Shown in pieces: positions 1-64,000 of a stretch of DNA of 64,000 nucleotides. Position numbers and translations under genes: made by a program. Source of the DNA: Asterias rubens (Eukaryota); NCBI RefSeq assembly GCF_902459465.1, contig NC_047078.1, forward strand, positions 11,408,001 through 11,472,000, given 5' to 3'. The notes beneath the pieces are model-generated. The model was not told the DNA's origin. It worked only from the letters and a program-made list of their open reading frames with translations, and made no database searches. Numbering within the stretch: the first letter of the stretch is position 1; every line of letters begins with the position of its first letter.

Positions 1-563
1 AGCATATTTTGTTTTAGCAATCCATGCCAAGTTTGCAAAACAACTATCGTTGGACTAAGTTAGCCGAACTCTATCTTGTCAACAATAATTGGACTATGCA
101 GTAACACCATGTGTGTATGTACTTGCCAGGTAGAGTTTGTCCCAGCCAGTTTTATATACCTTCCACCCGGGTAGTTCATGTAGTTAAAAAGCAGGACAGT
201 TCTTTTCATAACAATCTGATGAATCTACTCCGCGATATAAGAACATAGAAAGACAGTTCTCTAAAGAACAAAGTCTACCTGGCAAGTACATGTAGATACA
301 CACACGGTGTTACCGCCTACCAAATGACTAGAATGGTTCGCAATTGAACTTCTGTACGCATGCCCTATGTGTGTCACCTAACAACCACTAGTTACATGTA
401 ACAATTGGTCATTGCGCGAGCTTGGCCCATGCTAAAATACATCGCAAGTTTTTCTGTAAACTTTACAGAACAAAGTATTCTTGGGTCTATTCTATCCTGG
501 AAGAAAGGTGGACAAATAACGCGTGTGAAAAACGTTCATAGTGGAAGTAAAATAACTCCGGAT

Positions 564-3500
564 TTATTTTGAGAAATGGTTTGCCATCCCCGCTGTGAGA
601 CCAACGTAGAGCTGCATAGCAACGAGACCAACACATGAAGTGAAGAAGAACTTAGCGAGGAGAAGAACCCAAGATCCAAGGCCAACTGCATGGATCAAAA
701 TTCTGCAGTAAGAAGAGAGAAGAAATTATAAAAATTATATAGATGTGTCAGTGTATCATCATCACATATAGATGTATAGTAATGTTCCAGAATAATAGAT
801 TGATAGCAATATGTTGCCTACAATATTCAAGAGCAGGGATAATTGGTTTACCAAACAGGTAGTCAATTTTTTTAATTCTAGTAGTCATGATGGCGCAATT
901 AACCAATTAACTGAGTATTTGAAAAAAAGGTAGTCGTGACTCAACTAAGCAATCAATTCAATAGTCACGATTATACACCGGTACCTCATGTATATAATCC
1001 TCTCATCTGATTGGTTAATGTAGTCATGGAAATAGCTACAACCTTTTTTTTCTCATCAAGATGACGTTATAGTGACTATGCCCGCTCTGAAAATAATGCA
1101 ACTATGATATGTATAATGTACGACAAGCATTCCGTGTCACAGCGCGACCTTTCTACGTAGACGACCTTTCACCGTATAGTCAGAGTGTTGATGATTAGAA
1201 GAATCTTTGTTCGGTATATAAAAGAAATATTGACTGCTTAATAATCGGGAAACAGTTAAAATTATAGGCCCTCGGTGATGTCAAAACCATGGCTATGCCC
1301 TCAGCTTCGCTTTGGGCATAGTCATGGTTTTGACATCACCTTGGGCCCATAACTTTAACTGTACCCCCCGTAGCAGTCAATGTTTCCATACTATGACACT
1401 AATCACACAGGCTTCGTCACACCTCAATCTAATACTATTAAAAGGCTTCAGGACTGGAACGGGCAACTGAAGGAACACAAATTGTGCAACAAGGGTATTT
1501 TTTTTCTTCATTATTCTCTTGCAACTGTGATGACCAATTGAGTCAAAATGTTCACACATTTGTTATTTTATGCGTATGCTGGGTTACACCAAGTGAGAAT
1601 ACTACATGTAGTCTTTGACAATTACCGAAGGAGTAAAGTGCCTTTAAACAATGCCATATACATGTACTTACTCTACAATAAGTGGTTTATAACATCCAAG
1701 GAGAAGTAGAACTATAACGACCGGTCGGAGTGACTTATTGAGATCATGTCTACTCCAAAGCCATACCAGTACAGCAGTGGACAAATGCTGGATCTGTAAA
1801 ATCAATAAAAACACAGGTAACATGGTATACCACACTAGGTAGGGCTATTATTGATATTAAATAAAATCGTCTTCTATCACAATTCACAGTGCTTGTTACA
1901 TTTCTGTGGAACTATTTAATACAATTAATTCAGGAAAAAAGGTACATGTGATCAAACTTCAGTATTGTCCAAGTCCCACACTTCGTGTATCACAACTTTT
2001 ACATAAAAAACAAACCTGTGAAAATTTAGGCTCAATCTGTTATCGGAGTCGGGAGAAACTAACGGGAAAACCCACTCTTGTTTCCGCGCGTTTCGCCGTG
2101 TCATGGCGTGTGTTTAAAATAAATCCGTAATTCTCGCTATCGACAATTGATATTGTTTTAATGTTTTCTCAAAAAGTAAAGCATTTCATGGAACAATATT
2201 TCAAGAGAAGTCTTTCACCATTACCTTCTGTAAACCCTGTAAATTATTTGTAAATCTGTGACCTTTTTTCTTTTTTTCTGTACCGAAAATGTATAATGGC
2301 TTTAACGCACTCTCCAGCAGAATGACACGTGTAGGATTGTGTCACTGATGTCTGATTGTGTTTCAAAGTAAACTATACTGTTGTGAAAAGTCGTGAGTCA
2401 ACACAACTCCATATTATTATTATAATTACCAAATTGACGTTTGATTCCAGACTCATCTGGATGTACTTCCAGTCAAACTCGGTTCCTCTTGCTCCGAACC
2501 ATAGAGGGAGTACCCTGGTGACGAACAGCTCAGCGGTTGCCCAACCAACACCAGCCGTCATGAAGCGCAGATCTCCTTTGCCAGTTACACTCGTCAGGAT
2601 GAAATAGAAGCCGGCCAGATCACCGAGGTCAACAGTGGACTTCATGAACTCCTAGTGAGTTCGGAAACAACACATTAGTAGGCAATAAATAATGCAAACT
2701 TAGAATGAGAGTAATATGTATGTAGGATTTGAGGCATTGCATGTTGAGGTATCAATGTATAATTGGTTTGCTATAACACCATGTGTGTACACGTATCTAC
2801 TTGCCAGAGAATTTGTTCATTAAAGAACTGTCTTTCTTTATTCTACTACCGTAGAGTAGATTTATCGGATGTTCGGGAGACTTCTCAGTTCTGAAAAGAA
2901 CTGACCTGCTTTTTTAATTACTACCCAGGCGGAAGGTATAGCAAATTACCTAGGACTACTTCTAGGATCGTTACTAACTGCACTACCGCGGAGTCAGTTC
3001 TTGAAATTGGTCTCAATGATTTGACTAGCTTACTCTAGTCATCATCAGGAGAGTAATATATGCTTGTGATTTTTTTCACAGAGCTCGGGAAAGTAAAGTC
3101 CAAACCCGCCCAGCACTCAGGATTCTCTAGTCACCACTGGAAGTATTCCCTCTGTTTTGGACTACCAAACATTTACCTTTTTTTTTATTTGAGTCTAGGA
3201 GTAAGTTACATGGTAGATCATCTACCATGTAACTTACTCCTAGAACTATGAGGTTCGTTTACACTACACTATGGCGGATGGAAATGAACCTCGTACGTGT
3301 AGTTCTAGTTCTAGTACATGTACATGTAACTGATCTATCTCGCAATGGTTTCCAGGGAAACAGTTTTCCTCCACTAAAGAAATCCTGGACAGAATCCTGC
3401 AAAGAGGAAGCGTTCCACATAGAGATAATTCTTACCCCAATCACGTCAAGATTCCCCGTTACTCCATCTGAGGTTGGGAAAAATGTGGCTAGCACCAACA

Positions 3501-5733
3501 TCTACATATTTTTAGAAAAAAAGAGAAAGAAAGAATTAAACGCAGAAGACACTACGAGCAACTATAAATATAAATATTGATAGTAAACTTGCGGGTACCA
3601 CCATGGGTAAAAACTCTTTTGAAGGAGTGGTGGCTCTGAAAAGAGCCGGTTTGGTCTCGACGTTTCGAACAGTATACTCTGCTCGTCTTCAGGAGAATGC
3701 TGGACTACTGGAGGTGGTGGAGCAGACGACACTATTGGTAATTGCTCAAAATAATTATTAGCATAAAACCTTTCTTGGTAAACGAGTAATGGGGAGAGGT
3801 TGATAGTATCAAACATTGTGTGAAACGGCTCCCTCTGAAGTGATGCCGAGCCGCGGCCGAGTTGGACTTAACCATTCTGTGAGAGGGGTGTTACAAACCC
3901 GTGCGGCAGTGCGTGGGCGCTTTATGCGTGAACGGTGGGTATTATTGTAAACAAACAGCGCACGCACTGCCACACCGGTTTGTAACACCCCTGTCATCTC
4001 CCACCGGTGATGTGTTTGTATTGTTGTTTGTAATTTATACGTTTCTCTTACGTTTATCAGTTTACCCTTGTTTGCATAAAGTCAAAGTTCAGTGGCCACA
4101 GCCAATCGCCTGCGGGCATTTAAGGAATTTCGCTTAAGGTGTGGCAAGCCCCTTTTTTTGTATACATATACTTGGGTGCCTGTATTTCCAAGTCATTTCT
4201 GTTCCTGATTCCGTTGTGTTGTGTTCGAGTTTATTTTAGTTCTTCTCAGACATGTAATCTTCCGTAGCCATCTCCCAATACCAGTGAACGCCCCCAGAAT
4301 ACCGCAGAACATTTACCATGTGCACGGACGTAGTTTCTGAGTTTCTCCCGGCAATGATGTGAGTTTATTATATGTATTAGTTATTTCGCCGTTGTAATTT
4401 AACGCCGGATTTGTCTTTGTAGTGTCTTATATTCAAGTTTCACTTTTGTATCAGCCCTCGGTCGTTGCTTGGTTTATTGCTGTATCTCGTTCTGCATTTA
4501 AAGTTGTTTTTGTTAGTCTGATATGGTTCACCTTTGTCCCCATTCCCTTAATTGTTTATAATGTGCTTTCTTTTCGTGTCATTTATTAGCTATTTATGTA
4601 TTTGTTATTTATAGTTTCACCTGTGTAATGTTATACACTGAGTGCAAATAAATGGGAAAGCTCATCTAAAGGTCTCCGCCGTCTCCAATTTGTACCGTGC
4701 ATGTGACAACCCCTTTCACAGAATGGTTTAGTCCGACTCGACCGCAGCTCGGCAGTTCGTCGATCTACATGTAGTAGGCTGGTACCCGATTTATAAAACG
4801 TTGAGCATACTGAAAAGTAAAAAAACTTGCGATAGCAGAAAAACAACAGTGAGTACCGAGCAGAAAACTGCATTTTTTGACAAAGTTTCTTAATTTCACT
4901 GAACAAAAAGGAAATGCAAGCATTATGAATGCATACTGAGTATGTGGGGAAAGTTTTGACAGTGTAGTACAAAAGAAACTTCAGTTGTTGCTGGCTAACG
5001 GTTGTAAAACTTTCACATATCAACGCTGATTTGAAAAACGTATAGCATTTAAGGAGGCCCAAAATATTAGACCCCTCACGGGGGAGCCTAATAGTTTCTA
5101 GAAGTAATGTGCATGTAGAATCGAAAGTTGGCTATTATTTGTCTACACTTCAAGTTTATAAACTAAATGGGTTACCTTGCATAGCTGGGTGAAAAGGTAG
5201 ATTATACCGGCTTGGACGCATTTCCAGAAGGCACTGTATTCTGACCTGGATGAAGAAAGAGAGATAGAGAAAAAAAAAATAAAAAATAAAAAAACCACTA
5301 AAACAAATTGTGTTTCACTCAGATATCGAACATAAAGGTAGGAATTTGTTTACTCTTGTTTTTATTTAAATTTCATTATAAATATTATAATAACTTAGTA
5401 TTCTCACTTCAACACTTGATGTACAGGAAAAGTTTCCGTATGGCGCCACCACTTTTTCATTGGATATGAAATAATATACATGTAGGTAGTATCTAATTTA
5501 CCTCAGTGAGATATCCCTTTTTGTAAAAATTACGAAAAAGTGGTGGCGCCATACGGAAAACTATCCGATGTACATAGTATACTTTTGTCTATCCTGGCCG
5601 GCTTAAATTGGTTATGTTGTTTTGGGGTTCCTGTTTTTGTCTGATTCTGTTGTTTTGTCACATTTCTTGTTTTCTAATAATATGTCTGGCGATGTTCTTT
5701 GTGTTGTTGTGTTGTTCTTCCTTGGTTTTTTTG

Positions 5734-5765
<32 letters not shown>

Positions 5766-6583
5766 TTGCCATTGTTGTTATTGTTGTTTTTTTCGTCATT
5801 GTTGTTGTTGTTTGGTTTTTGTTTGCTTTGTTGTTTCTTTGAGTTGATGTTGATGTTGTTTGTGTCCCTCCTGTTGTTATTGTCTGTTTTGTTTTTCTCC
5901 CCATGTCAATTATTTATTTTATTTTAACGATTTTGTTTAATACATATTGTTTTGGCTAGTTTTCCTGATTCTGTTTACTTATAGTATATGGATAACTTTC
6001 CGTATGGCGCCACCACTTTTTCACTAATTTTTACAAAAAGGGATATATCAATGAGGTAAATTAGATACTATATTATTTCATATCGAATGAAAAAGTGGTG
6101 GCGCCATGCGGAAACTTTTCCTAGTATATAACTGTATTTTTGTGAACCTTGCTGTCTTGTATTTTGGCCGAATAAATAATAATAATAATAATAAAAAATA
6201 TTAATCAAAACTGGGGTTTAAAAATGCCGTGGTCATCAAAGTTGAAACAAAATAAAATGACAGAAAAACACCATCGTTGTACAGATTTGTTATGTGCATT
6301 CAGAAACCTGAATGCACTTTGTTAGTTAGACAATGGATTAATAATAAATTATACATTTATAAAATATACGGGCATGAACGAACAAGAACTAACAATGATT
6401 AATTAACAAGCAACCAAGACGAGTCTGGTCCTGGAGTAGACGACATACATGTCCAAATAAAATGACAAATTATATCATCCCTAGAAACAAAGAGAAAACA
6501 ACTTACAGTCCAGAATACTTGTAGGTTATGAAGTACGGAATATAAGCTAAAGCAACGCAGTTTCCAAAATGAAAAAGTGTCAT
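564..6583 (-). CDS. TMEM147: Transmembrane protein 147. Coding exons (minus): 6583-6507, 5245-5176, 3501-3436, 2651-2430, 1793-1672, 702-564; 231 aa
   Basis: Spliced translation [59 protein letters not shown].../EFMKSTVDL...GWATAEL...[19 protein letters not shown]... closely matches TMEM147 as I recall it. All introns are GT-AG with consistent phases; total 696 nt. Confidence 0.97.
1252..1362. repeat. Hairpin with arms of about 50 bp and a GCTTCGC-containing loop, the end of a non-autonomous element of about 400 bp (about 975-1375)
   Basis: Arms ACAGTTAAAATTATAGGCCCTCGGTGATGTCAAAACCATGGCTATGCCC and GGGCATAGTCATGGTTTTGACATCACCTTGGGCCCATAACTTTAACTGT. Confidence 0.6.
3655..3696 (-). ncRNA. Minimal type-I hammerhead-like motif (Penelope-type): UCUC CUGAAGA C GAGCAG-AGUAUA-CUGUUC GAAA CG UC GAGA
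   Basis: CUGANGA and GAAA core boxes, 6-bp helix II, 4-bp helix I, and a palindromic ACGU in place of helix III. There is one extra C after A9. Activity is untested. Confidence 0.55.
5426..5566. mobile_element. 141-bp palindromic MITE, GG...CC termini, 8-bp TSD GATGTACA (Merlin-like)
   Basis: TIR GGAAAAGTTTCCGTATGGCGCCACCACTTTTTC. Perfect 8-bp direct repeats at 5418-5425 and 5567-5574. Confidence 0.8.
5695..5885 (+). repeat. Imperfect (GTT)n microsatellite
   Basis: Directly visible; explains the poly-Leu, poly-Cys and poly-Thr ORFs. Confidence 0.9.
5990..6121. mobile_element. Second copy of the Merlin-like MITE in opposite orientation, 8-bp TSD TAGTATAT. A degenerate third copy lies at about 7137-7240
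   Basis: Same TIR; direct repeats at 5982-5989 and 6122-6129. Confidence 0.8.
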
Positions 6584-6865
6584 TTTAAGTGATTTAAAAC
6601 CGCCCTTCTTCACCAAGATACAATTTCCAGTGACTCAAGCACAAACAAGATATAACACATGTATGGAAGTGGACCAGACTAATTGACATTTAAATCTATA
6701 CAAAAATATGGGTCTAACACCTGTACGTCAAACATAACCCTTCACGAGAAGGGCGCCATCAAGTGTTTCACAAAATCCAAGGAGGCAAAACAGAAAAGTG
6801 GAATTTGGAAAGTGGAAAATTATTTTGGGTTTGACTCTCATGGACTCTCCTACCTAGGCTGTCAG
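6584..6865. promoter_or_regulatory. Probable bidirectional promoter between TMEM147 and NFRKB, including a likely non-coding NFRKB first exon ending at 6865
   Basis: TMEM147 ATG at 6583 (minus). Strong plus-strand donor CAG|GTAAGA at 6865/6866 and acceptor TTATACAG just before the NFRKB ATG exon. YY1-like GCGCCATC near 6755 and ETS-like GGAAGT near 6665. Confidence 0.55.
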
Positions 6866-7604
6866 GTAAGAAATGGTCCAGTTTTGTTGGGGAAAATTGC
6901 AGCCTTTCCTCGATTGTATTCTGTGATGGTTCGTTTATGAGAGAAACCATTGCATTGTTGCCTCCTCTCACCTGTAAATAGTGTAAATTTGATCGAATTG
7001 TCACAACAAATAATTTTTATATTTTATTATTTATTCAATTTCAATTTCATCTCATAAAAATAATGCAGTTTGTCCATGAACCATAATAATGGACTCTGAA
7101 GATAAAACTTGTTGAGCTGGAACAACTTTCCATATAACGCCACCACAATTTATTCATTTTTGCATAAAGGGATCTCATTGATCATTGATTTAATCGAACG
7201 AAAAAGTGGTGGCGCCATAGATGTATACGGAAACTTTTCCATCTATCTGAACAAGACACACACGTGTCTTGCTGTACTCCCTGACCACATTCTGGCACTC
7301 CACTACAATGTGTACGTCTAGCCATTGAGCTTGCCATGCTTGCCTGTGTGATGTGGTCGCAGTGGTGGTCCTTCCATACCTGTTGCGATAACATAACCCT
7401 CCTCCCGACGGCGAAGCAGTTCAAGGAGGAGGCCAACCGATGCGAGTAGGCATCCAGAGTCATGTTTTTACCCGCACACATATCTCGACATGGTATAATT
7501 CACTCATGAGTATTGTTGATTAAGTCACCTTAGGCAAACAAAGGATATAAATCAATTTGACTCTCCTCTTATACAGATCTTTCGATTTCATTCGGTGTGG
7601 TAGA

Positions 7605-8011
7605 ATGACAACGAGAAGCACCAACGTAAATGGATCAGACACTGATAGGCATGGAGAGGTTACGTTGGTGGCAGCAGCCATGACGCGTCAGGTGACTGTA
7701 TCCATGGGTCGTCGTCTGAGCTTGGAGGACCTGAACGACAGCTCATCACAGAGTGAATTTGTAAGCGTGGATAGTCCCCAGAATGGGGACGTGGATGTGG
7801 TGACTGTCGACAACGCAGCCGAGGTGGATTCGCTGATTGGGTCTCAGAAATCTCCACTTGGATTTTCAGGTTTGTATTTGAAGCAGAAGCCTATCTTGAG
7901 GTTGAAAAACAGCATAAATTTTAGCGCGGTGTAAAGCCTTGTTTTTACCTCCTGCAAATGTGATTCAAATTTTTACGTCAACAGTTGTGCTGTTCTCAAC
8001 TTCTGCGAAAC

Positions 8012-8050
<39 letters not shown>

Positions 8051-11000
8051 TTTCACATTCGCTGTGAAAACAGCCATTTGACGTTGAAATTCGCTGCGCA
8101 TTCACATTCACATGAAGTATAAACCGGGCTTCACAGGGTTAGAAAAAAAACAAATTAAAAGAAGTTATGGGAGAGGATGGTAGTATAATACATTGTGAGA
8201 GTCGACTCCCTCTGAAGTGACGTAGTTTTCAAGAAAGAAGTAATTATCTACGATTAAGATTTCAAGACCTTAGAATTAGATTTTTAGGCCTCAAAATCAA
8301 GCATATGAAAGCACACAACTTTGTGTGAGAAGGTTTTTTTCTTTCATATTTATCGCACAACTTCGACTACCAATTGAGCCCAAAGTTGCACAAGTTTTTT
8401 ATGCATATGTGGAGATACACCAAGTGAGAAGACTGGTCTTTGACAATTACATGTACCAATTGTGTCCAGTGTCTAAAAACAGTTTACTTTTCTTTATAGA
8501 AATGCAGAAGAATTCACCAAAAGTGAAGTCCCAGTCACACACTTCTCCTGTGAGACCCAGCACTGTGCCCCCGTCTGGAAGCCCTAAAGGAAGCTGGCCT
8601 AGCCCTCGTAGCAGCTTGGCCTCTCCTGCTCAAGCTGATCTACCAGACGCAAACAGAAAACGAACATTTGAACCCTGTATACTGAACAAGGCCAAAGTCT
8701 GGTTACCAATTGAACTCATCGAGCAGGTAAAATATGTGGTACTATGTATGTAGTATACAAACAATAATAACATAGATTGAGAGTGAACAGTCAATTTCAG
8801 CCCACCGAGGTATTGGAAGTTGACAAGCTTGTTCCCGAGGTGAAGCTGAATGAACTAGTTTGTCAACTTCCATTCCAATCCCCTGGAAACTTGAATAGTC
8901 ACCCAAAATATACCATGTTATACATTGTCTCACCAGACTTCATACATATTCAGTTACCGGAACAATATTGTTGGAGCAAGTGGAAATGATGACTGCTTTT
9001 TGGTTTACTTATTAGTGTTGAGGACACTATTCCTAAAAGCTCTATGAAAATAAAACAAGATGAAAATATTAACATTTCAACATGTACAGCTGTACCTCCT
9101 TAAATGCACGTCTTAGTTGCAGACCTTTTTATCAGCAATGACTCTCGACCCCCATACGACCCATACATCAACAAATATCGGTACGATAGAGGTTGGTAGT
9201 ATAAAACATTGTGAAAAATGGCTCCCTCTGAAGTGCTGTTGAGAAGTAATTTTCCGCGAATTTGGTTTTGAGACCTCAGATTTAGAATTCGAGGTCTCGA
9301 AATCAAGCCTCTGAAAGCACACAACTCTGTGTGACAAGGGTGTTTTTTCTTTCATTATTATCTTGCAACTTCGACGACTAATTGAGCTCAAATTTTCAGA
9401 GGTTTGATTTTTTATGAATGTTGAGATACAGCAAGTAGGAAGACTGGTCTTTGACAATTACCAATAGTGTCCAGTGTCTTTAGAGCCATTTTTGGCACAT
9501 AAAACATTTAAAAGTCTTTCTAATGGAATTTAGCTTTGTCGATGTTTACTTGGCCTGATACATGGCTCTGGTTACCGTCGGATTCTGCGCTGACGATAAC
9601 CATTCTCTGCTTATGTGCAAGCAGCGAATTTCTGCGCTTGCCTTGTATGTGTAGTTATCCGGGGTGTACGCAGGGGCACAAGTCAAAATTCGCTGCTAAC
9701 CTGTGAAATATGGTTGATGTGAGCACACAAATCCCTGCCTACGTAAGCGCAGATTCTTTGCTAACGGTCAGCAGAGCCATGAAATTTGGCCCTAGTTTGT
9801 AATGGTCTTCATTCTTTGTGTTTGTTTTAGTCCAAGGTGTTCCATGAGGTCGTCAGTATGGACACCTGGACCAATGTTCTCTCGGATGAAGATCGAGAAA
9901 GACTCGGCAAAATGATGCCAGATTTCCCAGAGTCAGATGCTGAGGAAAAACAGGAAACATTAAGGTGAGTACAGTATGATTTAAAACTTTGCTTGGTAGT
10001 GGACATTACGGAGAATGTAATTGCCTCTCAATATACATGTACATGTACATGTGTTTTTGTACTCTCATCCTTTTCGTCTTGCAACTCACACCTGTTATCT
10101 CCATGTTATTCCTGTTCAAAACATTTGACTTTGAATCATGTAGATGTACAAATCAGTATGGATGTTGAATGCCCCAGGCATATTAACTATAATGACCCAA
10201 GTAATGCACTGTAAACACGCCCACTCAGTAAAAAGATTAACACTTTTTGGGGATCAAGTTCTTGAATAATTATTGGAGCTTTTTCCGTAATGATTTGTGA
10301 TTATTCTCAGTTGGGTTTAAAGTGTTTCATCTGAAACTGTGACTTAATTCTTTGTGTTTTCTTTCAAAAAGGCGATTGTTTGCCGGAGAGAATTTCAAAT
10401 TTGGCAATCCCGTTCGGAAACTGCAGAAAGATCTAAAAGCTGGCTACCTGTGCCTGGATGTGTTCAAACACAAGAGGGCACTGCGACGAGCCAAGTACCA
10501 GGAGTACAATCATCAGCAGGAACTGCGCTGTCATAGGATGCTGAAGGAAGTTCTCATTTCCAGACAGGTATTCCACTCAAGTTAATTAATAGTAAAAATA
10601 ATAATCGGTTTTAATATAGCGCTTTTTAAATCCGAAGGGTGTCACAACTCCGTCCTCTTTTGGATAAGTGCACCTTGGGTTCTTTTACATGCGCTTACAC
10701 AACACATGGGACCAACGGCTTTATGTCTCAACCGAAGGACAAAGCAATGGTTGAGTGTCTTGCTTAAAGGACACAAGTATCACGGCTGGGTATTCGAACC
10801 CACACTCTGCTGATCAGAAACACCAGTGTTTGAATTTGTTGAAAGAAGTGCAGCTTCTTATATCAATGGGTAAAGTGTTCAAAAGTTTAGGTGCACACAG
10901 GGACTTTAACTTTACGCCACTTTTATTCACAGGAACTACTAGAAGCAGCCCAGTTCACTGCACCAGATGAGCCCTTTAAGGTCAAACGCCCACGACCTTT

Positions 11001-14000
11001 GACCGCTCAGAAAGATCTAGATGAGATAGTGACTAAGAAATACAGAAAGTAAGTTTGAGCTTCGTTGGGGTAAACGTCGTAGCATTCCATTTTATTATGA
11101 TGGTTGTATCTTTCAATCAAACAACAACGATCTACTTGTTGTTAAATAAACCTCTGGTTCTTGTTATTACTCTTCTCACTTTCTCGACATACTGACGGAG
11201 AACTGTTTAATTGTTTTTGTAGGATATTGAGAGAGTGCAGAATGGAATGTGGGGTGAGTTTGGACATGTTTTTCCCAATGTTAACTTTATCTTTTGTTCT
11301 AAGTTTTGATTTACATGTATGCAAATTCTATGCACAATTTATGCAAATTTGCCATGTGTTTACTCAATCTAATTGACCCCTTGCACGCACGTCACACTTG
11401 GCTATTGTGCTACGCCCACCGTTTTGGTGGTCAATAGGTTTATGTGTAAACGCGGCATGCCTTAAATGCACACTTCACTGACATTGACCACCAAAGTTAT
11501 TCTGAAGATTATTCTGCGGATGACGCCAGGTAGATTGGGTCACTACATGTACTTTGTTCAGGGAGAGGGGTTTCATGTTTCTGTATTGTTTATTTGTCTT
11601 CCTTTGTTAAATTGTTTTGCTTCTGCTAAAGTCTGGTCTAGGTCTAGGCCTTTGGTGGCCGTCTAAAGAATTTGAGTTATTTTCAGTAAAGGAGATGATT
11701 TCATATTTTAGCAACATCATAATGGTGTTTGCATTTACTGCATTCTTTTGGTGATGCTCGTCAGAGGACAGGCCTCCTTTCCGTGTCTCTACATTACCCT
11801 GTTTATGGTTGTCATATTTTAGGAACTGTACACAAGTGACGAAGATGACAACCCCTCCTGTGGTGCTAGAGGTAAATATACATGTATCTTTGCTGTCAAA
11901 AACTTCAAGCGGAAAACAATGTTGGTACTGTGTTTTATTTATGAGTTTTGGAATATTGGTGTTATATTATACAGTAATAATAATAAAAATGATACATGTA
12001 TATATAGTCATATACATGTATGACAAATTCATGGTATTTTTAATTATTTTTCATTTGCAGACAAGACCCCTACCAAGAAGAGACCTTCATCATGGTATGA
12101 AGCACCCAGTGATATTACACTTCCTGTTTTCACACCAAGAGTACACTCGACCTTTGACATGAAGCCTTTTGAACTTCCTGCTGAGCTTCAAGCCGATGGT
12201 AAGAGAAAGTTTTAAATCGGGATAATTCAGTCGAGAAAAGTCTTCTTGCCTCAATAATTTTTAATTAATAATACTTTTGAATTGTTTCTGACTGGCATCT
12301 GAAAGAAATAGGGAGAGTGCTAATATAGGTATAAATGGTGTTAGAGTATCGGTATGTTAATTACTGCTTATAGGCATAGTAGCATATCAAGCATAAGTTA
12401 CCAGTGAAATGTTCTGGTTTTCGAATTGGGCAGTACCATGTACATTTTGTATCCAGGCCAATCCGGAAAAATAATTTGGCCTCAAGTACGATATCTCCGA
12501 TCCTTGACTGAACTGTAAGCTTTTGCGGAACAATTACTTTTAGATCTCGCTGCGAAAGTATGAAAATAATACATTTTGTCATCATGGGAGTCGCAAAGTT
12601 ACCTCGCATTATCCGTTTTCTCGTTGCGACTGTGCTCGTATTTTCCGTTTTTTTAAGACATAGAAACAGGCATGGGACAATTCGGGAATGGTGAAATACA
12701 CACATGTACCTCGTATTAACGGGCGTCTCATATCTTCCGAGCTCGGATTTACGAGGGTCGACGGTTTTATGAACAAACTTGCTGAGATGGCTTTTCTATG
12801 GTGCTCTTGTGCTGATGAGTTGTTGAAGACTGATGAAGATAATTGCATGTAGTGTTCAAATGTTGCCAACTGATTACCGAACGTTATGTACCTTCACTTA
12901 AAGGCAGTGTACACCATTGGTAATAACTCAAAATAATTATTAGCATTAAACCTTACTTGGTAACGAGTAATGGGGAAAGGTTGATAGTATAAAACATTGT
13001 GAGAAACAGCTCCCTCTGAAGTAACGTAGTTTTCAAGAAAGAAGTAATTTTCCACGAATTTGATTTCGATACCTCAGAATTAGATTTTGAGGTCTCAAAA
13101 TCAAGCATCAGAAAGCACACAACTTCGTGTGACAAGGGTGTTGTTTCTTTCATTGTTATCTCGCAACTTCAATGACCAATTGAGCTCAAAATTTCACAGG
13201 TTTGTTATTTTATGCATATGTTGAGATACAGCAATAGTGTCCAGGGTCTTCAACAAATTGTACGCACTTGTTTTCAACATTTCGCTGTTAGGGAGTATGA
13301 TAGAAAAGCCTTCTGCACCTGATTCTACTTGAACCTCACTGAGCCTTTATTTTTTAATGTTTCTTTGTTAGGGAGTGTGGAAGAAAAGAGTGGTCCTATC
13401 CCGCCTTCTGCACCTAATTCCCCATTGCATCTCACTGAAGCGGCATATATGGACATGATTGAGAAACACCAGCGCAGGAGGGACTCTTGCTTTGTAATTC
13501 ATTCATTCATTCAAACTGATATTTATTTCCATACTTCATGAAAACAGACTACAAACAATGTTTTTAAGGAATAACCAATAAACAAAGCTATTTAATGAGG
13601 GTGAGAAAAATAAATACATAGAGTATGGAGGCATCATCTGGAAGCCGAGGCTTATGTAGGGATGCCTGGGGACAGACAATAAACGGGGACAAGAACGGAC
13701 GGACTGACAAAACGAACAAAGACAGACATGATGAAGACAGCAATGATGAGAACACTAATTGCACAATAATAATAACAATAATAATAATAATAATAATAAT
13801 ACTACCAATAATAACAATAAGAATAAGAAATCGAGAAGTAATTATTATTCAATTTCGATATACGTGGTGCGATAAATGCAAATGATTCGTTTGTCATTTC
13901 TTTATTTCTTTGAAAAGAGCATAATAATGCTGAGGGCACTATGCACATTTGTTAACGACTGAAAACAAATATTAGCATACAAACTTACTTGTAACAAGCA

Positions 14001-17000
14001 ACGGGGAGATGTTGATTGGACCAAGCATTGTTTAGGAACAGCTCCTTCTGAAGTAACGCAGTTTTTGAGAATATTCAAATATTTGAAGTCTTTTCAGGCA
14101 TCAGAAAGCATTTTGGTTGTTTTTCTTTCATTATTCTCTCACAACTTTGATGAATAATTGAGTCAAAATTTGCACAGAATCGTTATTTTATGGGATACAC
14201 CAAGTGAGAATGAATATTGGTGGTTGACATTTGCCAAATGTGTTCAGTACCTTTAAGACCCCATGATGATATGTGCCTTTTGGTTCCACATTTGTGAAAG
14301 CAGAAACACCAAGAGATGTGAGAGATGTGATAAAGATGAGCTGTTTATTGATCAAACATCGGCACATTTTCTTTGAATGACTTTGTTTGTGGTTAGTGTT
14401 ATTGTCTACATTTATATAGGATTAAAACAATTAAACAGTTGCAAAACCAATGGTATTTTTCCCTTTAACATGGCATCCAATATTTCTTATTATTTGAATG
14501 TTTTTTAATTTGCAGAATAACTTTGAGCTTGATACCAGCCATGTATCACTTGACGATATAATGATCCGGACATTTTCCAGCCAGAATTCCCCAACTGTAC
14601 CATCAAGAGGTATAGCTTTTGTTATTACCAGGAATGGGGCAGGAAGTGTACTGTCCCATTTCTATGTGAACCAACTCTCAGAATTCTACTGTATTTTACT
14701 GTGTCTTTTTTTGTTTTAAATGTTGTTGTTATAAAAAAGTTTTTGTTATGCAAGTTGCCAGACACGCAAGGCCTTCTTTTGATGGGTGATTCACATAATG
14801 TTGCTTATTTTAGACTAGTGTTTCTTGTGGCGTGTTATAGCTGAGCGGTCAAGGGCGGTGGACTCAAGTTCTGTAATTTACAGAATGCACTCAATATTTG
14901 ACTTTTCTTTAATTTTTTTCCAAGCAGTGTGCTCGAAACCTTCCCCGCTGTCACAGAAGAGAAAAAATAAAGCGAAAGACAAACTGGCAAAAAAGAGAAA
15001 GAAAGGCAGACCGCCCAAGGTGGCCACGCCCGTTTCTGTTGTGTCTATAGATAGCCAGATATCATTGGCTACGTTGGAGTCACCTGTGAGTATCTCGACC
15101 AATCAGGAAGAGCGATCTACACCAGTTGAAGCAGTGAAGGATGAGGAAGATGTTGATATTGAGAGGCAAGTCATAATGTTCTGTCTGTGTGCGTTGTCAG
15201 AGCAAACCTAGTCCTATTATAGTATTCTACAATTTACTGACTAAAAGTCAGCAGATGTTTCTGATCAGCAGAGTGTGGGTTTGAGTCCCTGTCATTTTTA
15301 TTTTATATTTTTAATTTTTTGTATGCAAGTCGCCTGACACACAAGGCCTGAAGGCCACTTCAAGGTGTGGGCTACAATTATATTTTCCAGAGGCCGTTGC
15401 CACCTACTCCTGGGGCTGAAACAGGGTTACCCCTTTCACAGTCCATACGAGTGTAGGCTTGGGTATCATCAAATGGAAGCCTGGCCGGTAGAGCAGAAAG
15501 CACTACCTCCCCAATTTTATGTAGCAAGTGTCACGACCGGGATCCGAACCCACACCCTGCTGATCAAACACCAGTGCTTGAATCCGATGCTCTTAACCGC
15601 TCGGTCATGACACTTGTGTCCGAAGCAAGACACCTACATGTATACATGTCGGTCTGTTATTGCTCCGTCCTTTGGATTGGACTTTAAGCCGTAGGTTCCG
15701 TGTGTTGTGTAATATAAAAGAACCAAATGTAATGATCAGAAAAATAAGGGGTTCCCCCTGGTGTTCCTGGTTTGTTTGGTTGCATATTGCCTCACAGTAA
15801 ACCACAACAAGGTACTATGTATAAAGGATTTGTCTCTCACTTGTTTGTGTGTTTGTTTGAATGATCTTCCCATCAAAGGAACTCGGCAAACTCCCACAAA
15901 GGGATATAAACACCCAGCTGGCAACAGCCAATCTCTCTCATACAAACATTGGTTTAAGTCTATGATTATGAATCACACAAATCAAGAAGTTGTGATTCAG
16001 TATCTAGACAACTAGAAATCAGTGGTGAGCTGGGGGATTTGAACCCACAACCTTGTGATTGCAAGTCCCGTAGTCGAATCACAACATATCTCCACGTACC
16101 TTGCAGGAAATAATACTGATCACCCTGATACAACCCTACAGGTGTGATAAAGCACAGTATAAGAACCCACGCAGTAATAATATTATCAGAATTGGAAATA
16201 ATGTTAGTGCATGTACTTTTTTTATATATTTCAGTTCACTGAAGTCCATGATCTATCCAAACTTCTTCAGTTTCCTCCGAGACACCATGAAGCAATCCGA
16301 CAACCATTTCATGACTTTTGCCGAGCTTGAGTTCCACACGGAAAAGTGGGAACAGGAGCCTGTGAGTGCCCTCAATGTTTGGTTTACGCTCATGCTCTCG
16401 TGGTCAAAGGTCATCAGTAGCATGCTGAAGTTCCTGATCGGAGAGTTGCCGAGTATGCCGATTAAAGACCCCATTGTAGAACAGAATGAAGAGACGAAAG
16501 CATGGAGATGGATAGGTAGGAATCATACCTCTTTCTCTAAAACTATTTTGCTTCATTTATTTATTAATTTTGTTTTATTTTTCAAAGTAGTCATGTATTA
16601 TAACTTACATTATTTTATAATAAGTAAGGAAACTTAAGCACATTAGGAAAGTTGTGTGAGCGAAAGTTAGCAGGAAACCAGTCACAGATAGTACATGTTA
16701 CATGTATGAGATGGTATTTTGATGGTAACTTTTATCTGGTATTAAAGCTTCATGATTTGTTATGCTTTGGCACTGGACAGTGGACACTACTGGTAATTAC
16801 TCAAAATAATTGCTGCCATCAAAACTTACTCAGCAACGAGCAAGTTGAAACGTTGTGAGAAACGACTCCCTCTGAAGTAACATCAATTTTTGAGAAAGAA
16901 TTAATTATTATTATTATTTTTTTTTATTCCATTAGAATTAATTTCTGACTAAAATATTTGAATTGAATAACTGAAGGCATCTGAAAGCAGACAACTTTTG

Positions 17001-20000
17001 CAACAAGGGTATTTTTTCTTCCATTATTCTTTCGAAAATTTGACGACTATTTGAGCACAAATTTTCACAGGTTTGTTATCATATGCATATTATGTTGAGA
17101 TACACCAAGTGAGAAGGCTGGTCCAGTGACTTTACAAAATTCTTTGAAGTTGGCCCCTTTTCTCATTTTACCATCATTGTTGCTTTGTTTACCAGGGGAG
17201 GGAAGAGACTCAGATGAACAGCTAACCACCCTTTTCAAGCAATGGTTGACTGCAGTTATGGAAGATAAACCTACACCTCCTGAAACAGAATGTCACTCGA
17301 GTCCAACAGTACCAAGCCCAATCAAAGTGTGAGTAATTCAAGGCAGGATTCTAACTTCCTCAAATTAAGCCCCGCCCACCTACCTCTTGATCGTTATGCC
17401 AGTGATTTGTACCACTTCACTACTTCTATTCTCATGAAAGAATATTCAGCATCTACATGTAACTGGGGGACTCACTGGCGTGTAGTTCTTCCAACAGTGA
17501 ACACTTTATGTGCTCTTATTGTGCTATCATATACAGGTTTGGTGTGATTTGGTGAGAGTGAAAAATAAACATTCTTTGTTTAATTAGCAAAGAATGCCTC
17601 CTTCAACATTTTTGTTTTCAAATTCCTTGAACAGACGGACAGACTTTGTTGTTCGACCGAGCAACGCGGAAGAGAAAGATTTATTCAGGGCTCAGGTGAG
17701 TTATGGGGTTATCAAGTTACCAAGTTACCAAGTTATGCCGTGTCCGAAACGACGACTTCGGCTACAGCTACGGCTAGATCAGCGCGTCTACCAGTGTTGA
17801 AGAATAGGCAGACGCGCGCGATCTAGCCGTAGCTGTATCCGAAGTCGTCGTTTCGGACACAGCCTTATGCTTTTCAATTCATTTCAATTGTACACTTATT
17901 TTATACTCATTGCACAAAAGTGCAGTAGTTTGCTAATGCATTACCTTGGTCAAAAGGTAAGACTGCAGGACTTGCTATCGTAAGGTTTCTTCCATTAGAA
18001 AATCTTTAAGTCCATGGGAACTTTTGGAGGGGTACCAAGGCCATGACCAGGGTCTCTATGGCCTCTGTGTAATTCAAGACCTATAAAACATTCTATGTCC
18101 AATGTTTATGGGGTTTCATGGTCGAGTGGTTAAGAGCATCAAAATCAAGTTCTCGTGGCTAAGTCATCAGGGTCAGGGTATGGGTTTGAATCTCGGTTGT
18201 GACACTTGTGTCCTTGAGCAAGACACTTAACTTGATATGCTTCTCTCCTCAAGTGAGGGCAGAGATGGTTCTTTTGAATGATTTAGCTTGATGCACTACA
18301 CACTCCCCCCACTGACTGACGGACCTTAGCACTATATAAGAAGCCACTATTATTATTGGTATGATCTCTACAACACACAGGAACATGAGCGTTATGAACA
18401 GCCTCACAAAGCCTACACATATCACATCCACGGGTACCAGTCAGTTGTGGGACCAGTTAAAGGAGTGTATAGCCGAGAAGCATCGCTCAACAAGGCGAGA
18501 GAACATTCCCTCCTGGTGTCTGATAGACCCCCTTATGTTACCATTCTTTCTCTGGGTAAGTTAAAAGACCAAAGGTCTCCTTAATGCCATCGTTTGGGTT
18601 AGGGTAATGATTAGGGTTGGGGTTAGGATTAGAGTTAGGGTAAGGATTAGGGTTGGGGTTAGGATTAGAGTTAGGGTAAGGATTAGGGTTGGGGTTAGGA
18701 TTAGAGTTAGGGTAAGGATTAGGGTTGGGGTTAGGATTAGAGTTAGGGTAAGGATTAGGGTTGGGGTTAGGATTAGAGTTAGGGTAAGGATTAGGGTTGG
18801 GGTTAGGATTAGAGTTAGGGTAAGGATTAGGGTTGGGGTTAGGATTAGAGTTAGGGTAAGAATTAGGGTTGGGGTTAGGATTAGAGTTAGGGTAAGGATT
18901 AGGGTTGGGGTTAGGATTAGAGTTAGGGTAATGATTAGGGTTGGGGTTAGGATTAGAGTTAGGGTAATGATTAGGGTTGGGGTTAGGATTAGAGTTAGGG
19001 TAATGATTAGGGTTGGGGTTAGGATTAGAGTTAGGGTAAGGATTAGGGTTGGGGTTAGGATTAGAGTTAGGGTAATGATTAGGGTTGGGGTTAGGATTAG
19101 AGTTAGGGTAATGATTAGGGTTGGGGTTAGGATTAGAGTTAGGGTAATGATTAGGGTTGGGGTTAGGATTAGAGTTAGGGTAATGATTAGGGTTGGGGTT
19201 AGGATTAGAGTTAGGGTAAGGATTAGGGTTGGGGTTAGGATTAGAGTTAGGGTAATGATTAGGGTTGGGGTTAGGATTAGAGTTAGGGTAATGATTAGGG
19301 TTGGGGTTAGGATTAGAGTTAGGGTAAGGATTAGGGTTGGGGTTAGGATTAGAGTTAGGGTAAGGATTAGGGTTGGGGTTAGGATTAGAGTAAGGGTAAT
19401 GATTAGGGTTGGGGTTAGGATTAGAGTTAGGGTAATGATTAGGGTTGGGGTTAGGATTAGAGTTAGGGTAAGGATTAGGGTTAGGTTTAGGATTAGAGTT
19501 AGGGTAATGATTAGGGTTGGGGTTAGGATTAGAGTTAGGGTAAGAATTAGGGTTGGGGTTAGGATTAGAGTTAGGGTAATGATTAGGGTTGGGGTTAGGA
19601 TTAGAGTTAGGGTAATGATTAGGGTTGGGGTTAGGATTAGAGTTAGGGTAATGATTAGGGTTGGGGTTAGGATTAGAGTTAGGGTAATGATTAGGGTTGG
19701 GGTTAGGATTAGAGTTAGGGTAATGATTAGGGTTGGGGTTAGGATTAGAGTTAGGGTAATGATTAGGGTTGGGGTTAGGATTAGAGTTAGGTTAAGGATT
19801 AGGGTTGGGGTTAGGATTAGAGTTAGGGTAATGATTAGGGTTGGGGTTAGGATTAGAGTTAGGGTAATGATTAGGGTTGGGGTTAGGATTAGAGTTAGGG
19901 TAATGATTAGGGTTGGGGTTAGGATTAGAGTTAGGGTAATGATTAGGGTTGGGGTTAGGATTAGAGTTAGGGTAATGATTAGGGTTGGGGTTAGGATTAG

Positions 20001-23000
20001 AGTTAAGGTAAGGATTAGGGTTGGGGTTAGGATTAGAGTTAGGGTAATGATTAGGGTTGGGGTTAGGATTAGAGTTAGGGTAATGATTAGGGTTGGGGTT
20101 AGGATTAGAGTTAGGGTAAGGATTAGGGTTGGGGTTAGGATTAGAGTTAGGGTAAGAATTAGGGTTGGGGTTAGGATTAGAGTTAGGGTAAGGATTAGGG
20201 TTGGGGTTAGGATTAGAGTTAGGTTAAGGATTAGGGTTGGGGTAGGGTCATTTAACAAGGCGAGAGAACATTCTTTCCTTGTGTCCGATAGACCAGTCTT
20301 AGACCAGTCCAGACCCACCCTCACTTTGCTTTTTAATCTGTAAAGGTGAAGCCATTGTTAACCACCTGCGTTCCTCCGTGGTTCCACCGGTCAGTGAATG
20401 AGCTGGACCTAAAAATAGCCGACCTGTCGCTCAGCGGATCCGCAGGAATATGCATGTTTATTAACATGTAAATGAGCTGTCGTGGCCGTGAACCTGCCCA
20501 GTTGCTACGGGTTCTTTTGTTATAAAAATCTGCGGACTGCCACAGAATGCACGTGGAATGGAACTGATTTGAGGTTTTGACATGGTGCCTAGAAGCTCAT
20601 GTGGAAAACTGTTCTTTCCCAAACCGAATCCAACCCTAGTTAATTCTTTGTTCAACCCCAAAAACCTTTCCCAAACCTGTAAGTTCCAACCTGAGTCAGG
20701 TCTGTTTTTAATGGGTGGTTTACTTAATGTGTTTTATTCTGTTCTGACAAACATTCAGTGCGTGATGCCGTTGCGAGACTCCCCAATGGCGAAGGAACCC
20801 GCTCAGAGGTTTGTGAACTTCTGAAGGACTCCAAGTTCCTTGTTGATGCAACAGACAATCAAATCAACACTGTCGTCAGTGGAGCACTTGACAGGTTGCA
20901 CTATGAGAAAGACCCCTGTGTTAAATATGACGGGAATCGCAAACTGTGGATATATCTACATCGAAATAGGATTGAGGAAGAGTTTGGTGAGTTGTTTGAC
21001 GATGACTTAAGCAAGCTAGTCGAAACGTTGAGACCATTTAAAGAACTTTTTTTTTTACTTTTGGGCACATGCCTCACAGATATCTCAGGGGCCCCGTTTG
21101 CAGGGACCATTGCTGGGTATGTCTTCTGTGTTGCATTAGTGCTCGGGCTGGATCGTATCAGACACTTGAGACCATTTAAAGAACTCCCTTTGCGTTTAAC
21201 AACGAGAAGACCCCTTGATCTGTTGTAGTCACAGCCAATTTCCTACCTTCCACGCAGTGTGTAGTTCAAGCATGAAAGTTCTTTTTAGAGCTTGAGAAGT
21301 CTCGCGATCTCCAAAACTTTACTCTGCAGTGGTAGAAAAGTCTCCTGAATTCTGAAAAATCTAACTCTGTGGTAGTATAATATAAAGCAAGACAGTTCTC
21401 TAAAGAACAAAACCTACCTACATGTAGCAAGTAGACACATAGTGAATACCGAATATATTGTGTGTGGTAGAATAGGGAAGTTTCTCGAACCTAGGGTCAT
21501 GTCACCCTGGGCAATTCACAGGCAACCACTTACAGGCAATCCCCTTGTAGAGAATCCATTCACATTTGAATATTCACCTTATGGATCGTAAGACATTGTT
21601 TGACAAGTTACTCATGTGCAACCAAAGTGGTCCTGTAGCATGCACTGTAGATGGCTGCCTCCAAGTTGCCTGTTAATGTGGCCTGATGTGCCACGACCCT
21701 TACAATTAATGATGTACGGAGTCTGTAAATCTCCCGAGTTTTAACATCTTGGAGGTTCCAGTTCTAGGACGATAGAGACCAGGTAATTTCCAGGAAATGT
21801 CACACTTTTCTTAATCTCACGTCTGATGCTTGACCATGTGCAGATTTTTGGGGAAAGTACTAGATGCAAGCCAATTCTTCGTAAAGCACATTGATACTTT
21901 ATCGTAAAATGCGCTTTATAAGAACAAGTTATTATTATTATTAATTTTATTATTTGTTTGTTTGTGTTGTTTCTGTTCATAGAGAGACTTCACCTTGAGC
22001 AAGCTGTGTCTGTGAAAGCAAAACGCACCCTACAGAAGCAGCCCAAACCCGTCCAGAAAACAGTGAGTAATAACTTTTGTTTACCAGAACAAGTTGATTG
22101 GGAACTCTGGTGTTTGTTCTTCTAATCTGATCTCAATTGGTCGTTCAAAATCGTACTTTACAATAGTTTAAGGCAGTTGACGCTATTGGTAATTTGTTTA
22201 AAATAATTATTAGCATAAAATAATAATAATAATAATAATAAGACATTTGTAAAGCGCCTAATGCAAAAGCCTCTAAGTAATGGGAAGAGGTTGATAGTAT
22301 AAAACACTGTGAGAAACAGCTCCCTCTGAAGTGACGTTGTTTTCGAGAAAGAAGTTATTTTTCACAATTTAAAATTTGAGTTTTTGAAATCAAGCATCTG
22401 AAAGCACACAATTTCGTGTGACCATGTGCGACAAGGGTGTTTTTTTCTTTCATTAATGTCTTGCAACTTCGACGGCCGATTGAGCTGACATTTTCACAGG
22501 TTTTTTACTTTATGCATATGTTGAGATATACCAACTGTGAAGACTAGTCTTTGACAATTACCAATAATGTCCAGTGTCTTTAAGGTACAAACTTTCTTGA
22601 TTATGAGTAATAGAGAGCCGTTGATCAAATAAAACTCTGTGAAGTTTCACAGTTTTTTGAGGTACTTTCACACTCAAAAATTCTAAGAGATCAGGCCTAA
22701 ACCCTTTTTTAAGCATCTGGAAGCACACAAGTTTGTGCAACAAGGGTGTTTTTTCCTTTCATTATTTTCCTGCAACTTCGACATGTCTAAATTTTCGCAG
22801 ACATGTAAGATATGACAATTTTTGCATGTATATGTATATGTTGGGATACACCAGGTGAGAATACTGGTCATATTACCAAACCGTCCAAACTAGTCGAAAC
22901 ATATTAGTTGTTGGCTGTGTCCATCAAATCCCGACTGAAGAACTTATTTTATTATGTTTGACTGTCTTTTGCTGTTTTCAGAAACAGGTGATCAGGGATA

Positions 23001-24796
23001 TGCCAATAATGCATCAGACCATCCGTCCTCCATCCGCGATGAGTGACACTAGCAATGATAGCATCATCAGTGTTGGTATGGGTCTAGAGACTCTTAGCCC
23101 AGCTCGATCCCCAGGAAGCTCCTCTATCAGTCCACACAGCATCGCCAAGAGTCCGGCTTCATCAGCTTCGCAGAGCTCCAGCAGTAGCCTTCCGGGGGTC
23201 AAAGTCTGTCATCGAGCGAAACTGAGCACATTCCAGCCTCAGCTACAGCGGAATATAGCCGCTCCGATGACGCTTTCAGGAGTGCATGCGTATCCCTCGC
23301 AAGTCCAAGCGCTTCTGACTCACGCAGCTATGCCAAGCATGCTTGTCCCTTCTTCCATCTCTTGCAGTGAGGCCGGCGCAGCGCAGAGTGGGAATTCATT
23401 GATCCGGGCACAGTTGCTAGCGCCGCGGGGTATTGTGGCACAGCTTAGTGGACATCAAGTATCTGCACAAATGTGCAACCCAACGAGTAGTATCTGTACA
23501 CCCCAATTGTCTACGATGCCTATATCATCCCTTATGACAAGCCAGTTAACGAGCCAGGCACACACAGATGCCCTAAGTAGGAAGGATTCATTAGTGGTTA
23601 CTAAAGAGGGTTTGGTACATACAAGCAGTAAACCAATTACATTGACTCTTACAGGAACTAAGGCACCTGGCAAGTCCAGGACCCCACCATCTAGTACTAT
23701 TCCTGCTGCCTTGGCCTTCCATCCAGGAACCCTCTCAAAGCCAGGGACAGTTCCTGTCAATGTAACTCTTACGTTGAAGGGTGCTACAGAGGAGTCTAAA
23801 GGTAGTGGAAGCTCACGGGGACATGGTGGAAAGGCAAAACTGCCAACAGTTGGTGGTCTTTTAGCTGGGCTCGGGATGCCACTTGAGAGCTCTTCATCAC
23901 GGGGACCGAAGAAAGCTACATCTGGATTGTCAAGATCTAAATCTCCCTCACGTGCTGCAGACACAAAGTCAATGAGTCCAGGCTCCGCCAGGTCTGCTCA
24001 ATCAGCAGCCTCCAAGAAACGATCTCAGCAAAAGACCGATGCGGTCACACAAGATCACATCATTACCTTCCACCAGGTCACTTCATCATCTCTGGTTCAA
24101 CCTCAGCAAGCATCTCTTCTGACGTCCCCATTGATCTTCACTAGCGCTGCAGCTGGTGTCCAGCCCACTATGTCTGGATTGGTGTTTCAGCCTCAGGTAG
24201 CTTCTCATGGACAGCTCACAACAACCTCTAGTAGGAAGACCCCACCTTCTTTATCCGCCACTCAGGCTTCTGCAATTCGCACTCTGACCTCACTAGCTTC
24301 TCAAAGGAAGCTGAAAGAGATACCCAGTACCAGTGGGGTCGGTACAGCTTCTGGTAGCTTTGGTTCCTCACACGCAGAGCTACCATCTATACCAATGTCT
24401 TTACTGATGTCCACTGGACCTCACAGTGTAACCACTAGTCAGGGTCTAAAAACGGTGTCAGTAGTGGGATCGCATGGGAGATCTCTTCCAAAAGGAGCCA
24501 TTCCTGTTATGACCAACCCGCTTCTTTCAGCAGGAATTCCAGCCAACCTAGCCCCAGGGAAAGGTGTCATTCTTCAGGTACCAATAGGTTCCAAGCTTGT
24601 GTCTGCCATTCCATCCACATCTTTGTCTTTAAACAAGCCGAAAATCACCACCCCTATCACTGTGACCTCCTCAGCTTTAACCTCTCAAATGACAGCAGCG
24701 TTAAACCAAGGTGCCAATTTAGCTGCTCAGAACCAACCAGCAAAATCTACCCAAGCGTCTCGTGTACTCACAGCACATGATGATGACAAGAACTAA
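7605..24796 (+). CDS. NFRKB: Nuclear factor related to kappa-B-binding protein (INO80 subunit G). Coding exons: 7605-7869, 8500-8726, 9831-9964, 10372-10567, 10933-11048, 11223-11253, 11823-11871, 12061-12198, 13372-13493, 14516-14609, 14925-15165, 16235-16515, 17196-17328, 17635-17695, 18381-18555, 20759-20986, 21983-22062, 22982-24796; about 1461 aa
   Basis: DEUBAD-like region ([12 protein letters not shown]), winged-helix-like region (NFFSFLRD...SALNVWF) and the highly conserved block QPHKAYTY...VVGPVKG...[45 protein letters not shown]...[26 protein letters not shown], followed by a Ser/Thr/Pro-rich tail. Exon phases sum to an open frame (4386 nt). The exact N-terminal start is less certain. 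Confidence 0.95.
12902..13249 (+). mobile_element. Kolobok/T2-like MITE in an NFRKB intron
   Basis: TTAA|AGGCAGTGTACACC...AATAGTGTCCAGGGTCT; internal sequence matches the family. Confidence 0.75.
15320..15610 (-). mobile_element. tRNA-derived SINE. Other copies or fragments lie at about 10745-10815(-), 14825-14873(+), 15255-15290(+), 18115-18240(+), 32140-32232(-), 34335-34415(-), 45557-45615(+), 46695-46720(+), 47690-48060, 51300-51400(-) and 57860-57930(+)
   Basis: A-box-like (G)ACCGAGCGGTTAAGAGC and B-box GGTTCG(A/G)ATCCC followed by GTGACACTTG. None folds as a complete tRNA. Confidence 0.7.
17736..17864. mobile_element. 129-bp palindromic MITE, TTA TSD (PIF/Harbinger-like)
   Basis: TIR (G)GCCGTGTCCGAAACGACGACTTCGG; TTA on both sides. 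Confidence 0.75.
18593..20247 (+). repeat. Telomere-like minisatellite: about 46 copies of the 36-bp unit TTAGGG-TAA(G/T)GA-TTAGGG-TTGGGG-TTAGGA-TTAGAG, in the NFRKB intron 18556-20758
   Basis: Directly visible. The unit is six degenerate TTAGGG hexamers with few variant positions. Confidence 0.97.
21048..21165 (-). mobile_element. 118-bp poly(A)-tailed retroposed insertion with a perfect 20-bp TSD (TTGAGACCATTTAAAGAACT at 21028-21047 and 21166-21185)
   Basis: Exact 20-bp direct repeats, with a T-run at the left end (minus-strand A tail). Confidence 0.7.
22171..22579 (+). mobile_element. Kolobok/T2-like MITE with an embedded (AAT)n LINE-type tail. A second degenerate copy follows at about 22583-22880
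   Basis: Family TIRs and internal motifs. Confidence 0.7.
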
Positions 24797-26947
24797 AGAG
24801 TTGTTTAAAAATAAAAAATCTTAAAAAATATTTACAGTGTGTGCAAAAAGTAATCTGTTTCGGTCCAACAGACTACAGATTTAGGAAACGAGATCGGCGC
24901 TTGTTGGCAATGGATTAAGTTAAAGTATACCTTTAATTTTGGGTTTACTCCCTACAAGTGTAGAAACATATTTTGCAAAACTAGCCTGTAAAAATTTAAT
25001 TTTAACAGGTGGTGGCATTTTCATTAACTAAGATTATTACCAAAAATCTCAAAAGGTTGTTTCCATGCAGGAAGAATAATCCGTAATTTGAATACACAAT
25101 CAGAGGAGCTTTAAAAATGTTTTTAGGAGATGCAGCCTTTTTTTGACTGATACAATGATGTATTTTTCTTCATTTTAACATTATTTTGATAATTTGTAAC
25201 ACACATTGACAAGTTTGTATTATTTGTAACTATAGTTGGGCAGTTAGAATAAAATGTGTGAACCAAACTGGAGGGCACAAAGTGACCTGAAATGACGCAT
25301 TGTTGTCGTGTTTGTTTTCACTGATGGACCAAGCAAATTGCCCAGTTGGATTTTCGTCTGTTTCGAACTATAAGATCCTCTGCACAATTTGTAAAACTGC
25401 TTTTTGCATTTATTACAGCTCCTGATGTATGGGGTCTATTTATCAAGAGATGGGATTATCTGGCAAAAATAAACACTTTTTTTTTCAAGTAAAACATTCA
25501 CAAAAATTACAACTTGTTCCAACTTATATGCATTTTTCAAGGACATTCTGGTCTTTTCCTATGAAATTGCCATAAATGACCTTATACATGTAGTTCTGAG
25601 CTGACGATTTGTACAGGTTATTGTGGGGCTTAAAATGAAGGGAATACTTTGTGAAGAACACGTTTTACTTTTCTTGTTTAAAATGTAATAATGTGGCGGT
25701 GATTTTGCCTTCACGTCGTATTTCGGTTTGATTAAAACGAAATGTTTTCGTTGTGGCAGTCAAGTTGTTTAAACGTTTTAGTTTTGTTTGAAATTGCTAC
25801 AGTATGACAGCGTGATGTATCAAAGGCAGTTAAACAAAAACTTAGCGGAATTGATCCACTCATATTGTGAAGCCAGTCAGTCCTTGCGCCTGCGCCACAC
25901 GGCTGCTCCGAGGATCAAAGTGTCTATGTGGTCGGTTTTTATAATGTAAAAAATACAAACTTACACGTGGTAATACGCACATCAGCTTAGGATATTGTAA
26001 TGCATTTTGAGAAACATTTCACTGCGAAGTAAGTGGTTATGTAAAAACATATCACTGTTATCCCCCTGATAATGAATATAGGAAGCGTTACCGGTAACGC
26101 TTCCAGTATTGTGTGTGCTTCTAAGGGATGATTGTTCCTGTGTGGAGAAAAAGCCTGCATGCAAAACGAACATAATAACATCCATGCCCTATAAGAATAT
26201 TCAAGAGTTACAACACATCACCCTTTAACTTTATATTATAATTTTAATAGGCCAAGGTTTATTTTAAGTCTGGTTTTCACAATGGGTAACCATGACTTTA
26301 ATTTTTTGTTGCTGATTGTGCGTAATAACTTGATATTTTCGAAACGGTACTTTGTAGGTAGGCTACGCCTCCAAAGTGATTTGGAAACCTTGCGGTTTCG
26401 GCTTGAGCGGCGTTGGCATTGCGGACAGAGTTCTCGTTTCGAAGACTGCATTTTGCAAGGATCATCCATTTGATTTCATAGGGGTTTGTTTTCAGTTTCT
26501 GCTTGATTCCAGAATTCAACAGGACAGTGTTAATTTCCCCAACGGAAATATACTGTTTTCGGTAGGCCTAAGCGCGGTTATTGTGTGCTCAAACTTATCA
26601 TTAATTAAGTTGTGCAGCTTCGAATGTAATGATAATCAATGTGTTTTTCGGTAATGTCGGCGCACTACATCATTTGGAAAGAAACTTAGGCCACGCCTTA
26701 AACCAGGCAGCAATGCATTTGTGTGATGTGTCTGTAAGACCCTCTCAACCAATGAGGACGCATGCTTGGGCGTTTTTCGCTTGAATACGTGTTCTGGACT
26801 CCCGGTCTAGAACTGTTTCTGTGATATTTTTTTTATCTCTTTCCATTTATAAAACGAATATTTTGTTATGTACATGACTTATAATATAGTCACGGCTACT
26901 AGAAGTCGAATGTTCAGGATCATTTTGATTGTTAGCAAGCTAAGGCA

Positions 26948-29900
26948 ATGTCGGGCCTTGAGTCCCTCGTGCGCTTCGCAACGGCATGCTCAGTAATATC
27001 AGCATGGTGGTCTGTAACCGTTACAGCTACAGCGAGCGGGTCGCAGAACGAGACTGGTACCGTGCAAAGCTCCGTCAGCCCCCTGTATATCGGAGCGTTC
27101 TTCCCCTTCCAACACAGCTCAACGCTGAAGTTTCAACCAGTGGTGGCACAGACGGCCTTAGATCATATCAACAGTTTACCGGGAATTCTGGATGGATATC
27201 GTCTAGAGATGAGATGGAACTGGACAGGGGTAAGGCAACTTAAATTGTTCATAATTATTTTCTGTCTTCGTTCAACCTAGCTGTTTGTCCGTCCGTTGTG
27301 GGTTCTGTTTGTCTGTCCATCAGACATCCCACACAAGCCTCGGCTTCTAAGATGATGCCCCAATACTTGTTTGGTTTGCTGTCTTTAAAAAGTGCATAAT
27401 TTAGGACTTCCTCCTTTAAAGAGAATGTACAACTTTGGTATTAAGCATCTAAGCACTCCTCAAAGTTTATGGCAATGGTTAAAGGCATCGTTAACCTGTT
27501 GTTCTCGGAACCGTTCGATTGTTTAATCATACAAATGTAGTTGTAAACAATAAAAAATAACCTGAGGAAAATTTCATTTTTTTTTTTAGATTTCGCTAAA
27601 ACTCGAGTTCGATATGTCCACGCAGGAAGAATAATCCCTTATGGTACTGGACACTATTGGTAATTGTTTTAAAATAAATGTAAGCATACAACTTACTTAT
27701 TAGCGAGCAATGGCGAGATGTTGATGTTGTGAGAAACGGATCCCTCTGCAGTAAAGTCGTTTTCAAGAAAGAAGTTATTTCTCACTGAAATAATTTGAAT
27801 TTGATTTCAAGACCTTGATGATGTATAACACCGTTTCCCACAATGATGATACTATCAAGAGCTCTCTATTGCTCGATATACCAGCAAGTATGGTTTTATG
27901 CTGACATACAGATTCCAATCTTCTCTGAAGCGACGGGTGAACCACTATTTTCCCGCAGCTAAGATTTGACCTCGAGTCCATTCTTGGTGTATTATATGAG
28001 AGGGTTTGACAATGGCAGATTCTGCTGCTGCCGTGTTCTTTGACACCGCGACATTTTCTCCTCGGTAAAGAGGAAATGTCTCCACTGAGAGCATTTTAAG
28101 GGCATCAATGCAATGACCAGATGCCATCGAGGCAATCGCCTTCGTTGCCTCCGTGTATCAGGCCTACTCGAGATATCATTAAGACACTGGACATTATTGG
28201 TAATTGTCAATGACTAGCCTTCACAGTTGGTGTATCTCAACATGCATAAAATAACAAACCTGTGAACATTTGAGCTCAATCGGTCGACGAAGTTGCGAGA
28301 TTTATAGTAATGAAAGAAAAACACCCTCTGTCACACGAAGTTGTGTGCGTTTATAGATGGTTGAGTTCGAGACCTCAAGTTCTAAATCGCAGGTCTCGAA
28401 ATCAAACTCGTGGAAAATTACTTCTTTCTCGAAAACTATGTCACTTCAGAGGGAGCCGTTTTTCACAATATTTTACACCATCAACCTCTCCCCATTACTC
28501 GTCACCAAGTGAGGTTTTATGCTAATGATTATTTAGAGTAATAACCAATAGTGTCCACTGCCTTTAACCAATAATAAACAATGCATTGAGATAGGCTGTG
28601 TTTTGGGTGTTTTTTATAGCTAAAAACCCGATACAAAAATCCTCTAGACTTTTGTTTAGTTTGGCAATACTAGAAACATGGATCAATGTCAATAAAACTT
28701 CGAGGTCAACTAATCCATGATAGGATATCAAGTCTTGTTCGTGCACGACCCCCCTCCCCACCGATTGTATGAGTATTATAGAGATTGGTTGGATTTTGTT
28801 TTAACATCATAAAATCCGCTCCGTAACGGCATTCATATTGCCTACCGAGCTGACCCAATTTAAAAAGATTTTGTGTTTTCATAATCTGACATTTATTGAA
28901 ATTTAAAAAAGAAGCCTATAGACTCTCAATGGAATGCACGTGTAGACTGCTTGTAGTTTTCTTTAAGAAGAGATTCATCACCTTTTTACCCTGAATTGTT
29001 TCGTTTTCTTTTGATGAAATAGTCAAATAAAAAATGTACTACACCGTTTCGTAAAATCTGAGGGAGAGTATGCCTTAAGGATCCCATGGCCATATCCGAC
29101 CTTTCATCGGTGGGGATATAATATCAACCCCACAGTAGCCTTTTGTCAAGGTCTTCGTGGGGCAAACAGCGGAGCGACTGGACCGGGAGACCACGCGATC
29201 GAGTCGAGTGGCGATCGGGGAGCGCACAATCGGGGAGGCTTCGCCACTTGCGTGTGTGGTCATTCAATCAATCAAATAAACATTTATAAAGCGCCAAAAT
29301 CAAAAGTTTGTATTTGGGCACCAACTGAGGGAACATTATTGGTGGAACACCTCCTGAAACAGGTGAGCTTTCAGGTAACCAATAATAAACAATGCATGGA
29401 GATAGGCTGTGTTTTGGGGTTTTTTTTATAGCTAAAAACCTGATACAAAAATCCTCTAGACTTTTGTTTAGTTTGGCAATACGAGAAACATGGATCAATG
29501 CCAATCAAACTTCGAGGTCAACTAATCCATGATAGGATATCAAGTCTTGTTCGTGCACGACCCCCCTCCCCACCGATTGTATGAGTATTATAGAGATTGG
29601 TTGGATTTTGTTTTAACATCATAAAATCCGCTCCGTAACGGCATTCATATTGCCTACCGAGCTGACCCAATTTAAAAAGATTTTGTGTTTTCATAATCTG
29701 ACATTTATTGAAATTTAAAAAAGAAGCCTATAGACTCTCAATGGAATGCACGTGTAGACTGCTTGTAGTTTTCTTTTAGAAGAGATTCATCACCTTTTTA
29801 CCCTGAATTGTTTCGTTTTCTTTTGATGAAATAGTCAAATAAAAAATGTACTACACCGTTTCGTAAAATCTGAGTGAGAGTATGCCTTAAGGATCCCATG

Positions 29901-32900
29901 GCCATATCCGACCTTTCATCGGTGGGGATATATCAACCCCACAGTAGCCTTTTGTCAAGGTCTTCGTGGGGCAAACAGCGGAGCGACTGGACCGGGAGAC
30001 CACGCGATCGAGTCGAGTGGCGATCGGGGAGCGCACAATCGGGGAGGCTTCGCCACTTGCGTGTGTGGTCATTTAATCAATCAATCAAACAAAAATTTAT
30101 AAAGCGCCAAAATCAAAGGTTTGTATTTGGGCACCAACTGAGGGAACATTATTGGTGGAACACCTCCTGAAACAGGTGAGCTTTCAGGAGTGTCTTAAAG
30201 TATGCAGTGGGGTGGTCTCCCTTTTCCATCACTCAGAAAAATATTTACACAATTTGTGTAAAAAAAACCATGTTTTAGAGGCAGGGGGTGAACCTGCTAA
30301 CAGTTAGGTAAACTTTTACCAGTTCGTTGCAGGGTAAAACTTACACAACAAAGACTTACAAACTTACTTCGTTTAGGAGTAAACATATTTACCTAAATTT
30401 TCAGTAAACACTAGATATGTAAAATATTACACATTGATTGTGTAAACCTTACACTTATATTACATGTAAAACTATTCCGCGTTACCCTTTTAATGGGCAA
30501 AAACTTTGATTTACCTTATAGCTGTGTAATTATTATTATTTTACCGTTTGTTTAGGTAAAATGTTTACTTGGATTGTTTGTAGTCGTACAAAATTACATC
30601 TTTTTACCGTTGTTTGTACCCTTTTCCCGTCTGAACGTTTGAGTTTGTTCTAACACGACCCTAAGGCCTTACTGCCTGTTTGTGCTCGTTGAGCAAAAGT
30701 TATAAGCATGGGGATTTTGCTCTTTGATGAGCGTATTGAAAGGTGAGTTTCTCAAAAAAATGTCGATCTTCAGTCATATACAGACACTGATGTTTGCGTA
30801 TTATTATTTGTTAGTTTTTACAACCATTTCGGCCTACACGTTTGCCATAAACGTGAACATGTCTGCAGCGCTATAAAGTGAGCATGTGTTGTAACGTGTT
30901 GCAACATGTTGTCTTGCTATATCAGCATTATAGCGCTGTATACATCTTCAAGTTCATGGCAAACATGTAGGCCAAATTTTAATGGTTGTAAAACTAACAA
31001 AAAATAATACGACACGCATCAGTAGATATGGCTGTAGATCGTAACAACTTTTGAGAACTCACCTTTTAATACGTCCACCTAGGGGCACAAATCCCCATTC
31101 TTGTAACTTTTGCTCGCCGAGCACGAACGACATGACTGCATGGACTGAGACGTTAGCAACTTGTCACGCAGACACGCGCGTGCGCAAACGCGGGAAAAAC
31201 ATAACTTGCATGTAAACACCGGATTATTTTTCACAGTTCCTTGTAAGACCTACCAATGCTATGTAAAGTTTCTCTTTACTTTGGTAAATCTTACATAACT
31301 TTGATTAACTGCAATACTTACTCTCAAAACATGTATATATTTTTTTACATTACAAATCAGTATATATTTTTGGCCGTGTTTTACTTAAGTTAGGTAGTTT
31401 CTTACATAACTTTTTTTACAAAACATCTTTTTACCATTTGTTTTCTGAGTGGTAGCTTGGCATCGCAGCTCTCCAAGCCACCATGGCCATGCAAAAAGGC
31501 TAACCCCACACTGCCTTTTACACTCGTGACGGTTTAGACAAGGGCGGTACACCTTCAAAGTAGGTTTGCAGGAATCACTGATATTCTGAATTAAGTGTCT
31601 GACATTTCAAGAACCACGCACAGACTTTTTACTTCCTACCTATATTATTTGTTCCTTTTCACAATCCTTTTGTTAAAAATAACATTGGAAAAAAAATACA
31701 AAAAAGCTAGACCATTAATTATAAAGACAGTAACTTCGTGGAGATGTTCATGTTTTCCTTTTTTGCAACAGTTTCTCAATAGGAGGATTTGCTCTTTTGT
31801 TTTGCAGGAGTTGTGCCCTTGGATTTGTTAATACCATGCTGATATAACAAAGATTTTTTTACCGAGTCATGCTTTTTCATTTTTCTTTCCGAAGGTCAGT
31901 GAGTTAAGCCCGTTCATCTTCCCGCAAAGCATACCCCGAGCTTAAGTAACGAGTCTAAGTCTGCTGTGATAGACATTGCTTCGTCTCAGGGCTAATTTTA
32001 CTGAGCTGCTTAAGCAAACAAATGCTGTATAAAAAGATTCTGTCCAACAAAAAAAAAATCAAGATACAAGGTCAAAAATGCGGGTCTGCCATTTTCATAA
32101 CTTTGAGTGTCAATTCCTTTTGACACAATAAAAAATGAACTTGATCTTGGGGGTTGGACAAAGGAAACTTGTTAAGAGTGGGACTCGAACCAACGACCTC
32201 CGGATTAACGTGCCATCGCTCTACCAACTGGGTGGGATAATCTAACTAGCCTAATGTTGGCGGTGTCGCTTTTTCATGTTGGTTGGGAGACTTTCCCGTC
32301 AAACAAACAATTAGGGTGAATTTAAAAGGCAGCCAAAAAGCACGTTTTGGAATGGATTTATCGGTTGTATGATGTTTTTACTGCAAGTAAGCTTGAAATT
32401 GTAATTATCCTCTTGAAATCAACTAATGCTTCCCCCTTTAACTTAAATATCTTATGTGGTTAAACGCAGAATGATAGCCCACAGGGAGCGCTACGTATTC
32501 TGTACAACCTTGTGTTTTATGGTCCACCAGTCGTTGCTGCATTTGGACCCAGTTTACCATCTGAAGCAGCGATAGTCAACCAAGTTGCTGCAAGGTTTAA
32601 TATTGTACAGGTAGGTAGCAAGATTTCAGAATCGCCCAATTCCTCTAAATAAAGTACACACTGTATCCGACACAGCATACAAAAGTTGAAATAACGTCAT
32701 TAAAACGTCAGACGATGACGATGGAACGTTGCATTGACGTTGCACTGACGTCAAAGCCTGACGTTGAGCAAACGATGGTGACATGAACGTATTGTCGACG
32801 TCAACCTGACGTCAATATTGTAACGATAAGATTGTTTTAACTTCGTCTAAATGCTTTTGCTTTAATGTCAACATTTGGAATAGAAATGCCGTCTGTGCAT

Positions 32901-35900
32901 TGCCCTGTGTGGACGTAGGTGAATGTTCCTATCGTCAGTTGCTGAAGTCTTACTGACGTTATGTCAATGTCGGTCAAAAATTCACTTATTTGCACGTTAA
33001 ACGAAATGCAGGTTGGTCTGGCAAGTGGGGGAAAGCTTTCGGACCGGTCAATCTATCCGTACACTGTGAGAGCTTTTCATGTCACTAAGGAAGTTCACAA
33101 CGCCCGGGCCGCGTTCTTTAAAAAGATGGGCTGGAAACGAATCGCGTTTATCTACGAAGACAGTTTGTCATTTCGAGAGGTAAGTTTGGGAGACTGTTGA
33201 AACAATCCTTTTTTTTGTTAAACATGTAAAAGGGGTGATATTCTCTATAGACCTTATGCATTGACGTCATCCAGCCGCCATCTTTGAGGTCAAACGGTGA
33301 CGAAACAATCAAAACGCACATAGATTGACCAATGAACAATCTCCTTTTGACCTCAATGCGGGGGCGCCGTATTGAAATGACGTCATGTGCATAAGGTCTA
33401 TTCGATTCTGGAAGTAAATTATGCCATTGTTTTTTTGAAAACTTAAAACATAAAAGACTTCCTTGCTCGTGACGCAAATGACTTTTGAATGTGTCGAACG
33501 TCTATCATAAGGATCGTAACGATTCTGTAATATTGTTATAAATGTAATAATAGTTTGCGTTTTATCATGTGAAAATAAAACCAAAAACAACAAAGAAAAT
33601 AAAGATCCAGCTGACACTTTGTTGAAGTAACATTAATTTTGTTATGTTGATGCAGAGTAGAGAACGCGTGCAGTTAACTTAGTTTCTACAAGGACAAAAA
33701 TTACAACTAAGCAATGATTAAACATAATTATAAATCGTAGAAATTTACTCGTAATTTTCAGGTTTGATTTGTGTTATTATGCTCATGTTTTGGGGTGTTT
33801 TATCAAATAAAACACAATAAGTTTGACAGAATTGTTTTCTCACTGATTTCACTGTCATTGTGATCTGCAGTACATGACGACATTACAGAGTGTATTGGAA
33901 GCTAACGATGTACAGGTCCTGTTGTCAGAAGGTGTTCAGGATTTCAGCAATTTAGATATCCACCTTCAAAATCTCAAGGTGAGCGAATGGATCAAATCGA
34001 CACAACTATAGACTAAAGCTGGGTCGTCGTATCAAAGCAAACTTGTGTTAAAATAACAGCGATGTCAACAACTCTGGCTTCTCATAGCGCTCATCCGTCA
34101 CTCGGTGACACAAGGTGCTTCAACATATTTTCCTTCATGTGGAGCTAAGTTTTGAAGTATGAGACCTACTCATTTTAAATACCACCATGTAATGGTTTTA
34201 GGTGCTGTGGTGCAATTATGCTTCCAATCAAACCAGGAACACCGGGCAAACCCCTTTCACGTGCGTTACACAACACATTTTGATCATTAGTTTTACTTCC
34301 CATCCAAATGACAAAAGCATTATGTTTGAGCAGTTGTCATGTCGAGGACTCGAACCCACACTCTGCTGATATCAAAATATCTAGAGCTTGAGTCCGATGC
34401 CCTTAACCGTAGGAACGACACACCCAAGCAAGTTTATTAGTCATCATGCCCAAGAAGCAATTATTCTTCATATTTGAGTATACCAAAATACTTGGATATC
34501 CTTGTGCTAATTGTCGAAGACCAGTCTTCTCGCTTGGTGTATCACATCATGTGCATTAAATAAGAAACCTGCAGAAACTTGAACTCAATTTGTCGTCGAA
34601 GTTGCGATAGAATAATGACAGAAGAAACACCCTTGGCCTACGAAGTTCTGTGCTTTTTCAGATGCTTGACTTCGAGACCTCAAATTCTAATTCGGAGGTC
34701 TCAAAATCAAATTCAGTATTTTAGAGGAAAATTACTTACTACGTAACTTCAGAGGGAGCCGTTTCTCACAATGTTTTATACTACCTAATAAGCTATCCAT
34801 TGCTCATTATCAATTAAGTTTGTTTGTGAAAACAAATTATTTGAGTAAAATCCAACGTTGTCCAGTACCTTTTAATGGAAGCAATTGAGCTTTGGTAATT
34901 CCCTTTTGTCTCATTTCAGCGTCAAGACGCAAGAATCATATTCGTTGGATTCTACAAGTTTGTAACTTTGAAGCTTTTTTGCGAGGTGAATATCAGCCCA
35001 TAAAGGGTCCATGTACTTTTTTTAGAAAAAAAAACGATGTCCACAGATTAACATTAAACTTACACAGTTTGAAGATAATGATAGTAGAAAGCTTCACTGA
35101 AAATATGATCTGCTGAGGTGCTGCAGTTTTTGAGAAATAAGTAAAGCAATCTCATGAAAATTGGCTCCCCGATTTTGGCTCCCCGATTTTGACTCCTCAT
35201 TAATGAGGAGTCAAAATCGGGGAGCCATCAGTTCGCGCGAGAGCAGTGAGTTCGCGCGAGAGCAGTGTTGTCGGGGGAGCACTATCTCAGCGCGTGGGGC
35301 CGATTTAACGACTTGTCCACAAGTCTACTTCGACTTGGAAGAGCAACTAATTAATTATTTGGGCTGTCATTCTCTCTATTTCTATAGGGAGCATGGCTCT
35401 GGCCATGCTCCAAAAACCTATTTATATGGGATCAAGTGAGTTGTAGAGATATTTGTGAGTATTATTTTGTGTTTTTCCCTCATTAATGCCCAAATTATTG
35501 TGATTTTGTAGCTCTCTATTTGGATCGTTTTATTTGTAAAACCATGTGTGTATGCCAGGCAGCACTGTCACACACGTGCGTCCGTTAGTCTCTGTGTGTG
35601 CTGACCTTTTTGTGAACTTCGTGCACTGTGTTATGTAGGCTACATGTAGTGTATACTACTGTAGTGTTATAACTTTTTTGTATGTTTTCTATGGGTTGGA
35701 AGTATTAAAACCTGTATAGAAGAGATTTTCATATAAACGTCATTGGCTTATTGACTGTTCCATTTATTGACATATTATGTATTTTGGCGAATGCTCGTCC
35801 TTTATTAAGTAGAGGACCGGCTCTCACCTTCCCGTCTCTCTTTACATTACAAAACAAAAAGTACCCAATTCTTTTAAGTCCATAGTGAAACCGGTTACTT

Positions 35901-38900
35901 CCTAAATTTAAAGCCAAATTTCAGGGTGTGTGTATGTCTGTCTAGAACGAAGACGATGTTGTGTACCTCACCACAGAACAAGGCCCAGTTTCATGACTCT
36001 GCTCACCACGGATTTGTAGTCTGAAGGCGCTGAATTCTGCTGTGATCAGAGCAATCAAATTGGGTCCAGGGTGGATTTCACAAAGAGTTAAGACTCCTAT
36101 CTCTAGTTAGGACGAGTTACTCATCCTAACTTAGGACTAGCCATACGTTTTTAATATTTCCTAGGACTAGTCCTAAGTAAAAACTAGTCCCAACTCTTTG
36201 TTAAATCAACCCCTGGTCTGTCGGGATCATCCCATGTTTTAAAAATGACCCAACCAAACGAGTATATTCAATTTTATGCTATGCAAATGAAGGTAAACTT
36301 TATAAAGAAGTTTAAAAAAAGTATTGGCTGTATTTTTTTTACAGGTGTATCAGGCAGGAATGTACGGCCCAAAGTACGTATGGATCGCTCCATTTTGGAC
36401 TAGCAATGTTTGGTGGATCAATGCCAACCCGTCACTTATCGAACCCTGCACACAGGAACAAATCAATATAGTAGTCAACTCGACTCTTCATTTTGACGGG
36501 AACCAACGACGGGAAGAAGTGCTGGGCCTAGACTTCAATGGAGTGGTGAGATCTTGCGATTTGGTGGAGTTTTAACTCCAACGTTTTTCTTGGAGATAAA
36601 GAGATCGGCAACAAGGACCATAGGACAAGTTCCCTTTACACTCTGTCACTTGACTGCAAAGTCAGCCTTAGCAAATCCGCCCCTAAGTACTTCATGTATA
36701 TTTAATTATCTAAGTATTGCCCTCATAAACTCTGGAAATTGTTCAAGATGTGTTGGTGGCGACTTTGCAAAAGGACGACTTGGTAGTACAGAGGCAGCTT
36801 TCCTAGTGATGTGATGATTTTACAAATTAACTTTATGATGTTGTGCAAAGAAAGAGTTGAACCTGGGACCTTCGTCGGTGTTGTTGCAGTCTGCCCAAAA
36901 AATTGAAACATGTGTACCTAACTTCTTCTGAAAACGTCCCCGTTCATACGGCTGTAACTGCTCTTTGTGTTTTGTATACCAACTCTTTGAAACATGTTTT
37001 CCATTTTCCATTTTCTATGTTGCGATTATCAAAAGGAAATAGATTTAAGTATTCTCAAGAGATGATAGGACACTTATATATTGCTGTGAATTCAAATATT
37101 GAGGAGGACGGAGAAGAGGAGCATTCGATAAAAGTCAATCATTACGTTTAAAAGTGTAATATGGTAACCCCCTGCTTTGTTATATTGCTCATCCTAACAC
37201 AGTAGCACCAAATAATCGTACACAGTGCCTAATACCACAGCATATAGTAACTAATAAATATAATTATTCTTTGTAAATATTTTGTAGAAGCCGTTACCGG
37301 AACACTACGACTATTACAACAGTGAGCAACCCGACAGTGACACGCTGCCCTACACCTATGACGTCACCATAGCCATAGCATTAGCTCTCAATGCTTCCAT
37401 AGCTGACCTACAGCGTCTTGATCCTCCACGACGACTCCAAGATTTCAGCTACTCCGATGACGAGATGGCTAGAGTTATCCTGAAGAACGCTGACCACCTC
37501 AACTTCAATGGATTGCTGGTAAACAACGACAGCGACATCTACAACGGCAGCGACAGCGACAACCACAATGACATGGACAACAACAATGACAATGCGGCGT
37601 CAATAGCAGTGATAGCGACAACAACAACGACAGCGAAATCGACACTGCCAACGACAATGCCAACGACAACGACGAGGACAATGACAACTACTGCAGCTAC
37701 TACAATTACCATGACAGCGAAAACGACATTAGCAACGCAACGACAACGACAACAACGTCGACGATGACCTAGAACGACAACGACAACGACAATGTCAATG
37801 ACAATGACAACGACAAAACCAACAATGACCACAACGACAACATAAGCAGCAGTAAGGACACAATAAAACATTAGTTCTTCATTTTGTGCACTCGAAATCA
37901 ATCTGGAAATTATTTCATGCACTCCAAATGAGTACTATGTTTCTTGCCCGAAACAAGTTTCTTCGTGTGCTCGAAATTATTTCAAAATAAAGAGCCCAAA
38001 GCTGTGTTTTTATTGTTCATCACTCGTAATTTCATTATTTCCAGGGTCGGTTTCTGATTGAAAATGGATCAAGACGCACTGAATCGGTCTACATAGAGCA
38101 AGCTAGAGGTAGGCCTACTGCTTCATAAATGTTGACGTTAAATTCATATTATTTAATTTGTCAGATTGAACTGTAAATTTCCCTTGTCAGAATCGGTCAA
38201 AATTTTAACATTTCATAAATAAAAAGCATAATAAACTTTACTCATTTTTCCCGTAAGTTTAGGTACTTTTGCATTTTGTTTCTTTTTCGTGAACACATGA
38301 TTTTGTATTTCGTCATTCTGTTTACGGCAACAACGAGTGGATTTTCGTTATTCTTTTCAGGTGAATTGCCACTGTCAAGATTTTACAGTTTTTACCAGCC
38401 TCTTACTGTTGGCATTTGCCACCCAATGTTCGGAACAGCAAGTTTCTTAAACAACAGTTCATGTTGCTTTTATTATAATGAAAATATGGACATTTATATT
38501 GCGCAGAGACGTGTACTAACAAACTCTACTGCGCAATACAATGACTACAACAAAATGCAGAAAAAAGAAAGAAAAAAAAAACACAACAAAAAACACACAA
38601 ACAAACAAGAATGAAGTAAATGCGTGAAGTAAACAAATGGGTTTTGTAACTTCGATTGAACTACATTAAAAAATTATTAAGAACACAATTTCGTGTAAAC
38701 ATTCACAGGAAGCAATCTGGAGACAACAATGATTTACCAGGTGAAGACGAAACAATTCGTAACTGTTTCAGAGCCCGTATGGCAGGGTAAGAGTTATACA
38801 AGCACGACGATGTGTTTTTAAAGAGTTAAAAGGCAAAACATTCCTGTAAAACGTACCTTTCATCGTTGGGAATTCCAATGTCCAAGTGCTGACATTGTTG

Positions 38901-41900
38901 CCATCATTTGGAATATTTGTTGTAATGCTTCTTGGAAAATAGTATAATATCTAAAAACAAACGATTATTTATTGTTGACCCTTGTTTAGTACGACATGTC
39001 CCGAAACACATGCCCGACTCACCTTTACGGCAAACCATTGGAAAACCAACTATGTGTCCAACCGTTATGTTTGTAAAGCTATTAGACCGACCCAGTGTTT
39101 ATGTTTACCAACGTCCGAAAAAAACTATTGTTCGATCTACTGTGTCTGACACTCACGATGGCCGACACATTGTGTCAAACAAAAAATTGCCAAAGGTCCA
39201 TGACGGATGAACTAGGGGATAGCTCTGTCTAAAGGAAATTGTTGTTATATTAATCCATTTGGTAAGTGTGTGTGGGGGGGGGGGTACAGGGCGCCCCCTG
39301 TCACATATCATTACTGATATGTCACCTCCAAAGTAAAAAAAACTACTTTTTCAGGAGATCACGTCCCAGTGGACGGTATTACTAGACGGACAGTGATCCA
39401 GGAGATATCTTCAACAGCTCGTATCACGCTCTTCTCTCTCGCCTCACTCGGCTCTGTCATGGGTTTGACGTTCCTCTTCATCAACATCAAATACAAAGAT
39501 AAGAGGTATGCAACATTACATCATTGCAAACTGTCTCGGATCGTATCTTGGTCCATTGTGTGCATAACTTCACTGTTCTATGAGGGTACAATGTAAGATT
39601 AGCTAATGCAATGGGACGTGAAATACGTTTGGGCACAATTTCAGCGTGTTACTTTGTATTGCAAAGGTACTGACATGCACTTGTTTCTCAAAAGAGGTGC
39701 TTGCGTCCGGTGCACATTTCACATACTGACCAGATATATTGTGTCTGTGTCTTCTTCGCTCTATAACCTTTAATAACTTTAGTTAGAGCTGTGAACATGT
39801 TTTGAGAATATGGCGTCATAGTGGGACAGCACGACAAAATGTTCCAAGTCACCTATCGCCTTTGGTTCTACACACAACAAACGTGGAATCGATTTTAAAG
39901 AACAACCAGTGTTTTGGTTTATCATTTTTGACATTCCAGAGCTATCAAGATGTCAAGCCCTTCCTTGAGTAACCTGACTGTAGTCGGTTGTCTGCTTCTC
40001 TACGCATCGGTGTTTGCCTCAGGATGGGATAAGACTAACCTGCCTGACTCGGCCATCGTCATCAAGTGTCATGTAAGTTTTGCTACCATCCCATGCAGTC
40101 ATCGTTGGGTATCGCAACCCGCAACAAGTTGAACTGGTCATTGTGTGTGCACACTCTATTTGAAAAGCCCGCTTTTTATGTTGTAATGCGTATTAAAGTT
40201 CAGGCTCAACAAATTCAGACAGTCCCGGCCCTATCACGTTTGGTCTCCGTCCACCATTATTTATGGAGTACATTCTAAACATTTTAAAATTCCAAATAGA
40301 GATTCTCTATTAATGTAGATATCTCTATATATTGTTAATAAAGATATCTCTATACATGTATATTGTTAGTAGAGATATCTATTATCAATATAGATATCTC
40401 TATTAATAGAGATATCTCTATTAACATTATATAGAGATATCTCTATTAATAATAGAGATATCACTATTATTGGATTGAAGAGAAGTTACACGTTTGGTAA
40501 TAACTCAAAACAGGTATTAACTTTTCACAGGCTTGTTATTTTATGCTTATGTTGGGATACACCAAGTGAGAAGACTGGTCTATGACAATTACCAAACGTG
40601 TACCTTCAAAAATGTACTCCATAATTATTCCCCGCTCAATGTTGGTTTTCATTGCACGGTCTGCGCTCCTAGCAGCATTGAGTGGATAAGCAGGGGACGG
40701 GATGGTATGTTTCGTTTCACATTATTAAAGGCCTATTCACACAATTAAATGGTTGATAAAAGCATTGAAAAAAAAAAGATGGCCGAAGACGAGCAGTGGA
40801 GTCGGGAGCGCAAACTGAGGCCGTGTCCGAAACGACGACTTCGGCTACAGCTACGTCTAGATCAGCGCGTCTACTAGTGTTGAGGAATAGGCAGACGCGC
40901 GCGATCTAGCCGTAGCTCTAGCCAAAGTCGCCGTTTCGGACACGGCCTAAGTTACCAAATGAGTAGGGCCTATATGAAAAGTGGAAGTTTGATTACCCGC
41001 TATTCTATCAGTCAAGCTTACATTTATTGCTTTAGTTCCCTAATGTTCCTACAGTAATTTATTTTGTCAGGTTGAGAGAATGCTGATATCTGTTGGATTG
41101 TCTCTGGCCTTCGGTTCTGTCTTCATGAAGACCTATCGGATACACGCAATCTTCGCTGTAGCGGTCAAACGCTTCAAGAAAATTGTGAGTAGACCTATTG
41201 CCTCTATACTGTAACCACTCCCCCCTTTTTTCTCTTTTTTTAACACAAAATAAGCCTTTTTGGCAGGCGAGAATTAGTGAAGTTTAGCTGCACGTTACGC
41301 GCGAGCAATACGTGCATGCTCATCGTGACGTCTGCGCGCACGGTACGTACCTGGCTGAAAATGTGAGATTCACTGACTCAATTGTTTGACGTTCACGTTC
41401 TAGTTCACTCCGGAACAGGCAACTAAATAAAACTCCCTATTGTACTGGTCACTATACGGCAAGCTTGACATTTTGTGTAAATAATTATCTCCGTGCACAA
41501 CCACAATCATGGGTACCCATTGTTTTCGTGTCTATTTTATGAATACCGGTTTGAAAAATACATTGAAATCAATATTATGTTGATATCAACCAGCAATCGC
41601 TGTGTCAATGATGAATAACAAGAATTGAGTTTTGTTGAATATAAGGTCTGCAAAGAGTTAAAACAATAATTATACCTTTATGATGGTGCAGCCATCTTCA
41701 TTTTCCCCATTGATAACATTGTAACAAACCGAGGCTGGAAGAACAAAATAGTCTGGTTCCTATTTGCATAATGATTATTAGCATTCATTATTGTTATTCG
41801 ATACAAGTACATGACCAAGATGGAGGCAGTATGATAAAGGTCTATATTTACCTGTTGTTCGACAGTTTAATTGTTTGGTTTCTTTGTAACAACACAAGAG

Positions 41901-44900
41901 AGTGCACTAATTGGTAATGTATAAGTTCTCACAGCTCTGTACCGACATTATACGCTGGTAAGAGATTTTCTATTTGGGACAGCTATTCTTGATTGATTAT
42001 TTTGTTATTTCATTATTTAAAAGGATCTGCCAGACTGGAAGCTGATTGGCGGAGTTGTAATAATCGTTTTTGCTGACGTCATAGTTTTTGTACTTTGGAT
42101 AATTTTGGACACGACGGCTGTTTACACACGGTCACTCCAGCCTTACGTAAGTTTTTGTGCTAAAAATACATCCGGAACAAACATCTGAATGGAAAATATG
42201 TTTTTAAAGTAAAATGTGATACAAACAATAATGCCTTGAAATTATAAGGTTTTTCTTCATGAAGTCAAAGGAAAACCACAACATTTTATTGTGCGAATCA
42301 TTATAATCTGCTTTTCAAAGTATTTCCATTCACACTTATTCATAACAAACGCTAAGGCGCCCCATCCGATACAACATGTCTATTTAAATTATGCCCGGTT
42401 GCTCGTTGTTCAAAATCTCCAGTGTCAGACAGTTCTAGCGTGTTTTGTAATGAATTCTGGACGCACTCTTAAAAGAACATTACAGAATTGGTGCGCAGAA
42501 AAAACAGTTGTGGCAGTGTAAGCACTTTATGTTATCCACCATACATAAACTGACTAACCTGTGTAAGTTTGGGATCGATCGGCCATCTGCGTCACAAGAA
42601 AATAGTTTTAAAAAAAACGATTACAAATTTGTTTTACATTTTGTTATCGATTCAAGGTGAAATTAATTATTTTAATTATGCTCACTGAGCGATAACTTCA
42701 AACGGTTAAATTGGTTCTATCTATTTCTCACCAAATTATGACATTTTAGACATAATTTTTTTAAGGAATGTTTTCTACTATCTTCATCATCAGTAGACCA
42801 TTTAAGTTTTATGTAATAATGTAAATCTGTGATCTGAGACGAGCTTTTTCTTCTTACAATTTCCGTAATGTTCATTGAAACAAATGTTATTTGAAACAAA
42901 TTAACTAATATTGAGGAATGACCAGGACATAACATAGTAACCGACTGAGAAACTATATCGTAAACCTTTTCTCTTTTTTTTCAGCTGGATATGACTGCAC
43001 CAGAGAAGGAGATTTTTGACGTACCGGAAATTATATATTGCAGCAGTGCACATGCGCAGTACTTCACCATGGCCCTCTACGTTGTAAAGGGAGTACTTCT
43101 CACCTTTGGTCTGTTCCTAGCGTGGGAGACAAGGAACATCTGTATATCACAGCTGAATGACAGTAAGTACTTTAAAGAAATACTCTGCCCTGCAGGAAGT
43201 GGGCGTGACTGCAGTCTGTTGACTAGACTTGGTCCTTTTAGTTGAAACAGCGCCCTCTTGTAATAAACCTCCGACATAATATATTGCGAGTTTAGGGCGC
43301 GTGATAGCTAGTCTTGTGGAAGCGTCTTTCGTGGCTGGGATGCAGAGGAATAACCGCGATCTAAGATTTGAAACTAGTCGTATTTGTTGACCGGTTCTCT
43401 AGAACCATAACCCCTGCAGCAACTACAGCTGTACTGGTTACAAGCCAAACATCGCATTGTATTCAAACTAGGCCTACTATGCCAGCATGGCGTAGCTCCT
43501 TCCTACCTTATTGACATTCCGTCTTTTCAGGACTCAAGTAGGCAACACTGGTATTTACTCTTGTAAACATCACTCTGTGATTGTCACTTTTTTTCTCAAA
43601 AAAATGACGACTAATGCTTGAAGGTTTATTATTTTACATACATCTTTATTCACAATGAGTATGGAATCATATCATTGCCACAAACTTGAAAATACATAAG
43701 AAAAAATCAAAACCCTTTTAGAATGATTTAGTGCGCTTTGTGAACCCATACTTATCTTTATGTAATTCTCTCACACTTCATACAGGTAAGTACATCGCAG
43801 CCTCAGTATACATTGTCTCTCTGACCATCGCTCTGACTATCCCAACTATGACCATACTGGGTGATGACGTCAACATGACGTTTGTCATATCTGCTTCGGC
43901 CATTTTGTTTGTCAACACTTCGATGCTTTGCCTCAATTTCCTCCCAAAGGTAACTGTTGTTGGCTTCTTAGAAGAGTTTGTCAAAATGGGAACTTTTAAC
44001 TTTCAGAATAGTGTCAAAAAATCGATGCATTGGGGCTAGTGTATTTTAGAATGCGTTTTTTTAAAGTTGGTTACAACGCGGCAAGATCGATCTCCCATGA
44101 GAACGAGGTTGGTGATATGACTCGATGAGGGCGTTGTTTGACTCAGTGACGTCATGGAATAGGTCACAGATCATGACGGCACAGCCCCTTTATGGATGTC
44201 GGGACCGAGCAGAATAGCTCCGAACTCAATCTCTGGTTCTTTTTCTGTTCTGCAGAGTGTGGGTCCGAATTCCGTTCTACACCCAAGGGGGTGGGTGGGG
44301 GGTGGGGGGGGGGGTAAATGGGTATGTGAAGGCAAAGATGGTTCTAGTGATTAATTTAGCAGAGTAGCGCATAAACTTGTGACACAGGCTGTATATACTC
44401 CACAGGGAGCTGATATAAAATCCCCAGTGACCAGGAGTAGTCATATTGAAGCGTTTTAAATAAAAGTATGTTTGTAAACCTAATTATGTTCGATATACCC
44501 CTTGCATAGACTGGTGTCGAAGATTTCAAACAATTGAAACGAGCAAGCGCGAACGTCAACTTGCCCCCGTCTTTATCCGCAATGATAAAAACATGCATTG
44601 GTTTTCCAGAACCTTTGATTTCATTGGTTACAATGGTTGCATTGAAAAACGTGCTGTGATGACGTAAGCTTTCCTAATAATCTGTATTTTGACTTTTCTG
44701 AGGTGGCGTTTGGCAGCTGCACTTTCGGTCGTCTGCATGAAGCTAGCAGCGTCGATTTGTTTTATATTAAGTAAACACGTACGTAGGATTTGACTTCGAA
44801 TCTGTAAGTAAAATAAATGCGAGGTCTATGTGCTTGTGGATGGGAAGAGACATAGGGTCGAGGTGGATCTCTTGCTTAGCTCATGTGAGCCCCCAAAACG

Positions 44901-46173
44901 TGACGTCAGATGTTCAAGCTAGTGCGTACATGCGTCTTTTACTCCAGCAAATGAAAAGTCTTCCTTTGACCTCAGTGAGGGCGCTGTTTCTGCTTCTGAC
45001 GTCATATGCGAGGTCTAAGTGTCATGTCACACGAGGCAATTTACAGGCAACCAGTTCCAGGCAATCTCAAAGAAGATAAGGCATTCACATTTCAATATTC
45101 ACATACTTTTTTGGGGATCATAAGACAATTTTAAGAAAATTACTCATGAGCTATCAATGTGGTCTCGTAGCATGCACTGCGGTTGGTTGCCTCCAAGTTG
45201 CGTGGAAAAGTTGCCTCGTGTAACAAGACCCTAATGACATGATTGTTTCGTTGTTTAATAGTTGTATCTGCTGATAACAGTGAAAGAGGAGGATTTCCAC
45301 ATAAGTATGATGCACTCGATGGGGTACGGAGAGTCGTCAGGAACTCACACTTCCATCACAAAACGAAAGTCTAAACTAACAGGACTTCGCTCGCAGCTTG
45401 AAAAGGTAAACCTCCAACCTCAAAGTTTGCAAACAATTCTCCGCCTTCTTTGAGGTTGCTACTGTGCAACCTACTGAAGTAGAGGTTCCCGCTTTCTACC
45501 AACTATTTGGGCCTTTGTTGGCCGTCAATGACCTTATTTCGGGAGCCCGCCAACATAGGGCTAGATAGCTCAGTGGCAAGTCCATCCGGATGTCGTTGGT
45601 TCGAATCCCAAGTCGAATTTTCTTTGTTCTACCAAATTAGTCATTTAAAAATTTACCCAGTCAGTTTCCCTTGTGGTTTGTATTGATATATTATTTTATT
45701 CTATGTAAGCCAACTTTAAAGCCACTAACTACCGTGTAGCAAAGAGCTAAAGATTGATAGCACATTACTCAATTAATGTTATGTCACAATACAACACACT
45801 ATAGATGGTAATACTGCAGTGTCTTGCGATGAATCTTATTGCTCTAGCAGAGGGATCACACCCAATTTTACTTACGACTATTTACAATGTATAGTTGCTT
45901 CATGAATCAGACACTAACAAGGCTGGGTAAGAACTGATCCATACAAATTCTCTCTTTTCAAAATAATTAGTTGGTGGTCAGAGAGAAGTTCGTGGGTAAC
46001 ATGCACCCGACAGCACACAGTAGAGCCATTACTAGTTTGTGTGTTTCAGTATTAGTTTATTTGAGTACCTTGAATGCATTTCCTGTGATGTTTTAATCAG
46101 TATTTGGTTACTTCCTTTTATACAGAAAGAAGCCAAGCTTGAAGAATTGTGTAAACAGCTCATTCATCAATAG
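26948..46173 (+). CDS. GABA-B receptor-like class C GPCR (signal peptide, Venus flytrap, 7TM, short coiled-coil tail). Coding exons: 26948-27229, 32470-32610, 33012-33179, 33871-33978, 34920-34985, 36345-36545, 37288-37518, 38045-38108, 38709-38786, 39355-39505, 39940-40072, 41071-41184, 42024-42146, 42985-43162, 43786-43949, 45262-45405, 46126-46173; 797 aa
   Basis: Motifs PLYIGAFFP, LSDRSIYPY.VR, QDARII, MYGPKYVWI, YTYD...AIALALN, IKMSSPSLSNL..VGC.L.Y, KTYRIHAIF, KG.LL.FGLFLAWETR, LNDSKYI..SVY and FLPK are typical of the GABA-B family. All 16 introns are GT-AG and in phase (2394 nt). I cannot assign it to GABBR1 or GABBR2. Confidence 0.93.
28182..28563 (-). mobile_element. Kolobok/T2-like MITE, near-complete copy
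   Basis: Same TIRs and internal sequence (CACCCTCTGTCACACGAAGTTGTG; TTCAGAGGGAGCCGTTT). Confidence 0.78.
28565..30188 (+). repeat. Head-to-tail tandem duplication of about 811 bp (28565-29375 and 29376-30188) in GPCR intron 1
   Basis: Both copies start TAACCAATAATAAACAATGCAT and end CCTGAAACAGGTGAGCTTTCAGG, with only scattered substitutions and small indels. Confidence 0.93.
30072..30229 (-). mobile_element. 3' end of a CR1/L2-type LINE (a duplicate of its tail lies at 29262-29375)
   Basis: Minus-strand translation ...TAYFKTLLKAHLFQEVFHQ*, typical of a CR1/L2 ORF2 C-terminus, followed by GGCGCTTTATAAAT and an (ATTG)n tail. Confidence 0.65.
30230..31451. mobile_element. Non-autonomous element with CACTCAGAAAA...TTTTCTGAGTG ends (EnSpm/CMC-like), containing a nested fold-back of about 450 bp (30677-31128)
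   Basis: 11-bp terminal inverted repeats starting CACT, many subterminal TTAC(C/A) motifs, and a long internal imperfect inverted repeat. The TSD is not clean. Confidence 0.5.
37519..37850 (+). repeat. Cryptic (ACAACG/ACAATG)n simple repeat starting at the GPCR exon-7 donor
   Basis: Directly visible; gives Asn/Asp/Thr-rich reading frames. Confidence 0.85.
40295..40470. repeat. AT-rich minisatellite of self-complementary TAGAGATATCTCTA units
   Basis: Several repeats of the palindromic core, some degenerate, with ATTAAT-type spacers. Confidence 0.8.
40819..40947. mobile_element. Second copy of the 129-bp Harbinger-like MITE
   Basis: Near-identical to 17736-17864; flanks TGA/TAA. Confidence 0.75.
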
Positions 46174-47148
46174 GCAGTTGATTGTAAGTATTCCGAGGGC
46201 CTGATGACAACGCCATATTACAGGGGTGAGTCAACAAGAAGTTCACCGGGATTGGTGATGTGTTCCAAAAAGAACAGAAAAGTTACACCCACAAGTTCAG
46301 TAAAGGATATTTACTGAGCACTCTTTCATGCTTATTAGAAGAAAGATAATAGCATTATTACAAACAAACGCATTATTATTCGAAAACAAGTTATTTCAGA
46401 TTTAATCTACAAAAGTTTTAGCCCTAAAAAAATATGGTCAGATTATTTAAATAGGTCAATACAATTATTACAACAACAGTGAAAAGAAAACACAGTCACA
46501 AAGCATATTCCTTGCTAAGGATAACATTGGTTTGTTTATTTAAAATCTTAATCAGTCGTTGGTTCAATCTTGCTTGTAGTTATTGCTCGTTCAACCCAAA
46601 ATGTTTTTTAAGCTACCAGGTGAATTCCTCTTGCAGTTTATTTTTATTTGACTGGTACTCTTGAAGAAAAAAATGACAACCAACATAGGGCTATCGCTAG
46701 CTCAGTTAGTAGAGTGCCGTAATGGTGGCAGAATCTGTTCCCCGGAGATTAATGGTCCCCCATATGGCAAACTTGCTACAACTTTTTTCTGATAGCGCCC
46801 TCTTTTGAATCCTCCGCAGCCCACGTTAAATTCCCATGATGGGACCGAATCTCCGGCGGACAGAATTCGCCTGGAGATTTTAAGTGTCCTCATATTTATT
46901 GCAAGCTGTGTCAACTTCTGATAGCGCCCTCTGCCACCTCCTTCGGCTCATGTTTCCTTCGTGGTAAAACTCGATGTTTTAGTGATTGATTGGTTTTATT
47001 TAGAGTATAAACTAGCACCATGTTAAAAATGTTCAAATAAAAGAGGATTGTCCAAGTGGGTTCTCGAAGCTTGTAGGGTTCGAAGTTGTGTTGAACCTTT
47101 TTCAACAGTTACTTGTGTCGGCCCAACTGATGTCGTTAGTGATGCTAA

Positions 47149-48307
47149 TTAACCAGAACATATAAGGAAACGTCCAGGTCCCTTCTTTCTCTTGTCACAC
47201 GTACATGCTTGACCGTACTTCTCGCAAGCTGAAAACAAATTAATAACAAACATTTTTTTTTATGGCAGTGGAAACTATTGGTAGTTACTGAAAATGGTTA
47301 TTAGCAGAAAATCTTTCTTGGTGACGAGTAATGGGGAGAGGTCGATGGTATGAAACATTGTGAGAAACGGCTCCCTCTGAAGTGCCATAGTTTTCGAGAA
47401 AGAAGTAATTTTCCACGATTTTTGATTTGGAGACCTCAAATTTAGAACTTGAGGGCTCGAAATCAACCATGATGAAAGCACACAACTTTGTGTGACGAGA
47501 GTTTTATTTCTGTTATTATTATCTTGCAAGTTCGATGACCGATTGGGCTCAAATTATTTACAGGTTTGTTCTTTTATGCATATATTGAGATAAACCAACT
47601 GTGAAGGCTAGTCTTTTGACAATTACCAATAGTGTCCACTGCCTTCATGAAATTGACAGGCGAGTCCATAAAGGAACCCACAACCTAAGCAATTCTAGAG
47701 CAGTGTCTTACCAACTAGACCACCGAGATTGGCGGGCAGCTAGAGACACTTCGAGGCCTATATTGTAGCAGCATACAGTGCTAGCACACATCAGTGTTTG
47801 GTAAAACCCGAATTACTATTCTTTATCCCCGATGCAAATTGTTCATCTATTAAAAGCGTACCTGCTGCTAAAATAAGACTCTGCTTTAGAATGGCAAAGG
47901 TAGTCGGTTCGAATCCCAGGAGTAAATATGCCTGTGATTTTGTTTTTACAAAACTCGGGGAAATACTGATGAGTATACAGTGCTTACACACATCGGTAAG
48001 ACACATCTCTAGAAAGGCAAAGGTCTCGGGTTTCGAATCTCACCTGAGTGCCAAACTTTTTTTTTTTAAATAGACATCAGTGTTGGGTAAAATTAAAACG
48101 AACAGCCTACTTACGTTCCATATCATCCCGTGTGAGAGGTCCGAGCTTGTTTTTGCCTCCCCTGTTCTTGCCCCTGCCGCGGCCTCGTTTCACGAACTCC
48201 ATTAATTCATCAACGGGAAGGTAGTCCTCATCACCGTCTTCATCTGCCAGGACAAAGGCCGTCATTACGGCTAGCGCCATCAACGTTATAAACAACTTAG
48301 CCACCAT
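47149..48307 (-). CDS. CrAMP-like cysteine-rich cationic prepropeptide, copy A (exons 48307-48115 and 47228-47149; 90 aa): MVAKLFITLMALAVMTAFVLA / DEDGDEDYLPVDELMEFVKR / GRGRGKNRGGKNKLGPLTRDDMEPCEKYGQACTCDKRKKGPGRFLICSG
   Basis: Hydrophobic 21-aa signal, acidic pro-piece and KR site. GTAAGT donor (48114) and TTTTCAG acceptor (47229) form a phase-1 intron. 4-Cys C-terminus; AATAAA at 47000-46995. The C-x-C-D-K-R-K motif and GR/K-rich N-terminus match my recollection of Patiria pectinifera PpCrAMP. Confidence 0.88.
47263..47646 (+). mobile_element. Kolobok/T2-like MITE in CrAMP-A intron 2
   Basis: GGCAGTGGAAACTATTGG...CCAATAGTGTCCACTGCCT. Confidence 0.75.
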
Positions 48308-49338
48308 TGTTGTACAGAACTACACACAAGGGATAAGGAATCTTGTTAGCGGAGCTTACAGAATAAAGAACTTTCACGGGCGTAGCTATAGCATTGTTAT
48401 AAGTTTTAGTGAAAGAAGAAACCATTTCACTAAATGTTTTGAATTTTTCATTTTTTGCTGCAAATTTTGACCAAATGACCAATGTTTTTATTGTATGCAT
48501 TATGTTGGAGACACCGAATGAGGATACTGGTATATCATAATTATTTTAAGGTGAACCTTGCTTTTGGGCCGCAGGGCCTGGATTTTCTTCAGGTATTACA
48601 TTTTCAAAATTATGAAAAAAGAATTAGAAGTAATTTTCCACCGATCATTTGAACTTGATTTTAGATTTTGAGTGGCTCGAAATCAAGCATCTTAAAGCAC
48701 ACAACTTCGTGTGACAAGGGTGTTTCTCGCAACTTCGACGACCATTGAGTTTAAATTTTTACAGGTTTGTTATTTTGTGCATGTTGAGATACACCAAGTG
48801 AGAAGACTGGTCTTTGACAATACCAAAGGTTTCCATTGTCTTTATGATGTAACCATTTTGGTGTTTGGTGAAGGCGTTATCCGCTCTTGTTGTTTCTACT
48901 TCTCATAAAACAAAGACAACATAAAACAACTTCACATAAAACAAAGACACCATGCAAAGTTTTAAACCCTGCATAAAGACAACATTGTCTTGCTTTTTAA
49001 AACAACCACGGGGTGCTGCCCTCTTAACGGAAAAGAAGCCAAACTAGAAATATTTCAGTTTGAAAAATGCAATTAATATAGATAAGCTGTCTTGCCATAA
49101 ATTATGATGACATTGAAATCAGAAAATAGGATGTTATATTCACGTCCAGACACAGTTTGCCTTGAAAGAAACTCCCTCAGTTTACCCTAAACTTAAGTTT
49201 TTCAAAAGTTACCACAATTGTTGAGTAAAACCCATTTGCAATGGAACGGCCGACGTGTAAAATTCAATTTTTAAAACAGGTTAATGCAGAAAAAACACAA
49301 ACATTTTTATTATTGAATATTAACTTTAAAAGACTTAC

Positions 49339-49486
49339 CCCGTGCTGTGTTAGAGAAATTCTTGAAATCAGACTTTGAAAGCACCAGCAGAAGTGAATAA
49401 CCCGTGCACCTCAACAAGCTCTTTTTATAAGAAATTCTGAAGATGGACCCATATGGTATCTTAACCCTTAGGTACCAGCGCGTATC
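49339..49486 (-). promoter_or_regulatory. Copy A promoter and non-coding exon 1: TATAAAAA (49429-49422), Inr-like TTATTCAC (about 49400-49393), donor GG|GTAAGT at 49339/49338, upstream GATACGCG motif (49486-49479)
   Basis: TATA, then about 30 nt, then a 55-60 nt exon and a consensus donor. Matching acceptor TGTGTAG at 48320 with a GCTAAC branch-point-like motif just 5' of the ATG exon. Confidence 0.75.
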
Positions 49487-52409
49487 TCCCAATGACACAC
49501 CAATCAATTACATTTAACAATTAATTAATAATAGTTGTAAACCAAGATTAACTTTAGTTCATGCGAATCCGTTTTTTAATTAGTACGGCTGTTGGGAATG
49601 GCGTATGGTTTTGAGGCTTATGGTTTGTTTAGTGTTGATTGCATTTAGTTTATTATCGACATCGCTGGTCGCACCTAATGACTCACACTAACTGGGACAA
49701 ATTTCATAGAGCTGCTTAAAGGAACTGCATACTAAAATGCACTGCATCCTACAATGTGTCAACTACATTGCCCTGCATGTATTGACTCACTTTTTCTCTA
49801 TTGTCTAACTTAATAAATGAAGACTCATAGACACTATTGGCAAATGTCAAAACCAGTCTTCTCACTTGGTGTTTCTTATTATATACGCACACAGGATAAC
49901 ACGCCTGTGAAAATTTGAACTCATTTGGTCGTCGAAGTTGCGAGGTACTAGGCTTATGGAAGAAAGAAAAAAACACTTTTCACACAAAGTTTTGTGCTTT
50001 CAGATGCTTGATTTCGGGACCTTCAAAATCAAATTTGTTGAAAATTATTCTTTCTCGAAAACGACGTCAATTCAGAGGGTTTCTCTCACAATGTTTCTTT
50101 TACTATTAACATCTTTCCATTGACCGCTAAAAAGTACGTTTTTATGCTAACAATTATTTTGAGCAATTACCAATAGTGTCCAGTGCCCTCCCTTTGTTCA
50201 TGCCAAACGCATGCATAGAGACTTTACTATGGACGGTGATACGCGCTTTAAAAGAGTTGTTCACTCGGCCTCGTTTCCGTGCATCCGGGAATGAAACGAA
50301 ACATGACAAATCAAGGTTACTGCAATCTGACTTTGAAGTCATTAAAATCTGATAAGTTTCAATGACTTCATGCGTGGGAAGTTCTTGAGGAATTTTCATA
50401 GGTTAGGAGGGTTTGTTAATATCCTTTTTGTCGAACAAGTTTGTTATCCAACTGTCCAGATATTGCGTGATATATTAAGTTTATCTGCTGGCTCATTTAA
50501 TTAGGTTTTATTTAATTATGTCATTTTCCATCGACAATCATACTGATTTGTATACATTTCTTTGAAACTAAATTCGAGCAAAATTTCCATTTTAGATTAT
50601 TACTTTTTATTTTTTGTATATATGAATGGTTCAAGTCTACCGGGACCCGGAAACAATTATGAGTTTAATTCCCCTTGAAATAAATCACATCGTGGAATGT
50701 CAAAACATTAATATTGCAAATCAATTGAACTGTCAGGGATTGCGGCTGCGGTAATTTGTTCTCCGGAGAGGTACTTCATGAGGTGTAAATCGTTTTATAA
50801 TGTTTTCGGTAGTCGAATCAAGCTTGAAATCAAGCATGACTTATAAGTGAACCAAATCACTGTGGCTAATTCCTGTTCACACATCACTATTTCCCCGTGG
50901 TTGCCCTGGGGTTGGCCTTTTCACACCATGATCGGCTTTATTCCTGTCTGCTTTCGGTATGCCCCGAATGGACATACCCCGGGAATAGCTACCCCTGCTC
51001 TAGAGTAGTGGTATAGCCAGTGAAACCGCTAGTGATTTTTGCAACCGGAACCCGTGTCGATGGAAAAACCCGTGACACAGTGTGAAAGTGTGGCGGGATA
51101 ACCGTGGGGTAAAACAAGTTCCGGGGTCCCGGGGTTGTATTCCACGGGATGAGGGATACAGTGTGACAAGGGCTTTGTGGACAAATGGCTCTTGCAATGT
51201 GATCCAGAAGCACCAATGTTAACCTTTACTATATTATTAAACCATTCTTAATGTCCGTGGTTATTTTACAAGCACTGCTAATGCTGGTACACGCGACCTA
51301 AGGTTAATGTCCCATTCGAAGGACACAGCAATTATGGCAAGCATCTTGCTCAACGATACCTTGCCATACCACCCCTGGGATTCGAACCCATACTCTGCTG
51401 AGCCACATATTAAGGATGTGCTTAAGCAGTAAATAAAATTTCTTAACAATTTTTATTGTCTGCTAAGCAGAAATGAGCAGGGTATCAGTCACAATTTGTA
51501 CACATAATATGACATGGTAGTTCTGATGGTAACCCTATTTTTGGGGTGGGTGAGCATACATTTGTAGTGCTTAGCTACTTGGTGTGCTTAAGCAGCTCCA
51601 CGAAATCCGGCCCTGGACAGAATCTCCAGAGTTTATATACGGTACTCTTCATCGCTCGGACACGACACGCAACATAAGTTACACAAAACTGAAAGATACA
51701 AATTTAATCAAAATATAAATATTTTTTTATATAAATGAAATGACAGAAAATGAGAAATCCGTGGAATTTTAGTGTTGTATATCACCTCCAGAAGATTGAA
51801 CCAACTTTGCAAATATTTTGACACTGGCCATTATTCATTATTAGTGCGTTAATTGCAAGTGACGATTTCCTTGGGTGATTATTGCTAATTAATTAACTAC
51901 TTGGAGTGATCAATTGATGAAAGTTGCAGGGTTCCAGATGGGCGTGATGTCCTTGTATTCTGAATATAAAGAATGGGTGGACTTCATAACCATTATTTTA
52001 TTGTCAAGTCTATTGTAGAGGCAAGGTCCCGGTTCTATTCTAGGTAAGTTTTCGCTGATTCATCGTTTCACTAAAATTTATCGTTGACAAAACTTCATTC
52101 CGTTTGGTTGTAATGCATTTGCAAAGTAGTCTTAATTCACACATTAATTTACTTATTTACTTATTTATTTATCTGCCTATTTTTGTGGGGACTTGGACAA
52201 CCAAACTTTGACTAGTTAGTGATTTGAACCAACGACCTCTGATTGAATTTGCCGGCACAAGCAAGTTGCTTGGCCGTGTTTATGCTCGCTCAGCCCCATT
52301 CGCATCAGCGTGGTTAAACAGGATTGATCTCTAGTTGTGCTCTTTGTTATGCGTTGATGTAGCTGGCTTCAAAAAGACTGCTTCAATGCCTGCAGCAATA
52401 CGCAATGGA

Positions 52410-52631
52410 TGCGTTCGATTAGCTTCCCTGGGTCCTGCCTCCGGGTACGTTCAAATAGCTTCCACGTCACCAAAGGGGCTCACCCGGGTCAGCCCCAAGT
52501 GGCCTGCTTGTGGAGTGGGTCACTTGTGAAGCTGTCACCATGAGAGGGGGAGTGATCGTTCGAATAGCTCTTGTCAGGGGCTCACCGGAGTGAGCACCGT
52601 GGGGTCGACCCAGGGAAGCTAATCGAACGCA
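52410..52631. mobile_element. GC-rich MITE-like element with a perfect TIR of about 25 bp (TGCGTTCGATTAGCTTCCCTGGGTC)
   Basis: Inverted repeats directly visible; TSD unclear. Confidence 0.6.
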
Positions 52632-52969
52632 CCCACTGTATCCGCCCTTAGACCGGTCCCCAATGATTTCATTGCATACACTGGTTTTATTGGATACAAA
52701 GGTTTAAATGCACTGGACACTATTGGTAATTACTCAAAATAATTGTGAGCATGAAAACTTAATTACTTGGTAACGATAATGGATAGCTGTTACGATCTTT
52801 CGATCGTCTACATACACTGTATGCATTATATTATTTTGTACATGTCAGTTTCTAATGTTTATACATCAGAAGGAATTGACTGCAAATATCCGTGTGAAAT
52901 GGATGTGAGGGTCAAAGGTACATCGGGACCAGTTTTTTTTTATGAAGTTTTCAACACATTACGGTTTAA

Positions 52970-53326
52970 AGGCAGTGGACACTATCGGTTATTACTCAAA
53001 ATAATTGTTAGCATAAAACCTTATGATGAAGAGTAATGGGGAGCAAAACATTGTGAGAAACGGCTCCCTCTGAAGTGACATAGTTTTTGAGAAAGAAGTA
53101 ATTTTCCACGAATTTGATTTCGAGACCTCAGATTTAGAACTTGAGGTATCGAAATCAACCATCTAAACACACACAAGTTCGTGTGACAAGGTTTTTTCTT
53201 CTTTCATTATTATCTCGCAACTTCGACGACCAATTGAGCTCGAATTTTCACAGATTTGTTATTTTATGTATATGTTGAGATTGACCACGTGAGAACACTG
53301 GTTTTTACCAATAGTGTCCAGTGTCT
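52970..53326 (+). mobile_element. About 360-380 bp TTAA-flanked MITE (Kolobok/T2-like), complete copy
   Basis: TTAA|AGGCAGTGGACACTAT...ATAGTGTCCAGTGTCT|TTAA. TTAA TSD with AG...CT ends fits Kolobok rather than piggyBac (CCY ends). Confidence 0.8.
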
Positions 53327-54677
53327 TTAAAGTAAAACTAACTTTACTGTGCTGTGGTTGTGAACATACTCCAGGATAAAGCCCGGTTCATACTTCCTGC
53401 GAATGCGATTAACATTTGACGTTTCATGGCTGTTTCGCATCGAGTGATTCGCATCAGTTGAACAGTTCAACCGATGCGAATTATTCGTTACGAATTTGTG
53501 ACTTCAAAGATCGTTTTGCATTCGCATATATGAAGTATGAACCGGACGTTACTTGTGGAAAGGTTTTATCCATGAAGGTTAAACCATTGGGGGAAAGTTG
53601 CGGACTGGTTTGTATCAAAGGCCGGTGTTTGCCAAATACAAATCCCAATTTATCCGCAAAATGTCGGCAAACTCTTTTCTGAGCAGTCTTCTATGATTTG
53701 ACAAACTGATAAGGGCAAAATTCCATGGCTCTGCTTACACAAAATTAGGTGCTAACGGTTCCTGTAAAACACACAATTTTATTGGCTGTTAGCACAGAGT
53801 TCCACGGTAAGCAGAGCGGTGAAATTGGACAAAGATTTCATAGCAATGTGCACGTCTTCTGAGTATTCTGCTTTTGCCTGTCCAAGGGTATAGGAATTTG
53901 TTGCTTATTACCAAACGCGATTAAGTCAATCGAAAACTTGCTAAAAAACCGGTGGGTAATTTTTTTTGACCCAACCTTTTTTACACATAATAAAGAGACT
54001 CATAAACCAAGTTCATATGCTCATAATTCATTTATTTTATTTTATTTTTTACTCATTTAAAGGAAGAAACAGGGACAAACTTTGTCGAGAGTTGTTATCT
54101 TCATGAAATCTTAGTCTTAAGGTTTTGTTGATGTGTTTTTTAAAAACAGTGACATCGGAAAAGTTTGCAAATAGCTGAAAACATGTTATTATGTTTTCCT
54201 GTTCATACGACAGATGATGAAAACAAAATTCACCTGGGTTGTGATTTACCCAAGGAGTGTGAACATCTTAGACGTTTCCGATGCCAATGTGAAAACAGGG
54301 TTAAAGACCCCAAAATAACTTTGGTCAAAGGGTAACACTAGACTTTGTCATATAAACTTACGTTCTTCTGTTTTTGATCACACATTAAGATCTGATATAG
54401 GATTGCATAATTCATCATCTGATATTTCTGAGATTTTTAATTGTTTTAATTTACACAAGATTCGTTCTTTCTTTAGTTCATTTACAACTTGTTTACATAA
54501 ATACCCATTCAGTAGTATTTTGGGGTCGAGCTCATGTCGCTCTTGGCTAATTAGTAGTCATTTTGTTTTGGTGCATAACACATTATTTGGCATTAGTTTA
54601 CAAGTTAGACACTAAAATATATAACATTGCTTGTTGGGAATTGTAGGGTCCAGTCATCGTAGTGGTGCACTGTTTGT

Positions 54678-56227
54678 TTAGTTGCAGACGAGGTATCGGT
54701 TATTGTTATCGAAGCTCAGCCGCTTGTCACAGACGCATTGTTGGCCGTATCTGTCGCACGCTGGATGTTGAGAAAATAAAATAACAGGAAATAAGAAAGT
54801 GTACAAATTGGGTTTTTACTTCTCATGCAGGTTTTCACCAAAGATCCATGGGTAAAGGGAACGTATGATTTGACCCACTCTGCGAAAATGAGTCAGATGT
54901 CGCCAAATGCATTATTAAGTAATGGACAGTTAGTGTGGAAAACATCCACATTTTATATTTGCATGGTAAACCTTTAAAACACTTTTTAGGCACTAAAGCT
55001 ATAAAAACAACAATTTTGTAATCATGCTTTAGTCTAATTTGTATCCTTTTGTGGAAAATAGTAGTTTAAATCATCACTTTACTTGTGATTCATTTTTTAC
55101 AAAAAATGATATACTGGCTAGTTTCAAATGGGAGTAACTCAGCAACGCGATACATCCCAAAGCCTTTACCAAATAACTGCAGCTTGTGCGTTCTTTCAAG
55201 CCTTGCATATTAAAAAAAAAAAACAGTTGTCAACATCTGGCTCGTTTTGACAGAGCGGGTCACATTTGCAGCAACCCTATTTTTGAGCATTTATTTTAAA
55301 AGACGTTTTTGAGCTATCGCCAATAGCATTTTTGTCAACACAGAAAGTGCCATCTGTAAAAAAAAAAAAATGAGAAACGTTTCGAGCAAAACCATTTCTC
55401 TGATTCAAGTTTTGCTGGATACAAACTTGTACTTTTTTGTATGAACACAAACAATTAAAGTGAAATGATTCTAAAAAAAAGAAAGATTAGTTCTATCTAA
55501 GCAATTATGTGAAGCGCATTGATACGGTTTATTGTGGAACGCACTTATTAAGGATTTGTTTGTTATTAAATGGTTAACTCTGTTCCAGCTGTAGTGGTAG
55601 GTGGCAGTGTGCCTTTGTTGGCAGTTGATTCGGGTCAACAGCCCAATTCAGATAAAGCATTGCACACGTTTGGCAATATTGTCAAATACAAGTATTCTCA
55701 CTTGGCGTATCCCATTATGTGCTAGTGTAACAAATCTGTGACAATTTGGACTCGATTAGACGTCGAAGTTCCAAGAGAAAAATTAAATAGTACCTTGTCG
55801 GCAGATAGGTGCGCTATTTATAAGACTTCGATATTATTATTAATAGTAGGGAGGTTTCGCATGCGAACGGATACGGTTAGTGCGACGGATACGTCATCAT
55901 TATGACGTCATACGCTACTCGCTATCCGCTTTACGTGCGGACGACACTGATATCCTGCTTGCTACACGTAAGTAGGTTACGGATAGCTAAACGTTTGTGT
56001 ATGCGTATCCGTTCGCATGAGAAACTTTCCCTAAGATTCGATATTGTTAACTTACTTTCCATGTCGTCTTTTGTGAGTGGTCCCATCTTTCCCCTGCCCC
56101 TGTTTCGTCCTTTGCCTCTCTTGACGAACTCCATCAGGTCGTCCACGGCGTATTCTTCTTCCTCAGCGAAGACGAAGGCAGTCAGGACGGCCAGAGCCAT
56201 CACGGCGAGGAAAATCTTGGATGCCAT
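54678..56227 (-). CDS. CrAMP-like cysteine-rich cationic prepropeptide, copy B (exons 56227-56056 and 54760-54678; 84 aa): MASKIFLAVMALAVLTAFVFA / EEEEYAVDDLMEFVKR / GKGRNRGRGKMGPLTKDDMETCDRYGQQCVCDKRLSFDNNNRYLVCN
   Basis: Clear paralogue of copy A with an identical intron position and phase (after DDME+1 nt). GTAAGT donor at 56055, CATCCAG acceptor at 54761, same Cys framework. Confidence 0.88.
55849..56031. mobile_element. TA-flanked palindromic MITE, 24 bp from the CrAMP-B intron-2 donor
   Basis: TIR GGGAGGTTTCGCATGCGAACGGATACG / CGTATCCGTTCGCATGAGAAACTTTCCC; TA on both sides. Confidence 0.65.
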
Positions 56228-56422
56228 TTTAGATTTTGTTTGTTTTCTGGAAGTAAAACACAAACGAGTGAATTGATAGTTTGACATTTTTGCATCAAGA
56301 ATAATTAAGTATAGTAGTTTGGTTGTATACCTTTTATATCGATGTGTGTTAACACTGGATATAATTATAGTCTAAGGTTATTTTCAGATAAGGGAAACCG
56401 GACTTTGTAACAGTTCGTTTAA

Positions 56423-56803
56423 AGGCAGTGGACACTATTGGTAATTGTCAAAGACTAGCCTTCACAGTTGGTGTATCTCAACATATGCATAAAATAACAA
56501 ACCTGTCAAAATTTGAACTCAATCGGTCATCAAAGTTGCGAGATAATAATGAAAGAAGAAAACACCCTTGTCACACGAAGTTGTGTGTGTTTATAGATGG
56601 TTGATTTCGAGACCTCCAGTTCTAAATTTGAGGTGTCGAAATCAAATTCGTGGAAAATTACTTCTTTCTCCAAAACTATGGCACTTCAGAGGGAGCTGTT
56701 TCTCACAATGTTTTATACCATCAACCTCTCCCCATTACTCGTCACCAAAAAAGGTTTCATGCGAATAATTATTTTGAGTAACTATCAATAGTGTCCACTG
56801 CCT
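56423..56803 (-). mobile_element. Kolobok/T2-like MITE, complete copy, in CrAMP-B intron 1
   Basis: TTAA at 56419-56422 and 56804-56807; TIR AGGCAGTGGACACTATTG. Confidence 0.82.
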
Positions 56804-58133
56804 TTAAACACAGTCGGTTGGTTTCAAATCGAAGAAGAGTTTGTGAGAGATTGTCCCACAATGCTTTCGCAAAGCTTCTTTTATTTTGGTTTAACGGGTT
56901 TGTGTTTGCTTTTTTCAATGTTAGGCAAAACTACTGCCCCTACAATTAAATTCTGATTTTTGTTTTGTACCGTTGCCTGACAATTCTTTACCTTTACATT
57001 TTAGGCAAAATGAGAACCTGCGAATTCATACACAAAAACATTCCAAAAAATTCGAATTGTGATCATCGATCATCTTTAATCGTTACATTTTCTCTACCTG
57101 TTCATCGTTCAGAAATAACGTCTTTTTGTCATAAAAACACCACGTATAGTGTCATAACAACACGATATGAAGCTGAAATTAAAGCTCGCAAGCCTCCGTT
57201 TCAACATTTAATGAGAACACACAGGTTAGCTTGAACAATGATCTGTAAATCTACAGCAACAATATCTACATGTGATTATTGCACGCACTTTCATGAAACT
57301 AATATTAAATGCCGCAACTAATAAGCAACGGTAGTATTGAAGCCTTTACAAGCTGTTTCTGGACTTTGACTGCAATTATTTCTCCAAAGGTTTAGTACAT
57401 GTTCAGAATAAAAAGTTCAAATTTTGTTCGGCAAAAACCAAATATTTATGGTACGCAGTCCATGACAATAAACTGCACACAGACGGTCCATTCTAAACGA
57501 AACTATGCCTTACAAACTGTTGAAAGTTCAGTGTACATTTTTGTTTCCATTTTTCGGCAAAAGCCTGCAATTGTATGATGTGCTGACCATAAACTGAACA
57601 AAGACTGTAAGTTCTAAACGAAAGTTCCTCAAAATGACAGTATACAATTTGCAGAGTACATTGCAAAAGTATTTAACAATAAAGGCAATATTATCAGAAT
57701 GTCCTACATTTAAGGAACATCAATTTAGCAATCAAAAATGAAAACTGATTGGGAATTTTTTTTTAAACGATCTTTGGTTGAACAAAGAATCCTTGTGAAG
57801 CGACATTGGCAACGATACTGATAAAGTAAGGAGAATCTTAACATGCAGTCAATTTCATAGAACTAGACAGCCCAAGGGCATAGCACAGACATATTAGGCC
57901 AGAGATAGCAGGTTCAAATCCCGCTCTAGTCATTGTTTCAGGATACAACTCAACATGTTTTATTCAGTTGTCTACAATTTGTATGAAGTGCTAACAGTTG
58001 AGTTTTAAACTGGCAATGTGCTTCTTGACAACACGAAGTGGATGGTTTTGTTTAGATTGCAAATAACACCGTAGCTTCAAGTAAAGATTGTATGTTAACA
58101 ATCGGAATGAAATAGAAAAGTGTATGTACTCAC

Positions 58134-58281
58134 CGATGCTGTACTTGGAGGAAAAGTCGATGTTGCTTTGGGTAGACGAGTGGAGAAGATGATTTCTTGT
58201 AGTCCAAAGGGTCCTCTTATATAGAGTTTCGATGCTCCGAAACATCTGGTAGCACCAGAATCATGTGAAGTAACGCGTATC
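58134..58281 (-). promoter_or_regulatory. Copy B promoter and non-coding exon 1: TATATAA (58223-58217), about 60-nt exon, donor CG|GTGAGT at 58134/58133, upstream GATACGCG motif (58281-58274)
   Basis: Same architecture as copy A. The exon end ACAGCATCG|gt resembles ACAGCACGGG|gt in copy A. Acceptor TTACTTCCAG lies about 20 nt upstream of the ATG at 56227. Confidence 0.75.
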
Positions 58282-58744
58282 GAACACTGCTGGGAACAAA
58301 CCACCATTTCAAATAATAACTTCAACTTCACCGTCCATGCGGAGAGCTTATTTTATTAGCGTTTGTTATTTAATTTAGATGGTGTAGTTATGACGGGGAG
58401 TATATGAAATGTATGTCAGATGTAGACTTCTGAAGAGTTGATCCTTTCTTGTCTGATGATTACTATCTATTTTTGAAGCGTGTCCAGGAGCGTAACCATT
58501 TATTTATAAACTTCACAATCCCTAGACCGAATATGACATGTTATTACCTTTTTTTTGTATACGATTTTAGGTATAACAGATGTACATATAGACTTTATCG
58601 CAAATACCAATGCGCACGCGCAGACTGTTGAATGAGGTGCATTGTGGGATATATATGGATCAAATTTGGATACCAGCAAGACCACAATGCACCTAATTCT
58701 TAGCTGTACGCGCGCGCCCCGGTATTTGCGAAAAGGTCTATTAA

Positions 58745-59509
58745 AGGCACTGGGCACCTTTGGTAGTTGTCAAAGACTAGTATCCTCCCTTGATTATGTA
58801 CAGGCCTATCGCAACATATGCAATAATAACAAATCTGTGAAAACTGAGACTCAATTGGTCATCGAAGTCGCAAGAGAATAATGAAAAAAGTGTAAGTTGC
58901 AAAACTAAAGATGCCCAAAGAAGGCGTCAGGTTTGAGGTTTTGCATAAGATTCAACTTTCTCAGTGAAAAATTACCTCAGTGAGAAATTACTTCAGAGGG
59001 AGCCGTTTTTTAAAGTGATGTTTGCCATCAACAGCTCTCCGTTGAACAATATCAAGCCAGTTTTATGCTAACAGTGTTTTTGAGTATTTGTTTACCACAA
59101 GTATCCTGTGCATTTAACAGTACGAAAATTCAAGTTTTAAAGGGGAATACCTCTCGTTTTTTGAACCGTCTCAGTTGACTGTTTTAATCCGACTAAATAC
59201 ACATTAAAGACAATGGAAACTATTGGTAATTGTCAAAGACAAGTCTTCTCACTTGGTGTATCTCGACATATTGCATAAAATGAAAGTTTGAAGTCAGTTG
59301 GTCATCGAAGTTGTCGAGACCTCAAATTCTAAACTTGAGGTCTCGAAATCAAATTCATGGAAAATTACTTCTTTCTCGAAAACTACGTCACTAATAGAGG
59401 GAGCCGTTTCTCACAATGTTTTATACTACCAACCTCTCCCCATTACTCGATACCTAGTAAGGTTTTATGCTAAACTATTTTGAGTAATTACGAATAGTGT
59501 CAACTGGCT
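58745..59509 (-). mobile_element. Two adjacent Kolobok/T2-like MITEs (58745-59113 and 59208-59509). Further partial copies lie at about 1470-1644, 3727-3845, 8165-8476, 9185-9480, 13930-14252, 16760-17125, 27640-27800, 34490-34873, 40490-40600, 48440-48830, 49825-50188 and 52705-52790
   Basis: TTAA flanks and shared internal sequence recognisable in each copy. Ends of the partial copies are approximate. Confidence 0.7.
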
Positions 59510-60910
59510 TTAATTGAAATGCACAATTTATAACGGGTTTCTCATAATGACAATAAAGGATGACAAGGGGTGTCGACCGCGAAGGTCCCAGTTCGAATCC
59601 CACCCATGGCTGTTGTAACTTATTGTATGAGCTTTTCAAAAGTATGTTAACTTCCTGCGTCTAAAACCAATTCGTACTCGTTGGCTACTATCATATGTAC
59701 ACGTAATGACAAATTCGAAAGCAGTATCGATAAATATATTTGGTTGTTTCTTCACTCTTGCACACCGATAAGCACTGTGTACTTTCCCGGGCTCTATGAA
59801 AACAAATGAACAGACAACACTCGTTTGGATTCAAACCCAACAATCTGTATAGTTTATTCCTTGAGCATACGTTTAACCTATTGTTACTGAAGTTTGTTAT
59901 TTGCTTGTCTCAAACCAAAGTCTACACCCTCTCCCAATCTTTTGTTTTGTCCTTCGTGTTCCCAGCCGCCTTTTGGTTAATCGTCCCCTATCCTTCACCA
60001 CTGTTTGGTTTGTTTCGTTTTTCTGTGTGCTTCCGCCTATCGCCCTTTCGGGTATTTTGTAGTGTTGACTTGGCTGATTTCATTCCATATAGTAGATACA
60101 TATAATTATATGTGTGTTGTGTTTTGTTACAAGTAGGGTTCTAAACTGTAGGCCTATAACATCTATTTTGAGTAATGTTTGTTCTGAAAAGAACCGGTGG
60201 CTAACAACTCAATAATAATGTGAGTCGTTATGACCAGACCAAACTAATTCAGAAGAGAAATTCGCATGGGCATTACCACAATCCTTTCTCCCGGTACTTC
60301 CTGCGAATGCAATTGTAAAGCGAATTTTTACGTCATAGCACTTTCTTTGCTGCGAATTTTTCGCAGGAGCTGAGCATATGTTCAACTGTTGCGAAGTATT
60401 CGTTGCGAAACTGTTAGGGTAGAGATTGATACTATGATGAACAAAAATCGCCAGGTGGCTTCCAATGTAACTTGATACTCGTATTTGAGAACCGTTATAT
60501 AGCGCGCCACCATGCGTCTGCAAGAAGACATTTTATTGGTTCATTAGAAAGAAAATGACACTAATTGTACGCAACGTTCTCTTCATGTTCATATTCAGTT
60601 TATGTTACCGCTGGAGGCAGAGGGAAGGGGGGGGGGGTAGTACCATTGGCTCATATATCTTAATTAATTTGATAAATAAACAAATTTATAAAAGGAATGG
60701 TTCTGTACACTCTTGCTTCCAACAATATGTTTGCCTGCGAAAAGGCTGTTAAAAATTGTTGAACTCACTGTTTCAGTCACAGCAAAGACAAGGTTACACA
60801 GCCGATTTGCATAAAGGAAGTTTTTTTTATATAGAAGAGTTTGCGGTAACACCATGTAATGACTGTCTCTAAATGAGTTGGGGTGGTTCTGAAAAGGACC
60901 GTTGGATTAA

Positions 60911-60950
60911 CTCGACGTTTCGATCAGTATGCTCTGATCGTCTTCTGGAG
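60911..60950 (-). ncRNA. Second hammerhead-like copy (core CAGAAGA, probably inactive). A third, decayed copy lies at about 63490-63530 (+)
   Basis: Same repeat family (flank GGTTCTGAAAAG(A/G)ACCG). Helix II GAUCAG/CUGAUC keeps its pairing despite substitutions relative to the 3655-3696 copy. Confidence 0.4.
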
Positions 60951-63277
60951 AATGCTGGACTCTGATGCTGCATGCTGCTTAAGTACTGGGCGGCGGATTA
61001 GCTAGGTGATGCACGAAGGCGGGAAACACAGGCGGGAAGTTTTTTTTATTATTATTATTTTAAAGGGTTTTGAAGATCAAACTTAATAACCCTACGTATT
61101 CACTGTGAATGAAGATGTATGTATATATAGAAGCGTCTCTAGTCGTCAGGTTTTTTGAAGAAAAAAAATATTCGAGTCAGCATTAATTTCTTGTGACGTT
61201 GTTTTACTAATAAAAAAATAAATAAAAACAAATTCGGCCATCTTCAAACGGTGTACAATTACTTGAAAAAAACATGCTGCACATGCTTCCATATCTGTGT
61301 TATGATTGGTCGATGTTACGAGCAAATTCGTGCGGTTTGTCAGCTTGCACCTTCCGTCGTCTGCACGCAGCGATTGCATAATGTTGTGTCACATAGTATT
61401 TTTTTTTCTGCAAGTCTCCGTCGGAAATGGATGCGAGCTCAAATGTAACTTATCATGGAAACAATAAAGGTAGTATCTGACATTATTCAAGAGCCTTGAA
61501 GTGTAACGTCACATGTTCAGACTACTTCGGACCTAGACTGGTCATTTTGCATTATCCACAACAAGAAAGACAGGTACCTGCTTCCCATTACCAGTGATTT
61601 CATTGGGTGTGTAGTGACCTAAATCGTCAATACACCTTAGTGTTTTTTATTGTTGTTGCATTTGGCACGCCATACAGCTACATGTACTGAACTTTGACCT
61701 CACTGTGCAAAGAGTTACATGTACATGTACAGCTGACCACGTGTAGTTTTTGCTAGCACTGAGTTGCACATGTTTTACTATTTCTCCATTTTTCGCGTTC
61801 GTTCTACTCAGCAATTTCCAGCGTATGTACAGCAGTTTTGTTCGTCAGTTGTATGAGTCAATTCGTCTTCGTTTCTCCGTCAAACTGTTTAGTCATTGTG
61901 AACTTTGTGAACACTATTTCTGTATTCTGTGGATTGGAATTGGTGTTCATCGTACCGTGCTACGGTCGGCGTTTTAACCTGTAGTGTAGCACTCCAGTCT
62001 TCAGGACCTCGACTTTTCTCCGTCATGGTGTGCAGATATTAAGTGGTGAGTTTTATTAGACATCCTTCTAAAGTAGTTTTGACTGACTACTACAGATGCA
62101 ATGATGCCATGGATAAACGTGCAGTGGCATTCTGTTATACATAATGTTTTTCATGGGTCCGGGTGATGTGAGCGCAGCTGACAAACACCTCAGACCATAA
62201 CAACTCAGCTGACCATGCACTCTTTATGTACAGTACATGTACTTTGCATATAATGTCAGTATAGGAATCGGCTGTGAGTGAAAAAAATGTTGGTGAAAGG
62301 TAAGTATGGACGGGGATTATACTAGGCTAGAGGCCACTCTCTGGCGTAGATCACGATCCTCGAAGTGTGACGTCAAACGTTCAGACTACTTGGGACCTAG
62401 AATCAACCAATGGGGGGCTTTTGGGACGCCAGGTTGCTGCAGACTTACCAAGTAAATAGGTTGTTCGTTGTTGCGTGCGCAGTGGTGTGCGCAAGCTCAG
62501 AATAAGATCAACCACGGACATTTACCTGGGAAGTGTGCTGCCACCTAGCGTTTCAAAGTCTCAAAGTCTTTCCGTGGAGTACTACAATTATTGTTTAACT
62601 GGCAGCGAACTACTTGAAAATAAAAACACGTTGAGACATAAGAGTTCTCTTTGCTTTTAAAACTAATTTATTTCAAACCAATCAAAAATAACACAACATG
62701 TTTCATGTTAAATTCTGGTAATCTAGAAACTATACCTCTTTCAGTTGTACATTACTTAGTTAAAACATGCCATTATCTCATGTAATACAAGCATTAAACT
62801 GTTGATAGTTGAAGAACTGGTGCAGGACTCTTTCGTCGAGTTTTGATTGGACATAGTTTCTGATAAAATGCTTTCAAGTTCTCTGATTTTGTCCTGCGTC
62901 AGTTATTAAAGTTACGTACACATACAAGTTCCGAGACATGCAAATCTAAATGTTAACAAATTGATGTAGGCCTACATTTCGATGTCATTGAAAACTTAAG
63001 ATCGGACAAGTTAGATATCCATGCGCATGTCTGGATTTACTTTGTACTTGCAAATGTAATGCTATGGCACTTCGTAATGACGTCACAGTGACGTACTATC
63101 AATGAAAATAAGGTATGGTTTCTACCATTATAGTAACTTTTTGTTTACTGTGGTATAAATAAATTGTGTCTGTTAGGTGGATGGTTTTTAAGAGTTAAAC
63201 AAAAGTAAGGAAGCACACTTTAAAACGTCATTGGGGCGGGGTCAAGATGTGTGGAGTCAGATCGTTGTGAGAGTAGT

Positions 63278-63360
63278 TTAACTATCGTGACACACCAAGA
63301 AACGGTCCATGCCAAACTTTCTCTTGTCGCACACGCAGCTCTGGCCGAACTTTTCGCAAT
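63278..63360 (-). CDS. CrAMP-like copy C, last coding exon only: (x)CEKFGQSCVCDKRKFGMDRFLVCHDS*. Upstream exons lie beyond the window
   Basis: Acceptor TTTATTTTACAG at 63361, the same phase-1 start, the same C-x6-C-x-C-DKR...R-F-L-V-C pattern, and a TAA stop. No signal-peptide exon was found in 63361-64000. Confidence 0.8.
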
Positions 63361-64000
63361 CTGTAAAATAAACAAAATGAAAACAGTGAATACATGATAA
63401 TAGTATCAACAATAAAATCAGGATTTGAAACTTTGCATGGGGGAAATACCATTATAGTGAAGGTTTGCGATAACGCCATGTAGTCAAAATCTCCAGAAGA
63501 AGATCAGATCATACTGGTTAATGGTCGAGTTAAAACCAACGGTTCTTTTCAGAACCACCCCAACTCATTGAGAGATTTTCTTAACTTGGTGTTACCACAA
63601 ACCTTAACTATAACAATAACATCAACAACACCACAACATAACACCAAGAAAAATAGGTTATCTGATTGATAAACAGAATAATACCACATGTTGTTTTTCG
63701 TACAACCTAAATTGTTATTTTGTTTCCCCCAGTTTTTCATCTGAACTCTGCCGAACTTGTTTGACATTCGCATGTTTACGAGGTGCTGCCTTATCTGAGA
63801 GAGTCGTTTTTTTTTCAAGGTAGATCTCGAAGCCTTTTTCGGGAACATTTCTTGTTTTACTTCCAAAAACTACGCATATGCTTAGGAAATTATTCGTAAC
63901 TAAAGTAAAATAGTGAAAAACACAATGACTTTGCGAGAATAAGATATCCAGCTTTTTGTTGTTGTGAGAAGTTATAATTGGCAAGCTAACTCCGAAACAG

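What the first reader, a model, noticed from the sequence alone, without database searches (positions are those of the whole stretch)
47149..63360. Hidden tandem cluster of at least three CrAMP-like secreted cysteine-rich cationic peptide genes (putative sea-star antimicrobial peptide locus)
Seen: three minus-strand last exons share C-[ED]-[KR]-[YF]-G-Q-x-C-x-C-D-K-R-x(5-7)-R-[FY]-L-[IV]-C. Two of them splice in phase 1 onto exons encoding a 21-aa signal peptide, an acidic pro-piece ending LMEFVKR and a Gly/Arg/Lys-rich arm. Predicted mature peptides: A 49 aa (about +8), B 47 aa (about +4). The ORF track shows only the Cys-free exon, so the family is easily missed. Known, from memory: PpCrAMP of Patiria pectinifera (GRKGRKGVRGNPFFNCEDEFGNPGCVCDKRKGGAAVTC, disulfides C1-C3 and C2-C4) has the same arm, CxCDKRK and 4-Cys plan. 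Inference: this is a multigene innate-immune effector cluster with a two-module design, a linear cationic exon plus a disulfide-hairpin exon. The C1-C2 spacing (6 versus 8) and the R-[FY]-L-[IV]-C end differ from PpCrAMP, suggesting a distinct subfamily. A neuropeptide or pheromone role is not excluded.
Basis: partly seen in the sequence, partly recalled or inferred. Interest (0 to 1): 0.88.

Follow-up and report, generated by a model that had tools for sequence, protein, structure and literature searches.

The report
Known starfish CrAMP peptide gene cluster
The three hidden peptide genes are real and expressed, but two of them are the already published Asterias rubens CrAMP-1 and CrAMP-2 antimicrobial-peptide genes, and the third is an annotated but unnamed sister gene.

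Summary
Three minus-strand terminal exons carry the 4-Cys motif. Two of them join phase-1 GTAAGT donors of signal-peptide exons. RNA contigs from four public runs show exactly the predicted junctions, 47228/48115 and 54760/56056.

The interpretation, CrAMP-like, is also right, but the thing is not hidden or new. The window is Asterias rubens (GCA_902459465.3).
- Gene B is CrAMP-2 (AYD37770.1, LOC117301867).
- Gene C is CrAMP-1 (AYD37769.1, LOC117301869). Its ATG exon lies about 640 bp beyond the window end.
- Gene A is RefSeq XP_033641753.1 (LOC117301866), an "uncharacterized protein". It is a third paralogue with no author-given name.

- The cluster holds exactly three genes. There are no more in 47 kb on one side or 10 kb on the other.
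- The same C-B-A order occurs in A. amurensis.
- Patiria miniata has a tandem pair, and the phase-1 intron just before Cys1 is the same there.
- Each gene has a third exon, a 5'-UTR exon behind a TATA box. This is shown for B and inferred for A.
- The paralogues are old: synonymous sites are saturated. All are under purifying selection.

Antimicrobial function is inferred from the Patiria prototype only. The scan's other note on this DNA (s1-180106, promoters) covers the same locus. The scan had not noted this on other DNA.

The parts
47149..47228 (-). Gene A (LOC117301866, unnamed third CrAMP paralogue): coding part of the last exon, holding the 4-Cys module and stop. The 3' UTR runs on below 47000.
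   Evidence: RNA joint 47228/48115 in 4 runs. Contigs continue to 47000 and beyond (table 8).
48115..48320 (-). Gene A ATG exon (ATG at 48307-48305): signal peptide, acidic propiece, KR site and cationic arm. Phase-1 donor C|GTAAGT.
   Evidence: The spliced product equals XP_033641753.1.
49339..49398 (-). Gene A putative 5'-UTR exon (inferred). TATAAAA lies at about 49429-49423, a GTAAGT donor follows 49339, and GATACGCG lies at 49479-49486.
   Evidence: sequence; 8-mer. RNA contigs run 48-197 nt beyond 48320 although depth is 0 at 48326-48500. The exon is inferred by analogy with gene B.
54678..54760 (-). Gene B (CrAMP-2, LOC117301867): coding part of the last exon. The 3' UTR extends to about 54070.
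   Evidence: Joint 54760/56056 in 4 runs, with contigs reaching 54070-54083.
56056..56246 (-). Gene B ATG exon (ATG at 56227-56225). Phase-1 donor A|GTAAGT. The acceptor follows ttttacttccag.
   Evidence: The product equals AYD37770.1 / XP_033641754.1.
58134..58195 (-). Gene B 5'-UTR exon. TATATAA lies at 58223-58217 and GATACGCG at 58274-58281. The 5' end is approximate.
   Evidence: Joint 56246/58134 (GT..AG on the minus strand) in runs X4 and X6. A matching 11-nt loose end in X2. Sequence.
63278..63360 (-). Gene C (CrAMP-1, LOC117301869): coding part of the last exon. Its ATG exon lies about 460-640 bp beyond the window end.
   Evidence: L001:10001-10181 holds the ATG exon. The product equals AYD37769.1.

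Best explanation
This is the Asterias rubens CrAMP locus: three tandem, same-strand, three-exon genes in the order C (CrAMP-1), B (CrAMP-2), A (LOC117301866). Each gene has a short 5'-UTR exon behind a TATA box. A second exon encodes the signal peptide, an acidic propiece, a KR cleavage site and a G/R/K-rich arm. A last exon is joined in phase 1 one residue before Cys1 and encodes the 4-Cys module. The likely pathway is inferred from precursor logic and from the Patiria pectinifera prototype: signal peptidase, then prohormone-convertase-type cleavage after LMEFVKR. That would release cationic peptides of 47-48 residues (pI 9.1-9.9) with two disulfides. Peptide A would also be C-terminally amidated through its terminal Gly. 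The peptides would act as secreted antimicrobial effectors. Gene identity, splicing, expression and family membership are shown. Processing, disulfide pattern and antimicrobial activity of the Asterias peptides are inferred.
For: Exact identity of the spliced products to XP_033641753.1, to AYD37770.1 (CrAMP-2) and to AYD37769.1 (CrAMP-1). Predicted junctions seen in RNA contigs of four runs per gene. A 5'-UTR exon joint 56246/58134 for gene B. Homologues in P. miniata and Acanthaster planci with the same architecture and 4 invariant Cys. The phase-1 intron sits one codon before Cys1 in Asterias and in both Patiria genes. The same C-B-A order occurs in A. amurensis, and Patiria has a tandem pair. 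Paralogues have pS 0.77-0.81 (saturated) and pN 0.19-0.24. Between A. rubens and A. amurensis, gene C has dN/dS of about 0.09 and gene B has no amino-acid change. Reviews describe PpCrAMP as an antibacterial beta-hairpin peptide and the prototype of an echinoderm family.
Against: No activity, mass-spectrometry or tissue data for the Asterias peptides were available here, because run identities are coded. B and C lack the C-terminal Gly, so they would not be amidated like the prototype. The Asterias arm carries a conserved acidic patch (GPLT[KR]DD[ML]) that is absent from the Patiria and Acanthaster homologues in the alignment and lowers net charge to +4 in B and C. Strong purifying selection is not the pattern often seen in effector AMPs, though the counts are small. 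The AlphaFold model is low-confidence (pLDDT 57.8), so it gives no support for the hairpin.
Confidence: 0.85

Rival explanations
1. The Asterias CrAMP-type peptides are mainly signalling molecules (neuropeptide-like, hormone-like or cytokine-like), and any antimicrobial activity is incidental.
For: The precursor layout is that of a neuropeptide: signal peptide, acidic spacer, dibasic KR site, and a C-terminal Gly amidation signal in gene A. Sequence is tightly conserved between A. rubens and A. amurensis (dN/dS 0-0.09). The arm holds a conserved non-cationic motif, GPLT[KR]DD[ML]. Relative abundance of A and B differs strongly between RNA samples: the joint depths are 25416 and 8483 in X1 but 13.7 and 2483 in X2.
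Against: The prototype was isolated by its antibacterial activity (reviews). The depositors named the Asterias proteins CrAMP. The peptides are cationic with pI above 9. No receptor or neural-expression evidence is at hand.
Confidence: 0.13
2. One or more copies are non-functional duplicates or annotation artefacts.
For: Gene A has no author-submitted record, only Gnomon models.
Against: All three reading frames are intact with canonical splice sites. A and B are seen spliced in RNA contigs. Synonymous sites are saturated while proteins stay 62-67% identical. Orthologues of all three are intact in A. amurensis.
Confidence: 0.02

Closest known systems
PpCrAMP of Patiria pectinifera (Kim et al. 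2018, Dev Comp Immunol 86:203; primary paper not held, known here through reviews and the P. miniata orthologue LOC119735486)
   Same: The prepropeptide plan is shared: a leader of about 21 aa, an acidic propiece, [VM]KR, a G/R/K arm and a 4-Cys module with C-x-C-[DN]-[KR]-[KR]. All members are cationic, with pI about 9.2-9.9. The phase-1 intron lies one codon before Cys1. The genes are in tandem.
   Different: The Asterias peptides are longer (47-48 versus 38 aa). The arm is 21-24 residues versus 15 and carries an inserted GPLT[KR]DD[ML] patch. C1-C2 spacing is 6 versus 8 and C3-C4 is 12-14 versus 10. The C-terminus is R-[FY]-L-[IV]-C. Only paralogue A keeps the Gly amidation signal.
Asterias rubens CrAMP-1 and CrAMP-2 (AYD37769.1, AYD37770.1)
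   Same: They are identical to genes C and B of this window.
   Different: Gene A is a third paralogue, 62-67% identical to them. It is more cationic (+8 versus +4), has a Gly amidation signal, and has no author-submitted record or author-given name.
Other echinoderm Cys-rich AMPs (strongylocins, centrocins of sea urchins)
   Same: They are secreted cationic Cys-containing peptides of echinoderm immunity.
   Different: Strongylocins have six Cys. Centrocins are heterodimers. No sequence similarity was found in any search here.

Membership tests
CrAMP family (asteroid cysteine-rich antimicrobial peptides) | Sequence homology to the named family members | tested here: met
   B and C are identical to the records named CrAMP-2 and CrAMP-1. 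A is 62-67% identical to them. A versus P. miniata LOC119735486 gives E = 2e-16. The Asterias profile hits P. miniata P0015 at E = 1.2e-8 over the full length.
CrAMP family (asteroid cysteine-rich antimicrobial peptides) | Precursor architecture: signal peptide, acidic propiece, dibasic KR site, then a cationic mature peptide at the C-terminus | tested here: met
   Alignment A2 has invariant ALAV-TAFV, VKRG and 4 Cys. Computed pI is 9.1-9.9. The signal peptide was judged by eye, not by a predictor.
CrAMP family (asteroid cysteine-rich antimicrobial peptides) | Four cysteines in the pattern C-x(6-8)-C-x-C-x(8-14)-C | tested here: met
   Spacings are 6/1/12, 6/1/14 and 6/1/12 in Asterias; 8/1/10 and 8/1/12 in Patiria; 7/1/8 in Acanthaster.
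CrAMP family (asteroid cysteine-rich antimicrobial peptides) | Shared gene structure (intron position and phase) | tested here: met
   The phase-1 intron splits the codon just before Cys1 in A, B, C and in both P. miniata genes.
CrAMP family (asteroid cysteine-rich antimicrobial peptides) | C-terminal amidation (my recollection of the 2018 abstract; P. miniata LOC119735486, the counterpart of PpCrAMP, ends in Gly) | tested here: inconclusive
   Gene A ends in ...CSG, an amidation signal. B ends in ...CN and C in ...CHDS, with no Gly. The chemistry cannot be tested here.
CrAMP family (asteroid cysteine-rich antimicrobial peptides) | Disulfides C1-C3 and C2-C4, beta-hairpin fold | not testable with these tools
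   The AlphaFold2 model has mean pLDDT 57.8 and pTM 0.27. No PDB relative and no Pfam family was found.
CrAMP family (asteroid cysteine-rich antimicrobial peptides) | Antibacterial activity of the mature peptide | not testable with these tools
   Only the Patiria prototype is reported as active (reviews).

The most novel reading that the evidence does not exclude
Gene A (LOC117301866) is an unstudied third Asterias CrAMP. It has a distinct chemistry (net +8, predicted C-terminal amide) and sample-specific, very high expression. The forcipulatid long-arm subfamily, with its conserved GPLT[KR]DD[ML] patch and strong purifying selection, may have split roles among the three paralogues, for example one potent effector and two peptides with signalling or regulatory roles.
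Probability: 0.25. Interest if true: 0.4.

Novelty: already known. Interest (0 to 1): 0.2.

Why it matters
CrAMPs are the only antimicrobial-peptide family described from sea stars, so a clean map of the locus is useful groundwork. That map covers three genes, three exons each, the promoters, conserved synteny and a conserved intron phase. The unnamed, most cationic paralogue A is an obvious candidate for synthesis and testing. None of this changes what is known about the family.

Tried and rejected
- AlphaFold2 on the 9-sequence family alignment gave pLDDT 57.8. That is too poor for fold searches or disulfide inference, so no fold search was run.
- Pfam and PDB sequence search gave only noise.
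- The primary PpCrAMP paper is not in the held library. Searches for the LOC and XP identifiers found no papers.
- A synteny test with the Death-domain gene that neighbours the Patiria genes found nothing in the window.
- Conservation between A. rubens and A. amurensis is about 88-90% across all non-coding DNA. It therefore could not single out the gene A 5' exon.
- A bacterial promoter scan is irrelevant to this eukaryote and was ignored.
- Acanthaster genomic context could not be fetched.
- The third species' 18.9-kb contig has no DNA available.
Full report
**Observation.**
All are on the minus strand.
- 47149-47228: ...CEKYGQACTCDKRKKGPGRFLICSG*
- 54678-54760: ...CDRYGQQCVCDKRLSFDNNNRYLVCN*
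- 63278-63360: ...CEKFGQSCVCDKRKFGMDRFLVCHDS*

A hundred shuffles of the window gave 0.0 full-pattern matches, and 0.12 matches to the short core C-x-C-[DE]-[KR]-[KR], against 3 observed. Each exon follows a pyrimidine tract and an AG.

Upstream ORFs at 48107-48307 and 55931-56287 encode a hydrophobic leader, an acidic stretch ending LMEFVKR and a G/R/K-rich arm. They end in C|GTAAGT and A|GTAAGT. Joining them in phase 1 gives open 90-aa and 84-aa products.

**Identity.**
- Searching the ATG-exon translation of gene A returned a 90-aa protein of Asterias amurensis. In the same cluster it returned XP_033641753.1, "uncharacterized protein LOC117301866 [Asterias rubens]", which is identical to the spliced prediction.
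- The gene B exon returned an 84-aa protein held as XP_033641754.1 (LOC117301867), GenBank AYD37770.1 and UniProt A0A386GVB2, named "CrAMP-2". It is again identical.
- The same search returned the A. amurensis orthologue of an 87-aa A. rubens protein, XP_033641755.1 (LOC117301869), AYD37769.1, A0A386GXY7, named "CrAMP-1". Its C-terminus is the third Cys exon.
- Fetching that gene's contig (GCA_902459465.3, LR699108.1) showed that it overlaps the window. The CrAMP-1 ATG exon lies about 460-640 bp beyond position 64000.

So the window is A. rubens. Two of the three genes are the published, named CrAMPs, and the third is in RefSeq but unnamed.

**Expression and gene structure.**
- Logan contigs of four RNA runs laid on gene A all contain a joint 47228/48115 that skips 886 nt, with CT..AC ends on the plus strand, which is GT..AG on the minus strand. 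Depth reached about 25,000 in run X1.
- Four runs laid on gene B all contain the joint 54760/56056.
- Two runs also show a joint 56246/58134 (GT..AG). A third run has an 11-nt loose end at 56247 that matches the sequence just before the GTGAGT at 58133.
- CrAMP-2 therefore has a 5'-UTR exon of about 60 nt, which lies 1.9 kb upstream of the ATG exon and behind a TATATAA at 58223-58217.
- For gene A, contigs continue 48-197 nt beyond 48320 while the adjoining genome has zero depth. This implies a similar exon.
- The candidate for that exon is about 49339-49398, behind a TATAAAA at 49429 and ending in GGG|GTAAGT.
- The gene B 3' UTR runs to about 54070. The gene A 3' UTR runs beyond 47000.

**Extent of the cluster.**
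No further motif copy exists in window 1-47000, nor in the 10 kb beyond CrAMP-1. Within the sequence examined the cluster is therefore three genes: C, B and A, head to tail on the minus strand over about 17.5 kb of coding span.

**Relatives.**
An exhaustive HMMER search with the Asterias profile found only 10 proteins at E <= 0.001.
- Full-length hits include P. miniata LOC119735398/LOC119735355 (E = 1.2e-8) and Acanthaster planci LOC110986500.
- From the Patiria hit, P. miniata LOC119735486 was reached. Its predicted mature peptide is 38 aa plus a C-terminal Gly, with pI 9.25. This both supports that recollection and ties the Asterias genes to the prototype. Gene A versus this protein gives E = 2e-16.
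- Reviews confirm that PpCrAMP is an antibacterial beta-hairpin peptide, the only AMP known from a sea star, and is regarded as the prototype of an echinoderm family.
- The primary paper was not available.

**Comparative anatomy.**
- Across nine family members the leader (ALAV-TAFV), VKRG and the four Cys are invariant.
- The phase-1 intron splits the codon immediately before Cys1 in all three Asterias genes and in both Patiria genes.
- A. amurensis has the same C-B-A order. It is followed by a convergent class-C GPCR gene.
- P. miniata has LOC119735486 and LOC119735398 in tandem, 10.7 kb apart. A second copy of the latter lies 362 kb away.
- An unidentified species has two ATG exons 6.6 kb apart on one contig.
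- The Asterias peptides form a distinct long-arm subtype. The arm is 21-24 residues with a conserved GPLT[KR]DD[ML] patch, C1-C2 spacing is 6, and the C-terminus is R-[FY]-L-[IV]-C.

**Selection.**
- Between the paralogues, synonymous sites are saturated (pS 0.77-0.81). Non-synonymous divergence is 0.19-0.24. It is lowest in the prepro part (0.13-0.17) and highest in the Cys module (0.29-0.37).
- Between A. rubens and A. amurensis, CrAMP-1 has dS 0.13 and dN 0.012. CrAMP-2 has dS 0.058 and dN 0.
- The introns of the paralogues share only interspersed repeats.
- The duplications are therefore old, and all copies are maintained by purifying selection.

**Mechanism.**
- Shown: three expressed or intact genes that encode secretory prepropeptides of the CrAMP family.
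- Inferred: cleavage after the 21-aa leader and after KR, two disulfides, amidation of peptide A through its terminal Gly, and antibacterial action as in the Patiria prototype.
- The main rival is a signalling role. It is kept alive by the neuropeptide-like precursor, the strong conservation and the acidic patch in the arm, but it has no positive evidence.
- AlphaFold2 gave no usable model. Pfam and PDB hold nothing related.

**Verdict.**
The residual interest lies in the unnamed, most cationic paralogue A and in the locus map assembled here.

Noticed in passing
window 18598-20243: A 36-bp minisatellite of 45.7 copies at 97% matches. Its unit is built from TTAGGG-like (telomere-type) hexamers, which causes a GC skew of 0.69 in that 2-kb bin. 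It sits between apparent exons of the NFRKB-like gene.
   Followed up: partly
window 20758-20980 (+), probably also 22958-24796 (+): An exon encodes the second winged-helix domain of NFRKB/INO80G (Pfam PF25793, E = 2.6e-35). It is followed by a 612-aa Ser/Thr/Pro-rich open frame with no Pfam hit, which is likely the same gene.
   Followed up: partly
window 63536-63581 (+), 3608-3652 (-), related copy 60839-60908: Two Rfam histone 3'-UTR stem-loop hits score just above gathering (36.9 and 35.4 bits against 34), with no histone ORF beside them. One lies inside the CrAMP-1 intron on the opposite strand. A third, 86%-similar segment suggests the stem-loop is carried by an interspersed repeat.
   Followed up: partly
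window 47258-47700, 52960-53310, 56420-56810, 59200-59480: Copies of one interspersed repeat (84-93% alike) lie in both orientations in CrAMP introns and spacers. RNA contig depth there reaches 10^5-10^6, so the element is very abundant in transcriptomes. It explains the recurring ...[20 protein letters not shown]... ORFs.
   Followed up: partly
window about 26948-44500 (+); L006:13836-21183 (-): In A. amurensis a class-C GPCR gene (ANF_receptor + 7tm_3) converges on gene A. The ORF at 26948-27280 may be its first exon in A. rubens. It had no Pfam hit, so this is inferred from synteny only.
   Followed up: no
window 49479-49486 and 58274-58281 (-): GATACGCG lies 57 and 58 nt upstream of the TATA boxes of genes A and B. 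The window has 3 matches against 0.34 expected. The gene B promoter is now anchored by an RNA joint.
   Followed up: partly
L004 and L005 (Patiria miniata JADOBP010000021.1): Two loci 362 kb apart encode the identical 78-aa CrAMP-like protein, each followed by a convergent Death-domain gene. This is either a recent segmental duplication or an assembly duplicate.
   Followed up: no
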